Shown here: positions 1 through 64,000 of the stretch, piece after piece
Layout of the letters: each line of letters opens with the position of its first letter
Position numbering within the stretch: the first letter of the stretch is position 1
The notes under the pieces: generated by a model
The model's database searches: none
The model's input: the letters and a program-made list of their open reading frames with translations, nothing else
Told to the model about the DNA's origin: nothing
Origin: Brevinematales bacterium
Lineage (GTDB): Bacteria > Spirochaetota > Brevinematia > DTOW01
Direction of reading: 5' to 3'
Assembly: GCA_026415355.1 (NCBI GenBank)
Contig: JAOAHF010000001.1
Location: 74,022 to 138,021 of the forward strand
DNA: 64,000 nt
Position numbers and translations under genes: made by a program

Positions 1-335
1 TATCTAGGGTTAGAGAGTTTTATAGTAGGCGAGGTGAAAAGTTTTTGGATAGAATTTTGACTGAGAGAGAAAAAGAATATGTGATGAAACACGAAAAGTT
101 TTTACTAAATCTTGCTGGTAGGTTTGCTGGTAAAGAGGCGTTTTTCAAGGCACTAGGGACTGGTATCATAAATTTTAAAGAAGTTGAAATATTAAATGAT
201 TCATCTGGAAAGCCTTATATAAACTTGTACGGTAAAACCAAGGATGTTTTTGAAAGTCTTAATGTAAAGAGTTTTGATATTTCAATATCTCATACAGAAC
301 TCGCAGCAGTATCAGTTGTGGTTTTTGAGATATAG
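1..335 (+). CDS. acpS: holo-[acyl-carrier-protein] synthase (4'-phosphopantetheinyl transferase), 5'-truncated by window edge
   Basis: Frame 3 is open from the window start. Translation ...RVREFYSRRGEKFLDRILTEREKEYV...GKEAFFKALGTGI...SGKPYINL...ISISHTELAAVSVVVFE matches the AcpS family pattern (RFAAKEA(F/L)xKALGTG and a C-terminal SISH-like motif). The ORF-track M at 45 is internal. Confidence 0.6.
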   Translation, partial: SRVREFYSRRGEKFLDRILTEREKEYVMKHEKFLLNLAGRFAGKEAFFKALGTGIINFKEVEILNDSSGKPYINLYGKTKDVFESLNVKSFDISISHTELAAVSVVVFEI

Positions 336-2180
336 TTACTCTACTGTAACGCTTTTGGCTAAATTTCTTGGTTTATCAACGTCAAGTCCTTTCGTTGTTG
401 CTACATAATAGGCAAATAGTTGTAGTGGTATTACGTTTATTATTGGTGAAAGTGGTTCGATAACATAGGGTACTGGTATAATGTAGTCTGTTATTTTTGA
501 AACTTCATTGTCATTTTCGTTGACGATTGCTATGACTTTGCCGTTTCTTGCTTTTATTTCCTGGATGTTACTTATTATTTTTTCGTATAGTGAGCCCTTT
601 GTAGCTATTACTACCACTGGCATATTTTCGTCGATTAATGCTATTGGGCCGTGTTTCATTTCGGCTGCTGGATATCCTTCTGCATGTATATATGATATTT
701 CTTTTAGTTTTAGAGCTCCTTCGAGTGCTATGGGGTAGTTGTAGTGTCTTCCAAGGTAAAGGAAATTTCTACTCTTGTAGAATTCTTGTGCTAATTCTTT
801 TGTTATCTTATCTGAGGTATTTAGAGTATATTCAACCAGTTCTGGTAGTTTTTTGAGTCCAGATACTATTTCTTTACCTTCAAAAATGCTAAGTCTCTTT
901 TTACGGCCTACTAATACACTAATCATGGTGAGGGCAACTAACATGTTTGTAAAAGCTTTAGTTGAAGCAACACCTATTTCAGGACCTGAGTGTATATATA
1001 TTCCTGTTCCTGCTTCTCTTGCTATTGTACTTCCGACAACATTTACAACACCCATTACTATAGCTCCTTTTCTTTTTGCTTCTTTGAGAGCTTCAAGTGT
1101 ATCCATGGTTTCTCCAGATTGAGTTATTGCCACTACAATGTCTCTAGGACCTACGATTGGGTTTCTGTACCTAAATTCTGAAGCATAGTCTACTTCAGAT
1201 ATCGTTCCTCCTATGTTTTCCATTAGATATTTACCAACTAGTCCTGCATGGTACGCCGTGCCACAACCTATAAAAACAAACTTTCTTATTTTATGTACTA
1301 TCCCTTCGATTTTAGATATGCCACCGAGTTTTACACTACCATCATCTTCTAAAAGTCTACCTCTTATACAATTTTCAATTGCTGTTGGCTGCTCGAATAT
1401 TTCTTTTAACATATAGTGAGGGTAGCCTTTTTTGTTAAGTTGTTCTACTTCCCAATCTATTACAAATATGTCTTTTTTTATATCTTTACCAGTGAAATTC
1501 TTTGTTATTATACTATCTTTTTTGATTATTGCTATTTCTCCATCATCCAGGTATATAACATTTCTAGTATGTTTTACTATGGCATTTATGTCAGATGCTA
1601 CTATACTTTCATTATCTCCTATACCTATAACTATAGGGCTACCTTTTCTGACAGCTATTATCTTATCTGTTTCATCTATATAAGATACAACTAATCCGAA
1701 GGTACCGTTTAGTTCGCTTACTGCAAGTATAACTGCGTCTTCAAAAGAATTTCCTTCTTTCATGTGTTCTTCTATAAGATTTACTATTACTTCAGTATCT
1801 GTTTGACTATAGAATCTGTAGCCTTTCTTAATAAGCATTTCTTTGAGTAATGTGTAGTTTTCTATTATTCCATTGTGTACTAATACTACCTTGCCGTTAT
1901 TGCTGATGTGTGGGTGTGCATTTGGGACAGTAACCCCGCCGTGTGTTGCCCACCTAGTATGTCCTATCGATAAAGGTTTAATGTTTGAAATATCAATATT
2001 CTTAAGTTTCTCTTCTAAATTTGATATTCTGCCTACTTCTTTGTAGAGTTCATATTTACTATCCCTTATAAAACATAGACCTGCTGAGTCGTATCCCCTA
2101 TATTCGAGTTGTTTAAGCCCTTCTATAACAACTTCAACAGGATTTGATTTATCTCCTACATATCCTACTATCCCACACAT
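336..2180 (-). CDS. glmS: glutamine--fructose-6-phosphate aminotransferase (isomerising)
   Basis: The mature N-terminus MCGIVGYVG carries the Ntn-Cys1 glutaminase motif, followed by two SIS domains and a C-terminal ...KPRNLAKSVTVE. The start was moved to the Met preceding Cys (ATG at 2180, RBS AGAGGT upstream). The ORF-track M at 2213 is an 11-aa upstream extension. Confidence 0.95.
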   Translation of the reverse strand: MCGIVGYVGDKSNPVEVVIEGLKQLEYRGYDSAGLCFIRDSKYELYKEVGRISNLEEKLKNIDISNIKPLSIGHTRWATHGGVTVPNAHPHISNNGKVVLVHNGIIENYTLLKEMLIKKGYRFYSQTDTEVIVNLIEEHMKEGNSFEDAVILAVSELNGTFGLVVSYIDETDKIIAVRKGSPIVIGIGDNESIVASDINAIVKHTRNVIYLDDGEIAIIKKDSIITKNFTGKDIKKDIFVIDWEVEQLNKKGYPHYMLKEIFEQPTAIENCIRGRLLEDDGSVKLGGISKIEGIVHKIRKFVFIGCGTAYHAGLVGKYLMENIGGTISEVDYASEFRYRNPIVGPRDIVVAITQSGETMDTLEALKEAKRKGAIVMGVVNVVGSTIAREAGTGIYIHSGPEIGVASTKAFTNMLVALTMISVLVGRKKRLSIFEGKEIVSGLKKLPELVEYTLNTSDKITKELAQEFYKSRNFLYLGRHYNYPIALEGALKLKEISYIHAEGYPAAEMKHGPIALIDENMPVVVIATKGSLYEKIISNIQEIKARNGKVIAIVNENDNEVSKITDYIIPVPYVIEPLSPIINVIPLQLFAYYVATTKGLDVDKPRNLAKSVTVE

Positions 2181-2236
2181 AAGTCTAACCTCTGGCTTTA
2201 CTAACATTATCAATGATATACTTTTTGTATATCCAA

Positions 2237-3679
2237 TTACCTTCTAAAAATCCACTTTAATCCTAAAATTAATATTACTCCAACCATGATAAACCAAAAA
2301 GATGAAATATCTATCTTTAAAGTATCAAGTACTGTTGTTGAATAGTTTTTTTTGATCTTGTTGATAAACTGTTTCGATACTTCTTCGTAGTATATACTAT
2401 TTTCTGTTGGTTTTGTGCTTCCACTAAAAGCACTCTCTTGAAGTACTATTTTGTCATTACTATGATTCTCTTTCAATAAGAATTTACATAGCTCGCTGAA
2501 AAGATCAAAGAAAAAAGTAGAATAAATACCAACCTTTATGTTCTCAATATCAACTTTCGATACGTCTTCGATCAAAACTAGTATAAATTCTCTCTCTAGA
2601 TAGTTGAAGTAGATAACTATTCCAGAATTGTCTAAGGGTATAACTTCGCTTGGAATTTTTGGAAAACTGTACTTAAAAGCATTATCAATCAAAACAGGGT
2701 AGTCGAAGTCTATATCAATAATGCCGAGTTTTTGATTGTAAGTGAAGTCTTCTGATGATAGTTTCATGTTTCTGATTTTTGAGAAGGATATTATATTTTT
2801 GATGAACTCTTCATCGGGTGATATCACTAATATTCTACTATTTTCATCAGTTTGTTTTATTATTTCTTCTATGTTTATGTTTTTGCCTTTTGGGTAGCCG
2901 ATGATGAGATTTTTGAACTTGTTGGTTATCCTGAGAGGATTTTCTTTTCTTATGTTGGCAAATAATTCATATTTATATCCTAGCGTTTTGAGTACTCCTA
3001 CTATATTTTTAAGATCTCTGTTTAATTCGAACCAAAAAATACCAACAGAAGCTATGTTTGGTAGTTTATAGGCTATATTTGTGTTGAGTGATGAGATTAT
3101 GAATTCTTCAGGTAGAGATGATGTTTGAATTAGATGTTGTTTTTTGTATTCTTTGTATAATGAAGATCTTTTTGTTTTATCTAAAATTCTGATTTCGGAA
3201 ATGGCTATCATATCTATTGTCAAGTATTCAACTTGCCCTATGTTTGTAGTGTAGATCTCTTTTATTAGGTGGTTAGTTTGGAGGCTATTGCCTATGTGGA
3301 TAAACATTATATTGCTTTTGGATTTTATCTCATTTGGTATTTCAAATAAGAAGTCAGATAAAATAAGGTAAAAGTCTTTTTCGTTGAGATTTGCGAAATC
3401 GTCTTCTTTGTTGTAAGGAATTCCAAACTTTCTTATGAAGTCAAACTCTAGCTTTGTTAGTTTGGTTTCAATAGGTTTAACTTTATCTTTTGAACTTTCG
3501 GAATAATCAACCATTAATACAACGTTAGGTTCTTTTGGAGTTAGAATATTGATATTCATGACAAAAGGTATTGAAACGAGAAACATTAATCCGATTATAA
3601 TGGCATACAAAAATTCTTTTTTTAGTAATAAAAATACTACGGTGGTTATGAGTACTATGATAGCTATTATTGTAACCAT
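2237..3679 (-). CDS. hypothetical membrane-anchored protein (two N-terminal TM segments, one C-terminal TM)
   Basis: 480-aa ORF with RBS AAGGA before the ATG and hydrophobic N-terminal and C-terminal segments. A DYSES (DxSxS-like) motif directly follows the N-terminal TM hairpin, and I recognise no other conserved domain. It sits in the same orientation between valS and glmS. Confidence 0.5.
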   Translation of the reverse strand: MVTIIAIIVLITTVVFLLLKKEFLYAIIIGLMFLVSIPFVMNINILTPKEPNVVLMVDYSESSKDKVKPIETKLTKLEFDFIRKFGIPYNKEDDFANLNEKDFYLILSDFLFEIPNEIKSKSNIMFIHIGNSLQTNHLIKEIYTTNIGQVEYLTIDMIAISEIRILDKTKRSSLYKEYKKQHLIQTSSLPEEFIISSLNTNIAYKLPNIASVGIFWFELNRDLKNIVGVLKTLGYKYELFANIRKENPLRITNKFKNLIIGYPKGKNINIEEIIKQTDENSRILVISPDEEFIKNIISFSKIRNMKLSSEDFTYNQKLGIIDIDFDYPVLIDNAFKYSFPKIPSEVIPLDNSGIVIYFNYLEREFILVLIEDVSKVDIENIKVGIYSTFFFDLFSELCKFLLKENHSNDKIVLQESAFSGSTKPTENSIYYEEVSKQFINKIKKNYSTTVLDTLKIDISSFWFIMVGVILILGLKWIFRR

Positions 3680-3698
3680 GTTAAAATGATCCTTGGTG

Positions 3699-6677
3699 TT
3701 ATATTTTCTCTATTATTTCTTCCATTTCTTTTATCATTTTTGAAAATTGTCTTTGTTTTTCTTTCTCATCTTCGATAACTTCTTGAGGAGCTCTTTCTAT
3801 GAAGTCTTTGTTTGATAGTTTTGCTTCAATAGAGGATAGTATTCCTTTTAGTCTATTTATTTCCTTGACTATTCTACTTTTTTCTTTTTCTACTTCCACC
3901 AAACCATTAACTGGTATTAGTACAGAAGTAAATCTACCGACTGCTCCTGCTTCTCCAAAGTTTTTGGTCATTTTCCCTACATCAAGGATATTTCTTGTCT
4001 TTGATAGTTTCTTTACTATGTTAGCAAATATTTCATTAGACATAATAGATTTTACTTTGTTTTCAAACTCTGGTAGGTTAATGCTTATCCTGATATCAAC
4101 TTCTTCAGATGGTTTTATGTTGAGTATACCTCTTATTTGCCTTATGTTGTATACAATTTCTTTTAAGATTTCAAATGTTTCTTCTGCTTGAGCGTTTTCT
4201 AGCTTTGAGTTAGGCTGTGGGTAAGAAGAAACTATAAGATACTCTTTATCTTTTAATTCTTGAGGTATTTCTTTGTATATTCTTTCGGTTATGAATGGCA
4301 TGATAGGATGTAGAAGCTTCAAAAATCCCACAAGGATGTTCAGGAGTACTGAGATAGTTATATCTTTTTTATCTGTTGTTAGCTTTACTTTGGATATTTC
4401 TATGTACCAATCGCAGAAATTATCCCAGAAAAATTCATGGAGTATTGATGCTATATCACTTAATCTGTATTCTTCAAATGCTTTTTTAACTTTTGAGACA
4501 ATTGTGTTGAATAGAGATATTATCCATTTATCAACAGCGTCAAGATCTTGGTTGAGTAGTTCTTCTAGTGAATAGATTTCTTTGATTTGTGATTTTAGAT
4601 TTTCGTAATTTGTTAGTATAAATCTTGAGGCGTTCCATATTTTGTTTGCGAATTTTGAACCTATCTTAAATTTTTCTATGGAGAGTCTTAAGTTTTGTCC
4701 TATTGGTGCGAGAAATACTGAAGTGAATCTAAGTGCATCTGCACCATACTCTTTTATGACGTCGAGAGGATCAATGCCATTACCTAGTGATTTACTCATT
4801 TTCCTTCCTTTTTCATCGAGTACTGCTCCATGTAGGTAAATATCAGTAAATGGTTTTTCTCCGAGAAATACGTATCCGGCCATTATCATCCTGGCAACCC
4901 AGAAAAAAAGTATATCTGCTCCTGTGACTAACACATCTGTTGGATAGTATCTTTCGAGTTCTTTTGTTTTGTTAGGCCACCCAAGTGTGGAAAATGGCCA
5001 TAACCAAGAGGAAAACCATGTATCCAAAACATCTCCATCTCTTTTTAGATTTATGCTACCTGTTTTCTTATCTTTTATTGCAATTGTATATTTTTCACCA
5101 ATTCTTCTTAGAAAACCTTTATTTTTATCTTGAACGTTTTCTTCGAAGTAGGATTTTAATTTAGAAGGATCATCCAGAATAGATAGATCATCATTTAGGG
5201 TAATTTTATCTTTATGAATTTCAAGGTAAACTTCTTTTGTTGTTCTCTTTTTAGGTTTGTTTGCGTCGACTATTGAGTCAGATTTTAGTACTTCAGTGAC
5301 CTCTTCAGGTGTAAATATTTCACTTATTCTAGAAGATATCCAAAGATCAAAGATTATATAAAATATTACAGGATATTTACCTTTGTCATCGAAGTCGTTA
5401 TATTCAAATACGTTTATGTTACCTTCTTCAGAATACCAGACAGGTATTCTATGTCCCCACCATATTTGTCTAGAAATACACCAATCTTTCACATTATAAA
5501 GCCAATTCAAATAGACTTTTTTCCATCTTTCTGGAAAGAATCTTATTTTTCCTTCTTCAGCTGCTTTTATAGCAGGTTCAGCGAGTGGTTTCATTTTAAC
5601 AAACCATTGTTTCGAAACTTTTGGCTCTATTATTGTGTTGCATCTGTAACAGTGACCTACTGAGTGTTTGTAAGGTTCTGTTTTTTCAAGCAATCCTAGT
5701 GTTTCTAAGTCATTCACTATGACTTTTCTAGCTTCAAACCTATCGAGATTTCTGTACTTTTCGGGTACGTTGTCGTTAAGAGTGGCATCATCATTAAATA
5801 TGTTAATAATGGGTAGATTATATTTTTTACCAATTTCAAAGTCATTGGGATCATGTCCTGGTGTTATTTTCAAACATCCGGTTCCAAATTCCATATCAAC
5901 ATATTCATCTGATATTAGAGGTATCTCTCTATTTACAAGTGGTAGAATGACTTTCTTACCTATAAGGTGTTTATATCTTTTATCGTTGGGATTTACTGCT
6001 ATGGCTGTATCTCCAAGCATTGTTTCAGGTCTTGTAGTAGCTACTACTATATATTCTCCATTACTATTTGATATTGGATATCTTATATGCCATAAGTTAC
6101 TTGATTTTTCTTCATATTCAACTTCGTCATCTGCTAGAGCAGTGCTACATCTAGGGCACCAATTAATTATATATTCTCCTCTGTAGACTAATCCCTTCTT
6201 GTAAAGAGAAACAAAAGCTTCTAATACTGCTCTAGAAAGTCCTTCATCCATCGTAAATCTTTCATAATTCCAATCACAGGATGCTCCTATTCTTTTAAGT
6301 TGCTTTATTATAGTAGCTCCGTGTTCTTCTTTCCATTTCCAAACTTCTTTTATGAATTCTTCTCTACCTAAGTCAAATCTTGTTTTTCCTACTTTTGCTA
6401 ATTTTTTCTCTACTACATTTTGTGTTGCTATACCTGCATGATCTGTTCCAGGTACCCATAAAGAGTCGTATCCACACATTCTCTTATACCTTATAAGTAC
6501 ATCTTGAATGGTATTATTAAGGCCGTGTCCCATGTGTAGTACACTTGTTACGTTTGGGGGTGGTATCATTATGCAGAATTTATCACCACTACCTTTTGAG
6601 CTATAAAGCCCTTTTGATAGATATTCTTCTAGAATCTTTTCTTCAAAGCTCTGTGGTATATATGTTTCTTCAAGCAT
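3699..6677 (-). CDS. valS: valine--tRNA ligase
   Basis: Class I aaRS motifs HMGH (PPPNVTSVLHMGHGLNN) and KMSKS (GRKMSKSLGNGIDP), plus LWVPGTDHAGIATQ, WCISRQIWWGHRIP and the C-terminal coiled coil typical of ValS. RBS GAGGGAG. Contains a roughly 100-aa extra insertion between WWGHRIPVWY and DVLDTWFSS. Confidence 0.95.
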   Translation of the reverse strand: MLEETYIPQSFEEKILEEYLSKGLYSSKGSGDKFCIMIPPPNVTSVLHMGHGLNNTIQDVLIRYKRMCGYDSLWVPGTDHAGIATQNVVEKKLAKVGKTRFDLGREEFIKEVWKWKEEHGATIIKQLKRIGASCDWNYERFTMDEGLSRAVLEAFVSLYKKGLVYRGEYIINWCPRCSTALADDEVEYEEKSSNLWHIRYPISNSNGEYIVVATTRPETMLGDTAIAVNPNDKRYKHLIGKKVILPLVNREIPLISDEYVDMEFGTGCLKITPGHDPNDFEIGKKYNLPIINIFNDDATLNDNVPEKYRNLDRFEARKVIVNDLETLGLLEKTEPYKHSVGHCYRCNTIIEPKVSKQWFVKMKPLAEPAIKAAEEGKIRFFPERWKKVYLNWLYNVKDWCISRQIWWGHRIPVWYSEEGNINVFEYNDFDDKGKYPVIFYIIFDLWISSRISEIFTPEEVTEVLKSDSIVDANKPKKRTTKEVYLEIHKDKITLNDDLSILDDPSKLKSYFEENVQDKNKGFLRRIGEKYTIAIKDKKTGSINLKRDGDVLDTWFSSWLWPFSTLGWPNKTKELERYYPTDVLVTGADILFFWVARMIMAGYVFLGEKPFTDIYLHGAVLDEKGRKMSKSLGNGIDPLDVIKEYGADALRFTSVFLAPIGQNLRLSIEKFKIGSKFANKIWNASRFILTNYENLKSQIKEIYSLEELLNQDLDAVDKWIISLFNTIVSKVKKAFEEYRLSDIASILHEFFWDNFCDWYIEISKVKLTTDKKDITISVLLNILVGFLKLLHPIMPFITERIYKEIPQELKDKEYLIVSSYPQPNSKLENAQAEETFEILKEIVYNIRQIRGILNIKPSEEVDIRISINLPEFENKVKSIMSNEIFANIVKKLSKTRNILDVGKMTKNFGEAGAVGRFTSVLIPVNGLVEVEKEKSRIVKEINRLKGILSSIEAKLSNKDFIERAPQEVIEDEKEKQRQFSKMIKEMEEIIEKI

Positions 6678-6869
6678 AGATTTACTCCCTCACTGGTTAA
6701 TTATAAATATTAGTAGCGCTTAGACTGAAGTTTGTAAAATGTTTTAGTGGCCTATGAAATTATCGAAAGATATAATAAAATTTATTTTTGATTGGCTATT
6801 TTTCTTTTTCAAAACAACTTGAAAGAATACGAATTTACTAGTTATACTTAACTTCAACCTGAAGGAACG

Positions 6870-7721
6870 ATGATGAAAGAACCTAAGCCGAAAAAGACTT
6901 TTAAAGAAGTAGTTTTAGAGAACCTTAGAGTTATAGGAGAAGCTTACGTTATAGCATTTGTGATTAGACTGCTTTTACTTGAAGCATTTGCTATACCAAC
7001 AGGTTCTATGGTACCAACAATAATGGTAGGTGATAGGATAATAGTTATCAAACCAACTTATGGTATAAACTTTCCTATAGTTAATTTAAAAACTCCTGGT
7101 TTTTACAAACCAGAGAGAGGGGATATAATAGTTTTTAAGAATCCAACTTATCGATCGCCAGGATTCTTAAGAGAACTTATAACTCTTATGACATTTTCTC
7201 TTGTTAATGTTGATAATGAACCTAAGTACTTTGTAAAAAGGGTTATAGGTCTTCCGGGAGATAGTATAGATATAATAAGTAACCGTGTTTATGTGAATGG
7301 TGTGCCATTAAATTTAGAGTTTATTGATAATCAAAACGGGTGGAGTTACTTTAGAGAGTATTTTAACAATCAGAGTTGGGTTATAAAGATAAGACGTGAA
7401 GTTATGTTTGATGATGGAGTTGTTAGAAATTTTCATATCTCAAATCTATACTATTTGTATGATAGTGATACTAGGTTAGCTTTGATGTCGCAAGGTGTGC
7501 CTGAAGTTTACTTACCTAATCTGGAATACTTTAAGAATGATATAGATAAGATTAAAGAATCTCTTAAGAGTAATAGGATACCTGAAGGTTACTATTTTGC
7601 TATGGGGGATAATAGAGACGAGAGTAGTGATAGTAGATATTGGGGATTAGTACCTGAGAGTTTACTTGTTGGTAAAGGAGTGTTTAGATTTTGGCCTATT
7701 AATAGAGTAGGTGGCTTATAG
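6870..7721 (+). CDS. lepB: signal peptidase I
   Basis: S26 family motifs: N-terminal TM anchor, GSMVPTI (Ser nucleophile region), GDNRDESSDSRYWG box. RBS GAAGGAA. The true start may be the second ATG at 6873. Confidence 0.9.
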   Translation: MMKEPKPKKTFKEVVLENLRVIGEAYVIAFVIRLLLLEAFAIPTGSMVPTIMVGDRIIVIKPTYGINFPIVNLKTPGFYKPERGDIIVFKNPTYRSPGFLRELITLMTFSLVNVDNEPKYFVKRVIGLPGDSIDIISNRVYVNGVPLNLEFIDNQNGWSYFREYFNNQSWVIKIRREVMFDDGVVRNFHISNLYYLYDSDTRLALMSQGVPEVYLPNLEYFKNDIDKIKESLKSNRIPEGYYFAMGDNRDESSDSRYWGLVPESLLVGKGVFRFWPINRVGGL

Positions 7722-7816
7722 GTACAGAATCAAAAGTAGTCTTGGTCATGTCATTTAACTGATTTATTGAAAAACCTTTTCCTTTCATTGATAATCAAGG
7801 CTGACGGAGGTTTTTT

Positions 7817-10057
7817 ATGGAAGGTAAGATAACACTACCGCAGTTTGGCCCCGTTGAATGGGGGATACTATTTTTTGTTCTTGCTAGTTCTATTGTTGCT
7901 CTAGTGTATGGATTATTTCTTGTAAGGTATGTTATAAGGGTTAATGTAGATGATAAAAAAATGCTAGAAGTATCTTCTGCTATAGAAGAAGGTGCTATGG
8001 CGTATTTGAGAAGACAGTTCAATACAATGATATGGTTTATCATAGGTTTGATGATTGTTCTATTTTTTGTATATAGCACTGTATATACTGATATTAGATT
8101 ACCTTTGGGTATAGCTATTGCATTTTTGATGGGAGTTTTTGCTTCATATGGTGCTGGTTTTGTTGGGATGTGGCTTTCCGTTAAAGCTAATGTTAGGACT
8201 GCTTATACTGCTTTGACAAAAAGTTTTTCTGACGCTTTAAAAGTTTCTTTTAGGGCTGGAGCAGTTTCTGGAATGTTTACGTTGGGATTTGGCTTATTGG
8301 GTGCTACTATAATCTTTATGGCGTTCAGGGAAGAAGCAATGAAGGTTTTGGTTGGTTTTGGATTTGGTGCTGCACTTGCTGCTCTATTTATGAGGGTAGG
8401 TGGTGGAATTTATACAAAGGCTGCTGATGTTGGAGCAGATCTTGTAGGTAAAGTAGAAAAAGGTATTCCTGAAGATGATCCAAGAAATGCTGCAACTATT
8501 GCTGATAATGTAGGAGATAATGTCGGAGATTGTGCAGGTATGACTGCTGATGTCTTTGAGTCTTATGAAGTTACGTTGGTTGCTGCAATAATACTTGCTG
8601 CAGCAACATTGCTTGATCCTGTGTTTACACAAACTTATGGACAAAATGCTGAAATGTTTGCTCTTAAGCTTATAATGTTTCCACTCATACTTAGAGCAAT
8701 AGGTGTTTTTTCATCAATGGTTGGGGTTTGGAGTGTCAGAATGAAGGAAGATGAGCAAGATCCGATGAGAGGTATAAATAGAGGCTATATAGTGTCATCT
8801 ATACTCTCTATTATAGGTTTTGCTATTGTGATATATTTCTACATAATAGATCCTAATACGGGTCAACCTGATTTTAGATTTCTCATACCACCTTCAATAG
8901 GTATTTTCCTTGCTGTTGTTACGATGTGGTTGACAGATTACTTTACTCATCCTGATAAGAAGCCTGCTACTGAGGTTTCCTATTCTAGTAAAACAGGGCC
9001 TGCTACGGTAATACTGACAGGTATGGGTGTTGGTCTTGAGTCAACTGTTTGGGCTATAGTTGTTATAGCGGGTACTATAGGTGGAGCATTATTGGTATTT
9101 CCAGATAATCTTTCCCTTGCAGCATATAGTATCGCATTGACTGGTTTAGGACTTCTAACAACAACAGGATACATACTTGCCATGGATACTTATGGGCCTA
9201 TAACAGATAATGCTCATGGTATATTTGAGATGTCAGGTGTTAAAGATCAAAAAGCAAGTAAAGTGCTCGATAGAATGGATGCTATTGGTAATACTACAAA
9301 AGCATTAACTAAAGGATTGGCAATTGCTACTGCTGTTATTGCAGCAATATCATTATTTAGGTCTTTTATAGATGAAGCACAACTGTTTTTGAAAGGTATA
9401 CAGATTAATTTACCAGATGTGTTTATAGGTCTTTTGATAGGTGGTGCTGTTCCATTTTTGTTTTCGTCATTTGCTATAAAGGCAGTTGGTAGAGCAGCAT
9501 TTTTGGTTGTCGAAGAAGTCAGAAGACAATTTAGAGAGAAACCAGGTATAATGGAATGGAAGGAAAAACCAGACTACGGTAAGACAGTAGATATTGTTAC
9601 TGCAGCAGCACAGAAAGAATTGATAGGGCCAGGTATACTAGCAATATTTTCACCAATACTAGTTGGGTTTTTACTAGGAGCACAAGCTCTTGGTGGATTT
9701 TTAGCAGGTGCGATATTAACGGGACAATTACTTGCGGTGTTTATGGCTAATTCAGGTGGTGTCTGGGATAATGCTAAGAAAAAGATAGAAGATGGTTTTC
9801 TTGGTGGTAAAGGAACTGATGAACATAAGGCAGCAGTTGTTGGTGATACTGTAGGAGATCCTTTCAAAGATACTGCAGGTCCTTCGCTTAATCCTCTTAT
9901 AAAGGTCATAAATCTTGTTTCACTGCTAATAGCGCCTGTTGTAATACTCGAGCTCTCAGTATGGTTGAAGCTTTCAATTGTAGTTTTTGCGATTATATTG
10001 CTAGGTATTGCAGTGATGTTGAGTAAAAGAGGAGCAATAACTGAAGAGAAGAAGTAG
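7817..10057 (+). CDS. hppA: membrane-bound proton-translocating pyrophosphatase (K+-independent type by GNTTKA motif)
   Basis: 746-aa polytopic protein with the V-PPase signatures GGGIYTKAADVGADLVGKVE, DNVGDNVGDCAGMTADVFESY and AIGNTTKALTKGLA. RBS GACGGAGG. Confidence 0.95.
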   Translation: MEGKITLPQFGPVEWGILFFVLASSIVALVYGLFLVRYVIRVNVDDKKMLEVSSAIEEGAMAYLRRQFNTMIWFIIGLMIVLFFVYSTVYTDIRLPLGIAIAFLMGVFASYGAGFVGMWLSVKANVRTAYTALTKSFSDALKVSFRAGAVSGMFTLGFGLLGATIIFMAFREEAMKVLVGFGFGAALAALFMRVGGGIYTKAADVGADLVGKVEKGIPEDDPRNAATIADNVGDNVGDCAGMTADVFESYEVTLVAAIILAAATLLDPVFTQTYGQNAEMFALKLIMFPLILRAIGVFSSMVGVWSVRMKEDEQDPMRGINRGYIVSSILSIIGFAIVIYFYIIDPNTGQPDFRFLIPPSIGIFLAVVTMWLTDYFTHPDKKPATEVSYSSKTGPATVILTGMGVGLESTVWAIVVIAGTIGGALLVFPDNLSLAAYSIALTGLGLLTTTGYILAMDTYGPITDNAHGIFEMSGVKDQKASKVLDRMDAIGNTTKALTKGLAIATAVIAAISLFRSFIDEAQLFLKGIQINLPDVFIGLLIGGAVPFLFSSFAIKAVGRAAFLVVEEVRRQFREKPGIMEWKEKPDYGKTVDIVTAAAQKELIGPGILAIFSPILVGFLLGAQALGGFLAGAILTGQLLAVFMANSGGVWDNAKKKIEDGFLGGKGTDEHKAAVVGDTVGDPFKDTAGPSLNPLIKVINLVSLLIAPVVILELSVWLKLSIVVFAIILLGIAVMLSKRGAITEEKK

Positions 10058-10062
10058 TTTTT

Positions 10063-10094
10063 AGCCCCCAAAAAAGGGGGCTTTAAGTTTTTTT
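10063..10094 (+). terminator. rho-independent terminator downstream of hppA
   Basis: Perfect hairpin AGCCCCC-AAAAAA-GGGGGCT, 6 nt after the hppA stop, followed by TTAAGTTTTTTT. Confidence 0.7.
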
Positions 10095-10219
10095 CAGGTT
10101 TATGTGGTTGTACTTTTTTATAGGTTGTTTCGGTATTTTACTTTTTTCTATTGTAAAATTATGTTTTCAGTACTCTGTAATTTTTAGTTTTTGATTGTTA
10201 AGTTACTTTTATTTTATTC

Positions 10220-10927
10220 CTAGAATTGATTTCGTTGGTTTTCTAGTTTTTTTATTATATTTGGTAGTTCATTGAGTGATTCAATAATGTAGTTGGGATT
10301 ATATTTTTCGAGTTCTTCTCTTTTCATCTTACCAGTTGTTACTATTGCGCAAGGGATGTTATTTTCTCTTGCCGCTATTATATCTCGATGAGAATCTCCA
10401 ATTATAAGATATTTTGAAAATGTTGTTTTGTAATATTCTTCAGATCTCCTTATTGCTATTGGGACTAATTTAGTTCTTTCTTTTTTTTCGTCTCCGAAGG
10501 CTCCGACAGGAAAAAATTTGTCAATTTTGAAAGGTGATAGTTTCATATATGCTACTTCCTTTATATTCCCCGTTAGAAGACAATTGTAGTAGTTATTATA
10601 ACTCCACTCAGATATCTCGTAAGCATAAGGTAGTAATTTTATCTTTTCAGGGGTTTTATCAACTATTTCTCTAAACATGAATGATATTCTTTCAAATACC
10701 TGAAACATCTTGATAACAGAATCCTTGCCGTAAAAACCATTGTCTTGTATTACTTTGTGTATTATTTCGATATCTGTTGTACCTACCCAGTCAACGCTAT
10801 TCAAAGATATTTCTTTATTTAGGACTTGTGACAATGCTTCTTGGTAGATCAATCTGCCTGTTTTGTCAAGTACTACAAGTGTACCATCGATATCATATAG
10901 TAGGAGTATAGGTTTCTTAGAGGACAT
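10220..10927 (-). CDS. HAD-superfamily hydrolase
   Basis: N-terminal LLLYDIDGTLV (HAD motif I DxDGT), later IIGDSHRDIIAA (motif IV-like). Overlaps the hslU 3' end by 11 nt. Confidence 0.8.
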   Translation of the reverse strand: MSSKKPILLLYDIDGTLVVLDKTGRLIYQEALSQVLNKEISLNSVDWVGTTDIEIIHKVIQDNGFYGKDSVIKMFQVFERISFMFREIVDKTPEKIKLLPYAYEISEWSYNNYYNCLLTGNIKEVAYMKLSPFKIDKFFPVGAFGDEKKERTKLVPIAIRRSEEYYKTTFSKYLIIGDSHRDIIAARENNIPCAIVTTGKMKREELEKYNPNYIIESLNELPNIIKKLENQRNQF

Positions 10928-12248
10928 ACTTTGCTAAATCTTCATTTTGTATTATATCTGATAGTTTGTTTTCTACGAATGATTTTGTTATGATTATTTT
11001 CTTATCTTCAACATCTGGTACTTGAAAAGCAATATCTTCTAATAATTTTTCCATGACTGTGTATAATCTTCTTGCACCTATGTTTTCAAGTTTTTGGTTT
11101 GATTCGTATGCTATTTCTGCTATTTTATCTATAGCATCTTCTTCGAATTCTAGTTCAACTCCTTCTGTTTGTAGTAATAGTTTATATTGTTTCACGAGAG
11201 CATTTTTGGGTTCAACTAGAATTCTTTTTAGATCTTCTTTTGATAGAGGTTTTAGTTCTACTCTTACTGGAAATCTACCTTGTAGTTCTGCTATAAGATC
11301 TGAGGGTTTATTTTTTGAAAATGCACCTGCTGCGATGAATAGTATGTGATCTGTGCGTACAGGCCCATATTTAGTATTGACGGATGTTCCTTCAACGATT
11401 GGTAATAAATCTCTTTGTACTCCTTCTCTTGATACATTAGGGCCTGATGTTTCGCCTTTACTTATAAGTTTGTCTATCTCATCAATAAATATTATACCGT
11501 CTTCTTCTGCTCTTTTTTTTGCTTCTTCTGCTATATCACTTGGGTTAATAGATTTTTCTGATTCTATTGAAGATAAAATTATCTTTGCCTCTTTGACTGA
11601 AACTCTTTTTTTCTTCTTTTTTTCTTTTGGGCCGAATATCATGTCTAGTGGGTTTTGTATATCTATAATGTTTGAAAAATTGCCTGTTTCTAACATTTCT
11701 TCAAATGACATAGTGTTATCAAGTCTAGGTGGTTCTTCTATTTCTATTTCAATTATTACATCGTCATAGATGCCTTTTCTTATTTGCTCAATTACCATGC
11801 TTTTGTCGAGTTCCAGTATAGCAGGATTCGACTTAGTTAGATATTTGTATATTATTTCATTAGCTTTTCTACCGTATTTGTCTATGTTTTTTGATATGTA
11901 CTCTTTTTTTACCATACTATAGGCAACATTTACTAGATCTCTAACCATGGATTCAACATTTCTGCCTATATATCCTATTTCTGTAAATTTTGTTGCTTCT
12001 ACTTTCACAAAAGGAGCGTTTATTATACTTGCTATTCGTCTTGCTATTTCTGTTTTACCTACACCTGTGGGGCCTATCATTAAGATGTTTTTAGGTATTA
12101 TATCTTCTTTTATACCCTCTGGTAGCATTTTTCTTCTATTTCTGTTTCTCAATGCTATAGCAACAGCTTTTTTAGCTTCGTTTTGGCCTATTATATATTT
12201 ACTTAATTCTTCAACTATTTCTCTGGGTGTTAGACCCATTTTATCCAT
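10917..12248 (-). CDS. hslU: ATP-dependent protease ATPase subunit HslU
   Basis: MTPREIV...YIIGQ..AKKAVAIALRNR, Walker A GPTGVGKTEIARRIA, I-domain insertion, and a C-terminal sensor region ...KKIIITKSFV. Confidence 0.95.
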   Translation of the reverse strand: MDKMGLTPREIVEELSKYIIGQNEAKKAVAIALRNRNRRKMLPEGIKEDIIPKNILMIGPTGVGKTEIARRIASIINAPFVKVEATKFTEIGYIGRNVESMVRDLVNVAYSMVKKEYISKNIDKYGRKANEIIYKYLTKSNPAILELDKSMVIEQIRKGIYDDVIIEIEIEEPPRLDNTMSFEEMLETGNFSNIIDIQNPLDMIFGPKEKKKKKRVSVKEAKIILSSIESEKSINPSDIAEEAKKRAEEDGIIFIDEIDKLISKGETSGPNVSREGVQRDLLPIVEGTSVNTKYGPVRTDHILFIAAGAFSKNKPSDLIAELQGRFPVRVELKPLSKEDLKRILVEPKNALVKQYKLLLQTEGVELEFEEDAIDKIAEIAYESNQKLENIGARRLYTVMEKLLEDIAFQVPDVEDKKIIITKSFVENKLSDIIQNEDLAKYVL

Positions 12249-12251
12249 GTA

Positions 12252-12539
12252 TTATTCCTCCTCGATATCGTCTTGAAAGTTAAATACTTCTCCTATTACA
12301 TTTTTATCTTCTTCGAATGAAAACTTAACGGTATATCTATAGATTTCTTGGTCTATTTTTCTCAATGAGAAACCTTCTATTATAATTCCAGGAATGCTAT
12401 CTATTATTTCCATAACTATATCTCTGTTTTTTGAGCAATTTCCTTCGAGGAACCAGTATGGGTATTCGTAAGATATAAAATCAGGGTTAAACAAGGATAC
12501 AAGAAGATCACGAACTGCTATCAGCCTTGAATTGTCCAT
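12252..12539 (-). CDS. hypothetical small protein (95 aa) immediately upstream of hslU
   Basis: ORF in the same orientation ending 3 nt before the hslU start. It has an acidic C-terminus (DDIEEE) and no recognisable family. Not HslV (no N-terminal Thr active-site motif). Confidence 0.45.
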   Translation of the reverse strand: MDNSRLIAVRDLLVSLFNPDFISYEYPYWFLEGNCSKNRDIVMEIIDSIPGIIIEGFSLRKIDQEIYRYTVKFSFEEDKNVIGEVFNFQDDIEEE

Positions 12540-12684
12540 TTACCATATCTCCTTAAGAAATTATAAAAACAGTAGTAATATAAATTCAAAAACATAACGT
12601 GTATTTATTTAGTATTTATGTTTCATATTTTCTGTTGGAATAGTATAGTGTGGATATTTTATAATTACATCCAGGAGGTATAAT

Positions 12685-13434
12685 ATGTACAAGTTGGTTC
12701 TTGTTAGACACGGAGAAAGTGTTTGGAACAAAGAAAACAGATTTACTGGTTGGACTGATGTTGATCTTTCAGAAAAGGGTGTTGAAGAAGCAAAAAAGGC
12801 AGGACGAGTTCTTAGGGATAATGGATATATGTTTGATGTGGCTTTTACATCAGTTTTGAAGAGAGCTATAAATACATTGCATATTATTCTTGCGGAGATG
12901 GACTTGTTGTGGATACCTGAATATAAACACTGGAGACTTAACGAAAGGCATTATGGAGCACTTCAAGGTCTTAATAAGTCAGAAATGGCAGAGAAGTATG
13001 GTGAAGATCAAGTAAAAATATGGAGAAGAAGTTATGATGTTCCTCCACCACCCCTTGAAAAAACAGATCCAAGGTATCCAGGAAACGATCCCAGATATAA
13101 AGATCTAAAGCCAGAAGAGTTACCTCTCCATGAAAGTTTGAAAGATACAGTGGCAAGAGTGATACCGTATTGGAATGAAGTCTTAGCACCAACTATAAAG
13201 CAGGGGAAGAGAGTTATAATCGCAGCCCATGGAAATAGTTTGAGAGCATTAGTAAAGTATCTTGATAACATATCTGATAGTGATATAGTTGAGTTAAATA
13301 TACCTACTGGTATACCGCTTGTTTACGAGCTTGATCAAAATCTCAAACCTATCAATAAGTATTATCTAGGAGATCCAGAAGAGATACAAAAAGCAATAGA
13401 ATCTGTAGCGGCTCAAGGGAAAGCCAAGAGATAA
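12685..13434 (+). CDS. gpmA: 2,3-bisphosphoglycerate-dependent phosphoglycerate mutase
   Basis: [29 protein letters not shown] (His-phosphatase RHGE motif), and later the [10 protein letters not shown] histidine. RBS GGAGG. Confidence 0.95.
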
Positions 13435-13436
13435 CT

Positions 13437-14282
13437 ATGTTCTATTACGATATAAATCTGTATAATGCTAGTAAAAATCTTTTTCAGAATACTCTTTTTG
13501 AAGATACTAATAACAACGATATAATATCCAACATAATACCCAATAGAAAAGATCAAGCTTATATACAAGCAAATGATAGAGGAGTTTTTGTAGGTGAAAT
13601 ATTCTCAATTGTTTTGGAGAAAGATTTTGGTATAAAGAGTTGTTCTCTTAAGGATGGTGAAGAATTTACAAAGGGTACGAAGATATTCTCCCTAGAGGGG
13701 AGTGCTAAGATGCTCCTCTCTATTGAGAGGACTCTGCTTAACATACTTACAATACTTATATCAATATCAACCACTACAAGAGAGTTTGTAAATGCTACTG
13801 AAGGTAAATTTGGTATTCTAGATACCAGGAAAACAATACCTGGACTTAGGTTTTTTCAGAAATATGCTGTTAGAGTAGGTGGTGGAGTTAATCATAGGTT
13901 TGGTTTGTACGATATGATAATGATAAAAGACAATCACATAGTAGTCTTTGAGGGAGATATACAAAAGTTAGTAAGGATGGCTAAAGAGTATTCACCTATG
14001 CATAAGGTTGAAGTTGAATGTGAAAATATGGAGCAAGTTAAGAAAGCTGTTGAGGCTGGTGCCGATGTTATAATGCTTGATAATATGTCTGTAAATGATA
14101 TAAAAGCTTCTGCGGAGTACATAAAGTCTATCAATCCAAACATAATAGTTGAAGCATCTGGAAATATTGACATTGATAAAATCAGAGATCTCGTTAAAGT
14201 TAATGCGCCTATTGACTTCGTATCCTCAAGTAAGTTGACTATGAGTTTCAAAGTTGTTGATTTATCGTTTGTTATAGAATAA
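13437..14282 (+). CDS. nadC: nicotinate-nucleotide diphosphorylase (carboxylating) / quinolinate phosphoribosyltransferase
   Basis: GILDTRKTIPGLRFFQKYAVRVGGGVNHRFGLYDMIMIKDNH and MLDNM are QPRTase signatures. The start follows the gpmA stop by 2 nt. Confidence 0.9.
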   Translation: MFYYDINLYNASKNLFQNTLFEDTNNNDIISNIIPNRKDQAYIQANDRGVFVGEIFSIVLEKDFGIKSCSLKDGEEFTKGTKIFSLEGSAKMLLSIERTLLNILTILISISTTTREFVNATEGKFGILDTRKTIPGLRFFQKYAVRVGGGVNHRFGLYDMIMIKDNHIVVFEGDIQKLVRMAKEYSPMHKVEVECENMEQVKKAVEAGADVIMLDNMSVNDIKASAEYIKSINPNIIVEASGNIDIDKIRDLVKVNAPIDFVSSSKLTMSFKVVDLSFVIE

Positions 14283-14286
14283 GTTG

Positions 14287-17200
14287 TTAAAGTTTGAATC
14301 TAAAGATTACTTCGTTAAATTCTATGCTGTAAATTTGATTTTTGTGTTCGTACTTTAAGTATTTGTCTTCTAGTATTTTTTTCATTATTTTGTAAGTATA
14401 AATTACATCCTCTTCACAATGTTTTATTACAGTTTCAATTTTACCTTCTCTAAAGAAGTTTGGTATATCTTTGCTATGAGTAGTTTTGCCTTGGGGATTT
14501 ATGTTGTTTCTGATAAGATTGTTTAGAGAAACTTTTGTGTCACCTATATGTTTTTTCAAAAGATCGTTGAGAATATCAAAAGTTTTCACAGAGTCGCAAA
14601 TTTCGAATCTACTATCGTATCTAGATAAGACTTTATAATCGAAGTTTCTAGAGTTGTATCCTATAACTATATCTGATGAGAAGAGTAATTCTATCAAAAG
14701 TTTTATGTTATTTTCGTTGAATATCAGTATTTTGTCTTCTTTTATGTCATACACAACTGCTATTGAGACTAACATATCTTTTGCGTTATCCCATCCTCCA
14801 ACTTCGTAAGAATATTTTTGTGTCTCTATGTCAAAGACTATAGGTTTTTTAAACTTTTCGAGAGGATATTCTAGAAGGTTATAGTAACCATACTTTTCGT
14901 TATTCTCGAGATAAGGCATTTCTTTTTTAAGATGTGTTATTGAGTACTTTATAAGTTTTGGGGTTATTGTTTCTTTTTCTTCGTTAGCTGGGGATTTCAG
15001 TGATTCCATTATAAAGTTAAGGATTTTAGTACCAATGTGCTTTGAGAGTATTGTATTTGCGTTACCACACTTAGGTGATTGGATGCAGGCAGGACATCCA
15101 CTATCTTCCTTACAATAACAGCTTTTTATAGCCGATAGTGCTCTTTCAACTATTTTTTCAAATTTTTCAAATGCAACTTCGGAATATCCTACTCCTCCTG
15201 ATATTCCTTCGTATATGAATATAGTTGGAGAGCTACCTCCGCTAACATATGATAATCCACCTATTTCGCTTCTACTACATATTATCTCTGAAGGATACAT
15301 ACCTATTATTGCGTGTTCTGCTGCATGTAGACCAGACCTTAGAATGTTTTCTTCGTTTAATTTAAATTTCTCTAATGAAATATTTCTTTCGAGTATTTCA
15401 TAATCTTTGTTGTAGTTGATAATTTTTCTAAGTTCTCCTCCATCAAATGTGATGACTATTCCTTCAGTTTCATACTCAAGTATATATGGGTTTGGGTATT
15501 CTATGTATTCTATTACCTTTCTCTCTATGGTTGCTTCTTCTTTTTGTTGTTTCCTTAAATATTCAATTACTAAGTATCCTGTGAATATTTCTTTTACTTT
15601 TAATTTGCAATAATTCAGTGATAAATTTTTTAACCTTTTAGATCTTATTACTCCTAGTATTTCAATGTCTTTATCATTAAGTACTTCTGTTATTTTTTCT
15701 TCCTGTGTTGGATATACTGTGACAATATCATTATTGAAATCTACTTTTTGTACAGCGAAATTTTCTCCCATGTGCATGTAAACTCCACCAGGATGACATT
15801 CCCAAAATAGGTTGTTTATGCTTATTTCACCAATCTTTTTGTTATCTTTTGAATTATAGATAACGAATGATTTTCCGATTCCTCTTATATTTATCATCTT
15901 TCTTAATTCGTTTTTGGAAATTGTTGTGAAGAAATATCGATCTCCAGTATTTGTACTATTTGATATTATTGCACTATGGCTATGATTTCTTATGAATTTT
16001 TCTATTGAATATATTGCTTCTGGTCCCCAGTACTTTTCGATTATGTCTGCTGTTATGTAGTTTCTATCAGTTTCTTTTAATTCGTTGTATAACATTATGA
16101 GGGTAGAAATGTAGTATCCTATTATTCTATCGTTTAGGACATTTGTTGTTAAGTTTTCTACTTCGTCTGAGAATAATTCTTTTGGATTTGAATAGAAGTA
16201 ATTATCAAGTATGTTTTCAGTTGGGAAAAATATTACAGTACCTTCTCTTATCCTTCCTGTTCTGCCAAATCTCTGTCTCAAAGAAATTCTTGACGATGGA
16301 AATCCTACTACACATACTACATCGAGATCTCCAATGTCTATTCCCATTTCAAAAGCGGATGTTGATATTAGTCCCATTATCTTGCCTGCTTTAAACATGT
16401 TTTCGATAGCAACTCTGTCATTATGGTCGTATCCTGACCTATACGGACTTACAAGTCTAGAAAGGTTTGGATTTTTTTTAATCGACTTTATTATTTTTTC
16501 AACCAATCTTCTTGATTTTACAAATACTAGGGTTTTCTTAGATAGATTTAGTACGAAGTTATTTAGTGTGTCAATAATTCTTTGGTTAGTACCGTATGTG
16601 AGTAGGTATGTTTTGTATGGTAATAGATATTCTATCTTGTTATTACCTGAAGTACTTCTATCTATTATTACAAATTCTTTTCCAAAAAGTGTTTCTATGA
16701 ATGATTTAGGATTACCTATTGTACCTGATAAAGCAAAATATCTCGCATTGTTTCCGTACAAGTCATTTAATACGTTTACTATTCTTAAGATGTTGCCAAA
16801 GTGAGACCCTTTTACACCAGACATTTCGTGTATTTCGTCAACTACTATTAGCTTTAGATTTTTCCAAAACCTTTCCCAACTTTTGTTGTAAAGTATCATA
16901 GAATAGATAAGTATTTCTGGATTTGTAAGGATGAATTGTCCTCTACTTTTTATTCTATCCCTTATTTTATCGCTTGTCCCAGAAGTTAGAGGATAGACTT
17001 CAATAAAAGGAACTGCTTTTGAAAGGTATTCTTGTATTTTTTTGTACTGATCGTTTATTAGCGCATTTATAGGAGCTATATAGAGTGCTGTTGCATTTTC
17101 CTCTTTATATAGCTCTTCGAGGTAAGATATAATGTACGATAATGTTTTACCTGATGCTGTTGGGGTAACTAGTGCTACATTGTTACCATTGTTAAACTTT

Positions 17201-17373
17201 TCAATTGCCTCTGCTTGATGTTTGTATAGTCTTATGTTTAACTCTTTGAGTAGTCTTTCAGAAAATTCTGACAATTCTATTTTGTCTGCGTATTCAGGAG
17301 GTGTTTGTCGCTTAGTATAAGCGATTTCAAATTTTGAGTATATATCAAATTGGGTTTTCAACATTTCGTCCAT
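14287..17373 (-). CDS. DExH-box helicase with DUF1998/MrfA-type zinc domain, fused to a C-terminal DEDDh-type 3'-5' exonuclease domain
   Basis: Helicase motifs TPTASGKT (I), DEIH (II), SGT (III) and QRFGRTGR (VI), followed by HAAEH and the CYCKEDSGCPACIQSPKCGN cysteine cluster. The last ~210 aa carry FDIET (Exo I), GYNSRNFDYKVL (Exo II) and HCEEDV (Exo III, H-x4-D). RBS AAGGAG. Confidence 0.85.
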   Translation of the reverse strand: MDEMLKTQFDIYSKFEIAYTKRQTPPEYADKIELSEFSERLLKELNIRLYKHQAEAIEKFNNGNNVALVTPTASGKTLSYIISYLEELYKEENATALYIAPINALINDQYKKIQEYLSKAVPFIEVYPLTSGTSDKIRDRIKSRGQFILTNPEILIYSMILYNKSWERFWKNLKLIVVDEIHEMSGVKGSHFGNILRIVNVLNDLYGNNARYFALSGTIGNPKSFIETLFGKEFVIIDRSTSGNNKIEYLLPYKTYLLTYGTNQRIIDTLNNFVLNLSKKTLVFVKSRRLVEKIIKSIKKNPNLSRLVSPYRSGYDHNDRVAIENMFKAGKIMGLISTSAFEMGIDIGDLDVVCVVGFPSSRISLRQRFGRTGRIREGTVIFFPTENILDNYFYSNPKELFSDEVENLTTNVLNDRIIGYYISTLIMLYNELKETDRNYITADIIEKYWGPEAIYSIEKFIRNHSHSAIISNSTNTGDRYFFTTISKNELRKMINIRGIGKSFVIYNSKDNKKIGEISINNLFWECHPGGVYMHMGENFAVQKVDFNNDIVTVYPTQEEKITEVLNDKDIEILGVIRSKRLKNLSLNYCKLKVKEIFTGYLVIEYLRKQQKEEATIERKVIEYIEYPNPYILEYETEGIVITFDGGELRKIINYNKDYEILERNISLEKFKLNEENILRSGLHAAEHAIIGMYPSEIICSRSEIGGLSYVSGGSSPTIFIYEGISGGVGYSEVAFEKFEKIVERALSAIKSCYCKEDSGCPACIQSPKCGNANTILSKHIGTKILNFIMESLKSPANEEKETITPKLIKYSITHLKKEMPYLENNEKYGYYNLLEYPLEKFKKPIVFDIETQKYSYEVGGWDNAKDMLVSIAVVYDIKEDKILIFNENNIKLLIELLFSSDIVIGYNSRNFDYKVLSRYDSRFEICDSVKTFDILNDLLKKHIGDTKVSLNNLIRNNINPQGKTTHSKDIPNFFREGKIETVIKHCEEDVIYTYKIMKKILEDKYLKYEHKNQIYSIEFNEVIFRFKL

Positions 17374-17393
17374 GTTTTGATGTCTCCTTAGAT

Positions 17394-19394
17394 TTAGAAT
17401 GGAATTCTTTCTATTGATATGTTATCAAATTCATCCTTTATTTTCAATACTAAAACTCCAGATGATAAGTTCAAATTGAACTTGAATTTTTCGATACTGC
17501 TATCTATAACTCCATCGTCTGGTAGTATGTACTCCCAGATATTTCCACCATCTGTTGAGTATGTTACTTCTTTTAATGAGTAGTTGTCATAGATTTCAAA
17601 CTCTATCTCTGTGAAATTGTGTTTTTTGCTAATTTTTACTTCTGATTTGTTTCTAATAGATGGGGGTGTGATGTCTGATATGTAGTTTTCGATATAGTTT
17701 GTTGAATAAAGTTCAAGGCCTTTGGGGTTTGAGGGATAGTCACTTGCTACTAGCATGAAGTTAAAAATACCGTTACCTATTGTATATCTACTTATTGAGA
17801 ATCTATTATCGTTTATGGGAGAAGTATTTAATTTTTGCCATTGAGTTTCGTTGTAGTTTCTTACAAATATATCGAAGTTTAATTTATCATTATCTTGATC
17901 GAGTGATTTCCATTCGAAGTTGAGGTTATCTTCTTTGTGAGACACACTAAAAGAAGATATGATAGGTCTAGAATTCCTAGGAGTGTAGTATAATGAAACA
18001 CTTCTTAGTATAGGTAGGTTATTTGAGGATTTTGATATAATTTCAACTTTAAGTTTTATGTATTGAAAAGTGTCTAGTTTAATGAATTCCTTTATTTCTG
18101 TCCAAGTTGACCAGGTTTGATCTTCCTTTGGAGTGTTACCACCTTTTATGAAGAATTTTATCACTGAATCTATGGGTATTTCTCCATCATATCTTATGCG
18201 TCCCCATTTGTATACATTACCTACCTCAATTTCTCTTGTTTCTATGTATCCATGGAAATTAGATTGGGACAAATCAATATAATCTAAGCCTGATGGATTA
18301 GCACTTGAAAGAACGATTTCATTACTGAATTTGAATATACTTACAAAATTTCTGTTATTTATTGAGTATTTTAATGTACCGTCTTCAAGAGAATATTCTA
18401 TGAATTTGCCGTCGATTGTTGTTGCGAAAACCTTGTTACCAAAAACTTCAGCAGATGTTATACCTAGTTCACTGAACAATGGTTCTATTCTTTTAGTTTG
18501 TATACTTATTTTATAGACATTACCTTGAGTGTTTCTTAATACGGTTTGGGGTGATGTTAAGGATGATGTTCTGTTATCTTGAGATGTTTGTTGAGATTGA
18601 TTAGGAGTTATGTTGTAAGTTGATACGATTAGGTATTCTCCATATTTTTTTATATCAGTTATTTCGTTGTCTTTGAGAGATATTAGTGGTTTTACGTTTT
18701 CCCCATCAAAGAAATATATAGTTCCTGTTCCACTTGATCCTATATATACACCATTTTCATCTCCTGCCACTGTAAGAAAGTGTTTTTCGTTTTTGTTTTC
18801 GAATACTTTCCTGATATTTTTACCTCTAAACTCATATATACATGCGTTATTTCCAGTTATAATGAAGTACCTACCTTTTAACTTAAATACATCCCATACA
18901 TAACTGTCATCTATAAAAAGTAGAGGATTACTACTAAAGGGTAGGAGAAGATAGATGGCTCCTTTTTCACCTGTAAGTATATATATTGAGTTATCAATAA
19001 CTCTCAATCTTGTTACAATAGAATGGTTGGGAATGCTTCCTAAATTTTCGACTTTTTTGTCGTTGTACAGATATATGTTATTTGGATTTGCTGTTGAGAA
19101 TATAAAATTTCTGTATGTTCCTTCAACCCAGCTTATGAATCCTTCTGTGCCTGTAAATATGTTATTGATAGAATAACCAGGGGATATTCCTTTATTGTTT
19201 TGTAGGAATGTTATGTTACTTATAATAGTGAAATCATTTATATTTTGAATAGTAAATCTTATTTCGAGCTTTTTGGTATAGACTCCGTGCAGTGTTTTCG
19301 CGACTAGTAGAATGTTTAGTATTATAAGTAATGTAGTGATGAGTGACTTTTTTTTCAAAGAGTATTTGTATATAGTGTACATCATTTTGTTCAT
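17394..19394 (-). CDS. hypothetical secreted/membrane-anchored beta-rich protein (666 aa)
   Basis: N-terminal signal-anchor (LITTLLIILNILLVA), then long beta-strand-like repeats (propeller or Ig-like by composition). No catalytic motif recognised. The start overlaps the doxX stop (TAATG). Confidence 0.6.
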   Translation of the reverse strand: MNKMMYTIYKYSLKKKSLITTLLIILNILLVAKTLHGVYTKKLEIRFTIQNINDFTIISNITFLQNNKGISPGYSINNIFTGTEGFISWVEGTYRNFIFSTANPNNIYLYNDKKVENLGSIPNHSIVTRLRVIDNSIYILTGEKGAIYLLLPFSSNPLLFIDDSYVWDVFKLKGRYFIITGNNACIYEFRGKNIRKVFENKNEKHFLTVAGDENGVYIGSSGTGTIYFFDGENVKPLISLKDNEITDIKKYGEYLIVSTYNITPNQSQQTSQDNRTSSLTSPQTVLRNTQGNVYKISIQTKRIEPLFSELGITSAEVFGNKVFATTIDGKFIEYSLEDGTLKYSINNRNFVSIFKFSNEIVLSSANPSGLDYIDLSQSNFHGYIETREIEVGNVYKWGRIRYDGEIPIDSVIKFFIKGGNTPKEDQTWSTWTEIKEFIKLDTFQYIKLKVEIISKSSNNLPILRSVSLYYTPRNSRPIISSFSVSHKEDNLNFEWKSLDQDNDKLNFDIFVRNYNETQWQKLNTSPINDNRFSISRYTIGNGIFNFMLVASDYPSNPKGLELYSTNYIENYISDITPPSIRNKSEVKISKKHNFTEIEFEIYDNYSLKEVTYSTDGGNIWEYILPDDGVIDSSIEKFKFNLNLSSGVLVLKIKDEFDNISIERIPF

Positions 19395-19789
19395 TATCTT
19401 TTCCTTATGTAATTATCAAGTGAAAATCTACCGGCACTTGTTAGTGAGAGTGTTATGAATATTCCTAGATATAGTAGAGATAACTCAAATGGAGCTCCAA
19501 TTCTTATATTGTGATATGTTGCGATGAGCATAACTAGAGAAAGGAGAATTGAGCTTATTTTTGTGAATAATCCTACTGTTACCATTATACCGCCCAAGAA
19601 CTCGATTAATCCTACTAGTATTGCGAATAATACAGGTAACGGAAAACCTATATTAGCAACAGTATCAACAAACTTCCATTCTTTGCCGTTTAGTAAGTAA
19701 AATATACCAACCATTTTGGTCCAACCGTGTAGTAGTACCATTAAAACTCCTGAGAATACTCTGATAACAAGGATACCTATATCAGTCAT
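19394..19789 (-). CDS. DoxX-family membrane protein
   Basis: 131 aa with four predicted TM segments and DoxX-like sequence (VIRVFSGVLMVLLHGWTKM...LVGLIEFLGGIMVTVGLF). Very strong RBS AAGGAGGAGG. Confidence 0.8.
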   Translation of the reverse strand: MTDIGILVIRVFSGVLMVLLHGWTKMVGIFYLLNGKEWKFVDTVANIGFPLPVLFAILVGLIEFLGGIMVTVGLFTKISSILLSLVMLIATYHNIRIGAPFELSLLYLGIFITLSLTSAGRFSLDNYIRKR

Positions 19790-19956
19790 ACTTATCCTCC
19801 TCCTTAGAGCTAATAATAAATATTTTTAATTCGTTTTTTAAACTTCGAATTTTCTCTAATTGAATGTTTTTTTGTATTTCATTAGAATTCTCGAAAATTG
19901 AATTGAAGGTTTAAAAATATACAAGTTTGGTAGTGTATTTAGATATAGTTATAAAT

Positions 19957-19964
19957 TGTATAAT
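19957..19964 (+). promoter_or_regulatory. candidate extended -10 element (TGTATAAT) upstream of the por operon
   Basis: TGnTATAAT-like sequence about 40 nt upstream of the porG start. No convincing -35 element. Confidence 0.25.
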
Positions 19965-20003
19965 TTTTCGCTTAAAATGTTTTTAAAACAAGGAGGATAC
20001 CTT

Positions 20004-20591
20004 ATGAGTGTATTGGTGAAAGAATTTTACGATATAAGGATACATGGTAGGGCTGGACAAGGTGCTAAGACAGCTGCTCAACTTGTAGCTGAATCTGCTA
20101 TTGATATAGGTATGTATGCTCAATCTTTTCCGGAATTTGGTGCAGAGAGAACTGGAGCTCCAGTTAAGGCTTATGCTAGAATCTCAAAGAATAAAATAGA
20201 GATACATTATCAGATAACTAATCCTGATGTAATAGTGGTCATGGATGAAACTCTTTTTAATGCTGAGAATGTTGTAGATGGTATAAAGGAAGATGGGGTT
20301 ATTATTGTGAATACTAATGAGAATCCGGAAAAAGTTAGAGAGAAGTATAGAATACCATCTAATATAAAGTTGTATACACTTAATGCTACTGGGATTGCAA
20401 TAGAGCTTTTTGGTAGGGATTTTTCCAACATACCTTTGCTTGGTGCAGTTGTCAAACTTACAGGTGTTATTGATCCTGAGAAAGTTAAAGCTGTCATAAG
20501 AAGCAAATTTATAAAGAAGCTTGGAGAGGAAGGAGTTAGTAAGAATATAACTGCCTTTGAAAGGGGTATGAATGAAATAATAGGAGGATAA
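20004..20591 (+). CDS. porG: pyruvate:ferredoxin oxidoreductase gamma subunit
   Basis: MSVLVKEFYDIRIHGRAGQGAKTAAQ... (POR gamma family). Start chosen at the ATG preceded by AAGGAGG. The ORF-track start at 19956 lies upstream of the RBS. Confidence 0.9.
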   Translation: MSVLVKEFYDIRIHGRAGQGAKTAAQLVAESAIDIGMYAQSFPEFGAERTGAPVKAYARISKNKIEIHYQITNPDVIVVMDETLFNAENVVDGIKEDGVIIVNTNENPEKVREKYRIPSNIKLYTLNATGIAIELFGRDFSNIPLLGAVVKLTGVIDPEKVKAVIRSKFIKKLGEEGVSKNITAFERGMNEIIGG

Positions 20592-20593
20592 CT

Positions 20594-20881
20594 ATGTTGT
20601 TAGCGAGTCGAGATGTAAAGTCTGTTGATTTGAATATAGGTGGTTATGCTAAAGGTGGTACTTCGGTTGTTAATAAAACGGGTGGGTGGAGAACCTTTAA
20701 GCCAATTTTGAATAGAGAGAAGTGTGTTGACTGTATGATATGTTGGGTATATTGTCCTGATGACAGTATAGTAGTTAAGGAAGGTAAGATGATAGGATTT
20801 GATTATGATTATTGCAAAGGATGTAGTATATGTGCTAATGTGTGTCCAAGAGATGCTATTGAGATGATCTCTGAAAAATAA
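20594..20881 (+). CDS. porD: pyruvate:ferredoxin oxidoreductase delta subunit (2x[4Fe-4S] ferredoxin-like)
   Basis: Two cysteine clusters: CVDCMICWVYCP and CKGCSICANVCP. Confidence 0.9.
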   Translation: MLLASRDVKSVDLNIGGYAKGGTSVVNKTGGWRTFKPILNREKCVDCMICWVYCPDDSIVVKEGKMIGFDYDYCKGCSICANVCPRDAIEMISEK

Positions 20882-20893
20882 GAGGAGGGGTTT

Positions 20894-22108
20894 ATGGAGA
20901 ATGTAGTTCCAGTAAAAGTTATTAGAAAATCTTTGACAGGTGCGCAAGCAGCTGCTGAAGCAATGAGACAAGCGGACTTGGATGTTGTTGCGGCTTATCC
21001 GATTACACCTCAAACTCCTATAGTTCAAGAGTATGCACAGTTTGTTGCTGATGGACTTGTTAAAACTGAGATGATACAAGTTGAATCTGAACATAGTGCT
21101 ATGAGTGCTGTTATAGGTGCTGCCTCTGCGGGTGCTAGAGCAAGCACTGCAACATCATCTCAAGGGTTAGCGTTTATGTGGGAAATGGTTGCTATAGCTT
21201 CTTCTTTGAGATTGCCTATAGTTATGAATCTTGTAAATAGAGCAATATCTGGTCCTCTGAATATACATTGTGATCATTCTGATGCTATGTCAATAAGAGA
21301 TCTTGGGTGGATTATGTTATTCTCAGAGAATCCTCAGGAAGTTTACTATAATAATATTCTCGCATTCAGAATTGCTGAAGATCCTAGAGTTTTCTTACCT
21401 GTAGCAGTTAATCAGGATGGTTTTATTACAAGTCACTGCGTTGAAGCAGTTGATGTACTTGATGATGGATTTGTTAAAGAGTTTATTGGGCCTAACAAAT
21501 ATCCATATTCTTTACTTGATTTTGAAAATCCTGTATCTGCTGGTGAATGGTCTATGCCATCTCATTACTTTGAATTCAGAGTTGGTATTCAGAAGGCAAT
21601 AGAAGATTCTGTAGCTGTTATTGATGAGATATTCAAAGATTTCCACAAAAAAACAGGTATAAAATTTGATTTCTTTGAAGGGTATAAAACTGAAGATGCT
21701 GAAGTAGTGTTTGTGTCTATGAATTCTACTTCTGGTACAGTTAGATATGTTGTTAACAAACTTAGAGAAAAGGGTAAGAAAGTAGGTTCTGTGAATGTAA
21801 GGGTTTATAGACCTTTTGTAGTGGACAAACTATTTGAAATTATACCTTCTGCCAAGTATCTGGCTGTTATGGATAGAGCCCTTTCTTTTGGTACTACTGG
21901 TTCTCCATTGTACCAAGATATAACTTCAGGTATATTCAGCAAAGGTAAATGCTTGATGGTAAATGACTATGTGTATGGTCTTGGTGGAAGAGATATTACG
22001 GATACCGATATAGATGAAATTTATGAACACGCAGAGTATGCTATGGAAGAGGAAATTAATGGACAGATCGTTTATGTAGGTTTAAATCCTGATTTTATCA
22101 AAATATAG
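20894..22108 (+). CDS. porA: pyruvate:ferredoxin oxidoreductase alpha subunit
   Basis: 404 aa in the POR/KOR alpha family (AAYPITPQTPIV, transketolase-like Pyr domain), in canonical porGDAB order. Confidence 0.95.
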   Translation: MENVVPVKVIRKSLTGAQAAAEAMRQADLDVVAAYPITPQTPIVQEYAQFVADGLVKTEMIQVESEHSAMSAVIGAASAGARASTATSSQGLAFMWEMVAIASSLRLPIVMNLVNRAISGPLNIHCDHSDAMSIRDLGWIMLFSENPQEVYYNNILAFRIAEDPRVFLPVAVNQDGFITSHCVEAVDVLDDGFVKEFIGPNKYPYSLLDFENPVSAGEWSMPSHYFEFRVGIQKAIEDSVAVIDEIFKDFHKKTGIKFDFFEGYKTEDAEVVFVSMNSTSGTVRYVVNKLREKGKKVGSVNVRVYRPFVVDKLFEIIPSAKYLAVMDRALSFGTTGSPLYQDITSGIFSKGKCLMVNDYVYGLGGRDITDTDIDEIYEHAEYAMEEEINGQIVYVGLNPDFIKI

Positions 22109-22118
22109 GAGGTAGTTT

Positions 22119-23057
22119 ATGGCTATAAATTTGAAGCAGATTGCTGGAACTGAGTTAAAGTTTACTAAAGGACATAGAATGTGTGCTGGTTGTGGCGTTG
22201 CTGTTTTTGTCAGAGAATTATCAATAGCAGCTCAAAATCTAGATATGGATCTTGTTATAGCGAATGCAACAGGATGTTTAGAGGTTACAACTAGTGTTTA
22301 TCCTGAAAGTTCTTGGAAGTATCCTTGGATACATACTGCTTTTGAGAACGCAGGTTCTACTATATCGGGTATAGAGAGAGCATACTATGCGCTTAAAGCA
22401 AAAGGTAAGATAAATCATAATAAGAAGGTTAAATTTGTTGCTATTGCAGGTGATGGTGGAAGCTATGATATAGGATTACAGAGTCTTTCAGGAGCACTTG
22501 AAAGAGGACACAATATTCTTTATATTGCCTATGATAATGAAGCATATATGAATACGGGATACCAAAGGAGTAGTGCTACTCCACTTTTTGCTAATACAAC
22601 AACTGCTCCTTTCGGTAAAGTAATACCTGGTAAAACTCAACCTAGAAAAGATTTATTTGCTATAGCGGTAGCTCATAACATACCATACGCAGCGACTGTC
22701 AGTATATACTATTGGAATGATCTTATAGCAAAAATACAAAAGGCTCTAACTATAGAAGGGCCTACGTTTATACTCTCAATAACTCCTTGTATTCCTGGTT
22801 GGGTTATGCCAACTGGCGATGCTATCGAGCTTTCTAAATCAGCGGTTGAGACTGGGTATTGGCCGCTTGTTGAATATGAAAATGGAAACTATAAATGGAG
22901 TCCATCAAATCCGAGACAACTCAAACCTATTGAAGAGTTTATATCGAAGCAAAAGAGGTTTGCTGGTATGCTAAAAAATCCAGAGCTTGTTGAACAATTT
23001 AAACAAGATGTAATGGTAAATTACGAAAAATATAGAAAGCTCTGCGGAGTTTCTTAA
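22119..23057 (+). CDS. porB: pyruvate:ferredoxin oxidoreductase beta subunit (TPP-binding)
   Basis: CAGCGV cysteine motif and the GDGG TPP-binding motif (IAGDGGSYDIGLQSL). Confidence 0.95.
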   Translation: MAINLKQIAGTELKFTKGHRMCAGCGVAVFVRELSIAAQNLDMDLVIANATGCLEVTTSVYPESSWKYPWIHTAFENAGSTISGIERAYYALKAKGKINHNKKVKFVAIAGDGGSYDIGLQSLSGALERGHNILYIAYDNEAYMNTGYQRSSATPLFANTTTAPFGKVIPGKTQPRKDLFAIAVAHNIPYAATVSIYYWNDLIAKIQKALTIEGPTFILSITPCIPGWVMPTGDAIELSKSAVETGYWPLVEYENGNYKWSPSNPRQLKPIEEFISKQKRFAGMLKNPELVEQFKQDVMVNYEKYRKLCGVS

Positions 23058-23064
23058 CGGTAAT

Positions 23065-23085
23065 TAGGGGGTAATTCCCCCTATT
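23065..23085. terminator. weak hairpin between convergent porB and degT-like genes
   Basis: TTAGGGGG-TAATT-CCCCCTA inverted repeat with no strong U-tract on either strand. Possible bidirectional terminator or structural element. Confidence 0.3.
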
Positions 23086-23175
23086 CTAGTGAATTTGATA
23101 TAAATAAACCTTTGGATGTCCATCTAAGAAATTTTCTAAGTGAAGTTAGTTGTCTTATGCTTTATTACTTGGTTT

Positions 23176-24339
23176 TTACCTACGATAATTCTTCCATATA
23201 TCTTTTATTGTATCGACAATATACCATATCTCTTTGTTAGAAAGAGATGGGTATATAGGAAGTGATACTATCTCTCTATATACTTTTTCCGAAATGGGAA
23301 ATTCTTTGAAGTTTAGGCTTAGGATACTTTGGTATTTTGAAAACCTGTATACTGGTGTAAAATGCACACTTGTGCCTATTCCTTTTTCATTTAATAGTTT
23401 TATGAAAGTGTTTCTGTCTATCTTCCACATGTCTAGGTTTAGTCTGATTACAAACAGATGGTATGAATGTTTTGTGTTAGGTCTTATTTTTGGTAACCTT
23501 ATACCTTCAATATCATTAAGGGTATTTTGGTAGAAGTTCCATACTCTTTCTCTTTCTTTTTGGGATTTGTTAAAACTTTTAAGTTGTGCTATACCTATGG
23601 ATGCTAAGATGTCAGGGAAATTATATTTGAAACCTATTTCTGTTATATCATAGAAAGGTAAATTATCTTGGTATCTTTTCCAGGCGTTTTTATCCATTCC
23701 GTGTAAATAGGTTTTTGATATTTTTTCTATAATGTTTTCTAAATGCGTTGATATTAATCCTCCTTCACCTGTTTGGAGTGTTTTAGTTGCGTAAAGGCTG
23801 AATACCGTTGCGGATGTTCCGAATTTTTGAGTATTACCGACTTTTGATCCCATGTATTCAGTTCCAAAGGCGTGTGCTCCATCTTCAATTACTATAATAT
23901 CGTATGACTCTGATAGTTTTTTCATTCCATCAATATCATATGGGTTTCCACCATAATATGTAGGAACTATTATTTTGGTATCTTTTGTTATTTTTCTCTC
24001 AATATCATCCAGAGAGATAGTTAAGTATTCATCTTCAACATCAACAATTATTGGTTTTGCTCCGGAGATAATTGACATTTCAACAGGTGATATAAATGTT
24101 ATACTGGGTATTATTATGGAATAACCTTTAACTTCAAAAGCGTCAAACAGTAAATGTAGTCCAGCAGTACAAGATGAAACAAGTTTTAGGTTTTTTTCTT
24201 CTACTTCTAGATATTCTGATAATAGCTTGGTAAATTCAGAGTTTCTTTTCCCAGTGGTTAGCCAACCTGTTTTAAGTGTTTTGAAAACTTCAAAGTAATC
24301 TAAAATTGTGATAGATGGTTTGTAAAATGGTATTTTCAT
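23176..24339 (-). CDS. DegT/DnrJ/EryC1/StrS-family PLP-dependent aminotransferase (sugar aminotransferase)
   Basis: 387 aa. IIVPTYYGGNPYDIDGMKKLSESYDIIVIEDGAHAFG, with the active-site Lys region SLYATKTLQTGEGG. Confidence 0.85.
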   Translation of the reverse strand: MKIPFYKPSITILDYFEVFKTLKTGWLTTGKRNSEFTKLLSEYLEVEEKNLKLVSSCTAGLHLLFDAFEVKGYSIIIPSITFISPVEMSIISGAKPIIVDVEDEYLTISLDDIERKITKDTKIIVPTYYGGNPYDIDGMKKLSESYDIIVIEDGAHAFGTEYMGSKVGNTQKFGTSATVFSLYATKTLQTGEGGLISTHLENIIEKISKTYLHGMDKNAWKRYQDNLPFYDITEIGFKYNFPDILASIGIAQLKSFNKSQKERERVWNFYQNTLNDIEGIRLPKIRPNTKHSYHLFVIRLNLDMWKIDRNTFIKLLNEKGIGTSVHFTPVYRFSKYQSILSLNFKEFPISEKVYREIVSLPIYPSLSNKEIWYIVDTIKDIWKNYRR

Positions 24340-24746
24340 TATCTTTTTTGCTCAACTGATAAGCCAACTTCAGTTGCTCCACCTAACCTAACTCTGTCCA
24401 TTACTTCTATAACAGTTTGGTATGGTATATCTCTATCGCCTCTTATTATTACGGGAATATTGGGATCCTTGACAGTTATTCTCTTTATAGTTGGAGATAT
24501 GTCTTGTAATGATATAGGATAGTCGTTTAAATAGAACTTATTGTCTTTGGTTATTGTTATTATTATCTGTGTTCTAGGTTGTGAATCGGATACTACTGAT
24601 TTCGGAAGATTTACATTGATTGCAGAAGTTTTTATTATAGTTGAGGTTAACATAAAAAATATAGTTAGCAAAAACATTACATCAATGAGAGGGGTAGGTT
24701 CAATACCTACTTTCAATTTGCTTCTATCTGATTTACTCAAGTTCAT
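24339..24746 (-). CDS. ExbD/TolR-family biopolymer transport protein (orphan)
   Basis: PTPLIDVMFLLTIFFMLTS (TM) then INVNLPKS and a C-terminal periplasmic domain (ExbD architecture). Its stop overlaps the degT-like start. No ExbB/TolQ is adjacent. Confidence 0.8.
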   Translation of the reverse strand: MNLSKSDRSKLKVGIEPTPLIDVMFLLTIFFMLTSTIIKTSAINVNLPKSVVSDSQPRTQIIITITKDNKFYLNDYPISLQDISPTIKRITVKDPNIPVIIRGDRDIPYQTVIEVMDRVRLGGATEVGLSVEQKR

Positions 24747-25012
24747 AAACGAATTATATCAAAGACTGTTCATAATATTCAAAGTTAGTTTTCAAGAAAC
24801 TACTTAAATCTAGATTCACTGTTGAAGTAGAGATCATGTAAGGTGGAGGTAAAAATTTTTTGTTTTCTGGTGTTTTTACAACACTCGCAGAAAGGTATCC
24901 ATTAGAATTACAAGTATTCACAAGCATTACATACATTTTCTTGAGCACATTCATCCTAAATTGATTAGAAATTGTATCATTTTTTAAACTACTTTGAAGT
25001 GAGGTATGGGTT

Positions 25013-27496
25013 ATGTATTTCAATAAAAGGCTAGTTATTACTTTGATATTACTGATAATTTTTGTAAGTATTGTTGTGTTACCTACTCTTATTTCAGGTA
25101 AGACTTTCTATGGTATAGATGGTAATATAGGTATAATAAAAGAGTACTCTGAAGTTATTTGGAAGTTTAATAATCAAAATTGGTATCATAACTACCTTTT
25201 AGGTTTTCCTTCAGGTATTGGTTTTAATATATCTATTTTCTTAGGAAAAATAATAGGTTATGAGAGGGTACCTATATTTGATGTACTTTTGTATATGGTA
25301 GTTTCTTTTTTGGGAATGTTTATTCTTTTGAGAGGTTATGGTATTTTGTTTTGGGGAGCTGTTTTTGGTGCTACTGGTATATCTTTGACGACAATGGGTA
25401 TTTTGTCAGTATTTGGGGGGCACCTAAATGGTTCTTTGTCATTTTTAATTCTTGCTCTAGGGCTTACTAAATATTTGTATTCTAGAGATTTGTCTATTGT
25501 CAAAACTTCTATTTTGATTTTGTTAATAGGTGTTTCTTTAGGTATAGCATTTGTTGATCCCCAAAGAACTATATATTTTGGTTTTGTTTATGGTGCTTAT
25601 TTGATATTACTTTCCCTTTCAAGGGTAAGTGGATTTTCAAATTTACCTAAGGTTGATAGAAAATTGTTGATAAAACTTATTATTATACCTGCTGCTATCT
25701 TCGTTATATTTTTGGTTTTTTCGATGAACTCGATAGTAAGTTTGTTTGGAATTACTCAGATGGAACAGATTGGAGTTCAAAAGGATGATCCTGAGACTAA
25801 ATGGAGATTTTTAGTTCAATTTTCAATGCCACCTGAGGAGATATTGAATTTCTTGATACCTGGTATTTTTGGATACTTTTCCAATGATCCTAATTTGCCT
25901 TATTGGGGTAGGGCTGCACAAGATTTTGATTACGAAAAAACTAGACAGGGGATGAGAAATTTTAGGTTAGGTATTGATAACTATCTGGCTGTTTTGTTTG
26001 TTCCGTTTTTAATAATGTCTTTCTTGTACTTTGGGACATGGGATCCAGAGAAAAAGAAGCATTTTATATTTTGGGGTATAGTAGCAGTAATAGCATTTCT
26101 TATCTCAATAGCAAGATATTTCCCTACACTATTTTGGCTTCTTATACAGATACCATTCATGGATAAATTTAGAGTTCCATCGAAGTGGATGGATATTTTT
26201 GTCATATCAATTGTTATAATGTCTTCTTTCTCTTTTGATTCCTTTTTACGAAATCTTAAGGGAGATATAAATAGGAATAAAATACTCTTAAATGCATTCT
26301 TGGTATATTCTGGTGTGCTTCTTTTTGTTTATCTGATACTTTTAGGGTTTAGAGCTGAAATTGCTTTCTATTTTGCTTCCTCTCAGCAGTACGATTATGG
26401 TGTAGCACAAAAAATAAGTGATAATATATCTAGTTCAGTTGGTAATGCGTTTATATTTGTACTTTTAGGAACTTTGATACTTTACTTATTGCAGATTCTT
26501 TCTTCTAGAAACGTAGAGATAAGTGATGTTGTTTCAAGCAAATCTTTGATAGCAGATGTGATTTTAGGTATTTTTGTTATAGTTGTGTTTATAAATATGG
26601 TGATTGTAACTAAGCCAATCTTCAAAGAAGTTGATCCATATAAACTCTATGCTAAAAATGATATTGTTAAATTCATGGAAGAAAAGACTAAAAATGAGCA
26701 GGCAAGATTTGTTATGTATTCTCCTTTAGCTAATCATTACTTTACTTTTCTTTTCCCTTACTATAATCTGGAGACAATACAGACAATAGCTCAGTCTAGG
26801 TTGCCTGAGGATTATGTAAAACTTTTACCATTTATATCGTCATTTAATTTTGATGTTATGGCAAAGTATGGAACTGTGTATTTTGTAACAGAGTTACCGC
26901 CTACCCATCAGGTATTTTTACAGTTACCGATAATAACCTATTACACAAATTTGTCAACACAGATGTACCTATCTGAAGATCAGCCTTCAATTACTCATTC
27001 TGTTTTTGTTTACAAAATAACTAATTACTTACCTAGGTTTTTCATAACTCCAAACTATATAAAGTATAATGGTCAAATAGAAATGGTTCTTATGTTACCA
27101 GTGGATGTTTTGAAAAACAGTGTTTTGCTTACAAACGATATAGCTAATTTTATCTCCTCCCAAAACTTATCATATGACATAAAGGTTGAAGAGTACACTA
27201 AAGACTATTCTAAGCTTAAAGTTACTACATCTGATAAGGCATTTTTAGTTTTCAATACTTATTATGATCCTAAATGGGAGTGTTACGTTGACGGTAAGAA
27301 AAAAGATATTATGAAGGCTAATTTCTTAGTTCAGGCAGTCTTGTTAGATACACCTGGAGAACATGTAGTAGAGTTTAAGTTTAATGCTTTTTCTGTATGG
27401 GTTATGCTTCAAATGGTTTTACTAGTTATTTCTATACTAGCTTTGGTGATTTTAGGAGTTTGGGACAAATTGCTCGTAAAGAAGGGAAAACTGTGA
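25013..27496 (+). CDS. large polytopic membrane protein, YfhO-like (putative membrane glycosyltransferase-type) family
   Basis: 827 aa with more than 10 predicted TM segments in the N-terminal two thirds, a large extracytoplasmic domain and a final TM (LLVISILALVILGVW). This architecture is typical of YfhO-like proteins, but the assignment rests on architecture only. Confidence 0.5.
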   Translation: MYFNKRLVITLILLIIFVSIVVLPTLISGKTFYGIDGNIGIIKEYSEVIWKFNNQNWYHNYLLGFPSGIGFNISIFLGKIIGYERVPIFDVLLYMVVSFLGMFILLRGYGILFWGAVFGATGISLTTMGILSVFGGHLNGSLSFLILALGLTKYLYSRDLSIVKTSILILLIGVSLGIAFVDPQRTIYFGFVYGAYLILLSLSRVSGFSNLPKVDRKLLIKLIIIPAAIFVIFLVFSMNSIVSLFGITQMEQIGVQKDDPETKWRFLVQFSMPPEEILNFLIPGIFGYFSNDPNLPYWGRAAQDFDYEKTRQGMRNFRLGIDNYLAVLFVPFLIMSFLYFGTWDPEKKKHFIFWGIVAVIAFLISIARYFPTLFWLLIQIPFMDKFRVPSKWMDIFVISIVIMSSFSFDSFLRNLKGDINRNKILLNAFLVYSGVLLFVYLILLGFRAEIAFYFASSQQYDYGVAQKISDNISSSVGNAFIFVLLGTLILYLLQILSSRNVEISDVVSSKSLIADVILGIFVIVVFINMVIVTKPIFKEVDPYKLYAKNDIVKFMEEKTKNEQARFVMYSPLANHYFTFLFPYYNLETIQTIAQSRLPEDYVKLLPFISSFNFDVMAKYGTVYFVTELPPTHQVFLQLPIITYYTNLSTQMYLSEDQPSITHSVFVYKITNYLPRFFITPNYIKYNGQIEMVLMLPVDVLKNSVLLTNDIANFISSQNLSYDIKVEEYTKDYSKLKVTTSDKAFLVFNTYYDPKWECYVDGKKKDIMKANFLVQAVLLDTPGEHVVEFKFNAFSVWVMLQMVLLVISILALVILGVWDKLLVKKGKL

Positions 27497-27578
27497 GATC
27501 AATAAAGCTTAGAATTTTCTTATCAGATTAATTTATATCTTAGTTGTTAAAATTGAGTATTTCTTATTCCTGAAAAGT

Positions 27579-28973
27579 TTATTTTTGAAATTGTTGTTTG
27601 TTTTCTTGGTATGCTAGGGTAATAGATAAAGTAAGTATGAAGTTTAATACTGTTAGGTATATTGTATAGTAATCAAACTTTATTGAAGGTATTACTAATT
27701 CAGCAAGTATTATGTATAGAGAGCTAAATGACATTATGAATATGATGATTAGTTTTGTTGTTATGCTTAGTTTGATGGTTTTGTTTAAGAGTTTTAGTAT
27801 TATTGATGAAAATATCAGTGGGGCTACTGTTGTTGAGAATATTTTGTACGCTAGGAGTAAAGTTGGTATTATTCCTCTTCCCATTGAAGCTACAAGCGTT
27901 GCTAATGTTATAACTATGCTTGCTATGAGTCTTATAAACCAGATATTATTGAAAAATTTACTGTTACCAAAAATCGATGGTAAGATATTTTTTGATATCA
28001 GAGAACTTGATGTAATTAATATTACATCTGCTCCAGACAACGGTATTGATATTAGTGCTATGAATACTAGTGGTTTGATTTCGTTTGGAACGTTAAGGGC
28101 CAGATATGGGATTATGTTATCTGGATTTGGTGTGTTACTAAATATTCCTCTGGATAGTATTCCTACTAATACTATCATGATTGATATGATGAATATTATC
28201 ACCGACGCTAAAATTAGCGAAGTTTTTGCTACATTGCTAGTTTTTGAGGAGAATATTCTGGAGTATATATCGGGGCCGAATAAGTAAGAAAGACCTACTG
28301 ATAGAAATACACTAATCCAAAATGCAAAACTAAAGCTACCTTCAAATCCTATTTCTGTGTTTTTGATTATGTTTTGACTTTCATTTCCAACTCTTGATAG
28401 AGTAAAGTAGAGAAGAATACATATGCCGATAACCATAATTATAACTTGGAGAAAAGATACTCTTATTGCTCCGACTTGACCCCATATTATTGTATATAAA
28501 GCAAATATTGTTGAAAAAACTATAAGGGATATAATCTTATTACCAACTATAAATTCAATAATATTACCACCTGCAATGATTTGCCCGGCCAAAACGCTTA
28601 TCCAGGCAAGCAGGAGTACAATAGAAGATAAAGTTTTGATTGGAGCTCCAAAGTTTTCATTTATTATGTCAATTATAGTATATCCTTTGAAGGAGTAAAT
28701 GGTTTTAACTAAAAATGTTGCTAGTAAAATCAAAAATATTACACCAGATAGTGTCCACCATATAGCATTCCAACCTAGTTTATAAGCCCAACCGGCAAGC
28801 CCAAACACTGATGAGGCACCAAACACTAGAGCAACTAAAGACATTGTTATCTCAAATACTCCTCCATTCCTACCGTACACAAGATATTCTTCTTCCTTGG
28901 ATGTAAAGAATTTCTTGTATAAAATTAGTATTATCCCTATAAGCAGTACAAGGTACAGAAATATATATATCAT
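27579..28973 (-). CDS. sodium:solute symporter (SSS) family transporter
   Basis: 464 aa with about 13 TM segments. The N-terminal region (YLVYGRNGGVFEITMSLVALVFGASSVFGLAGWAYKLGWNAIWW) resembles PutP/PanF-type SSS carriers. Confidence 0.75.
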   Translation of the reverse strand: MIYIFLYLVLLIGIILILYKKFFTSKEEEYLVYGRNGGVFEITMSLVALVFGASSVFGLAGWAYKLGWNAIWWTLSGVIFLILLATFLVKTIYSFKGYTIIDIINENFGAPIKTLSSIVLLLAWISVLAGQIIAGGNIIEFIVGNKIISLIVFSTIFALYTIIWGQVGAIRVSFLQVIIMVIGICILLYFTLSRVGNESQNIIKNTEIGFEGSFSFAFWISVFLSVGLSYLFGPDIYSRIFSSKTSNVAKTSLILASVIIFIISIMIVLVGILSRGIFSNTPNPDNIIPYLALNVPNEIKPLVFIALISIPLSGADVILITSSSLISKNILPSIFGNSKFFNNIWFIRLIASIVITLATLVASMGRGIIPTLLLAYKIFSTTVAPLIFSSIILKLLNKTIKLSITTKLIIIFIMSFSSLYIILAELVIPSIKFDYYTIYLTVLNFILTLSITLAYQENKQQFQK

Positions 28974-29213
28974 AGTTAACTATTTTAATTGAAAAGTTAA
29001 CACAAAATCAAAATGGTTATTTTTTATAAATTCTGTAGCTGATGGTAGTTATCGAGTTAGGTGTAAGTTATTGAAGTGTTATTTTATTCTTGTTTTAACT
29101 GAAATGATGTTTTTGTATGATATTAGCGTGAGGTAATTGGTTTTATTGGGTAGTTGATTTGAGTTTGAAAACGATAGTGTGATTAGTTTATCTTTCTATC
29201 CGAAGAGGTGATT

Positions 29214-30086
29214 ATGGACTATAAAGTTGAGATAGGTGTTATTGGGGGTAGTGGTTTATATTCTTTTTCATCTGCTAAAATTGTAGATGAAGTTGACATA
29301 GATACACCTTTTGGTAAGCCGTCTGATAAGATAACTATAGTAGATGTTGAAGGTAGAAAAGTTGCATTTTTACCAAGGCATGGTAGAGGACATATATATC
29401 CACCAACTAAGATACCTATGAAGGCGAATATTTGGGCTTTAAAGTATTTGGGGGTTAGGAGGCTTATTGGTGTAAGTGCTGTTGGTAGTTTAAGAGAAGA
29501 GCTTAGGCCTATGGATTTTGTTATACCTTCTCAACTAATTGATTTCACTAGATGGAGAGAGCTAACATTTTTTACAACGGGATTAGTGGGGCATGTTTCT
29601 ATGGCCGATCCTTTTTGTAATGAATTTTCAAGTGAAATAGGAGATATAATCAGTAAGAATTTCCCTGAGATAAGGCTACATACTAATAAGACTTACATAA
29701 ATATAGAAGGACCACAATTTTCAAGTAGAGCTGAGAGCAATTTGTTTAGGCAGTGGGGTGCAGATATAATAGGAATGACTGCTGCTGGAGAGGCTAAGCT
29801 TTCTAGAGAAGCTGAGATATGTTATTCTCTCATATCTATGGTTACAGACTATGATTGTTGGTACGAGGGGCATGAAGATGTTAATGCGGATATGGTTATG
29901 GAATATATGAAAAAGAATACCGATAATATACTCAAGATGTTACCTGTTATCATAAAGAATATCAATTTAACAAATAGATATTCAGCTGAAGAGTCCGCTA
30001 AATTTGCTATAGTTACATCCAAAGATAGGATACCACAAGATATTAAAAGAGCGTTAGCTATATTTTATGAAAAGTATTGGAGTTAG
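29214..30086 (+). CDS. mtnP: S-methyl-5'-thioadenosine phosphorylase
   Basis: IGVIGGSGLY, PRHGRGH and GHVSMADPFC motifs of the MTAP/PNP family. ATG at 29214 is preferred; the ORF track's GTG at 29208 is the alternative. Confidence 0.9.
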   Translation: MDYKVEIGVIGGSGLYSFSSAKIVDEVDIDTPFGKPSDKITIVDVEGRKVAFLPRHGRGHIYPPTKIPMKANIWALKYLGVRRLIGVSAVGSLREELRPMDFVIPSQLIDFTRWRELTFFTTGLVGHVSMADPFCNEFSSEIGDIISKNFPEIRLHTNKTYINIEGPQFSSRAESNLFRQWGADIIGMTAAGEAKLSREAEICYSLISMVTDYDCWYEGHEDVNADMVMEYMKKNTDNILKMLPVIIKNINLTNRYSAEESAKFAIVTSKDRIPQDIKRALAIFYEKYWS

Positions 30087-30095
30087 TGAGGGGAA

Positions 30096-30731
30096 ATGAT
30101 GCGTATCCTTATATTAGGAGCGCCAGGAGCAGGTAAAGGAACTCAAAGTGAATTAATAAGTCAAAAGTACGGTATACCCCATATATCAACAGGAGATATA
30201 TTGAGAGCGGAAATTTCTTCTGGAAGTCTATTGGGATTAAGGGTTAAAAGTTTGGTTGAAAGTGGTAGCTTAGTCCCTGATGATATTGTAGCAGATGTGT
30301 TACTGAAAGAGATATCAAAAGAAAAATATAAAAAAGGTTACATACTTGATGGTTTTCCAAGGAACTTAAATCAAGTTAGAATAATGGAAGAAAAGGGAAT
30401 AGTTGTTGATAAAGTTATATTTATTGATACGTCTGAAGATATGATACTTAAGAGAATAACTGGTAGAAGAGTTTGTTCTAATTGCGGAAGTGTGTATAAT
30501 ATCTACTTTAATCTGCCTAGGATTGAGAGTATTTGTGATAAATGTGGAAATAGTTTAACTCATAGAAAGGATGATACTGAAGAGGTTGTTAAGAAAAGGC
30601 TTGATACTTTTAAGCGAGAAACTTTACCAGTTGTTGATTATTATAGGAATAAAAAAATGCTTTTAGTTGTCAATGGAGACAAGAATTTTGAAGATATAAA
30701 AAATGAAATATTTTCTCTTCTTGAGGTGTAG
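30096..30731 (+). CDS. adk: adenylate kinase (zinc-lid type)
   Basis: ILILGAPGAGKGTQ P-loop and a lid with CSNCGSVYN...CDKCG (four Cys). Confidence 0.95.
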   Translation: MMRILILGAPGAGKGTQSELISQKYGIPHISTGDILRAEISSGSLLGLRVKSLVESGSLVPDDIVADVLLKEISKEKYKKGYILDGFPRNLNQVRIMEEKGIVVDKVIFIDTSEDMILKRITGRRVCSNCGSVYNIYFNLPRIESICDKCGNSLTHRKDDTEEVVKKRLDTFKRETLPVVDYYRNKKMLLVVNGDKNFEDIKNEIFSLLEV

Positions 30732-30737
30732 GCAGGT

Positions 30738-30956
30738 ATGGCTAAAGATGATGTTTTGAAATTTGAAGGTGTTGTTGTTAAGCAATTACCTAATTCGGTG
30801 TTTAAGGTAAAGCTTGATAATGGTAAAGAGGTTATGGCTCATCCATCGGGTAAGATACGGATAAATTCTATTAGAATAATTGAGGGTGATAGAGTTGTGG
30901 TTGAGTTTTCTCCTTATGATCTTACCAAAGGCAGGATAGTATATAGGTACAGATAG
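30738..30956 (+). CDS. infA: translation initiation factor IF-1
   Basis: 72-aa S1-like fold sequence [41 protein letters not shown]...[15 protein letters not shown]. Confidence 0.95.
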
Positions 30957-30957
30957 T

Positions 30958-31725
30958 ATGATAGAGGAAGGCGAGATAATATATCTCTATCACTCTGAGA
31001 AGGCGAAATATCCAGTAGTTTATAAGAAAAATCAATTTTTTCAGTCTCATCTTGGTAAGATTGTTTTACCAGAAAATTTGAATTGGGGTGATGTTTTAGA
31101 GACTAATAAAGGATATAAGTTTTTTGTTCTTAAGCCTTCTATTGAAGATTTAGTTTTAAACGTCAAAAGAAAAACAAATATAATGTATCCTAAAGATATT
31201 GGTTACATAATCTTAAATTCAACAATAAGAGATGGTAGTACAGTGATAGAAGTTGGTACTGGTTCTGGTGCTATGACTTCTGTGTTGGCTATTCTAGTAG
31301 GTCCTTATGGTAGAGTCTATTCGTATGACAAAAATGAAGAGCATTTGGAAAATGCGAGGAAGAATATTCAAAAATATGGCCTTTTAGGCAGAGTTGTGTT
31401 AGAGGTTAGAGATGTTGCAGTTAATGGGTTTTCCATTGATAATGCCGATGGATGTATAATTGATTTACCTGAACCTTGGACTATCATACCTCATGCTAAA
31501 AAATCTCTGAAACCAGGCTCTTCAGTAGCTATAGTTGTCCCAACAGTAGAACAAGTACAATTGTCTTTTAAGTCGCTTAAAGATAATGGATTTACTAGAA
31601 TAAAATCCGTCGAAATCCTAGAAAGAGAGATATATCTAAGAGAAGGTATAACAAGACCTAAAGAGAGAATGGTATCGCATACCGTTTATTTGGTTATAGC
31701 ATATAATACTAATCTAAAAGTTTGA
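30958..31725 (+). CDS. trmI: tRNA (adenine-N1)-methyltransferase TrmI/GCD14-like
   Basis: SAM-binding VIEVGTGSGAMTSVLA, a catalytic-region Asp-containing segment DLPEPW, and an N-terminal beta domain typical of the TrmI family. Confidence 0.85.
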   Translation: MIEEGEIIYLYHSEKAKYPVVYKKNQFFQSHLGKIVLPENLNWGDVLETNKGYKFFVLKPSIEDLVLNVKRKTNIMYPKDIGYIILNSTIRDGSTVIEVGTGSGAMTSVLAILVGPYGRVYSYDKNEEHLENARKNIQKYGLLGRVVLEVRDVAVNGFSIDNADGCIIDLPEPWTIIPHAKKSLKPGSSVAIVVPTVEQVQLSFKSLKDNGFTRIKSVEILEREIYLREGITRPKERMVSHTVYLVIAYNTNLKV

Positions 31726-31803
31726 TTTGGGTATAGGAATGAATAACTACGAGATCCCCTACATTGGGAATGAAGTTATATAAATTTTTTTTTGTAAACT
31801 ATA

Positions 31804-33969
31804 CTAGTATGATTTGAGACGCGGTAGTATTACTGGATAGTCATAAAAGTAACTTTTGAAGTCTTTTGATTTTATGTAAAATAGTTTTGCTCTTTCGGAT
31901 ATTACTTTTATTTCTTTTATTTCATTTTCTGTTCCAAGTAAAACATGATCAGGATCACCAAGAAAATGATACTTTTGGTTTTCTGAAGAGATAGTATAAC
32001 TTCCATAATTATCAACGACCATTACTTCTCCGTCTATTAGTATGTAGACTTTGTTTGTTTTTTTGTTGGTATATATAACGGTATTTTTTTGTACTTCTTC
32101 ATAGTTAAGTATCATTTCAAAGTAAGTTTTCATTGATGGGGTAAAATCTTCAAAATATTTAGTTGAAAATATATTCCAAGTATCTTTCCCTCTTATATGG
32201 GCTAGGTTTAGAAGTTTTTTGTATAATTTTGTTCCTTTTATGTTCTTCAGGAAGCTGTTGCTTTTTACTCTTAATACCTTACATCCATTGTTACCTGCTA
32301 CTATAGTTGCGCTTCTACCTTTTTTTGTTAGTATAGCACTTTCTCCAAAGAAATCGAATACTAAGTATTCTTTGAATAATTTTTCGCCAACAAAAAGATT
32401 TACGTATCCTTCAACAATAATGTAGAAATCTTTATTTTGAGTGTCTCCTTCTTTTATTATTACTTCTCCGGGTTTATAATCTTCAAACTCACTATTGTCT
32501 TCCATATCTTTTATGTTTCTAAGAGGTAAATCTAGGAATAGTTTTACTGAGGATAGCACATCGAACTTGCTTAACCTTTTTTGTGATATTATCACAACAG
32601 AATTCTCAATACCTTGTTTTGGATAGAGTAGAGATGGATTTGGGTTTGCTGAAATGTAATTAAGATAGTCTTTTTCAGAGCAGTGGAATGCGTAAACGTA
32701 TTGATCTTCTCTTGTTTGAAAATTGAGTTTTGATATTTCGGTGTGTATTATACCTCCACCTGCTTCATGTAGTATGTAGTCATAGTTTTTGAACTCATTC
32801 ATAACAAAATTGTATCTTTCTTGGTTTATTATTCCTTCGTCTAGCAGTAGTTTAGTCCTATCCGAAACAAATGTATCTGATGAATAGAATAATGTTTTCC
32901 CTTCAAACTCTACGGTAAAACCAATTGTTGGTATTGAGTGTAGTGTGTAGTGGAATTTGAATACGGCATTCTCAATATTAATTTCTCTGCCAACTTTTAT
33001 TGGTTTGAATTCACATATTTTGTCGAAGAAGTACTCTTTTACATCAAGTAACTTTGAATATTTTCTTTTGAACGATTCCCATATAGTTTTAGTTGTATAG
33101 ATTTTAACCTTGTTACCCCTTAGCATACTTTGAAGTGTTCCTGCATCATGGTCTGCGTGACAATGTGTAAGTATTATCGCTACTATGCTACTTATAGGAA
33201 TGTTATTTCTTTCTACTTCATTAAACGAATGTGCTGGTGGATCTATGAAAATACCCTTACCGTTGATCCATAATATAAATCCTGAGGTAGTTCCGTCGGG
33301 ATCAAACCCATTGCTTGAACCTAGGCAAGTAAATCCAAATCTAGGAAATCTAAAATTGGTTAGTTTTTTGTTGTTTGAAGGAGTTATTTGTATAACTTTG
33401 AGATCATACTTGATACCTGTTAATATTTCATTGCCTAACTTTATATCTAGTTTTTCATTTCCTTTGTAAAAGGAAATGTTGTCACCTTCTTTTCTAACTA
33501 TTATTTCACCTATTGGAATTTCTTTTTGGATATCAATAAATTCAACAGAATCGAATACTTCGAATAGTTCTTCTTTTTTGGTTTGGTCTTTTCTTCTGAA
33601 GAACATCATTTCTGCAGGAATATTACATGTTATTCCACTATGGAAATCATCTTCGTATATATTGTTGGGGCCTATTAGTGACTCTTTGAATAGTATTTCT
33701 AATGATTTTTTCTGATCTTTTGAGCAGATGATATAAGTTTTTCTTCTTCTTACGAAGTAGTTGTAGTATATTGGGAACTCAACTTCACCTACGTTTAGGA
33801 AGGTTGTCCTGTCAATGATGTTTTTAGGAATAATATAGTACTGGGGAGCTTCACCATATAATTTTATTGAATCTTTTATAGTTTCTGGAGGTACTCCAAA
33901 TTGGCATAACATTTTGCCATCTTTTGTTAGTATATATCCACCTCTTGGCAAGGGTATAGCTTCTATCAT
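31804..33969 (-). CDS. multidomain protein: unknown N-domain + metallo-beta-lactamase-fold hydrolase + two cyclic-nucleotide-binding (cNMP) domains
   Basis: MBL motif ILTHCHADHDAGTL (HxHxDH) near residue 265, and later a second metal-ligand region FHCSE. The C-terminal ~280 aa contain two CAP/cNMP-like domains (YKPGEVIIKEGDTQNKDFYIIVEGYVNLF...FGESAILTKKGRSATIVA and VIYTNKKTNKVYILIDGEVMVV...GTENEIKEIKVIS). Last gene of the pilMN-pilO-like string. Confidence 0.8.
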   Translation of the reverse strand: MIEAIPLPRGGYILTKDGKMLCQFGVPPETIKDSIKLYGEAPQYYIIPKNIIDRTTFLNVGEVEFPIYYNYFVRRRKTYIICSKDQKKSLEILFKESLIGPNNIYEDDFHSGITCNIPAEMMFFRRKDQTKKEELFEVFDSVEFIDIQKEIPIGEIIVRKEGDNISFYKGNEKLDIKLGNEILTGIKYDLKVIQITPSNNKKLTNFRFPRFGFTCLGSSNGFDPDGTTSGFILWINGKGIFIDPPAHSFNEVERNNIPISSIVAIILTHCHADHDAGTLQSMLRGNKVKIYTTKTIWESFKRKYSKLLDVKEYFFDKICEFKPIKVGREINIENAVFKFHYTLHSIPTIGFTVEFEGKTLFYSSDTFVSDRTKLLLDEGIINQERYNFVMNEFKNYDYILHEAGGGIIHTEISKLNFQTREDQYVYAFHCSEKDYLNYISANPNPSLLYPKQGIENSVVIISQKRLSKFDVLSSVKLFLDLPLRNIKDMEDNSEFEDYKPGEVIIKEGDTQNKDFYIIVEGYVNLFVGEKLFKEYLVFDFFGESAILTKKGRSATIVAGNNGCKVLRVKSNSFLKNIKGTKLYKKLLNLAHIRGKDTWNIFSTKYFEDFTPSMKTYFEMILNYEEVQKNTVIYTNKKTNKVYILIDGEVMVVDNYGSYTISSENQKYHFLGDPDHVLLGTENEIKEIKVISERAKLFYIKSKDFKSYFYDYPVILPRLKSY

Positions 33970-33971
33970 AT

Positions 33972-34439
33972 TTACTCCGTAATTGTGAAGTTTATTACCA
34001 TATTAACATTTTCGGAATCTCCTGACATATATATTTTAGTAAAGCTTATGGGAAGAAATGAATTTTCTATTTCACCAAATGAAAGAAATACATCTCTAAA
34101 ATTCCCAGTTACTGATGCCTTGTAAACTGTTCCTTCGTCATAGTCCTCTCTTGTTATAGACTTTATGGTTACATTGTATTTTGAAAATATTTTTAGTATC
34201 TTGCCTACAACTAATCCTTGGTTTTTAGTTTCTTCTTTTAAACTTTTTAACTTCATATATTCTCCTTCTAGATAGTATAGCCTCTTGTTTAAGTAAGGTA
34301 TGTCTTGATACTCCTTAACTTCTTTGTCAACTTTCTCAAAATTTATTTTTAGATATACATACTCCACTATGAAGTAGGTAACTAAGATAAATATCATACT
34401 TATTACTATTGTATATATCCTTAAAGCAATTTTTTTCAT
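33972..34439 (-). CDS. PilO/GspM-like bitopic protein (N-terminal TM, coiled coil, C-terminal periplasmic domain)
   Basis: 155 aa with TM IYTIVISMIFILVTYFIV, then a coiled-coil stretch and a small C-terminal domain. It overlaps the upstream PilM/N-like gene by 4 nt. The assignment is by architecture only. Confidence 0.4.
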   Translation of the reverse strand: MKKIALRIYTIVISMIFILVTYFIVEYVYLKINFEKVDKEVKEYQDIPYLNKRLYYLEGEYMKLKSLKEETKNQGLVVGKILKIFSKYNVTIKSITREDYDEGTVYKASVTGNFRDVFLSFGEIENSFLPISFTKIYMSGDSENVNMVINFTITE

Positions 34440-35833
34440 ATTTCTATTTCTATTTCAAATCTAAGATTTTTGTCTTTGCTTATGGATAGTATTTTTATGT
34501 TAGAAAAGCGTTGTGTTTTTGACAAATTAGAAATTGTTTTAAAGAAAGAGGTTTCATCCATTGAAAAACCTCTAACTTTTATGCCCTTCGGGAAAACCTC
34601 AACGTCTTTTAACCAAGAATTTGTATCTATGCTTCTGAATACTTCATATAATATGGAGAAGTACTTTTCTTTCTTTGCAAATTTGCTGTAGAAGGATGAT
34701 ATATAGGTTTCATACTCGGATATTTTTCTCTTTATCTCAATAACTTTTATATATCTTTCAACTTCTGGTAGTGTTTCTCTTTGTCCATTTTCAATACCCA
34801 TTCTTATGAGCTTATACCTTTGTACCTCGGTGTTTGTAATTACTATTGATATCATACCTATAAGAGATAGTAATGTTAAAACTATTGATGCTCTTAATAA
34901 CAGAACATCGAATTTTATGGCGTTGCTGTCTTTTAATGAAAGTAAGTTGATATTATTGTTTGGGAATCTGGCAGAACATATTATATCAAGATATAAAAAT
35001 TTATCGTTTATCCATTTATTTTCAGGTAATATTTCTCCAGAAACACATAAGATATTGACTCTGTCAAATATCCTTTCTATAAACTCATCCTCAAAATAGA
35101 AAAAGAGTATCTTTTCAAGAAACAGAGTTCTTTCTTTTATAAAATCTGATATAAAAGAGATGATGTAGTTTTCTACTATATTTCTGTCAAGCATTTCTAC
35201 AATTTCAAGTTTTAGTATGTTATTTTTTGAAAGTATGGCAAGTAATATTTCATCCTGCTTATTTAAGACTATTGCATGAGCTCCTGTTGACTGTTTACCT
35301 GTAAATATATTTGCGTTGTTTACGGTTGCTGAAAAGATATTTGTCAAATTTATTCCTAAGTTTTTGAAGTATCCAACATATTCAGAAATAATATTAATCT
35401 TTATTGCAGAAATAAGTATTTTTAAAAGAGTTTTATCTTTTTGTTTATGTAGGCCTATGATTTTGTAATTGTAATTTAACGAAGAGAGATCAAAAATCCC
35501 CATACTTTCAACAGAAGATTGAACTATGTTCTTTATTTTTGATATAGCAGATTTTGGAACTGTTATTACTTTGTTTACAAAAAACTCACTCGGTAATATC
35601 AACTTTGCTAGGTAGACAGGTATATTTAAGTTTTTTTCTATAAACCTTTGGATTGAGAATTCCATTCTGTTTTTATCAACAAGTTGTCCGCTTGTTAACA
35701 ATATTTCCTTTTTACCAAATATGTAGTTTAGAAAAATACCAGCTAATATTGTGGAAGATTTTATCTGAAAAATTATTTCAATTACTCCTAAATATTCTAG
35801 AACAAAGTATATGAATTTAGTTATCGATTTCAT
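34436..35833 (-). CDS. PilM-PilN fusion-like (GspL-like) protein: cytoplasmic actin-like domain + TM + periplasmic domain
   Basis: 465 aa with about 300 aa of cytoplasmic region, one internal TM (LLLRASIVLTLLSLIGMISIVI), then about 130 aa of periplasmic region. This matches PilM+PilN or GspL topology, but sequence similarity is weak. Confidence 0.4.
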   Translation of the reverse strand: MKSITKFIYFVLEYLGVIEIIFQIKSSTILAGIFLNYIFGKKEILLTSGQLVDKNRMEFSIQRFIEKNLNIPVYLAKLILPSEFFVNKVITVPKSAISKIKNIVQSSVESMGIFDLSSLNYNYKIIGLHKQKDKTLLKILISAIKINIISEYVGYFKNLGINLTNIFSATVNNANIFTGKQSTGAHAIVLNKQDEILLAILSKNNILKLEIVEMLDRNIVENYIISFISDFIKERTLFLEKILFFYFEDEFIERIFDRVNILCVSGEILPENKWINDKFLYLDIICSARFPNNNINLLSLKDSNAIKFDVLLLRASIVLTLLSLIGMISIVITNTEVQRYKLIRMGIENGQRETLPEVERYIKVIEIKRKISEYETYISSFYSKFAKKEKYFSILYEVFRSIDTNSWLKDVEVFPKGIKVRGFSMDETSFFKTISNLSKTQRFSNIKILSISKDKNLRFEIEIEI

Positions 35834-35996
35834 ACCAATAAATAGTATGAATTTTGATTAGAGACTTTCAAGAATATAAGTCTTAAATTTGGTCAAGAGT
35901 TTGGTATTTTTGAGAAATATCGTGTTAGTGATTTTGTTTCGCTTTCAGTGATGATGTTTAGATTTTGGTATTTGATGTGTTTTAGTTTTTGGCATG

Positions 35997-37175
<1,179 letters not shown>

Positions 37176-37233
37176 TTAGAAGGGTTTTTTAAATACCTAA
37201 ATTTTCAAAACATGTTTTAGTAAAGATTTCTGT

Positions 37234-37908
37234 CTATATATCAAGTATATAATATCCATAACAATTTATAACTTTTGTACCTTTATAATCAAATATTCTG
37301 TTTTCTCTATTATCGTATATGTGTGTATGCCCGTGAAGTAGGTATTTGGGTTTGAATTTATCCATCAGCTCCAAAAATGCTTTGAATCCAGTATGGACTA
37401 TATCTTGTTTGTCGTGTATTCCATATGGTGGTGCATGGGTTACTACTATATCAATGTAAGATTTATTTCTTAGTTTGTTGAGCATTATTTTCCAGTAGGT
37501 GCTTTTTACTCTTTTACTCATCTCTTTTTGTGTGTATTGGTGTTTCCCGTTGTTGTATTTGTTACAGCCTTCAAAACCTAATATTGTGTATCCATTGAAA
37601 TGGACTATTTTCCTATCGATTTCTATTCCAGCAAAAGTTTTATGATAATCATGGTTAGATGAGAAGTCGAATCTAGAGCTACTTATCAAGTTTAGTGTTC
37701 CTTCTATATTTGGTATTGAATTTATTTGGTAGTCATCATGGTTTCCTTGGACAAACAGTAATGGGACATTGAACTTTGACATCAGAAATTCAAGATAATC
37801 TTGTGGTAGATCTCCACACGATATAATGAGATCAGGTTTTATTCTTCCTGAACTATCAGAGTTATAGATGTATTTGTCAACTACGTCACTTACACAGAGT
37901 ATTCTCAT
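37234..37908 (-). CDS. calcineurin-like metallophosphoesterase
   Basis: MRILCVSDV (D-x-H-like motif I), ISCGDL, VQGNHDD, VVTHAPPYG, LHGHTH. This is the full set of MPE metal-binding motifs. Confidence 0.85.
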   Translation of the reverse strand: MRILCVSDVVDKYIYNSDSSGRIKPDLIISCGDLPQDYLEFLMSKFNVPLLFVQGNHDDYQINSIPNIEGTLNLISSSRFDFSSNHDYHKTFAGIEIDRKIVHFNGYTILGFEGCNKYNNGKHQYTQKEMSKRVKSTYWKIMLNKLRNKSYIDIVVTHAPPYGIHDKQDIVHTGFKAFLELMDKFKPKYLLHGHTHIYDNRENRIFDYKGTKVINCYGYYILDI

Positions 37909-37911
37909 CTG

Positions 37912-38076
37912 CTATTCTTCTACTTCTTTGATTTTGTCCTTTATGTACTTCTCAAATTCATCTTTCGACATTTTATCTTTCATAAGTTCCCATACTGATT
38001 GTTTCAGCTCTTCAATATTATCAAATTTAGCACCTTTTTGAGCTCCTTCCTCAACGTAATAATATTTCTTACCCAT
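37912..38076 (-). CDS. small hypothetical protein (54 aa), absent from the ORF track
   Basis: My own translation of the minus strand gives MGKKYYYVEEGAQKGAKFDNIEELKQSVWELMKDKMSKDEFEKYIKDKIKEVEE*, preceded by the strong RBS GGAGGG. The ATG lies 3 nt upstream of the metallophosphoesterase start on the same strand. Confidence 0.5.
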   Translation of the reverse strand: MGKKYYYVEEGAQKGAKFDNIEELKQSVWELMKDKMSKDEFEKYIKDKIKEVEE

Positions 38077-38117
38077 ACCCTAGTACCCTCCTAGGCTCTA
38101 AGAATTCTTGAGATATA

Positions 38118-39443
38118 TTAAATGAATAACCTGTATATTTCTACTATTTTTCCGGTTTCTTTAACTTTTATTTCTTTTACGAACTCGGTGTTTTCAAATA
38201 TATCTTTTATATCTCCAGATATGAATATACCATCTCCTTCAGGATATTTACCGACTATGTAACTCTCAATCATTGCTTCACCAAAAAAGTATGGAAGAGA
38301 TCCGTATATGCTATCTGTTTTACCTACGAATATTCTACCACTTGAAATACCAACCTTGAAAATGTTTATTCTGTCTAACTCGTTATATTTGTATGTTGAA
38401 GATAAGAAATTTACAAAGCTTCTTAAGTTATCGAACCATTCTCCCCCGTCTAATCCCCATACTATGTACATTTCTGTTCCTTCAAATCTTGCTATATGCC
38501 CTCTATTCTCTATTGCTTTTGCTTCAATTTTGGAGAATATCGACTGTATGTCATCAATTATCTTTTCAGAGAATTCTGAGAAGATCTTAGATGTGTCAAA
38601 AAGTTTCATCCATAAACATCCACAAAACTGTTTACCTAACTCTATGTTTATTTTATTATCTCCTAAGTATATCTGTGGAAAGGATGATGTTTGTTTACAT
38701 TCGTTTACTATACTTTCTAGATAAAATGATATTAGACCTATTTCGTCATTTGATAGAGTTGGAATGAATTTGTCGAATAATTCTGGAACCTTTAGGATCT
38801 TTATAATGTATCTTAGTTTCACTACAAGGTTAGCCATGAATAGTATTAGTGATGTAATGAAAGAGAACACAGATACATATATTATAACTTGTAGTGATTG
38901 TTTAGCGTATGTTAATGATATAAAAATTAATCCTACACCCAATATTACATTTATAAACATCAATAGTATAAAGTATGAAAATATACTTGAGATGCTTTTC
39001 CTATTGAATGAGTAGAAACCGTTAAACTTTAGCTCATATATTGGTATTTTGAGTAGATAATATGAAATAAAAGATATAGGAATAGAGAATGAAATTATAT
39101 TTAATAATTTACTTAGGCTTTTTGTCTCTCTGTATTCATATACAGATACAGCAAGTACTATGATAATGGATGCTAGTACAAAAAAGAGAGGTATGAAGGA
39201 TAAAAACCTTGATATACTTCGAATATCTCTATTATCAAGTCTTGAAACATCGTATTTTCTTATTCTTCTTATGTAAAGAGAGACTACTATAAAAAGTGAC
39301 AATAGAAGTAATAATCCTGCTAATATTATTACAGTTATGGTGAGTGAAAACTTAAAACCCAAAGTTATTTTGAGTATGTATAGGTAGGAAGCGATTGTTG
39401 TAATGATAACGATGATTGATAAAAAAATTTTGGCAAAAATCAT
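38118..39443 (-). CDS. polytopic membrane protein with C-terminal class-III nucleotidyl cyclase-like (CHD-like, possibly degenerate) domain
   Basis: Six to eight N-terminal TM segments, then about 170 aa resembling adenylyl/guanylyl cyclase catalytic domains in order of elements (GCLWMKLFD ... GHIARFEGTEMYIVWG ... KVGISSGRIFVG ... YFFGEAMIESYIVG). The second metal-binding Asp appears substituted. The start overlaps the murF stop (ATGA). Confidence 0.45.
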   Translation of the reverse strand: MIFAKIFLSIIVIITTIASYLYILKITLGFKFSLTITVIILAGLLLLLSLFIVVSLYIRRIRKYDVSRLDNRDIRSISRFLSFIPLFFVLASIIIVLAVSVYEYRETKSLSKLLNIISFSIPISFISYYLLKIPIYELKFNGFYSFNRKSISSIFSYFILLMFINVILGVGLIFISLTYAKQSLQVIIYVSVFSFITSLILFMANLVVKLRYIIKILKVPELFDKFIPTLSNDEIGLISFYLESIVNECKQTSSFPQIYLGDNKINIELGKQFCGCLWMKLFDTSKIFSEFSEKIIDDIQSIFSKIEAKAIENRGHIARFEGTEMYIVWGLDGGEWFDNLRSFVNFLSSTYKYNELDRINIFKVGISSGRIFVGKTDSIYGSLPYFFGEAMIESYIVGKYPEGDGIFISGDIKDIFENTEFVKEIKVKETGKIVEIYRLFI

Positions 39444-40831
39444 AACTTCTCCTTTAGTTTATTTTCTAGGAATGAAGAAACTTCATTCAATCTCATAGCT
39501 CTTGAGCCTTTAACTAAGATTGTGTCACCTTCTTTTATTATGTAGTTTAACAAGTCTGCTATTTCATTTATGCTAGATACTGATATAACTTTATTTTTGT
39601 CTATACCTTTACTAATCATGTAGTCATGAACTAATGAAAAATTTTCTCCGTAGCATATTACAAAATCAATATTTTTTTGTATTAAATAATCTGCTATTTC
39701 TTCATGGAGTTTTTTAGACATTTCACCAAGCTCTAACATATCACCTAAAACTGCTATTTTTCTACCGTTTGTCCTAATGTTACTGAGTAAGTCAATGGCT
39801 CTTCTCATTGAATCGGGATTTGCATTATATGAGTCATCTATCAAGGTGAACCATCCTCTTATTACATTATTTCTCATTTCAGGTAGGGATAAGTTCTTGA
39901 CAATTGGTATTAGATCTTGTAATTTGATACCAAAGAATTTAGCAACTTCTAATCCTGCTATAAGATTTTCCATGTTATGTACTCCAGGAATAGGAGTTTC
40001 GAACTGAATTCCGTCATACTCGAAAACTAAACCATCTATACCTTTGTCGTTGGTTATCTTTGCTTTATTTACGTCAAAGTAGTGTATTTTTAATTGATAT
40101 TTTATTGCGTTAGATTCAAGAACATCTAGATATCTTGAATTTTTATTTAAAAAGACAACCCCTCCACTTTTTATACCTTCAAACAATTCAGATTTTGCTA
40201 GAGCAATATTTCTGACTGTTTTTAAAAACTCTATATGTGCGTAACCTATATTAGTTATAAGTCCTATATCAGGTGAAACTATTTTTGAAAGTTTTCTTAT
40301 TTCTCCTTTCTTATTCATACCTATTTCTAGCACTCCTATGTCAGTTTTTTCATCTATTCGGAACAATGATAGGGGTACACCTATGTTGTTATTAAAGCTT
40401 TTAGGTGAGAATTCAACATTGTACTTATATGATAATAGTTGAGAAATTAGATATTTTGTAGTTGTTTTCCCGGAACTTCCAGTTATTGCTATTATCTTCT
40501 TGGTGTTTATAAAGTCGTTTCTGTATGCCGTTCCTATATCCATAAGGGATTTGTAGGTATCTTTTACGACTATTAGATTAGAATTTGTGAATGGAAATCT
40601 TTGTGAGCTAAGATAATCAGATTCTACTATGAATGTGTCTATACCTTTTGAGATACATTCTTGGATGAAATTATGCCCATCGAAGTTTTTACCTTTCAAA
40701 GCAATAAAACATTCTCCGAGTTTTATAGTTCTTGAATCGGTTGAAATATTTGTTATAGTTTTTCTTCCATTTGATATAACGAGTTTTCCTTTTGATGCTT
40801 TTGCTAACCAACTAACAGAAACTTCAATCAT
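39440..40831 (-). CDS. murF: UDP-N-acetylmuramoyl-tripeptide--D-alanyl-D-alanine ligase
   Basis: Mur ligase P-loop IAITGSSGKTTTK, DDSYNANP and the C-terminal domain. The first ATG (40831) was chosen as start. The ORF-track start at 40885 is a TTG that adds 18 hydrophobic residues. Confidence 0.9.
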   Translation of the reverse strand: MIEVSVSWLAKASKGKLVISNGRKTITNISTDSRTIKLGECFIALKGKNFDGHNFIQECISKGIDTFIVESDYLSSQRFPFTNSNLIVVKDTYKSLMDIGTAYRNDFINTKKIIAITGSSGKTTTKYLISQLLSYKYNVEFSPKSFNNNIGVPLSLFRIDEKTDIGVLEIGMNKKGEIRKLSKIVSPDIGLITNIGYAHIEFLKTVRNIALAKSELFEGIKSGGVVFLNKNSRYLDVLESNAIKYQLKIHYFDVNKAKITNDKGIDGLVFEYDGIQFETPIPGVHNMENLIAGLEVAKFFGIKLQDLIPIVKNLSLPEMRNNVIRGWFTLIDDSYNANPDSMRRAIDLLSNIRTNGRKIAVLGDMLELGEMSKKLHEEIADYLIQKNIDFVICYGENFSLVHDYMISKGIDKNKVISVSSINEIADLLNYIIKEGDTILVKGSRAMRLNEVSSFLENKLKEKL

Positions 40832-40933
40832 ATACCTGTATTTTAAAAAATACCATGTGTTAAGTAAAAGTTTTACGTAGAGCAATCATTAAAAATTTTT
40901 ACTACAATCCGAAAAAATAAGAGAGGTGGATTT

Positions 40934-42658
40934 ATGGTAGGTATTGACTTTGGAACCACGAAATGTGCTATTGGATATTATGATAACGGAGAAGTAAAGA
41001 TAGTGACTGATAGAAGGGGGAAAAAAACTATACCTTCTGTTGTTGCCTTTTTGCCAGATGGTAGTGTTATAGTAGGTGAGGGGGCTAAAGGTAGGTTATT
41101 TATAGATAACAATAATGTAATTAAGTCTGTAAAGAGATATCTTGGTACAAATCATAGATTTGTTATAAATGAAAAAGAATATTCTCCAGAAGAGGTCGCA
41201 AGCTTTATATTATCGAAACTTAAAGAGATAGCAGAGTATTATTTAAATGAGATAGTTAAAGATATTGTTATAACTGTGCCTGCATATTTCTCAGATCTTC
41301 AAAGGAATGCTTTGAAGAATGCCTGTAAGCTTGCTGGTTTGAATGTTGTAAGAATAATAAATGAACCTACTGCTGCTGCTATTGCTTATGGTCTATCAAA
41401 GGTTGACGGTAATAAAAATATTGTAGTGTATGACCTTGGTGGTGGAACATTTGATGTATCCATACTTAATGTTAGTGATGGTGTTTTTGAAGTTTTGGCA
41501 ACTTCTGGTAACAATTCCTTAGGAGGTGAGGATTTTGACAGAGCAGTAGCAGAAGTTATAATAGAAGAATACAAAAATAAGGAAGGTATTGATTTATCAA
41601 GTGATAAAGTTATACTTCAGAAGCTTTATGAAGAAGTTGAAAAGGCAAAGATAAACTTGTCTGAAGAAGAAGTTGTTGAAGTAATAGTACCTTTTGTTGG
41701 TGCTACAGAGAATAGTATCAAGCATCTTACATTTACTCTAACGAGAGAAGAGTTTGAAAGAATAATATCTCCTTACATTGAAACGACGATAGAATTGGTT
41801 GAGAAGACTATTAAAGATGCTGGTTTAAGAAAGGAAGATATACATCATTTACTTATGGTTGGTGGATCATCGAAAATACCTTATGTTAGAAGAAGAGTTG
41901 AGAGTACTCTTGGGGTGAAGGCAGAAAGTGGCATCTCTCCTGACGAAGTTGTTGCTATGGGTGCTGCTATACAAGCAGGTATAATTAGAGGTGAAGTTAA
42001 AGGTATAGCACTAGTAGATGTTACACCTCTTTCTCTTGGGGTTGAGATAGATGGTGGTATATTTATACCTATAATTCATAGGAATACTCCCATACCAACG
42101 TCGGCAAGTAGAATATTTACAACCATCACAGACAACCAGGAATCTGTCGAGATACATATACTTCAGGGCGAAAGACCTTTGGCAAAAGATAATATATCCC
42201 TTGGTAAGTTTGAACTAAAGGGTATAAGAAAAGCTAAAAAAGGTGAACCAAGGATAGAAGTGAGATTTCAAATAAATATAGATGGAATGTTAAGTGTGTC
42301 TGCAGTTGATTTGTCAACAGGAGCATCTCAAACAGTTCACATAAAAGATAGAATGATACTTAGTGATGAAGAGATTAATAAAATAATACGGGAAAGTGAA
42401 AAAAATAAGCAGAAAGATGAAGAAATAAGAAAAATAGGTCTATTGAGAAGTAAATATAATATGATATCTTCGACAATACAAGAGAAAATAACATCAATAA
42501 AAGAGAGTGATAGGGATCTTTATAGGGAAATAGCAGAACTTATGGATACGATAGAGAAGCTTTTCAATCAGTATGAAGTAGAAAAAATAGAGATAAAGCT
42601 CAAAGAACTGAAATTTTTGTATGATCAGTTTGTTGAGAAATCTTTTGTACTAAGATAA
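40934..42658 (+). CDS. Hsp70-family protein (DnaK-like paralog with short C-terminal lid)
   Basis: GIDFGTTKCAIGYY (phosphate-1), VITVPAYFSDLQRNA, VVRIINEPTAAAIAYGL, DLGGGTFDVSIL (phosphate-2), and a substrate-binding beta domain (VDVTPLSLGVEIDGGIF). At 574 aa it is several residues off DnaK consensus (TTKC instead of TTNS). No grpE or dnaJ nearby. RBS GAGAGGTGG. Confidence 0.85.
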   Translation: MVGIDFGTTKCAIGYYDNGEVKIVTDRRGKKTIPSVVAFLPDGSVIVGEGAKGRLFIDNNNVIKSVKRYLGTNHRFVINEKEYSPEEVASFILSKLKEIAEYYLNEIVKDIVITVPAYFSDLQRNALKNACKLAGLNVVRIINEPTAAAIAYGLSKVDGNKNIVVYDLGGGTFDVSILNVSDGVFEVLATSGNNSLGGEDFDRAVAEVIIEEYKNKEGIDLSSDKVILQKLYEEVEKAKINLSEEEVVEVIVPFVGATENSIKHLTFTLTREEFERIISPYIETTIELVEKTIKDAGLRKEDIHHLLMVGGSSKIPYVRRRVESTLGVKAESGISPDEVVAMGAAIQAGIIRGEVKGIALVDVTPLSLGVEIDGGIFIPIIHRNTPIPTSASRIFTTITDNQESVEIHILQGERPLAKDNISLGKFELKGIRKAKKGEPRIEVRFQINIDGMLSVSAVDLSTGASQTVHIKDRMILSDEEINKIIRESEKNKQKDEEIRKIGLLRSKYNMISSTIQEKITSIKESDRDLYREIAELMDTIEKLFNQYEVEKIEIKLKELKFLYDQFVEKSFVLR

Positions 42659-44401
42659 TTTAGATCTCAATTCATCTATGTATTTTTTTATAAAACTTAT
42701 GCTTTCATGGAGTTTTTCAATGTTTTGAATTAGATTCGAATAGTTTTCGTACATAAGTTGTGTTTCTTTTATGAAACCATATAAGTTTCTCATGTTTTCT
42801 ACTGTTTCTTGGATATCAGAGTTTTCAGATGTAATCATGGAGAAAATTTTATCTTTGATGTTGGATAGATTAGATAACTTGTGTGATACTTCAGAGATTT
42901 CTTTAAGAATGTTGCTAAATAATAAATGTATCTCTTCTTCTTCTTGAGAAACATTATAGCTTATTTGAAAACTATCTATTTCTTGATTGAGTTTTTCCTG
43001 TAAATTATTTAGTTTTGAGTTTAGTTCGTTTAGATTATTTGTTAGTGTTGTTAATGATTGAGTTGATATTATAACTTCATCTAGTATCTTAAGCATTTCT
43101 TCTGAAAGGATGTTTGAGAAGTTTGAACTAGATTTTATCTTTGAACCTAGTATTGAGATGTTTATGAGCATAACTTTTGTATCAATGAAGTATCTATTTA
43201 TTTCTTCTGGAAAAGATATTGTATAGGTGAAGTCTAATGATAAGTTGCTTTTGAAATTATCTTTGTTTTTTAGGTATTCTTCGAGTTTTTTTGAACTTCC
43301 TTTCAAGATATTAGCTTTTTTAGAAAAATTGAGTATTTTTTGGTATTTATTTGACAAGTCGTCTTTTATATCTTTGATTTTTATAGTTTCAGTATAGGAT
43401 GATATTTGCTTCAGTATTTCATTTGTTGTTTCTGCATTTCTCTTTATGATGTTATTTATGCTTGAAAACGACTTATTTATTTCATCTATTATTGCTTGGG
43501 TTATTTTTGGTAGTTCTTGTATGTTTTTTATTTCTTTTTCTGTACTTGTTATCAAATTCAATAAATTATTGATTTCGTCGATTACTTCTTTATTACTTGT
43601 TTCAAGGTTTTTCTTAGTTTCTTCTATCATCCTTATAGAGAGTTTGTTGTATTTCATTGCTACTAGGTGTCTATTTACCACTAAAGACATGACAACTATA
43701 GAGAATAGTGATATACCTGTTCCAAGTAGAGATGGTAAGTAAGGATATATATTTATGATGTCATAAAGTTCAAGTAATTCAAGGATTCCAAAAAATATTA
43801 TTACCGAAATACCATAGATTGTAGGTTTATAGATATAGTCGAACTTAGTGTTTATCTTCCTTGCTAGTGTTATTAGCATTAAAAACTCAGAAATTACAAC
43901 TATAGCGAAATAGACTATGAATAAACTAAATAGAGGTCCTTCCTGAGCCATGTATTTGTTTATACTAAGTTTGAGAGTGTCTTTTAGGAAAAATTTTTCA
44001 GAAAAGAAGGTCAAATACATTATTACTAACCCTGAGATTAGGAGTATAAAAAATTTGATTTTTGATATAGTATTATCCAGAAGAACTAAGGATATACTTG
44101 AAAGAAGAATAAGTCCTATTGTGAGAAGTAGTATCTCGAGTTTTGACAACAGTATTATGGTTTCTTTATTTTGCTGTATTCTTATACTGTCACCAGTGTT
44201 AAATCCAAAAATACCTAGTAAGAAGTTTGAAATAATATATCCTGAGAGTGTTAGGGATATGAAAAATATGAGTACTAAAAATGGTCTTACCTTTTTTTCT
44301 ATGATTATCATTATAATCAATCCTATTAAGGATACTAAGGAAAGTGGTAGTATTACGAGAGGGCCTATTAGAAGGATTGTGTCTTGGATACTTTGAGTCA
44401 T
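42650..44401 (-). CDS. hypothetical membrane protein: N-terminal about 7 TM + long C-terminal coiled-coil/low-complexity region
   Basis: 583 aa with a hydrophobic N-terminal half and a Lys/Glu/Asn/Ile/Ser-rich helical repeat C-terminal half. No MCP, HAMP or kinase signature. The 3' end overlaps the Hsp70 gene's 3' end by 9 nt (convergent). Confidence 0.55.
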   Translation of the reverse strand: MTQSIQDTILLIGPLVILPLSLVSLIGLIIMIIIEKKVRPFLVLIFFISLTLSGYIISNFLLGIFGFNTGDSIRIQQNKETIILLSKLEILLLTIGLILLSSISLVLLDNTISKIKFFILLISGLVIMYLTFFSEKFFLKDTLKLSINKYMAQEGPLFSLFIVYFAIVVISEFLMLITLARKINTKFDYIYKPTIYGISVIIFFGILELLELYDIINIYPYLPSLLGTGISLFSIVVMSLVVNRHLVAMKYNKLSIRMIEETKKNLETSNKEVIDEINNLLNLITSTEKEIKNIQELPKITQAIIDEINKSFSSINNIIKRNAETTNEILKQISSYTETIKIKDIKDDLSNKYQKILNFSKKANILKGSSKKLEEYLKNKDNFKSNLSLDFTYTISFPEEINRYFIDTKVMLINISILGSKIKSSSNFSNILSEEMLKILDEVIISTQSLTTLTNNLNELNSKLNNLQEKLNQEIDSFQISYNVSQEEEEIHLLFSNILKEISEVSHKLSNLSNIKDKIFSMITSENSDIQETVENMRNLYGFIKETQLMYENYSNLIQNIEKLHESISFIKKYIDELRSKLS

Positions 44402-44470
44402 ATAGAGTTAATTTGGAACATAGTAAGAATATCTTTCAACTTTTGGAATTTATTTTTTAAAATAATTTCT

Positions 44471-44833
44471 ATGAAGAAACATCTTATGGATTATTTGAAG
44501 AATTTGTCTTCTCTTGATGAGATTTTTGCGTTTATTCATAGAAACAATATTGAGTTTTCTGATAGAGATATAAATGAGTTACAGGATTATGTTATAAAGC
44601 AAGATCAGAGAGGTAAGTGGTGTATTCTTTTAGCTGAAAAGTTTAATGGTAAAGTTGATATATCTAAGATTGAAGATGCTGTAATCAAAAAGGATAGGAC
44701 TGGTCAGTTTTGTTATATACTAGCTAAAAATGTTCCTAATGTTGATATTGAAAAACTAAGGAAAGCAGTCTATGAGAAGGATCATAGCGGTGTATGGAAG
44801 ATGAAATTTGATGAAAACATTGGAAAAAAGTAG
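44471..44833 (+). CDS. small protein with three about 30-aa WG/KWG-like repeats
   Basis: Repeats VIKQDQRGKWCILLAEKFNGKVDISKIEDA / VIKKDRTGQFCYILAKNVPNVDIEKLRKA / VYEKDHSGVWKMKFDEN. Start set at ATG 44471 (MKKHLMDYL). The ORF-track TTG start at 44384 overlaps the convergent gene. Ends 4 nt before radA. Confidence 0.45.
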   Translation: MKKHLMDYLKNLSSLDEIFAFIHRNNIEFSDRDINELQDYVIKQDQRGKWCILLAEKFNGKVDISKIEDAVIKKDRTGQFCYILAKNVPNVDIEKLRKAVYEKDHSGVWKMKFDENIGKK

Positions 44834-44836
44834 CTT

Positions 44837-46183
44837 ATGTCTAAGCAAAAGACAATTTTTGTGTGTCAGGTTTGCGGGTATGAAAGTCTGAGATGGTTAG
44901 GTAAGTGTCCTTCTTGTGGTGAATGGAATACTTTTGCAGAAGAAGAAAAGTACGAACAGCCGAGAAGTAAAGGTGTAGTGATACTTGAGAAGGCTTATCC
45001 TAAGACTATAACTGAAATTGAGTACTCCGAAAAGAAGAGAATTTCGACAAATCTTAAACAGATTGACAGTATTCTAAATGGAGGTCTTGTTCAGGGACAG
45101 GTTATATTGTTGGCAGGGGAGCCTGGCATAGGCAAATCAACGCTTATGCTTCAGATAGCAAATTCTATTTCAAAAAACGGCAAACTACTTTATGTAAATA
45201 GCGAGGAATCAAACGAGCAGGTAAAAATAAGAAGCAATCGTTTGAATGTAAATAGCCAGAATCTTCTCTTGTATCCAGAGAATAGGTTAGAAGATATAAT
45301 TCAGACACTAGTATCGGGTGATTTTAAGTTTCTTATTATTGATTCCATACAAAATATATATTCTGAAAAGTTTTTATCATCGCCAGGTAGTGTAACTCAG
45401 GTTAGGGAGGCAACTTCAAGAATTACTGAGATATCAAAGTACAAAAATATAACAACATTTATAGTAGGTCATATTAACAAAGAAGGTATGATAGCAGGTC
45501 CTAAAGCTATAGAGCATATTGTTGATACGATAATAATGATTGACAAGGATAATAAGGGGAATTATAGAGTTTTAAGAACTGTTAAGAACCGTTTTGGTCC
45601 TACGAATAGTATAGCAATATATAGTTTGTCTAACAGAGGACTTGAAGATGTTCCGGATATATCTACGTTAGTTAGTCATACACCTTCACTTGTTGGTAGC
45701 GTTTTATGTCCTGTTGTTGAAGGAGTCAGGAGTATAGTTGTTGAAGTTCAATCTCTTGTGAATCCTACACAATTTGGTTTCGCTAAACGTACCGCAGACG
45801 GAATAGATATAAATAGACTTTATATGTTATCAGCAATACTTGATAAATACTTGAATACTAAACTATCTTTATATGATATATACTTGAATATAACGACTGG
45901 TTTTGAGGTTAAGGAGACTGCTACAGATCTCGCGGTTGCATTATCGATATTGTCGAGTCTTAAGAATAAGGAAATACCAAGAGATATAGGTGTCTTTGGA
46001 GAAATAGGTCTTGGTGGTGAAATAAGACCTATACCTTGGTTTGAAATCAGAATATCAGAATTACAAAGAATAGGTGTAAAAAAAGCCATAGTTCCGAAAA
46101 ATAATAAACCGTCGGAAATTCAAACCGATATCCAAATAGTAGAAGTAGAAAATGTATATGATATATTGTCAATTATTACTTGA
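44837..46183 (+). CDS. radA: DNA repair protein RadA/Sms
   Basis: N-terminal zinc finger CQVCGYES...CPSCGEW, RecA-like Walker A LLAGEPGIGKSTLMLQ, KNRFG motif, and a C-terminal Lon-protease-like domain. Confidence 0.95.
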   Translation: MSKQKTIFVCQVCGYESLRWLGKCPSCGEWNTFAEEEKYEQPRSKGVVILEKAYPKTITEIEYSEKKRISTNLKQIDSILNGGLVQGQVILLAGEPGIGKSTLMLQIANSISKNGKLLYVNSEESNEQVKIRSNRLNVNSQNLLLYPENRLEDIIQTLVSGDFKFLIIDSIQNIYSEKFLSSPGSVTQVREATSRITEISKYKNITTFIVGHINKEGMIAGPKAIEHIVDTIIMIDKDNKGNYRVLRTVKNRFGPTNSIAIYSLSNRGLEDVPDISTLVSHTPSLVGSVLCPVVEGVRSIVVEVQSLVNPTQFGFAKRTADGIDINRLYMLSAILDKYLNTKLSLYDIYLNITTGFEVKETATDLAVALSILSSLKNKEIPRDIGVFGEIGLGGEIRPIPWFEIRISELQRIGVKKAIVPKNNKPSEIQTDIQIVEVENVYDILSIIT

Positions 46184-46342
46184 CTATTCACGTTGTATCC
46201 TTAGCTTTCTATAGTTGATGGGGAAACGATTATCGGTTCAAACTTAGACTTTGCTACTTAAATTACTTGTGAAGTTTTGATTGTATGTGGTTGATTTGAA
46301 TTTTAGAAATTTTTATGAAGTATCCGAAAATTCTAAATAAAT

Positions 46343-47272
46343 ATGTCTAACTTTGTTGATATAACTAATAGAGTTGAAAAAAACCCTAATAAAAGGTATT
46401 CAATAACTGTTGCTTACATAGGTAAGAAAAGTTTATATGCTTTTAAAAATAGGATGGATGATATTATTTCTTTTTTCGGTTCAATCTCAAACATTGAGAT
46501 CATGTATGTTGATACTTCAAAGACTGATATAACTGATGCTGGTGATATTCTTAACAAAGCTAGGATAATAATACCTGATAATGATATATCTATAACTGAG
46601 GCAGTAAATAATGCCATAATGCTTGCAAGTGCTCAACTGGTTTTGGTTATGACTGTTAACTATAGACCTTCTATACTCAATACTAAAAACGTTAGAGATG
46701 TGTTTAGTACTGAACCTACGCTTATGTGTATAACCCCAACATTATCTTACCAAGGTAAACGAGTTACCGAAACAGTTAAGTTAAGTATAATTAATGATAC
46801 TCTTGATGTTGTTATACTTGAAAATGCTAAAAACCCAGCAACTCTTACTCCGAACCATTTTCTAGGAATATACAATAAAAATCTGTTTAAGTCTATAGGT
46901 GGTTATTTGACGAATCTTCCAACATATTTGTCTATGATAGAATTCGGAATAAGGACTTGGAGCAGTGGTGGTATAATAATATCGGCGAAAGATTTTTTGG
47001 TAGATAAGATAGCTGATTTTGATATACCTACAAGTGTACTGCAAAAGGATTATTCTCAACCTACTTTTAGGTATTTCCTTTCAAAGAAACCTCTGTTGAG
47101 GATTGTAGTGGATCTGCTAAAAGTACCATTACAATTTATTTCTCTAAGGTTTAAGGATATTTCTTCTACTTTTGTTGAAATAGCTACGTATTTAAAGAAT
47201 AAAAACTCGCTTTTTATTTTAACTCCTGAGATAGAAAAGATATCCTCAATAATAAGTTATTATGAAGATTAG
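46343..47272 (+). CDS. hypothetical protein, weak glycosyltransferase-2-like N-terminal pattern
   Basis: 309 aa. YSITVAYIGKKS...IEIMYVDTSKTD...ITEAVNNAIMLASAQLVLVMTVNYRP loosely follows the GT-A order (N-terminal beta-strand, DxD-like region), with no clear DxD motif. Confidence 0.4.
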   Translation: MSNFVDITNRVEKNPNKRYSITVAYIGKKSLYAFKNRMDDIISFFGSISNIEIMYVDTSKTDITDAGDILNKARIIIPDNDISITEAVNNAIMLASAQLVLVMTVNYRPSILNTKNVRDVFSTEPTLMCITPTLSYQGKRVTETVKLSIINDTLDVVILENAKNPATLTPNHFLGIYNKNLFKSIGGYLTNLPTYLSMIEFGIRTWSSGGIIISAKDFLVDKIADFDIPTSVLQKDYSQPTFRYFLSKKPLLRIVVDLLKVPLQFISLRFKDISSTFVEIATYLKNKNSLFILTPEIEKISSIISYYED

Positions 47273-47436
47273 TTAGGTTTGAACATTTTTCTTTAGGTTG
47301 AGTTGTTGAATCTTATCTAAATTGGGGTGTTCGGTAAACTATGTTTTTATGGTTTACTTATAACTTTGTTTTAAATTCTATTGAACTCTTACGATAAATT
47401 GAATTCAGAGCGTAAGTTAGTTTATAAATCCATTCT

Positions 47437-49296
47437 ATGGATTGGAAGAAAACAATATTTTCGGAAGTAAATTATGATTTTGTTTCAAATCCTTATCCAA
47501 GATTTAATGAGTACATAAAAGTGAGTTTTAGAGTTTTGAGAAATAACCCTATAAGAAATGTTTATATGAGAGCTATTATTGATGGAGGATCCAAATACAT
47601 AAAGATGACTATTTCTAGACAAACAAACTATTTTACCTACTATGAAGGGTGGTTAAAGGTGTCTCAGAAATTTATAAACTATCACTTCGTGATTGATATT
47701 GGTAGTGAAGTTTTATTTTATACCAGAAAAGGTATATTCACGTATGTTCCTACAGAAGATAACGATTTTGTCATAATAGCGGAATTTGAAAATCCTGATT
47801 GGGTTCCAGGTAGTGTTTTTTATCAGATATTCCCTGATAGATTTAATCAGGGCAAACCTGAAATAAGCGTAAAAACTGGCGAGTATGAGTACCGAAGACA
47901 TAAGACTATAAAATTAGACTGGGGTACAGATCCTTTACCATATCATCAAGGGTTTTGTCTTGATTTTCTAGGTGGAGACTTATATGGAATAAAAGATAAG
48001 ATATGGTACCTCAAGTCTATAGGGGTGAATGCTTTGTATCTTAACCCTATATTCAAAGCTATGACTAACCATAGATATGATACTATTGACTATTTCAGTG
48101 TTGATCCACATTTAGGTGGTAATGAAGCTCTCAGGGAATTAGTAGATGAGTTGCATAAAAACGATATGAAAATTATACTTGATATTTCGATAAATCATAC
48201 GGGGGATCAGCATATTTGGTTTAAGAAGGCTCTTTTGGACATTAATTCTGAGGAAAGAGGTTTTTACTACTTCAATGAAAAGAATGAATACAGAGGATGG
48301 GCTGGATTATCTGAACTTCCTCAGCTAAACTACAACTCAAAGAAGTTGAGAGAAATAATATTTGAAGATGATGACTCTGTTGTAAAGTATTACATAAAAC
48401 AATTTGATATAGATGGTTGGAGGTTTGATGTTGCGAACGACACGGGTAGAAATGGTATAGATCAGTTCGGGAATGAGATATTTAAGAGAATAAGAGAAGG
48501 AGTTAAGAGTATCAAGAAAAATGCTTATCTAATAGGTGAACATTGGGAAGATAACATAAGTTATTTACTAGGAGATCAACTAGATGGATGTATGAATTAT
48601 TTTGCCTCTCTAAGACCGATTAGATCATTTGCTGGAGAAGTTGATTGGTTTCTGAGAAATGTAGTTGAGCCGGGTAGGAAGCTAAGACCAAGTACAGGGG
48701 TAGAACTAGAAGCTCAAATACAACAACATTATACAAGATTACCTAATCAGATAGCGTTCTTGCAGTACAACTTGTTAGGATCTCATGATATATTCAGATT
48801 CCACAATACTATTTATTTCGATAGAGATATATACAAGGGAATGCTTATTATTCTCTTCCTTCTTCCTGGAGCAACATCGATATATTATGGTGATGAAATA
48901 GCCTTAAGAGGAAGAACTAGTGATATTGAAGGATGTAGATATCCTATGGAGTGGGATGAAAGTAAATGGGATAGGTATTTTTTGAATCTTTACTCAACTC
49001 TTGCTAAGTTAAAGAGATCAGAGAAAACATTACATCTTGGTGCTTATAGACCTGTTTATGCTGATGAGGATACGTTTGCTTTTGCAAGGTTTGATTTGGA
49101 GAAATGTTTCATAGGGTTTATTAGTAGGTCCCAAGTTGAAAAAGAAATAACTATACCTACTTATCACCTTGGAGTTTTTGATGAAAGTGGTAAAGACATC
49201 TTTACTGGAGAAGAGTTTAGGTCTAAAGATGGTTATTTAACACTTAAAATTTCAAAGAAAAAGCAATGCTTAATTTCGTTTAAGGTACAGGGATAA
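47437..49296 (+). CDS. GH13-family alpha-glucan hydrolase (cyclomaltodextrinase/neopullulanase-like, intracellular)
   Basis: N-terminal CBM-like domain, then GH13 regions [45 protein letters not shown] (nucleophile), EHWE (acid/base) and GSHD. No signal peptide. Confidence 0.85.
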
Positions 49297-49336
49297 TCTT
49301 AATTTAAGTGTACAAGATTGTATTTTGGGGGTTGTT

Positions 49337-49870
49337 ATGAAAATAAAATCGACTACAGTTATAGGTATATTGAAGGATGATAGGCTTGTTATGGGTGGAG
49401 ATGGACAAGTTACTTTTGGTGATACAGTGCTTAAGTCAAATGCTAGGAAGATAAGAAGGATATTTGATGATAAGGTTTTGGTGGGATTTGCTGGAGCTAC
49501 TGCTGATGCATTTGCTTTGCTTGAAAGATTTGAAGGACATCTTAAAGAGAATAATGGGAATATACTTAAGGCTTCTGTAGCTCTTGCCAAGGAATGGCGA
49601 ACAGATAAACTACTTAGAAGACTTGAAGCCCTTATGATAGTGGGTAATAAGGAAAAAATACTTATAGTTTCTGGAACTGGAGATGTTATAGAACCAGAAG
49701 ATAACATAGCATCTATTGGATCAGGGGGACCTTATGCACTAGCGGCAGCAAGAGCATTTATCAAAGCAAATCCAAACCTTGATCCAAAGTTCATAGTAGA
49801 AGAGTCACTTAAGATTGCAGGAGACATATGTATATACACTAACCGAAATATAACTGTTGAGGAATTATGA
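49337..49870 (+). CDS. hslV: ATP-dependent protease subunit HslV
   Basis: [41 protein letters not shown]...[10 protein letters not shown] (Ntn-Thr hydrolase, HslV family). ATG at 49337 follows a GGGGG RBS. The stop overlaps the next gene (ATGA). Confidence 0.95.
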
Positions 49871-51468
49871 CTTTTCATATAGATACTATTACAGGAATAT
49901 TTCTAGTATTTTTAGTTTCAGCTATATTCCTATATATATTTGGAAGATTTCAAGTACCTTTCATAGTATCGTTGATTCTATCAGGTATTGTTTTAAACCA
50001 AATAGGTGTGTTGAATCATAACGAAGTTTTCAAGGAAATAGCAGATTTCGGTGTTATGCTTATGTTGTTTTTTGTAGGTGTTGAGTTTTCTCTAAGAATC
50101 CTTTGGAGTTATAGAAAAGAAGTAGTACTTATAGGATTGGGACAGATTGTGTTAACATCTATATTACCGTTAACTGTGCTGTGGTTGATTACTAAGGATT
50201 TCAAAGTTGCTTTCGTTTTGTCTTCTGTTATTGTAATGAGTAGTACTATAACTATACTGTCTATCGTAGAGAAAAAAGGAGCAATAGGAATAAGATATGG
50301 TAGAATTACTTTTCTAATTTCGCTTATACAGGATATTGTATCAATACTAATCCTTGTAGCTTTGTCTTTTATAGTTAATACTGAAAGTTCAAGTGCTAAT
50401 TTATTCGTTGGCAGTTTGATAGTCATCTTGTATTTTGTAGCATTGTACTATTTCACTAAAACTAGATTTGCTGAGATACTAGTTGTACGTGATAGATATC
50501 TTATTGTATTTTTAGCGATTGTTATAAGTTTTGGTAGTGCTACAGTTGCTAAATTTTCAGGTTTATCTCCATTTTTAGGTGCATTCATAGCAGGAATGAT
50601 AATATCTGAGTCTTTTTTTGGACGGCAGATAGCATCAGAAGTTTTACCTATTAAGGAGATTTTTGTTGGTTTTTTCTTTGTTTATATTGGGGCTTCGATA
50701 ACTTTGTCACTTCTTATAAAGAATTTTTCAGTAATAATACTTACAACTCTATGTATTGTTGTTTTTAAGTTTTTGGTTATGTTTTTAATACTACTAGCTA
50801 ATAGAGAATCTGTGGAGCATAATTTAAGGTCTTCTTCTCTTATTAGTAGTATGGGTGAATTTGGGTTTCTTATACTTTCGATCTCATTAAGAGGTAATGT
50901 AATATCGGATGATGTATTTGTTATATTCTCGTCGTCGATAGTTTTGAGTATGATTTTATCATCTCTTTCTTTTCAGTTTGTTGATAGAATTGCGGATAGG
51001 ATATCGATTCTCAAGATTAAAGAGTGGAATAAAGGTATTCTAGGGAAATTTGATGTAATAATAGTTGGATTTGGGCCTGTAGGGAGGAAGGTTACTGAAA
51101 TACTTATCAATATGAATGTTCCACACGTGATATTAGAGACAAATTCTGAAACTGTCAGAAAGAATAGAAAAGTTTTTAATATACATTTTGGAGATGCTAA
51201 AAGAGAAAGTACATTGAGATGGGTTGGTATTGAGAATTCCAAATTACTTGTCATAACAACTCCTGTTAAGAATGAATCTCTTACTATATCTGAGACAGCT
51301 AGAGCTCTTAATCCTAATATCAATATAGTAGCTAGAGCAAGATTTACTTCAGAGGCAGAGTCTCTTAGGCAGAACAGGATAACTAATGTTTTGTGTGATG
51401 AAGAAATTGTTGCGGATTACATGGTAGATTTTATAAGAAACAGTTATTTTCTTTCTTCTGGGAAGTAA
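49867..51468 (+). CDS. monovalent cation:proton antiporter-2 (CPA2/Kef-type) with C-terminal TrkA-N (NAD-binding) domain
   Basis: About 12 TM segments, then [17 protein letters not shown] (Rossmann GxGxxG) ... VITTPVKNE. Confidence 0.85.
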
Positions 51469-51592
51469 TAAGTCATTTGATTATTTTATTCTAGTTTGAG
51501 TATAGATGTTTTATCTGTAACTTGGATGTTACAAGTTTGAAAATTCAGTTGCTAATTGTTTACTTTAAAGGCAGCTTGCAAGGAAAATTCTT

Positions 51593-54466
51593 ATGAAAAG
51601 ATTGTATTTCATTGTTATTATTTATTTTGTTTTTTCATTTGATCTCAGAGGACAGGTAAGTTTTTCTACTTTTGATCCTTTAAGATGTTGGACTAAGATA
51701 CAAACTATTTATTTTGATATTTACTTTTCTGAAACTTCTAAAGGTACTGCTCAAAGACTTTCGACGATAGTGGATAAAATATATGAAGAAGTTAGTGAAA
51801 AGATGAATGTTAGGTTTGGTTATAGGTTTCCAATAGTTGTTGTAGATCAAAGTGATTTACCAAATGGATATTATGTTGCTATTCCAAGCCCCTTTATAGT
51901 AATATATACCTCAAAGATAACAAAGTTAGATAATTTTGTCTTTGATGATGATCTAAAAGGTATATTTATACACGAGTTGACACATGCTCTTGCTATCGAA
52001 GAAGCAAACGGGGTTTTTTGGCAATTTCTGAGGTTTATATTTTCGTACTATATAGTGCCAAATATGTATTTACCTGGTGTATTTATAGAGTCTCCTACTG
52101 TTTTGAATGAAAGTATTTGGGGTTATGGGAGACTTAATAATCCGATTTTTACAGATAGTTTGTATTCTCAATCGTATTACGGTAAGTTTAGAAATTTTTA
52201 CAAAGCGAACCTTGTCAATGAATATCCTTTAGATGGGTGGTATTTGTATGGTGGTATGTTTTTTAGATACCTTGTTGAAAAGTATAGTTATGAAAAAACT
52301 TTGAGTTTCTACAAGGAAAACTCCTACTACTTGCCAAATAGTTTCTATCTTTCGTTTTTTAATACGTTTAAAAACAACTTATTTTCTGAATGGGATGAGT
52401 TTGGAAGGTATTTGAGCAATAAAGTAGTAAGTAGGATATATACATCTGAAGTACAGCAACTTTCTTTTGAAGGTGGATATAAAGAAAGATTAAGAAAATT
52501 TGATGATTTTATATTATACTTCCAAAGGGGGGTTAAGGGTGAATTACCATCTCTCAAGTATGTAAGAGTTGATGGTAAAGAAATTGGTTTTTTAGCTTAC
52601 GGTAGGTATTTGAGTAGATTTGATGTAAAAGGTAGTAGAATTGCCTTTTTGGAAACTATTTCTTCCAAGTATTATACAAGAAACTTTTTAAAGTTAGCCA
52701 GAATAATCAAGAAAAGTATTCCTGTGCTGGTTGATGAGATTAGCACGGATATACAAGGAGTTTATGATGTTAGCGTAGTAGATGACAATACTGTAGTAGT
52801 TCTTGTCCAAGATGATGATACTGCTAGGGTTGTTAAGATTAATTTGGAAGTGGATAATGATAAGATTAATTTCAAGACTAATATACTTTTTGAAGGTCAG
52901 GATATTTTCTACAAAAAAGTTTCAACCTATGATAATCTATTGGCTTTAGTGGTTTCAGAAGATGGGCTAGATGTTATAAAAGTCTTTAATTTTGACACTT
53001 TAGAACTGGTATATGAACTCAGAAAATTCAAATTTGTATCAGACATAACAGTGACTAGTAATGGTATATTGTTTTCCGGTTTAAATGGTGATAAGATTGA
53101 TGTTTTTGAAATTAGAGATGGTAAGATATTTAGAGTAGTATCACATCTTTTCAGTTTTTTTAATGTTGTTTCTGATGGTATTAGAATATATGGATTATCA
53201 TTCTCAAGAGAAGGTGTTGACATTTTCTTTGCAGATAAGGAATCATTCAGTCTAGTTGCTGAGGTTAAAAAGAATTCTTTTGATTTATATCCAAAGCTTA
53301 GAGATATTGTTTCTTTCAAAACTAACATAACTAGTATTCAAAATTACAGTTATTTCAATAATATAACGCTTTTTTCTATAATTACATCATTTTTCCCAGA
53401 TGTTCATTTTAATCCTGACTTTTCTTTCAGGAAAGTAGGGCTTTACTTTGGTTTTTATGATGAACCATTGGAGTTTAGAAGTTATTTTATAAGTATTGCT
53501 TGGAATCTTAATTCAAGGACTGTTGATTATGACGTTAGGTTTGTAGATTCTAGTATTCCTTATACTCTTTTCAGTTTTAGAGTTTTTAGAGATCATTTAG
53601 ATACAAACTTTACAATGGTTTCGGGTCTTAGGAGTAGGGGATATCTTTTTGATACATTTACTCTTGATTACTATAGACTTAAGGTTCAAGGGGAATTTGG
53701 TAATACGTATCTTAAAGTCTATCCTTTTGTAGCTTTTTCTTTTCCATCATTTGTTGGTAGAGAAGTTGTAGATATTGTATTTCCAGACTATAGGTTTGAT
53801 GATACAAGTGAGGGAATTGTGTCACCTTACTTTACTTTTGGTATTACTGTAAACACTTTGAGAAGTAGTCTTGGTGCTGTAACTTCAGAGGAAGGATTTT
53901 TGTGTAACTTTAATCTAAAGTTAGCTAATAAGATTTTTGGTTCTGAAGAAAATTCTTTGGTTGCTAGTGCTTTTTTTTCTTACTCTTTTAGAATTTTTGG
54001 TAACAATGTTTTGAAGTTAGGTTTAGGATTGAGGGGTAATTTGTTTTCAAGTTATTCTAATGCGTTTTGTTATGGAGGGTATCTATTTAAGGAATTATTT
54101 CCTGTAGAGGAGGGAGATGTATATAATATAAACTTACCTACTTATGTCGGATTTAGAGAAGATGGAGATTATTTTTTCACATCTCTTGCTAAGGTTTATC
54201 TTAAGTTATTTGAGGTTAACGAAGGTATATGGCCGATTTACATAACTGAGTTTTGGGTTGAGGTAGGTGGCAGGGGTGGTATTTTGTTTCAAAACTTTGG
54301 TGATATAGTTAATAGGTATTTAAGAACCGAACTAACTGTAGGGATATTCTTCAACTTAAACTTCATAGGTTATCTCGATACGAGGACAGGTATTGAGATG
54401 ATTTACAATACACTTGTGAAGGATTATGTGGTTGAATTTGTTTTTGATTTTGTTTTACCTTTCTAG
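51593..54466 (+). CDS. large secreted protein: N-terminal HExxH metallopeptidase-like domain + about 700-aa beta-rich (outer-envelope beta-barrel-like) region ending in Phe
   Basis: Signal peptide MKRLYFIVIIYFVFSFDLRGQ, then IFIHELTHALAIEE (HExxH + downstream Glu). The C-terminal two thirds have alternating aromatic/hydrophobic residues, and the terminal residue is ...VLPF. Confidence 0.6.
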   Translation: MKRLYFIVIIYFVFSFDLRGQVSFSTFDPLRCWTKIQTIYFDIYFSETSKGTAQRLSTIVDKIYEEVSEKMNVRFGYRFPIVVVDQSDLPNGYYVAIPSPFIVIYTSKITKLDNFVFDDDLKGIFIHELTHALAIEEANGVFWQFLRFIFSYYIVPNMYLPGVFIESPTVLNESIWGYGRLNNPIFTDSLYSQSYYGKFRNFYKANLVNEYPLDGWYLYGGMFFRYLVEKYSYEKTLSFYKENSYYLPNSFYLSFFNTFKNNLFSEWDEFGRYLSNKVVSRIYTSEVQQLSFEGGYKERLRKFDDFILYFQRGVKGELPSLKYVRVDGKEIGFLAYGRYLSRFDVKGSRIAFLETISSKYYTRNFLKLARIIKKSIPVLVDEISTDIQGVYDVSVVDDNTVVVLVQDDDTARVVKINLEVDNDKINFKTNILFEGQDIFYKKVSTYDNLLALVVSEDGLDVIKVFNFDTLELVYELRKFKFVSDITVTSNGILFSGLNGDKIDVFEIRDGKIFRVVSHLFSFFNVVSDGIRIYGLSFSREGVDIFFADKESFSLVAEVKKNSFDLYPKLRDIVSFKTNITSIQNYSYFNNITLFSIITSFFPDVHFNPDFSFRKVGLYFGFYDEPLEFRSYFISIAWNLNSRTVDYDVRFVDSSIPYTLFSFRVFRDHLDTNFTMVSGLRSRGYLFDTFTLDYYRLKVQGEFGNTYLKVYPFVAFSFPSFVGREVVDIVFPDYRFDDTSEGIVSPYFTFGITVNTLRSSLGAVTSEEGFLCNFNLKLANKIFGSEENSLVASAFFSYSFRIFGNNVLKLGLGLRGNLFSSYSNAFCYGGYLFKELFPVEEGDVYNINLPTYVGFREDGDYFFTSLAKVYLKLFEVNEGIWPIYITEFWVEVGGRGGILFQNFGDIVNRYLRTELTVGIFFNLNFIGYLDTRTGIEMIYNTLVKDYVVEFVFDFVLPF

Positions 54467-54582
54467 TTCATAATATTTATACATGGTAGTTTTATATTTG
54501 GAAATTTGATTAATTTTATGATATATCTGCCTTTGAGTATTGTAACTCTTGATCCTTTTAGTTTTGAATATTTGTTTTTTAC

Positions 54583-54610
54583 TAAAAGTTTTTAATTATA
54601 TTACGAAAAA
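54583..54610 (+). promoter_or_regulatory. candidate sigma-28 (FliA)-type promoter for flgL
   Basis: cTAAAaGTTT - 11 nt - tACGAAAA, compared with the sigma-28 consensus TAAAGTTT-N11-GCCGATAA. About 65 nt upstream of the flgL start. Confidence 0.35.
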
Positions 54611-54636
54611 TATTTTAGGGTATTTTTATGTATCTT

Positions 54637-54670
54637 CTACCAAGGATGGTAGAGAGCATTAACAAGGAGG
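54637..54670 (+). promoter_or_regulatory. candidate CsrA-binding leader: GGA-in-loop hairpin plus GGA in the Shine-Dalgarno sequence
   Basis: CTACC-AAGGAU-GGTAG stem-loop (54637-54652) closely resembles the CsrA SELEX consensus RUACARGGAUGU. A second site, AACAAGGAGG (54661-54670), overlaps the flgL RBS. Confidence 0.35.
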
Positions 54671-54674
54671 TTTT

Positions 54675-55922
54675 ATGATAGGTAGAGTCACTCAGAATTC
54701 CATATCAAATGAATTTCTTTTCTACTTGAAGGATAGAATGGTTGAAATGAATAAAAGACAAATAGATTTGACAAGTATGAGTAAGATAAGGATGCCTGAA
54801 GATGATCCTGTAGGTACTACTATGTCGATGCAGTTTCAGAGTAGGTTAAGAGAGATAGAAACCTATATAAGGAATATTGAAGAGGGTGAAGCTAGACTTA
54901 ATCTTATGGATTCAAACCTACAGAGTGCTACTGATATATTACATAGAGTTAGGGAACTTACAGTACAAGCGGCAAATGGTACCTACACTAAGGATGATAC
55001 CAAAAAGATGGCTATAGAAGTTGATCAACTGATAAGGGAGCTTGTTAATATTGCTAATGCTTATTACAAGCAGACAAATCTCTATGGGGGTTATAAAACT
55101 GATTTACCTTTTAGAGTTGAATATGGCCTTTCGGAAGAACTTGACTATGAAGTTGTTAAGAAGGTTGTTTATATGGGTGATGATGGAGTTGTGATGAGGC
55201 AAGCTGATACATTTGATTTTGTACAGATAAATTTGAATGGTAATAGACTTTTTGCTTCGGAGAATATGGTTATAAAGTCATCTATACCAGGTACAGGCTT
55301 TATTGCGGATAGAGATATGTCTTTTAAAATAGATGGAGTTGAGGTGAAAGTTTATAAAGGTGATACTCTTGAGGTTATTGTTGAAAAAATAAATAGTCTG
55401 AAAATACCTGTTAAAGCTTACATTGATAACTCAACAGGTAATAATTTCCTTACGCTTGAAAGTACTATACCACACAATATAACTGTTGAAGATGTAGGAG
55501 ATGGCGATGTTATGGAAAGACTTGGAATAGTAAGGAAAGGTGCTCCAGCTACACTTAATTACAATCCAGAAGCTAAAATATATGTGCTTTCTCTGTTTGA
55601 TGTACTGATAAAAATAAGGGACGATATGCTAGCAGGAAGACAACAGAACTTAGGTGGTGAGGATTTATCTCTTATTGATAATGGGCTTGATAATTTTTTG
55701 AGGTATAGGGCTGAAATTGGTGCTAGAGCTGAAAGATTGAAAGTTGTAAACACAAGATTGAATGCAGATATAGTTTATGTAAAAGATATACTAGCCAAAA
55801 CACAAGCTACAGATATTCCTCAAACTGTTGTTGAACTTAGAATGTTAGAATTAACCCATCAAGCAGGTCTACAAGTTGGTGCTAGATTAATGGGGCTTTC
55901 ATTACTGAATTTCCTAAGATAA
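54675..55922 (+). CDS. flgL: flagellar hook-associated protein 3 (hook-filament junction protein)
   Basis: N-terminus GRVTQNSISNEFL...KIRMPEDDPVG...ILHRVRELTVQAANGT matches the FlgL family (MRVTQSM...RPSDDPV...ILQRVRELVVQ). The C-terminus LRMLELTHQAGLQVGARLMGLSLLNFLR is a flagellin-type helix. Confidence 0.85.
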   Translation: MIGRVTQNSISNEFLFYLKDRMVEMNKRQIDLTSMSKIRMPEDDPVGTTMSMQFQSRLREIETYIRNIEEGEARLNLMDSNLQSATDILHRVRELTVQAANGTYTKDDTKKMAIEVDQLIRELVNIANAYYKQTNLYGGYKTDLPFRVEYGLSEELDYEVVKKVVYMGDDGVVMRQADTFDFVQINLNGNRLFASENMVIKSSIPGTGFIADRDMSFKIDGVEVKVYKGDTLEVIVEKINSLKIPVKAYIDNSTGNNFLTLESTIPHNITVEDVGDGDVMERLGIVRKGAPATLNYNPEAKIYVLSLFDVLIKIRDDMLAGRQQNLGGEDLSLIDNGLDNFLRYRAEIGARAERLKVVNTRLNADIVYVKDILAKTQATDIPQTVVELRMLELTHQAGLQVGARLMGLSLLNFLR

Positions 55923-56081
55923 TCTAACTTGATGTTGTTATCAGACTTGTGAATATTTGTAATTTTAGAGTTTTGATAAGCTTAGTACTAAATTTTGTTT
56001 ACTTATAGGTTTTGGAAAGTAAGTAGGAATTTTTGTCTAACCTTATCAGTATTTATATTGAGTTTAGCTTGTTGTTATGTA

Positions 56082-56693
56082 TTATGGTTCTATTTTATTT
56101 CTATTCTTTATTGCTCTAGATAAAGTAAGTGTGTCAGAATACTCGATATTACCTCCTAATGGTATACCTTTTGCTAGAGATGTCATTTTTACATTTATAC
56201 CTCTTTTTTGTATAAGTGATGTGATATAAGAAATGGTTGTTTCACCTTCAGAGTCGGGATCAAGAGCGAAAAATACTTCTTCTACTTTGTTTCTAGTAAT
56301 CCTTTCCATTAGTTTATCTATTGATATATCACTAGGACCTATTCCTTCGATAGGAGATATAACCCCTCCTAATACGTGATAAATACCGTTGTAGTGTTCT
56401 GTTTTTTCTATTGCTACTACGTCGTTTGGTTTTTCAACAACGCATATTATTTTCATATCCCTTTCCGGTGATGAACATATCTTGCATGGGTTTGTGTCTG
56501 ATATCATTCCACACTCAGAACATATTTTTATTTCTTTTTTTACTTTTTCGAGAGAGTAGGTGAGTCTATCCAAAAGTTTATCTTTGGACATTAGTATATG
56601 AAATGATATCCTTTCTGCTGTTTTAGGGCCTATTCCTGGTATTTCGCTTAAAATATCAACAAGCTCTTCTATACTTTTGGGTAATATTTCCAT
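56082..56693 (-). CDS. recR: recombination protein RecR
   Basis: HhH region LSEIPGIGPKTAERISFH, a C4 zinc finger CSECGMISDTNPCKIC, and a Toprim domain. Confidence 0.95.
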   Translation of the reverse strand: MEILPKSIEELVDILSEIPGIGPKTAERISFHILMSKDKLLDRLTYSLEKVKKEIKICSECGMISDTNPCKICSSPERDMKIICVVEKPNDVVAIEKTEHYNGIYHVLGGVISPIEGIGPSDISIDKLMERITRNKVEEVFFALDPDSEGETTISYITSLIQKRGINVKMTSLAKGIPLGGNIEYSDTLTLSRAIKNRNKIEP

Positions 56694-56814
56694 ATAGCCA
56701 CCTATGCCTTGATTTATTTTTTATGCTATATTTAGTTTAGATGATGTTTGTAAAAGATAATTCTTATGTATTTTGTTAGATTTAGGAAGACATTATTAGA
56801 ATTTACTCTTTCTG

Positions 56815-57075
56815 TTACTTCCATAAATCTACATCTATACCTATAAAGTTTTTTGAGTAAAAATGTATCAGAGCTTTTTTGATTTCTTTAGGTTCTATAT
56901 TTCCATGTATTATTCTTATCTTTTCTGAAACGTATGATATGAAAGGATGGAGTGTTTCTTTAGAGAGTTTTTTTTCTTGTGTTTTTTTTATCATATCTTC
57001 GTATAAGTATTTTGCTCTTTGATCGTTTTCAATAAGTTTTTCTATAGATGCTGATATTTCTTTGTATATCGACAT
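56815..57075 (-). CDS. small hypothetical protein (86 aa) translationally coupled to the GGDEF gene
   Basis: Its ATG directly abuts the GGDEF stop (TAAATG) with RBS AAGGGAG inside the GGDEF 3' end. No recognisable family. Confidence 0.5.
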   Translation of the reverse strand: MSIYKEISASIEKLIENDQRAKYLYEDMIKKTQEKKLSKETLHPFISYVSEKIRIIHGNIEPKEIKKALIHFYSKNFIGIDVDLWK

Positions 57076-58212
57076 TTATAGCTCCCTTTCTTGTATTATA
57101 GGCATTTCGTTTGAGTATATAGTTATTCTGTTTCTGCCTGTTTTTTTAGAATTATAAAGTGCGGTATCTGCTTTTATAAATATTTTTCTGAAAAGATCGT
57201 TTTCATTTTGAGCGCTTTCTATGTCTTCTTCAGTTATTTCTGCTATCCCTATACTAGGGGTTAGTTTAATTTTAGTTCTTTCATCCGGCTGGAAAAATTC
57301 TGAATTTAGTCTATCTTTAACTTTAGTACATACACTGTATGCAGATTGAGAGTCTGTTGAAGGGAATGCTGCTATAAATTCATCTCCTCCGTATCTTGCT
57401 ACTATATCCGAATTTCTTTTTATTTCTTGCCTTATAACATTTGCAAAAAATTTTATTGCTTCATCTCCTACGCTATGTCCGTATGTGTCGTTTATGTTTT
57501 TGAAGTGGTCTATGTCCATGACTGCAAGAGAAAGCTTTGTTTTAAATTTAATAACTTTTTTCATTTCATCTACCATTAAGTTTTTGAAGTAGTGAATATT
57601 ATATAGTTCTGTTAATCTATCATGAATAGCACTTTTAAATAGCTGAGCGTTTGTAAATATAGCTGATGCTATATTAGATATTATTGAAAGGCTATTTATA
57701 TCTCCTTCTGAAAAAATACTGTTCTTATTGTCTTCCTTTTTTATAAGTTCTACAACATACTCAACATTATCTTCTACTATTACTGGAACTTGGATTATGC
57801 AACAAGGTATTATTTTCAATATCTTGCCAAGACTAGAATCCTTTGTAGTTTGGTCAAAAGATATTGTGGGTATTTTCCTTTTTAATGTTATATCAAGTAG
57901 TTTACTTTCAAGTGTATTAGGTTGTATTCTTCTTACTAGAGAAGAAAAGTCTTTGTCTATTATTCTATTTCCTTTGTATTGGAATATTTCTGTGAATTCA
58001 TAACTATCTTCTACACTTTCTATCAATCCTCCTGCATCTGAATTTGTGGTCTCTATCATGAATCTTACCATCATGATCTTCAGAATGTTAACTTCCCTTA
58101 GATCAAGTAGCTTGAGAAATTCAGAAAACTCGTTTATTATCTTTACAGATCTATCTATGTTTTTGAATAACGTTTTGTATTTATGCCTTATTTTCTCGCC
58201 GTCTACATACAT
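57076..58212 (-). CDS. diguanylate cyclase (GAF-like sensor + GGDEF domain)
   Basis: RYGGDEFIAAFP (GGDEF active site) and DIDHFKNINDTYGH (metal and substrate-binding region). About 200 aa of N-terminal sensor-like domain. Confidence 0.9.
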   Translation of the reverse strand: MYVDGEKIRHKYKTLFKNIDRSVKIINEFSEFLKLLDLREVNILKIMMVRFMIETTNSDAGGLIESVEDSYEFTEIFQYKGNRIIDKDFSSLVRRIQPNTLESKLLDITLKRKIPTISFDQTTKDSSLGKILKIIPCCIIQVPVIVEDNVEYVVELIKKEDNKNSIFSEGDINSLSIISNIASAIFTNAQLFKSAIHDRLTELYNIHYFKNLMVDEMKKVIKFKTKLSLAVMDIDHFKNINDTYGHSVGDEAIKFFANVIRQEIKRNSDIVARYGGDEFIAAFPSTDSQSAYSVCTKVKDRLNSEFFQPDERTKIKLTPSIGIAEITEEDIESAQNENDLFRKIFIKADTALYNSKKTGRNRITIYSNEMPIIQEREL

Positions 58213-58329
58213 CGTATTAGTAGATATATTTTGAAAAACTTAAATTTGTTTTTCAACAAAACCGATTAGGAGGAGATTATTAAATTGCAAATTTATCTGT
58301 AGATGTTGATAATTTTTAATATATAGTAT

Positions 58330-60387
58330 ATGGAATATGCTTATTTAATTCTTTTTGTTTTTTTAATTCTCTTTTTTGCTTTTTTAGTTGGAAAATTATC
58401 TGATAAGGTTTCAAGAAAAGATTTTACTTTGTCTAGAATGAATCTTGTTAAGAGATTTATTACTGTTTCTCTTTCTTCTGTTAATGATATTTTAAGTTCA
58501 GGAAGTGTGATTTTATCTAATCAGAGGTTTAATCGTATTTCTGGAAATGTTAGATCTTTGGATGATCTGATGTTAGAGTTTGTTAAACTTTTACAAAAGC
58601 TCTTTGAAGCAAAATTTGTTGTTAGTTTGAAAGTTTCAAAAGAAGGTTTAGTATATCAGGTTTCTACTGATCCTTTCTTTCCTTTTATCTCTGGTATTTC
58701 AAAGCTCAAAGAGATTTTCGAGAGTAGTAAACCATCTGAGATAATTGAAGAAAAAGTGCTAAAGTTATTATCAAAAAGCATGAATAAGCACAGGTTTGTT
58801 ATACCTAGCGATTTATCTATTTTTACTTTGAAGGATGTTGTAGAAGTGTGTAGAGAAATAAAGTCAAATTCTATTCTTCTTGTACCTTTGTATAGAGACG
58901 AGGGAATCTCAAATCTGATTATAGTCTTTACTAATAATTACAACATGTATTATGATTCCCAGATAATGGTTAATATACTGAGTGATTTTTTGTCTTTATT
59001 CTTATTGTATGTTTCTGCCAAGCAATCTTTGAGACATTTTGTTTTAGAGCATGGTCCTGAGAGTAGTGATGTTAGATTGGTGTTTTACGAAGTTTTGTTT
59101 AATACAAGATCAAACGAAGTAATAAGTAAAACTCCGGAGGATGAAAAGTTTTGGGTTTTTTGGAAGTTAGTTAATATAGGTGAACTTAAGGAGGGACTAA
59201 AGTATAATAAGATTTTTACCATAACTAGATTTTCTGAAGTAGAAGAACTTGGTGGGGTATTGTTGGAGATTGTTTCAGAATATATAGATGATAGTAGGAT
59301 AAGAATAAAGATATATGGTGTAGAAAAATCTTTTGTGAACAGAATGGATGAAGTATTTTTAAGAGTTTCAGATTTGATAAATTTGCCTATAGTCATATTT
59401 GAAAAAGTAGGTGGTAGGATAGTTAAGTTGAATAAGAATTTTATTGATACTTTTAGTGAGTATAACAATCTTAATAGTCTTGATGATCTTAAATCAAAAC
59501 TGAAGTATATTTCTGAAGGTAAGGTTATACAGTCTGATGTTGTATATTCTATTGAGCCTTTGTATGTTGAGGAATCAAAGTTTGGTAGTATTTTTTTCTA
59601 TCCAGTACAAATAGTAAACCAAAAAACTGCTATTGATTTACATTATGAAGCAATGAGAATTAGAAAGATAGTTTCTTCCGTTGAGGCTTTTAGTGGTATT
59701 GATAAATTAAGAAATATAAACTTTTACTTTAAGTATCAACCTGCTGACAAAATTTTGGAGGTAGGAGGAGATTTCTTTGTTGCATTAGAGATAGGTAAGA
59801 AAACTTTTGTTGGTGTATTTGATGTTTCAGGACATAATATATCTTCAGCTTTTGTGGCTAGTAATATTAAAAACATAATCGAGAGATCTATTCTAGAAGA
59901 TAGAAATATTCAAAAAACAATTGAGTACATTAATAATTTGATTTACTCCCTTAACCAAGATAATTCGGAAATATATACATACATAACTGGTATATTGTGT
60001 GAAGTAGATGTTGATAGGATGAGAATGAAGATTATATCAGCAGGTCATAGATATGGTGTTATTCTTAAGGAAGATGGAATAGTGACATTTCAAAAGCTGA
60101 TACATATTCATAAGCCTATTGGTATAAAGAAGGATGAGGAGTACCGTCCAGAAGAAATTTATATTAACAGAGGTGACAAGTTCTTTCTCTATACAGATGG
60201 TATAGTAGAACTTGAGGATGTAAAAAAAGGTGAGGTTGATGAGAGTAAAATAATTGACTTGATTGTTTTCTTTAAGAATCTTTCGGTTAAAGATACAATA
60301 CAAGAAATATTTTCGTACATAAGAGCTTTAAAGGAGGTTAGAATTAGAGATGATTTTATAATACTAGGGTTTAGCATCAAAAGTTAG
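58330..60387 (+). CDS. membrane-anchored PP2C-type (SpoIIE/RsbU-family) protein phosphatase with large N-terminal sensor region
   Basis: N-terminal TM LILFVFLILFFAFLV. The C-terminal about 230 aa carry VGGDFFVALEIG...VGVFDVSGHNISSAF (metal-binding DxSGHG-like) and DKFFLYTDGIVE (PP2C/SpoIIE motifs). Confidence 0.8.
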   Translation: MEYAYLILFVFLILFFAFLVGKLSDKVSRKDFTLSRMNLVKRFITVSLSSVNDILSSGSVILSNQRFNRISGNVRSLDDLMLEFVKLLQKLFEAKFVVSLKVSKEGLVYQVSTDPFFPFISGISKLKEIFESSKPSEIIEEKVLKLLSKSMNKHRFVIPSDLSIFTLKDVVEVCREIKSNSILLVPLYRDEGISNLIIVFTNNYNMYYDSQIMVNILSDFLSLFLLYVSAKQSLRHFVLEHGPESSDVRLVFYEVLFNTRSNEVISKTPEDEKFWVFWKLVNIGELKEGLKYNKIFTITRFSEVEELGGVLLEIVSEYIDDSRIRIKIYGVEKSFVNRMDEVFLRVSDLINLPIVIFEKVGGRIVKLNKNFIDTFSEYNNLNSLDDLKSKLKYISEGKVIQSDVVYSIEPLYVEESKFGSIFFYPVQIVNQKTAIDLHYEAMRIRKIVSSVEAFSGIDKLRNINFYFKYQPADKILEVGGDFFVALEIGKKTFVGVFDVSGHNISSAFVASNIKNIIERSILEDRNIQKTIEYINNLIYSLNQDNSEIYTYITGILCEVDVDRMRMKIISAGHRYGVILKEDGIVTFQKLIHIHKPIGIKKDEEYRPEEIYINRGDKFFLYTDGIVELEDVKKGEVDESKIIDLIVFFKNLSVKDTIQEIFSYIRALKEVRIRDDFIILGFSIKS

Positions 60388-62179
60388 TCTTAATAAATAG
60401 GTTTCCTGGTTTCACAGTTGTTTTATATTTAAATTCAGCGTCCAATTCTACAAGTCCGTATTCTCCATCTCTGTCTATGATTTTGCCAGTTGCTATTGTA
60501 TTATAGTTGTTGTTTAGGATGGATGAAATATTGTTGTATGTTATAATGATGTTGTCGTTTAAATTTGGAACTCCTTTTAGGTACTTTACAACTAAAGTAT
60601 TGTCTTTTGAACCTAGAATTATACCATATTCGGGTAATGATGATAGAATTTTCCTAGTTAGGTTTTGGTATATTTCCGAGACAAAAAATTCACTAAATTT
60701 CTGAGATGTTAAGACATTAGTTATAACTCTATAGCTTTTGGGGTCTATAATGGATATGTTTAGTATTAGGTAATCTTTTAGTATCTCTGGTTTTATACTG
60801 ATAACTATATCATATCCTTTATAGGAAAGGGTATTATTCTTTTGGTAACTTATATTAAGTTCTGTATTCGGTAATTTTATACTCTCTAAAGCCCATGTGA
60901 TAGCATTTTGGTAAAATATCTTTTCTATGGGGTAGTTTGATTCTTCGATTTCGATTAGAAATTTCATATTTTTAGGCGATTGTATATCAACTTCCCAATT
61001 TGCGATTTTTGAACTGTTGGATACGAAGTTTACGAGATTTTCGTAAAAATCTTGTATTTTTATATTGTTAACGAAAAGATTTTTCCCTATACTTATTTCT
61101 TGCAGTGCTGTGTAGGGTGAATAGTAGAATTTGTAGTAGTTTCCTAGCTCAAACCATGAATCAAAGTTTAGTGGATTTAATCTTATTGATCTCGAAAGAT
61201 ATATGTTATAATAGGGAATTCCTTTACGTTTAAGTTTCATTGCTTTTTTGTATCTTTCTTCTGATAGATTTTGTCGTTCTCTTGATATTCTTTGAGGACT
61301 TAGTGCTATTTGGCTTTCTTCTATAAAATATCTAATTATTTCGTTTTCAGGGTTTTCGAACTCTTTGACAAGATCTGAGTAGTTTTTTGAGGTATAAAGA
61401 ATAGATGCTATTGTTTCCTTAGGTAAGGGTATAATCTTGGCGTATTCTAGAGATTTTTTGTACTCTTTTAGTTTAAAGTAGATATCGGATAATAAATAGT
61501 ATTCTCTTGAGTTATTACCAGGGAATAATATAGCTTTTTCTAAATTTTTTGCTGATTCTTCTAGTTTACCTACTCTGTAGTAATATTCTCCGTATAGTGA
61601 ATATATTGATTTGTCAACCCTTTCTAAAAGTAATGCTTTGTCGAGGTTTGATTTTGCGTGTTGTAGTTTGCCTGTTGATAGTTGTATTTTCGCCATTTCT
61701 GTGAATATTCTATGGTTGTTGAATATCTTCATATAGGGTGCTAAGAATTTTTCCGCTTCGTATGGATGTTCAGATGCTAAAAGTCTAGAGTATGATACTA
61801 CAAAAGTTAAGTTTGTCCTGGAACTTGAGTTTTTCAAGACTTTTTCTGCTATTTCGATAGCTTTTTTGTTGTTACCTTTTAGTCTTTCTAACTCGATTTG
61901 GAAGGCATTTAATGTTATGTTATCCCTTTCATATCTGAGTGCTTGAGAGAGATACTTTTCAGCGAGCTCATTTTCGTTTACATCAAGTGATATTTGAATA
62001 ATAAAGATGTAATATGGTATACTTGAGGGATGTTTTGTTATCGCTTTTTCTAATTCGTTTATTGCTTCGTAGTGTTTTAGCTGGTTTATTAGATTTGAAA
62101 CCTTTGACAGTGTTTCATCTGCGTTTATATTGCTCAATGTTGAGAGTATTAAGACTACCAAAATCAATATCCTTAGCAT
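60377..62179 (-). CDS. secreted tetratricopeptide-repeat protein
   Basis: Signal peptide MLRILILVVLILSTLSNINA, then multiple 34-aa TPR-like units (e.g. AKSNLDKALLLERVDKSIYSLYGEYYYRVGKLEESAKNLEKA). The 3' end overlaps the PP2C gene's 3' end by 11 nt (convergent). Confidence 0.7.
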   Translation of the reverse strand: MLRILILVVLILSTLSNINADETLSKVSNLINQLKHYEAINELEKAITKHPSSIPYYIFIIQISLDVNENELAEKYLSQALRYERDNITLNAFQIELERLKGNNKKAIEIAEKVLKNSSSRTNLTFVVSYSRLLASEHPYEAEKFLAPYMKIFNNHRIFTEMAKIQLSTGKLQHAKSNLDKALLLERVDKSIYSLYGEYYYRVGKLEESAKNLEKAILFPGNNSREYYLLSDIYFKLKEYKKSLEYAKIIPLPKETIASILYTSKNYSDLVKEFENPENEIIRYFIEESQIALSPQRISRERQNLSEERYKKAMKLKRKGIPYYNIYLSRSIRLNPLNFDSWFELGNYYKFYYSPYTALQEISIGKNLFVNNIKIQDFYENLVNFVSNSSKIANWEVDIQSPKNMKFLIEIEESNYPIEKIFYQNAITWALESIKLPNTELNISYQKNNTLSYKGYDIVISIKPEILKDYLILNISIIDPKSYRVITNVLTSQKFSEFFVSEIYQNLTRKILSSLPEYGIILGSKDNTLVVKYLKGVPNLNDNIIITYNNISSILNNNYNTIATGKIIDRDGEYGLVELDAEFKYKTTVKPGNLFIKTNF

Positions 62180-62287
62180 ATTAAAACATTCTAATTAACG
62201 TAAATTGTAAGTTTCTATTTGTAAAGAGTAACTTTCTTGAAAAGAGAATTTTGAATCCTTTATCTTAAAAGCCTTAGAGAGGGGATT

Positions 62288-63688
62288 ATGGGAATTTTTA
62301 AGTTTGATTACAATTATTGTCTTTCGAATTATATTGGTTCAAGAGTGGGTATTTCTGAAGATGAGCTTAGTTCTTATGAAAAGAAAATAAAGAAACTTCA
62401 CGAAAACTTGATGATAAAGTCTCAGAGAGATTTGGGTTTTTATAATCTCCCATATGATGAAGAAAATCTCAAGGATATCAAAGAAAGACTGAAAAAATTT
62501 AAGGATAGATTCGATACACAAGTTGTTTTGGGTATAGGTGGGTCTGGGTTGGGGCCTGCTGCTTTACAGTCGTCTATCTTGAATTACATCTCAAATGAAC
62601 TTCCTAAGGAAAAGAGAGGAGGTATGAAAACTTACATAATTGACAATGTTGATCCTGACTGGTTTTCTGATATAATGGAGGTTATAGATCCAAACAAAAC
62701 TGTTTTTGTTGTTATAAGTAAATCTGGTTCTACAGCAGAGACAGCAGCTGGTTTTCTAGCTTGCTTTTCTATGTTTAAGTCTGTTTTGGGAAGTAGAATG
62801 AGAGAACATGTTATAGCGGTTACAGATTCACAGAAGGGCGAGTTGAGGAAAATGGTTAACGAATTTAGTCTTGAGTCATTTTCTATACCTGAGAATGTTG
62901 GTGGTAGATTTAGTGTCTTATCTTCTGTTGGACTTGTACCAGGAGAACTCATGGGGATAGATATTGATAAACTTTTAGAAGGTGCTAGAGAAATGGATAA
63001 AGTTTCAAAAAATCCTGAGTTGTTTAGAAATCCTGCTTATCTTAATGCTGTTATAGAGTACATATTCTATTTAAGAGGTATAAATATTTCGGTTTTGATG
63101 CCGTATTCGACTAAATTGAGTAAATGGTCTGACTGGTATGTTCAGTTGTGGGCTGAGAGTCTAGGTAAGAAGGTTGATGTAGATGGTGCTTATGTTTATG
63201 TAGGTCCTACTCCTCTAAGAGCAGTTGGTGCTACAGATCAGCATTCTCAAGTTCAGTTATTTAAGGAAGGTCCTTATGATAAAGTTATAACTTTCATCAG
63301 GGTTGAGAAATTTAATAATGAAGTGAAGCTTGAGTATGATGATAGCTTGAGTAAGTATTCTTCAATGGGGTATCTCATGGGACACACTATGAATGAACTT
63401 ATAGATGCTGAGGAGAAATCAACTGAGGCTGCATTAGCAAAGGAAGGTAAGCCTTCAAAAACAATTATACTTCCAAAAGTAGATGAGTATTACATAGGGC
63501 AAATGATATTTTTCTTTGAAGTTTCTACTGCTATGTCTGGTGAGTTGTATAACATAAACGCTTTTGATCAACCGGGAGTTGAAGAGGGTAAGAACTTTAC
63601 ATATGCTTTGCTTGGTCGCAAAGGATATGAAGAAAAGAAGAAAGAGTTTGAGAAACTGTACAATAAATCAAGTAAATACATAATCTAA
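62288..63688 (+). CDS. pgi: glucose-6-phosphate isomerase
   Basis: VVLGIGGSGLGPAAL (SIS domain), ISKSGSTAET, GGRFSVLSSVGL, and a C-terminal catalytic region with the QPGVEEGK motif. Confidence 0.9.
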   Translation: MGIFKFDYNYCLSNYIGSRVGISEDELSSYEKKIKKLHENLMIKSQRDLGFYNLPYDEENLKDIKERLKKFKDRFDTQVVLGIGGSGLGPAALQSSILNYISNELPKEKRGGMKTYIIDNVDPDWFSDIMEVIDPNKTVFVVISKSGSTAETAAGFLACFSMFKSVLGSRMREHVIAVTDSQKGELRKMVNEFSLESFSIPENVGGRFSVLSSVGLVPGELMGIDIDKLLEGAREMDKVSKNPELFRNPAYLNAVIEYIFYLRGINISVLMPYSTKLSKWSDWYVQLWAESLGKKVDVDGAYVYVGPTPLRAVGATDQHSQVQLFKEGPYDKVITFIRVEKFNNEVKLEYDDSLSKYSSMGYLMGHTMNELIDAEEKSTEAALAKEGKPSKTIILPKVDEYYIGQMIFFFEVSTAMSGELYNINAFDQPGVEEGKNFTYALLGRKGYEEKKKEFEKLYNKSSKYII

Positions 63689-63717
63689 AATGTTTGCTGC
63701 AGTTAGGGATGTTAGAT

Positions 63718-64000
63718 ATGAAAGGTATTCTTGAAATAAGTATAGTACCTATAAAGCTAAATAACCAGAGTGCTAGTTTGTCTGATGTTGTTGCAAAGTT
63801 TTTTAAGTTGTTGTCCTTAAATTCAAAAGTAAAAGTAGAAATATATCCTACTAGTACGGTAGTTTATGGTGAAATAGAAGATGTCTTTGAAGCGTTCAGA
63901 AATGCTGTTGAAAAAACTGTTTCGAGAGATGAAATACCTAGGATTGTTGCATTCCTGAAACTTGATATAAGGGTTGACAAAGAAGCAACTCCTCAAGCTA
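63718..64000 (+). CDS. MTH1187/YkoF-family (DUF77) small protein, 3'-truncated by window edge
   Basis: MKGILEISIVPIKLNNQSASLSDVVAKFFKLL...YPTSTVVYGEIEDVFEAF fits the ferredoxin-like MTH1187/YkoF family pattern (the first beta-strand ends in a conserved Pro; ligand-binding loop). RBS AGGGA. Confidence 0.5.
   Translation, partial: MKGILEISIVPIKLNNQSASLSDVVAKFFKLLSLNSKVKVEIYPTSTVVYGEIEDVFEAFRNAVEKTVSRDEIPRIVAFLKLDIRVDKEATPQA

Follow-up and report, generated by a model that had tools for sequence, protein, structure and literature searches.

Domain architecture and family placement

The gene at positions 51593..54466 (+ strand) of the window, the whole 64,000-nucleotide stretch of Brevinematales bacterium DNA analyzed here, encodes a protein with three domains: a gluzincin peptidase, a six-bladed propeller, and an Omp85 barrel. 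The product probably belongs, as a strongly diverged representative, to the peptidase-propeller-Omp85 ("WD40-like Omp85") subfamily and is, jointly with this placement, a peptidase anchored to the periplasmic side of the outer membrane. The three folds and their order, the homology to the family, and the conservation of the catalytic set are shown by the evidence below. The open reading frame was confirmed as 957 codons plus a stop, and the 957-residue protein is identical to N2712_00570, a hypothetical protein of the NCBI MAG Brevinematales bacterium. The AF2 model of the full-length protein has a pLDDT of 86.9 and a pTM of 0.86. An initial annotation made from the sequence had described a two-part layout; its N-domain and its barrel are both present, but the propeller between them had been overlooked. 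When the protein was scanned with Pfam and NCBIfam, nothing rose above threshold for any of the three domains, and a full-length profile of its Brevinematia clade, searched against PDB sequences, gave a WLM HExxH match alone (E 1.4), which is uninformative. A DUF3270 match in the direct scan of the protein is meaningless.

The 'Omp85-metalloprotease (Metallo)' subfamily was rejected as a placement, its domain being PF00149, which we take to be metallophosphoesterase and which is unrelated to the HExxH domain. The "WD40-like" subfamily was catalogued by Heinz and Lithgow (2014, Front Microbiol 5:370; PMC4104836, Tables S2/S3), and TolB and M1/M9 peptidase matches are already in the supplement of that paper (Phyre2 hits 1z5h, 4kxd, 4fgm, and 4ar1 in Table S3, with M1 aminopeptidases and ColH among the proteins hit). 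Its members (e.g., D0MEQ5, H1XQ58, and A9FGN9) have the same module order as the window protein, namely, a peptidase-like domain, a TolB-like propeller (PD40), and an Omp85 barrel. They likewise lack POTRA domains, are about 950 to 1,050 aa long, and are homologous in sequence to the window protein over the peptidase and propeller; one member, H2CJ45, comes from the spirochete Leptonema illini. The architecture is thus that of a catalogued subfamily (PMC4104836), although the initial annotation had stated that no such family was recognizable. A literature search found no functional study of WD40-like Omp85 proteins.

The link to the subfamily runs through P0015 and through relatives with the PF07676/PF01103 pattern. 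The window protein matched P0015 directly (phmmer, E 7e-6), and the clade aligned with P0015 over 516 columns at 97.9 % and E 3e-13 (hhalign). P0015 carries four PD40 matches plus Omp85, and its relatives are Polyangia proteins that NCBI names 'BamA/TamA family outer membrane protein' or 'PD40 domain-containing protein'. Proteins of ~950 to 1,050 aa with Pfam Peptidase_MA_2, PD40, and Omp85 were also matched by phmmer and hmmsearch. In a representative library, 3873 cluster representatives were found at E<=1e-3, and about 2400 family members lie at E<=1e-10. Compared with the WD40-like Omp85 proteins, the Brevinematia clade is missed by Pfam PD40, Peptidase_MA_2, and Omp85 alike, and the 'EG' that follows the ligand Glu is replaced by 'ES'.

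Signal peptide and peptidase domain

The protein begins with a predicted Sec signal peptide of about 20 residues (aa 1 to ~20, 51593..51652, + strand), to judge by its sequence and by the alignment of the clade. This signal-peptide-like segment, MKRLYFIVIIYFVFSF, has an MKR n-region and a hydrophobic core, and a lipobox Cys is absent from it. The earlier proposal of an exported protein is supported. An (A/S)-Q junction is kept at its end in homologues, and cleavage probably occurs before Q21, to judge from the clade alignment. Residues 11 to 24 have low pLDDT in the AF2 model.

A gluzincin (clan MA, Peptidase_MA_2-like) zinc-peptidase domain occupies aa 33 to 280 (51689..52432, + strand; hhalign, profile, and AF2) and has a small beta-sheet leading into a bundle of helices (AF2 secondary structure). 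It aligned with distant relatives at 98.4 % probability and E 4.6e-15 (hhalign). Among these aligned relatives, 7 of 27 matched PF13485 at E<=0.01 (best, 2.3e-13); the window protein itself had no PF13485 match in the Pfam scan at the gathering threshold. When the N-domain profile was compared with the PDB, M9 collagenases (2e-5), BoNT/F, and M1 aminopeptidases were found. Membership in M48 was rejected, since PF01435 stayed below threshold (15.8 versus 20.3 bits) and covered aa 60 to 149 only; the clade scores for PF01435 lie within 13.5 to 18.4 bits.

The segment IFIHELTHALAIEEANG (aa 124 to 140, nt 51962-52012) contains HELTH, an HExxH motif (51971..51985, + strand) that lies in helix 120-136 according to the alignment and AF2. 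Among 174 family proteins, H127 is conserved in 172, E128 in 173, and H131 in 173. The predicted third zinc ligand, E166 (52088..52090, + strand), is located within VFIESPTVLNES on helix 162-174 (alignment and AF2), 34 residues past the motif; it is kept in 173/174, with a spacing from H131 that is mostly 33 to 35. The full HExxH plus E166 set is intact in 172 of 173 family proteins. In the alignment, E166 falls on the Glu of the conserved 'WFxEGxAE' motif of the M9 collagenases ColT and ColG, a residue that we take to be a zinc ligand in M9 structures. Further downstream, Y217 (52241..52243, + strand) belongs to a 'Y-x-Y-G' segment that has an aligned counterpart in ColT and ColG; the residue is conserved in 171 of the 174 proteins and is a likely candidate for the transition-state-stabilizing Tyr. 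We propose H127, H131, and E166 as the predicted zinc ligands and E128 as the predicted general base. The HExxH gluzincin-type N-domain of the initial annotation is therefore borne out, since a motif kept in 172 to 173 of 174 relatives is not a chance occurrence. The Glu beside the motif (E136/E137), which had been taken for the gluzincin Glu, is conserved inside the Brevinematia clade only; outside it, the position is D, N, S, or T.

Clan MA(E) gluzincins (PF13485, M9 ColG/ColH/ColT, and M1) share with the window protein the HExxH helix, a Glu ~28 to 35 residues later on a second helix, and a downstream Tyr. However, only the ~110-residue catalytic core can be aligned, and the window protein lacks the collagenase activator, PKD, and CBD domains as well as the M1 N- and C-terminal domains and falls below every Pfam threshold.

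Propeller, linker, and barrel

The peptidase domain is followed by a six-bladed TolB-like beta-propeller of 24 strands (aa 295 to 557, 52475..53263, + strand), recognized in the structure model and by hhalign, which aligned it with the PD40 region of relatives at 94.8 %. No PF07676 (PD40) match was found in the window protein by Pfam scan. Compared with TolB itself, the protein has neither the TolB N-terminal domain nor a recognizable PD40 repeat signature. In tricorn and DPP-IV-type enzymes the partner of the propeller is a serine peptidase, whereas here it is a metallopeptidase.

A linker (aa 558 to 599, 53264..53389, + strand) connects propeller and barrel; AF2 models no more in it than a pair of short helices and a single strand of 3 residues, with pLDDT means of 68 to 87 over 10-residue blocks. 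These 42 residues have no Pfam POTRA match and no beta-alpha-alpha-beta-beta unit; because the linker is too short and has the wrong secondary structure, it is not a POTRA domain.

The C-terminal domain is a 16-stranded Omp85-type (BamA/TamA-type) barrel (aa 600 to 951, with a short tail to F957; 53390..54463, + strand), identified from the model and profiles. In the AF2 model, 16 long antiparallel strands with a mean length of 12 residues close into a barrel between aa 600 and 951, and Foldseek on the better model found TamA (5e-7) and also BamA, Sam50, and FhaC. A 16-strand membrane barrel is the defining feature of Omp85 proteins (PMC4104836). These results support the outer-membrane beta-barrel proposed earlier for the C terminus, with a narrower extent. 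About 700 aa had been described as one beta-rich region, with soluble repeats as the contrary reading; the last ~350 aa (600 to 951) form the barrel, but the middle ~265 aa (295 to 557) are the repeats of a soluble propeller. The description 'toga-type' has no support, the source organism being a Brevinematales spirochete. The last residue, F957, is Phe, which had been read as a barrel mark; among 12 clade members this position holds 5 F and 1 W, and the rest end in L/M/I or an extension. Alternating hydrophobicity is too close to be useful here (2.2 for barrel strands versus 1.9 for propeller strands).

In sequence, the Pfam scan gave no PF01103 (Omp85) match in the window protein. Without intermediates, hhalign of the barrel alone reached no significant similarity to Omp85 barrels, with E 0.48 (clade versus mixed relatives) and E 1e-3 (Polyangia set, first iteration). 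After the addition of 5 intermediates, themselves without PF01103 matches, the barrel aligned with 60 Omp85-positive Polyangia barrels at 95.9 % and E 6e-9 over 280 co-linear columns. Homology of the barrel sequence to Omp85 barrels is likely on these profiles and is dependent on the intermediates.

With its 16 strands and a long loop, L6, that joins strands 11 and 12, the barrel resembles those of BamA and TamA. In Omp85 proteins this loop is extracellular and counts as a hallmark. L6 (aa 820 to 859, 54050..54169, + strand; AF2 and alignment) is 40 residues long and flanked by strands 805-819 and 860-879 in the AF2 model. It carries the clade-specific segments 'FPVEEG' and 'NLPTY' where Omp85 has '(V/L)RG(Y/F)'. 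The (V/I/L)RG(F/Y) motif is located at the tip of L6 and is a hallmark of Omp85 proteins without defining them. At its columns, R or G occurs in 0/13 clade members, whereas other family members have R in 52/65 and G in 58/65. On strand 13, the segment 'GGRGG' (aa 892 to 896, 54266..54280, + strand; alignment) stands at the site of the Omp85 'FxDxG'. The (F/G)xDxG motif, likewise a non-defining hallmark, is absent from the clade, which has G in 13/13, R/K in 9/13, and G in 13/13; of 65 other family members, 50 have F, 45 have D (with E in 14 more), and 54 have G. Relative to WD40-like Omp85 proteins, the L6 'LRGY' has become 'L(S/P)(T/S)Y' and the strand-13 'FxDxG' has become 'Gx(R/K)xG'. Unlike BamA and TamA, the window protein has neither POTRA domains nor the L6 and strand-13 lock motifs and bears an enzyme and a propeller instead.

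Proposed function and alternative readings

In the scheme that we infer, which covers periplasmic orientation, catalytic activity, propeller role, and substrates alike, the protein would be exported by Sec and lose its signal peptide, and the C-terminal 16-strand Omp85 barrel would insert into the outer membrane. Strand 1 would then carry the ~560 N-terminal residues at its periplasmic end. A periplasmic location is the most likely one for these domains, as suggested by Omp85 topology and by the experiments on PlpD. The N-domain would act as a gluzincin peptidase, with Zn held by H127, H131, and E166, E128 as the base, and Y217 as the transition-state helper. The propeller beside it may admit unfolded chains or peptides only, as in tricorn and DPP-IV-type enzymes, or may alternatively dock an envelope partner in the manner of TolB. 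The main task of the barrel would be to station the enzyme on the inner side of the outer membrane, within reach of the envelope proteins or peptides that it would trim or degrade.

PlpD and the patatin-like Omp85 proteins (PL-Omp85) offer the precedent for this orientation, since in them, too, a hydrolase at the N terminus is joined to an Omp85 barrel; PlpD differs in being a lipase with one POTRA and no propeller, whereas the window protein is of the zinc peptidase type. The enzyme domain of PlpD is periplasmic by experiment, and PlpD is the sole enzyme-Omp85 fusion so tested (PMC11116518). The contrary orientation, in which the barrel exports the peptidase-propeller passenger to the surface as a protease or adhesin in a type V-like manner, appears unlikely to us. 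It recalls the older model of PlpD (type Vd), and the same export has been raised for enzyme-Omp85 fusions (PMC4104836); a flexible 40-aa linker precedes the barrel in the AF2 model, and the peptidases of solved structure that come nearest in sequence are collagenases, which are secreted. However, every solved Omp85 has its N-terminal domains in the periplasm, and the PlpD enzyme domain stays there (PMC11116518). A folded, propeller-bearing passenger of 560 aa would also have to cross a 16-strand barrel occupied by L6, and the protein has neither a POTRA domain nor an autotransporter-like alpha-helical plug segment (AF2) nor adhesin repeats. Against type V secretion systems more generally, its barrel has 16 strands (Va has 12), and it lacks the POTRA domain of Vd and a pore-spanning linker helix (AF2). 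The surface-anchored peptidase or adhesin of the initial annotation is accordingly not favored, given the periplasmic N-terminal domains of Omp85 proteins, the PlpD precedent, and the absence of any adhesin-like feature.

We consider it equally improbable that the protein is a non-proteolytic assembly factor resembling a BamA-BamB fusion, an idea suggested by Heinz and Lithgow (PMC4104836), in which the propeller and peptidase-like domain would be binding platforms for OMP or lipoprotein biogenesis. The Omp85-type barrel fits such a role, the propeller is reminiscent of BamB and TolB, and protein assembly or translocation is the job of all characterized Omp85 proteins (PMC11116518). Yet the H, E, H, E, Y set is kept in 171 to 173 of 174 divergent relatives, which argues for selection on catalysis. 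The clade has moreover lost the L6 RGY and strand-13 FxDxG motifs that BamA, TamA, and the remaining family members conserve, and no POTRA domain is present to pass substrates to the barrel. A soluble beta-rich C-terminal region, which would make the protein a secreted or periplasmic soluble peptidase, is very improbable: the lack of a Pfam Omp85 match, an alternating hydrophobicity barely above that of propeller strands (2.2 versus 1.9), and a terminal aromatic residue that is not conserved speak for it, but the 16 long antiparallel strands modeled as a closed barrel matching BamA, TamA, Sam50, and FhaC and the co-linear profile homology to Omp85-positive barrels speak against it.

A periplasmic peptidase at the outer membrane brings to mind BepA, a periplasmic M48 HExxH peptidase with TPR that works with BAM at the site of outer-membrane protein assembly. 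The weak M48 match is the only direct Pfam peptidase signal of the window protein; BepA differs in being a soluble protein with TPR in place of a propeller and with no barrel attached. In a speculative and unlikely reading, peptidase-propeller-Omp85 proteins might be self-contained envelope quality-control machines in which misfolded or stalled OMPs are caught at the barrel seam and destroyed by the propeller-gated peptidase, with the L6/strand-13 lock rewired in the clade. If so, one polypeptide would cover the jobs of BamA, BamB, and BepA. The loss of the RGY Arg and the FxDxG Asp, together with the strand-13 Arg/Lys and the acidic L6 'FPVEEG', could represent a lock with its charges reversed or a barrel that is gated in another way.

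The gain from placing the protein is modest: a name and a domain map for a hypothetical protein that is blank in Pfam and NCBIfam, and the extension of a catalogued Omp85 subfamily into Brevinematia. With thousands of clusters at 50 % identity, this is a large subfamily. It has an intact zinc-peptidase site almost everywhere, and few other Omp85 classes carry an enzyme of their own. Within the subfamily, the clade has retained the catalytic residues and discarded the L6 and strand-13 motifs, which are thought to be important for BamA/TamA function, and this contrast could help tell the anchoring needs of the barrel from its insertase needs.

Genomic context

Scans for promoters and terminators gave counts not above those of shuffled sequence. 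The gene flgL (NF005187, 372 bits versus a cutoff of 337) starts 209 nt downstream, so the adjacency noted earlier is real; it is not conserved in homologues and is thus positional only. An operon or synteny link to flgL was rejected, the neighbors of homologues being unrelated (a PEP-utilizing enzyme, a TPR protein, and a protein kinase). A genome scan for such loci found only 5, in Brevinematia/Spirochaetes MAGs.

A divergent member of the WD40-like Omp85 subfamily

The frame at 51593..54466 (+) is the sole long one when both strands are considered, and its 957-aa product is 100% identical to N2712_00570, a hypothetical protein from a Brevinematales MAG. Read directly, the N terminus consists of MKR and a hydrophobic stretch without Cys, which looks like a type I signal peptide. 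A small-x-small/Q junction follows this hydrophobic core in eleven full-length homologues, in agreement with the export proposed in the initial annotation. A Pfam scan of the protein returned only a subthreshold M48 match (15.8 versus 20.3 bits), and an NCBIfam scan returned no match.

The eleven full-length relatives share 44 to 53% identity and all come from Brevinematia/Spirochaetia MAGs. Only five such loci were found among 185,579 species genomes scanned, all in MAGs labeled Brevinematia, Brevinematales, Spirochaetes, or uncultured bacterium. Outside this clade, weak matches led to proteins of ~950 to 1050 aa with Pfam Peptidase_MA_2, a PD40/tricorn-type propeller, and Omp85. When the clade profile was run against all 1.84 billion cluster representatives, 3873 proteins matched at E values of ≤1e-3, of which 2437 reached ≤1e-10 and 257 reached ≤1e-30. 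These proteins were mostly 900 to 1000 aa long; the matches usually covered the N-domain, often reached residue ~550, and occasionally reached ~900. These counts and coverages indicate a large family in which the window protein forms a distant offshoot.

The Omp85/TpsB superfamily has been split into ten subfamilies, among them "WD40-like," for which Table S2 gives PF07676 repeats with PF01103 and Table S3 gives Phyre2 hits to BamA/TamA and TolB and a column "best aminopeptidase hit" (1z5h, 4kxd, 4fgm, 3qnf, and 4ar1); the cluster list apparently includes the spirochete protein H2CJ45 (Heinz & Lithgow 2014; PMC4104836). The initial annotation had recognized no such family, yet this one was already cataloged. 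The "Metallo" Omp85 subfamily was ruled out as a match because its domain is PF00149 (PMC4104836). A 2024 paper summarizes these Omp85 proteins as having "divergent WD40 and peptidase domains," another describes the subfamily as having "not been well characterized," and our full-text literature search found no functional study of it. The window protein is a strongly divergent new member of this cataloged, uncharacterized subfamily. H2CJ45 is presumably a Leptonema illini protein. Relatives of P0015, a Myxococcota protein carrying PD40 and Omp85, are Polyangia proteins named "BamA/TamA family outer membrane protein," "PD40 domain-containing protein," or "tolB protein precursor" at NCBI. Public names are misleading for P0033 and P0178 (Candidatus Saganbacteria) and P0289 (Minicystis rosea); "Peptidase S9B dipeptidylpeptidase IV subunit" and "tolB protein precursor" reflect the propeller only.

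The N-domain has a complete gluzincin catalytic set

The window protein contains HELTH at aa 127 to 131. H127, E128, H131, and E166 are each kept in 172 to 173 of 174 family proteins, as are Y217 (171/174) and G220 (172/174), and HExxH plus E166 is complete in 172 of 173, with H131 and E166 mostly 33 to 35 residues apart. The zinc-peptidase-like N-domain proposed initially is thus borne out by conservation in homologues. Its gluzincin Glu had been placed just after HExxH, at E136; this column holds D, N, S, T, or E elsewhere in the family, and the conserved Glu is E166. Among the family proteins seen, the motif is broken in just one, the 1139-aa relative P0026, which has "YEISH" for HExxH and may be an inactivated paralogue.

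In hhalign, the clade N-domain matched those of distant relatives (98.4%, E value of 4.6e-15). When a 14-sequence N-domain profile was compared with PDB sequences, it matched the M9 collagenases ColT, ColG, and ColH (2e-5 to 3e-3) and also the BoNT/F light chain and the M1 aminopeptidases 4kx7, 3cia, and 4fgm. HExxH aligned with HExxH, and the family "wfiEGlAe" aligned with the collagenase "WFxEGxAEFF," the Glu of which we take to be the third zinc ligand in M9 structures. In the AlphaFold2 (AF2) model, E166 lies on a separate helix (162 to 174), as in gluzincins. Together, the conserved residues, the PDB matches, and this helix indicate that the N-domain is a gluzincin with its catalytic set complete and, presumably, active.

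The C-terminal region is predicted to form a propeller and an Omp85 barrel

AF2 gave a pLDDT of 69.6 with a 12-sequence clade alignment and 86.9 (pTM of 0.86) with 27 sequences that included distant relatives. In the model, the peptidase domain (aa 33 to 280; a small sheet and a helical bundle) is followed by a propeller (aa 295 to 557; 24 strands in six four-stranded blades), a 42-residue linker without a POTRA-like unit (aa 558 to 599), and a barrel of 16 long strands (aa 600 to 951). A 40-residue loop (820 to 859) between strands 11 and 12 occupies exactly the position of L6 in Omp85 proteins. Foldseek with the better model matched TamA (5e-7), BamA, Sam50, and FhaC. The barrel suspected earlier therefore accounts for aa 600 to 951 of the beta-rich C-terminal region, whereas aa 295 to 557 form the six-bladed propeller. 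The terminal Phe is present, but only 6 of 12 clade members have an aromatic end.

The clade barrel profile alone gave an insignificant hhalign result against a mixed set of relatives (E value of 0.48). Iterated hmmsearch among the collected proteins reached Omp85-positive proteins colinearly, matching P0015 at 798 to 1015, where the Pfam Omp85 match spans 818 to 991. Profile-profile comparison with 60 Polyangia barrels gave an E value of 1e-3 with the clade plus three relatives and, once five intermediates were added, 95.9% and an E value of 6e-9 over 280 columns. PF01103 was absent from the four intermediates scanned (P0028, P0029, P0030, and P0071; the fifth is P0035). Homology to Omp85, dependent on these intermediates, is likely.

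We aligned 78 barrel segments, 13 from the Brevinematia clade and 65 from the rest of the family. The L6 tip is L-R-G-Y in the 65 (R in 52, G in 58) and L-(S/P)-(T/S)-Y in the clade; strand 13 carries F-x-D-x-G in the 65 (F in 50, D in 45 plus E in 14, G in 54) and G-x-(R/K)-x-G in the clade. Both altered motifs lie at 54050 to 54280 (aa 820 to 896), and an acidic "FPVEEG" in L6 is a conserved gain of the clade. These changes could represent a charge-reversed (swapped) L6/strand-13 contact, or they may be a sign that the barrel serves only as an anchor.

Predicted orientation

In Omp85 proteins, the N-terminal domains connect to strand 1 at its periplasmic end. In PlpD, the only enzyme-Omp85 fusion tested by experiment, the enzyme domain is periplasmic (PMC11116518). 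From this topology and the PlpD analogy, we favor an outer-membrane-anchored zinc peptidase that faces the periplasm: the barrel would hold the protein in the outer membrane, and the propeller beside the peptidase might filter its putative substrates or dock a partner. Surface display of the N-terminal part, the reading of the initial annotation, is disfavored by the same topology, by how large this folded part is, and by the absence of any POTRA or plug element. The underlying observation was real and partly misdescribed, and its interpretation was half right: peptidase and barrel were correct, whereas the surface location, the lack of a recognizable family, and an adhesin role were not. A purely noncatalytic assembly role like that of BamA-BamB, suggested by Heinz & Lithgow (PMC4104836), is disfavored because the catalytic residues are kept almost universally in the family. 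To the extent that models can do so, the AF2 model and fold searches exclude a soluble C-terminal beta-domain.

Genomic context

The gene directly downstream is flgL (NF005187, 372 bits versus a cutoff of 337), as first noted; recR and genes for a GGDEF protein and a SpoIIE phosphatase also lie downstream. Upstream are radA, a 309-aa ORF, an alpha-amylase gene, hslV, and a Na+/H+ exchanger gene. Homologues' neighborhoods are unrelated to this one, nothing points to an operon, and a promoter/terminator scan gave no signal above chance.

In region 49325 to 51468, hslV (HslV equivalog, 265 bits) has no adjoining hslU; the alpha-amylase gene is directly upstream, and the hslV stop overlaps the start of the exchanger gene (TrkA_N domain) by 4 nt (49867 to 49870). 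Directly before the peptidase-propeller-Omp85 gene of P0015, a 418-aa Pfam-less ORF (L003, 4745 to 6001) ends on its start codon, and in a Brevinematia homologue a 377-aa Pfam-less ORF (L002, 4794 to 5927) ends 74 nt upstream. The two ORFs might represent a partner that recurs in the family; in the window, the gene has no such ORF beside it. Five sizeable window ORFs matched no Pfam family at E values of ≤0.001 and gave only chance-level matches at ≤0.1: 25013 to 27496 (+, 827 aa), 17394 to 19394 (−, 666 aa), 42650 to 44401 (−, 583 aa), 2237 to 3679 (−, 480 aa), and 46343 to 47272 (+, 309 aa). The 1028-aa DEAD/Helicase_C protein at 14287 to 17373 (−) has an MrfA zinc-binding (MZB) domain and, judged by its sequence, is an MrfA-like repair helicase.

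Follow-up and report, generated by a model that had tools for sequence, protein, structure and literature searches.

Based on a 64,000-nt stretch of DNA (64 kb, GC 32%; hereafter the window) from the MAG of an uncultured Brevinematales/Brevinematia spirochaete, flgL is best interpreted as a monocistronic, relocated gene with its own sigma-28-type promoter, a stem-loop conserved within its subclade and a strong Shine-Dalgarno (SD) sequence, this being the best-supported reading of the locus. A CsrA operator in the flgL leader is also possible. The combined model, in which a sigma-28-transcribed flgL would carry a CsrA two-site operator, was assigned a probability of about 0.4 from the sequence comparisons described below.

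A stand-alone flgL gene

The flgL gene and its immediate neighbours in the window were as follows.

51593–54466 (+): gene for a 957-aa signal-peptide protein upstream of flgL, with no Pfam or NCBIfam family
54675–55922 (+): flgL, hook-filament junction protein, 415 aa, monocistronic; from profile matches, and stand-alone at all orthologous loci
56082–56693 (−): recR, convergent, downstream of flgL

The product of the ORF at 54675–55922 scored 372 bits against the NCBIfam equivalog NF005187 (cut-off 337) and 241 bits against TIGR02550 (cut-off 127), and also matched the Pfam Flagellin_N/C domains. The ORF is a bona fide FlgL (hook-associated protein 3). Pfam annotation of the whole window revealed no flagellar gene besides flgL, and a tblastn search of its 64 kb for csrA, fliW and fliA was negative. 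The first-pass annotation had placed flgL outside any flgK-flgL-fliW-csrA cluster, and these searches bear this out.

Orthologous loci were obtained from five species-representative MAGs, four metagenome contigs and three homologue look-ups. With the window included, this made ten distinct leaders of flgL. The encoded FlgL proteins are 73–89% identical to the window protein. At every orthologous locus retrieved flgL stood alone and its neighbours varied, so that the neighbourhood is not conserved within the lineage. In one locus, L026, rpoN (sigma-54; 3437–4879) lies directly downstream of flgL, at the place occupied by the convergent recR in the window and in L016. Several signalling genes were also seen near flgL in the window (57076–58212, −; 58330–60387, +; 31804–33969, −), comprising a GGDEF diguanylate cyclase, a SpoIIE-type PP2C phosphatase and a cNMP-binding protein of metallo-beta-lactamase fold. 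No flagellin gene was found at any locus examined.

In Treponema, Leptospira and Brevinema, flgL is part of a flgN-flgK-flgL-fliW-csrA operon. This canonical cluster was recovered from Brevinema andersonii (L001) and from L012, L014, L021, L022-25 and L027, with fliW-csrA directly after flgL in all six other Brevinematia lineages examined. The window gene differs from the operon of these genera in being detached, with its own promoter and the −10 box TACGAAAA. Every placeable match in the CsrA search and the FliW profile search belonged to other lineages with the canonical operon; the loci found in this way had GC contents of 22, 29.5, 45 and 51% and FlgL proteins 32–44% identical to that of the window. 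Within the lineage of the window, tblastn of 214 kb of loci yielded no csrA, fliW or fliA; csrA and fliW are presumed to lie elsewhere in the genome. A sigma factor near flgN in L022 was considered as a candidate FliA and proved to be RpoS/RpoD-like instead.

The sigma-28-type promoter

A sigma-28-like promoter had been proposed upstream of flgL by the first-pass annotation. Its elements are present in the sequence, and their layout is kept in the orthologous leaders and before flgN of relatives.

54583–54591 (+): −35-like element TAAAAGTTT, with TAAA at 54583–54586; from the sequence, the T/A positions being shared by orthologues
54602–54609 (+): −10-like element TACGAAAA, with its CGA core at 54604–54606, 15 nt after TAAA; from the sequence and the orthologous boxes
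54616–54618 (+): predicted transcription start, 7–9 nt past the −10 box; from promoter geometry only

The sequence TAAA-N15-TACGAAAA (54583–54609) matched TAAA-N15-GCCGATAA at 9 of 12 positions with the CGA core intact. The −10 box of the window is imperfect, having A in place of the first C and A in place of T. It is the weakest of the orthologous boxes, which follow the pattern [TC]CCGA[AT]. The flgL leaders of the lineage could not be aligned directly, and they were therefore anchored on the CGA core of the −10-like box. When anchored, the ten otherwise unalignable leaders exhibited a common T-W-N-A-N15-nCCGAw layout, in which one of several −35 variants (TAAA, TTTA, TTGA, TTAA or TTCA) was followed by exactly 15 nt and then nCCGA[AT]. 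Nine orthologous leaders had an invariant T at −19 and an invariant A at −16 from the −10 box, and L026 has both as well.

The full promoter pattern was found in 8 of 9 flgL leaders compared to 2 of 44 other window genes (p 4e-7), and the core CCGAW, defined a priori, in 7 of 9 compared to 3 of 44 (p 2.5e-5). Conservation of the promoter across orthologues is thus far above chance. The count within the window alone is not, with 2 matches to the stricter pattern against 0.69 expected and 8 matches to the degenerate pattern against 5.7 expected. The match in the window itself gave p 0.03 in a local shuffle. Across the orthologues, a plain count of matches to TAAA-N15-GCCGATAA compared with shuffles gave a combined p of 0.07; this measure has little power in AT-rich DNA and was replaced by the test on the G+C-containing core.

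Five of the six canonical operons of the other Brevinematia had a matching box, located some 70 nt before flgN. For Brevinema flgN the match was near-perfect (TAAAGTTT-N11-GCCGATTT), and for flgN of L012, L021, L022 and L027 the pattern was [TACA/TTTA/TTAA/TATA]-N15-[GT]CCGATA[GC]. The flgL pattern of the lineage also agrees with a mapped spirochaete promoter, the sigma-28 promoter of T. denticola flaB2, which has a −35 of TTAA and a −10 of CCGATAA (PMC9481697). With this promoter and the spirochaete operon, the window shares the −35/−10 pattern, the gene family and the presumed regulatory partners.

The alternative in which flgL is not sigma-28-dependent, being transcribed by read-through from the 957-aa protein gene or from a housekeeping sigma factor with the TAAA and CGA elements coincidental, is very unlikely. 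The interval 54466–54583 showed no terminator-like site, and the chance-level count in the window, the combined p of only 0.07 for the simple consensus score and the failure to find fliA in the window or the lineage loci are in keeping with this alternative. It would leave unexplained the nCCGAw element at fixed spacing from T..A in every orthologue examined, despite their AT-rich DNA, as well as the similar box before flgN in relatives. A good sigma-70 match was not seen upstream of the hairpin. Moreover, the upstream genes differ between loci, and in both L016 and L026 the gene upstream of flgL is on the opposite strand, so that flgL there needs its own promoter. Assignment of the flgL promoter to sigma-28 is accordingly regarded as probable and, on the conserved pattern, well supported.

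Further matches to the T..A-N15-nCCGAw pattern were observed in two intergenic positions of the window. One (40889–40913, +) lies before dnaK (40934). The other (46304–46328, +) stops only 12 nt short of the ATG that opens a 309-aa ORF (46343–47272) with no family match, for which the start may be mis-set or the mRNA leaderless. In L007, tandem palindromic arrays occur directly upstream of the flgL promoter, formed by 3.2 copies of the 16-nt unit AGTGCTTAAAGCACTT (9755–9806) and 4.1 copies of the 15-nt unit TCAGGTTTAACCTGT (9874–9934). Such arrays were also seen in L004 and L008, of one subclade, and are lacking in the window. The arrays may bind a regulator or may represent repeat debris.

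The leader hairpin and the SD region

From the predicted start, the flgL leader would be approximately 58 nt long and includes the two elements below.

54635–54654 (+): stem-loop UUCUACCA-AGGA-UGGUAGAG, with the loop AGGA at 54643–54646 and GGA at 54644–54646; from folding, the stem being found also in L016, L026 and L002
54661–54671 (+): SD region AACAAGGAGGU, with AAGGAGG at 54664–54670 and the second GGA at 54666–54668; from the sequence and orthologues

Both the GGA-loop hairpin and the AAGGAGG ribosome-binding site described by the first-pass annotation were recovered. The hairpin consists of an 8-bp stem (seven Watson-Crick pairs and one G-U) closed by the AGGA tetraloop, with a predicted dG of −9.2 kcal/mol (z −2.5) and a loop GGA predicted to be unpaired with P 0.96–1.0. 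The corresponding local hairpins gave z values of −5.1 in L016 and −3.5 in L026, and the whole-leader fold gave z −1.1 to −1.6. The AAGGAGG ends 4 nt before the flgL ATG at 54675, the stem-loop lies about 10 nt upstream of the SD, and the loop GGA and SD GGA are spaced 22 nt apart.

The information carried by these elements differs. In 128 kb (both strands), only 11 distinct perfect hairpins had a stem of 6 bp or more and GGA in a loop of 4–7 nt. Such hairpins are therefore rare, and about 0.005 would be expected in any one 60-nt leader. A GGA overlapping the SD was present in 22 of 45 window genes, and the SD-overlapping GGA of flgL is therefore of little information; the full AGGAGG was present in only 6 of 45. 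Some upstream GGA occurred in 17 of 45 genes. Within the lineage, [AG]CAAGGAGG was kept in 8 of the 10 distinct flgL leaders.

Apart from that of flgL, just one 5′ leader of the window has a GGA-loop hairpin (UGUAAC-UUGGAU-GUUACA; 51516–51533, +). It lies 60 nt before the 957-aa protein gene (51593–54466), whose SD region is GCAAGGAAAA. A 16-codon upstream ORF in the flgL leader, MYLLPRMVESINKEVL (54628–54678, +), has a UGA stop that overlaps the flgL AUG (AUGA). It was rejected as a candidate since L016 and L026 preserve neither the peptide nor its length. In these two leaders an AUG inside the hairpin loop (AUGAC) opens ORFs of 4–6 codons, the peptides again not being conserved. The Rfam family TwoAYGGAY (RF01731) matched 54601–54734 (+) with 22.1 bits against a gathering threshold of 43 (E 0.44 in a 361-nt search). 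This sub-threshold match is driven by the GGA hairpin and was treated as chance.

Conservation of the hairpin among flgL orthologues

The stem of the window hairpin was shared by three orthologous leaders.

L016: UCUACC-AUGAC-GGUAGA; FlgL 89% identical to the window protein
L026: CCUACC-AUGAC-GGUAGG; FlgL 86% identical
L002: UAACC-AAGGU-GGUUA, a shortened stem; FlgL 87% identical

Across the four sequences, two of six pairs were changed on both sides (U-A to C-G and U-A to A-U) and 92% of cells were paired, the covariation not being statistically significant (63 of 500 shuffles). On the basis of these sequences the stem-loop may be considered conserved within the subclade, and the stem appears to be under selection. 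The loops varied (AAGGAU in the window, AUGAC in L016 and L026, and AAGGU in L002), and among the leaders with this stem a loop GGA was found in the window only. As the stem was kept with an AUGAC loop in L016 and L026, it would be selected for something that does not require GGA. Hence the conservation in orthologous leaders holds for the stem, with its compensatory changes, and does not hold for the loop GGA.

Other leaders of the lineage contained hairpins of a different kind. Different stems were found in L006 (UAGAAGG-AGGAG-CCUUCUA) and L018 (UUCU-UAGG-AGAA), giving, with the window, three different stems with GGA in or at the loop. The hairpins of L009 (CAUCUCC-ACGAG-GGAGAUG) and L004 (AAGGAG-UUUC-UUCCUU) were unrelated in sequence, and most other orthologues likewise had some hairpin of unrelated sequence 10–20 nt upstream of the SD. 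The leaders of L016, L002 and L003 had no GGA beyond that of the SD, those of L002 and L003 being only about 25 nt long. The L026 leader has flanking GGAs. A second GGA at −45 to −25 was present in 7 of 10 flgL leaders compared to 10 of 44 other genes (p 0.007), for an interval that was picked post hoc and a set in which the leaders of L004 and L005 do not count as independent.

These results bear on two other explanations of the leader. In the first, the promoter and the SD alone are functional, and the hairpin and its GGA arose by chance in a fast-evolving, AT-rich leader. The leaders are indeed unalignable across the lineage, the whole-leader fold is ordinary (z −1.1 to −1.6), some upstream GGA is found in 17 of 45 genes, and the first-pass annotation had scanned 64 kb from which any coincidence could be picked. 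A chance origin is nonetheless distinctly unlikely, given the unusual local stability in the window, L016 and L026, the survival of an identical 6-bp stem with two compensatory changes despite indel-diverged flanks, and the expectation of about 0.005 GGA-loop hairpins per leader.

In the second, the sigma-28 promoter is real but the stem-loop is independent of CsrA, serving as an mRNA-stabilizing 5′ structure or as the site of another factor, with an accidental AGGA and translation via the strong SD. This has a substantial, if below-even, chance of being correct. Compensatory changes in the stem while the loop varies (AAGGAU, AUGAC, AUGAC, AAGGU), the unrelated hairpins 10–20 nt upstream of the SD in most other orthologues, and the lack of any csrA match across the window and 214 kb of lineage loci all favour such a role. 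Against it, the covariation from four sequences is not significant, the loop and closing pair of the window match the CsrA consensus far better than a random loop, and the second GGA is over-represented among the flgL leaders of the lineage. The conserved CsrA-type hairpin in the flgN leaders of relatives, described below, also speaks against it.

A possible CsrA operator

The CsrA consensus is RUACARGGAUGU, as quoted in PMC8668096. Two parts of the flgL leader resemble it, namely the loop of the window together with the A-U pair that closes it (ACCA-AGGA-UGGU) and the ACAAGGAGGU sequence of the SD region, in which ACAAGGA corresponds to the ACARGGA core. The AGGA loop with an A-U closing pair, together with the SD region ACAAGGAGG, points to the two-site layout of a CsrA operator. 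CsrA can reportedly bridge GGA sites that are approximately 10–63 nt apart, a range that includes the 22-nt spacing seen here. The CsrA control of flgL proposed by the first-pass annotation is matched by a near-consensus two-site layout, but the loop GGA is not kept in the orthologues that share the stem.

Regarding known systems, the B. subtilis hag leader is described as subject to CsrA-FliW partner-switch control and as having a sigma-D promoter (Mukherjee et al. 2011, as cited in PMC9481697). The flgL leader is similar to it in the sigma-28-class promoter, the short leader and the combination of a GGA in a hairpin loop with a GGA over the SD, and the regulated protein is in both cases a late-exported member of the flagellin superfamily. 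The two cases differ in the gene concerned (flgL here, the filament flagellin in hag) and in that the closest orthologues of the window flgL have not retained the loop GGA; for the present genome, both csrA/fliW and CsrA binding are predictions. In C. jejuni, CsrA binds mainly flagellar mRNAs via ANGGA motifs in their 5′ UTRs, with FliW as the antagonist (PMC4894983). The CsrA-FliW regulon of that organism, which includes the flaA leader and other flagellar mRNAs, resembles the present case in having GGA motifs in flagellar 5′ UTRs. However, its own flgL (Cj0887c) was only about 2-fold enriched with CsrA and is not a target (PMC4894983), so that there is no experimental precedent for flgL.

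CsrA-type hairpins in the flgN leaders of relatives

The flgN leaders of L012, L021, L022 and L027 (GC 29–51%), all of which encode CsrA in the flgN operon, contained a conserved GACA-RGGA-UGUC hairpin, in degenerate form GACA-RGGA-(U/A)GU(C/U). The hairpin lies 18–20 nt upstream of CCAAGGAGGG, which reads CCA(A/U)GGAGGG, and was located at the following sites.

L021: 6207–6222
L012: 5485–5500
L027: 6179–6194
L022: 6190–6205

The hairpin was absent from the flgN leader of Brevinema andersonii (L001). Judged by sequence, the operon in which flgL normally resides is indeed headed by a CsrA-type two-site leader, and this suggests that CsrA may control and autoregulate its own operon in these Brevinematia. 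The order of elements is comparable in the flgN and flgL leaders: a sigma-28-type box, about 12–20 nt, an RGGA-loop hairpin closed by an A-U pair, about 18–22 nt, the CCAAGGAGG or ACAAGGAGG sequence, and the AUG. They differ in having no sequence homology, and the flgN-leader covariance model (R1) gave no significant match to any flgL leader. Their likeness is architectural and not homologous. Lineages spanning 29–51% GC share the flgN hairpin motif, whereas the motif of the flgL loop varies even inside a single family. The conserved CsrA-like hairpin of the Brevinematia flgN leaders is a more robust by-product of the analysis than the flgL operator.

Proposed mechanism and implications

Under the combined model, flgL would have left an ancestral flgN-flgK-flgL-fliW-csrA operon and would now be transcribed alone from the sigma-28 (FliA)-type promoter at 54583–54609. 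The resulting leader of approximately 58 nt would present one GGA in the hairpin loop and another over the SD in the CsrA two-site layout. A CsrA dimer could bridge both sites and block ribosome binding, with FliW lifting this repression as soon as the export apparatus becomes competent. CsrA blocks translation in this manner at the leaders of B. subtilis hag, C. jejuni flaA and B. burgdorferi flaB. A more extensive scenario, in which flgL was rewired independently after its escape from the operon by acquiring a sigma-28 promoter anew and a CsrA two-site operator de novo, would place it under a FliW-CsrA export checkpoint like that of flagellin. Taken with the flgN hairpin, it would have CsrA controlling and autoregulating the whole HAP/fliW/csrA module. 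This scenario is considered unlikely.

If CsrA does not bind the flgL leader, the locus is an ordinary sigma-28 promoter followed by a leader hairpin, and even if binding is real, flgL would be a new target inside the well-known CsrA-FliW control of flagellar mRNAs. With CsrA binding, a hook-associated protein would join flagellin under the known FliW-CsrA checkpoint, and flgL would exemplify a gene that regained both its promoter class and a translational operator after leaving its operon. The flgN-leader hairpin, for its part, predicts CsrA autoregulation in the spirochaete relatives.
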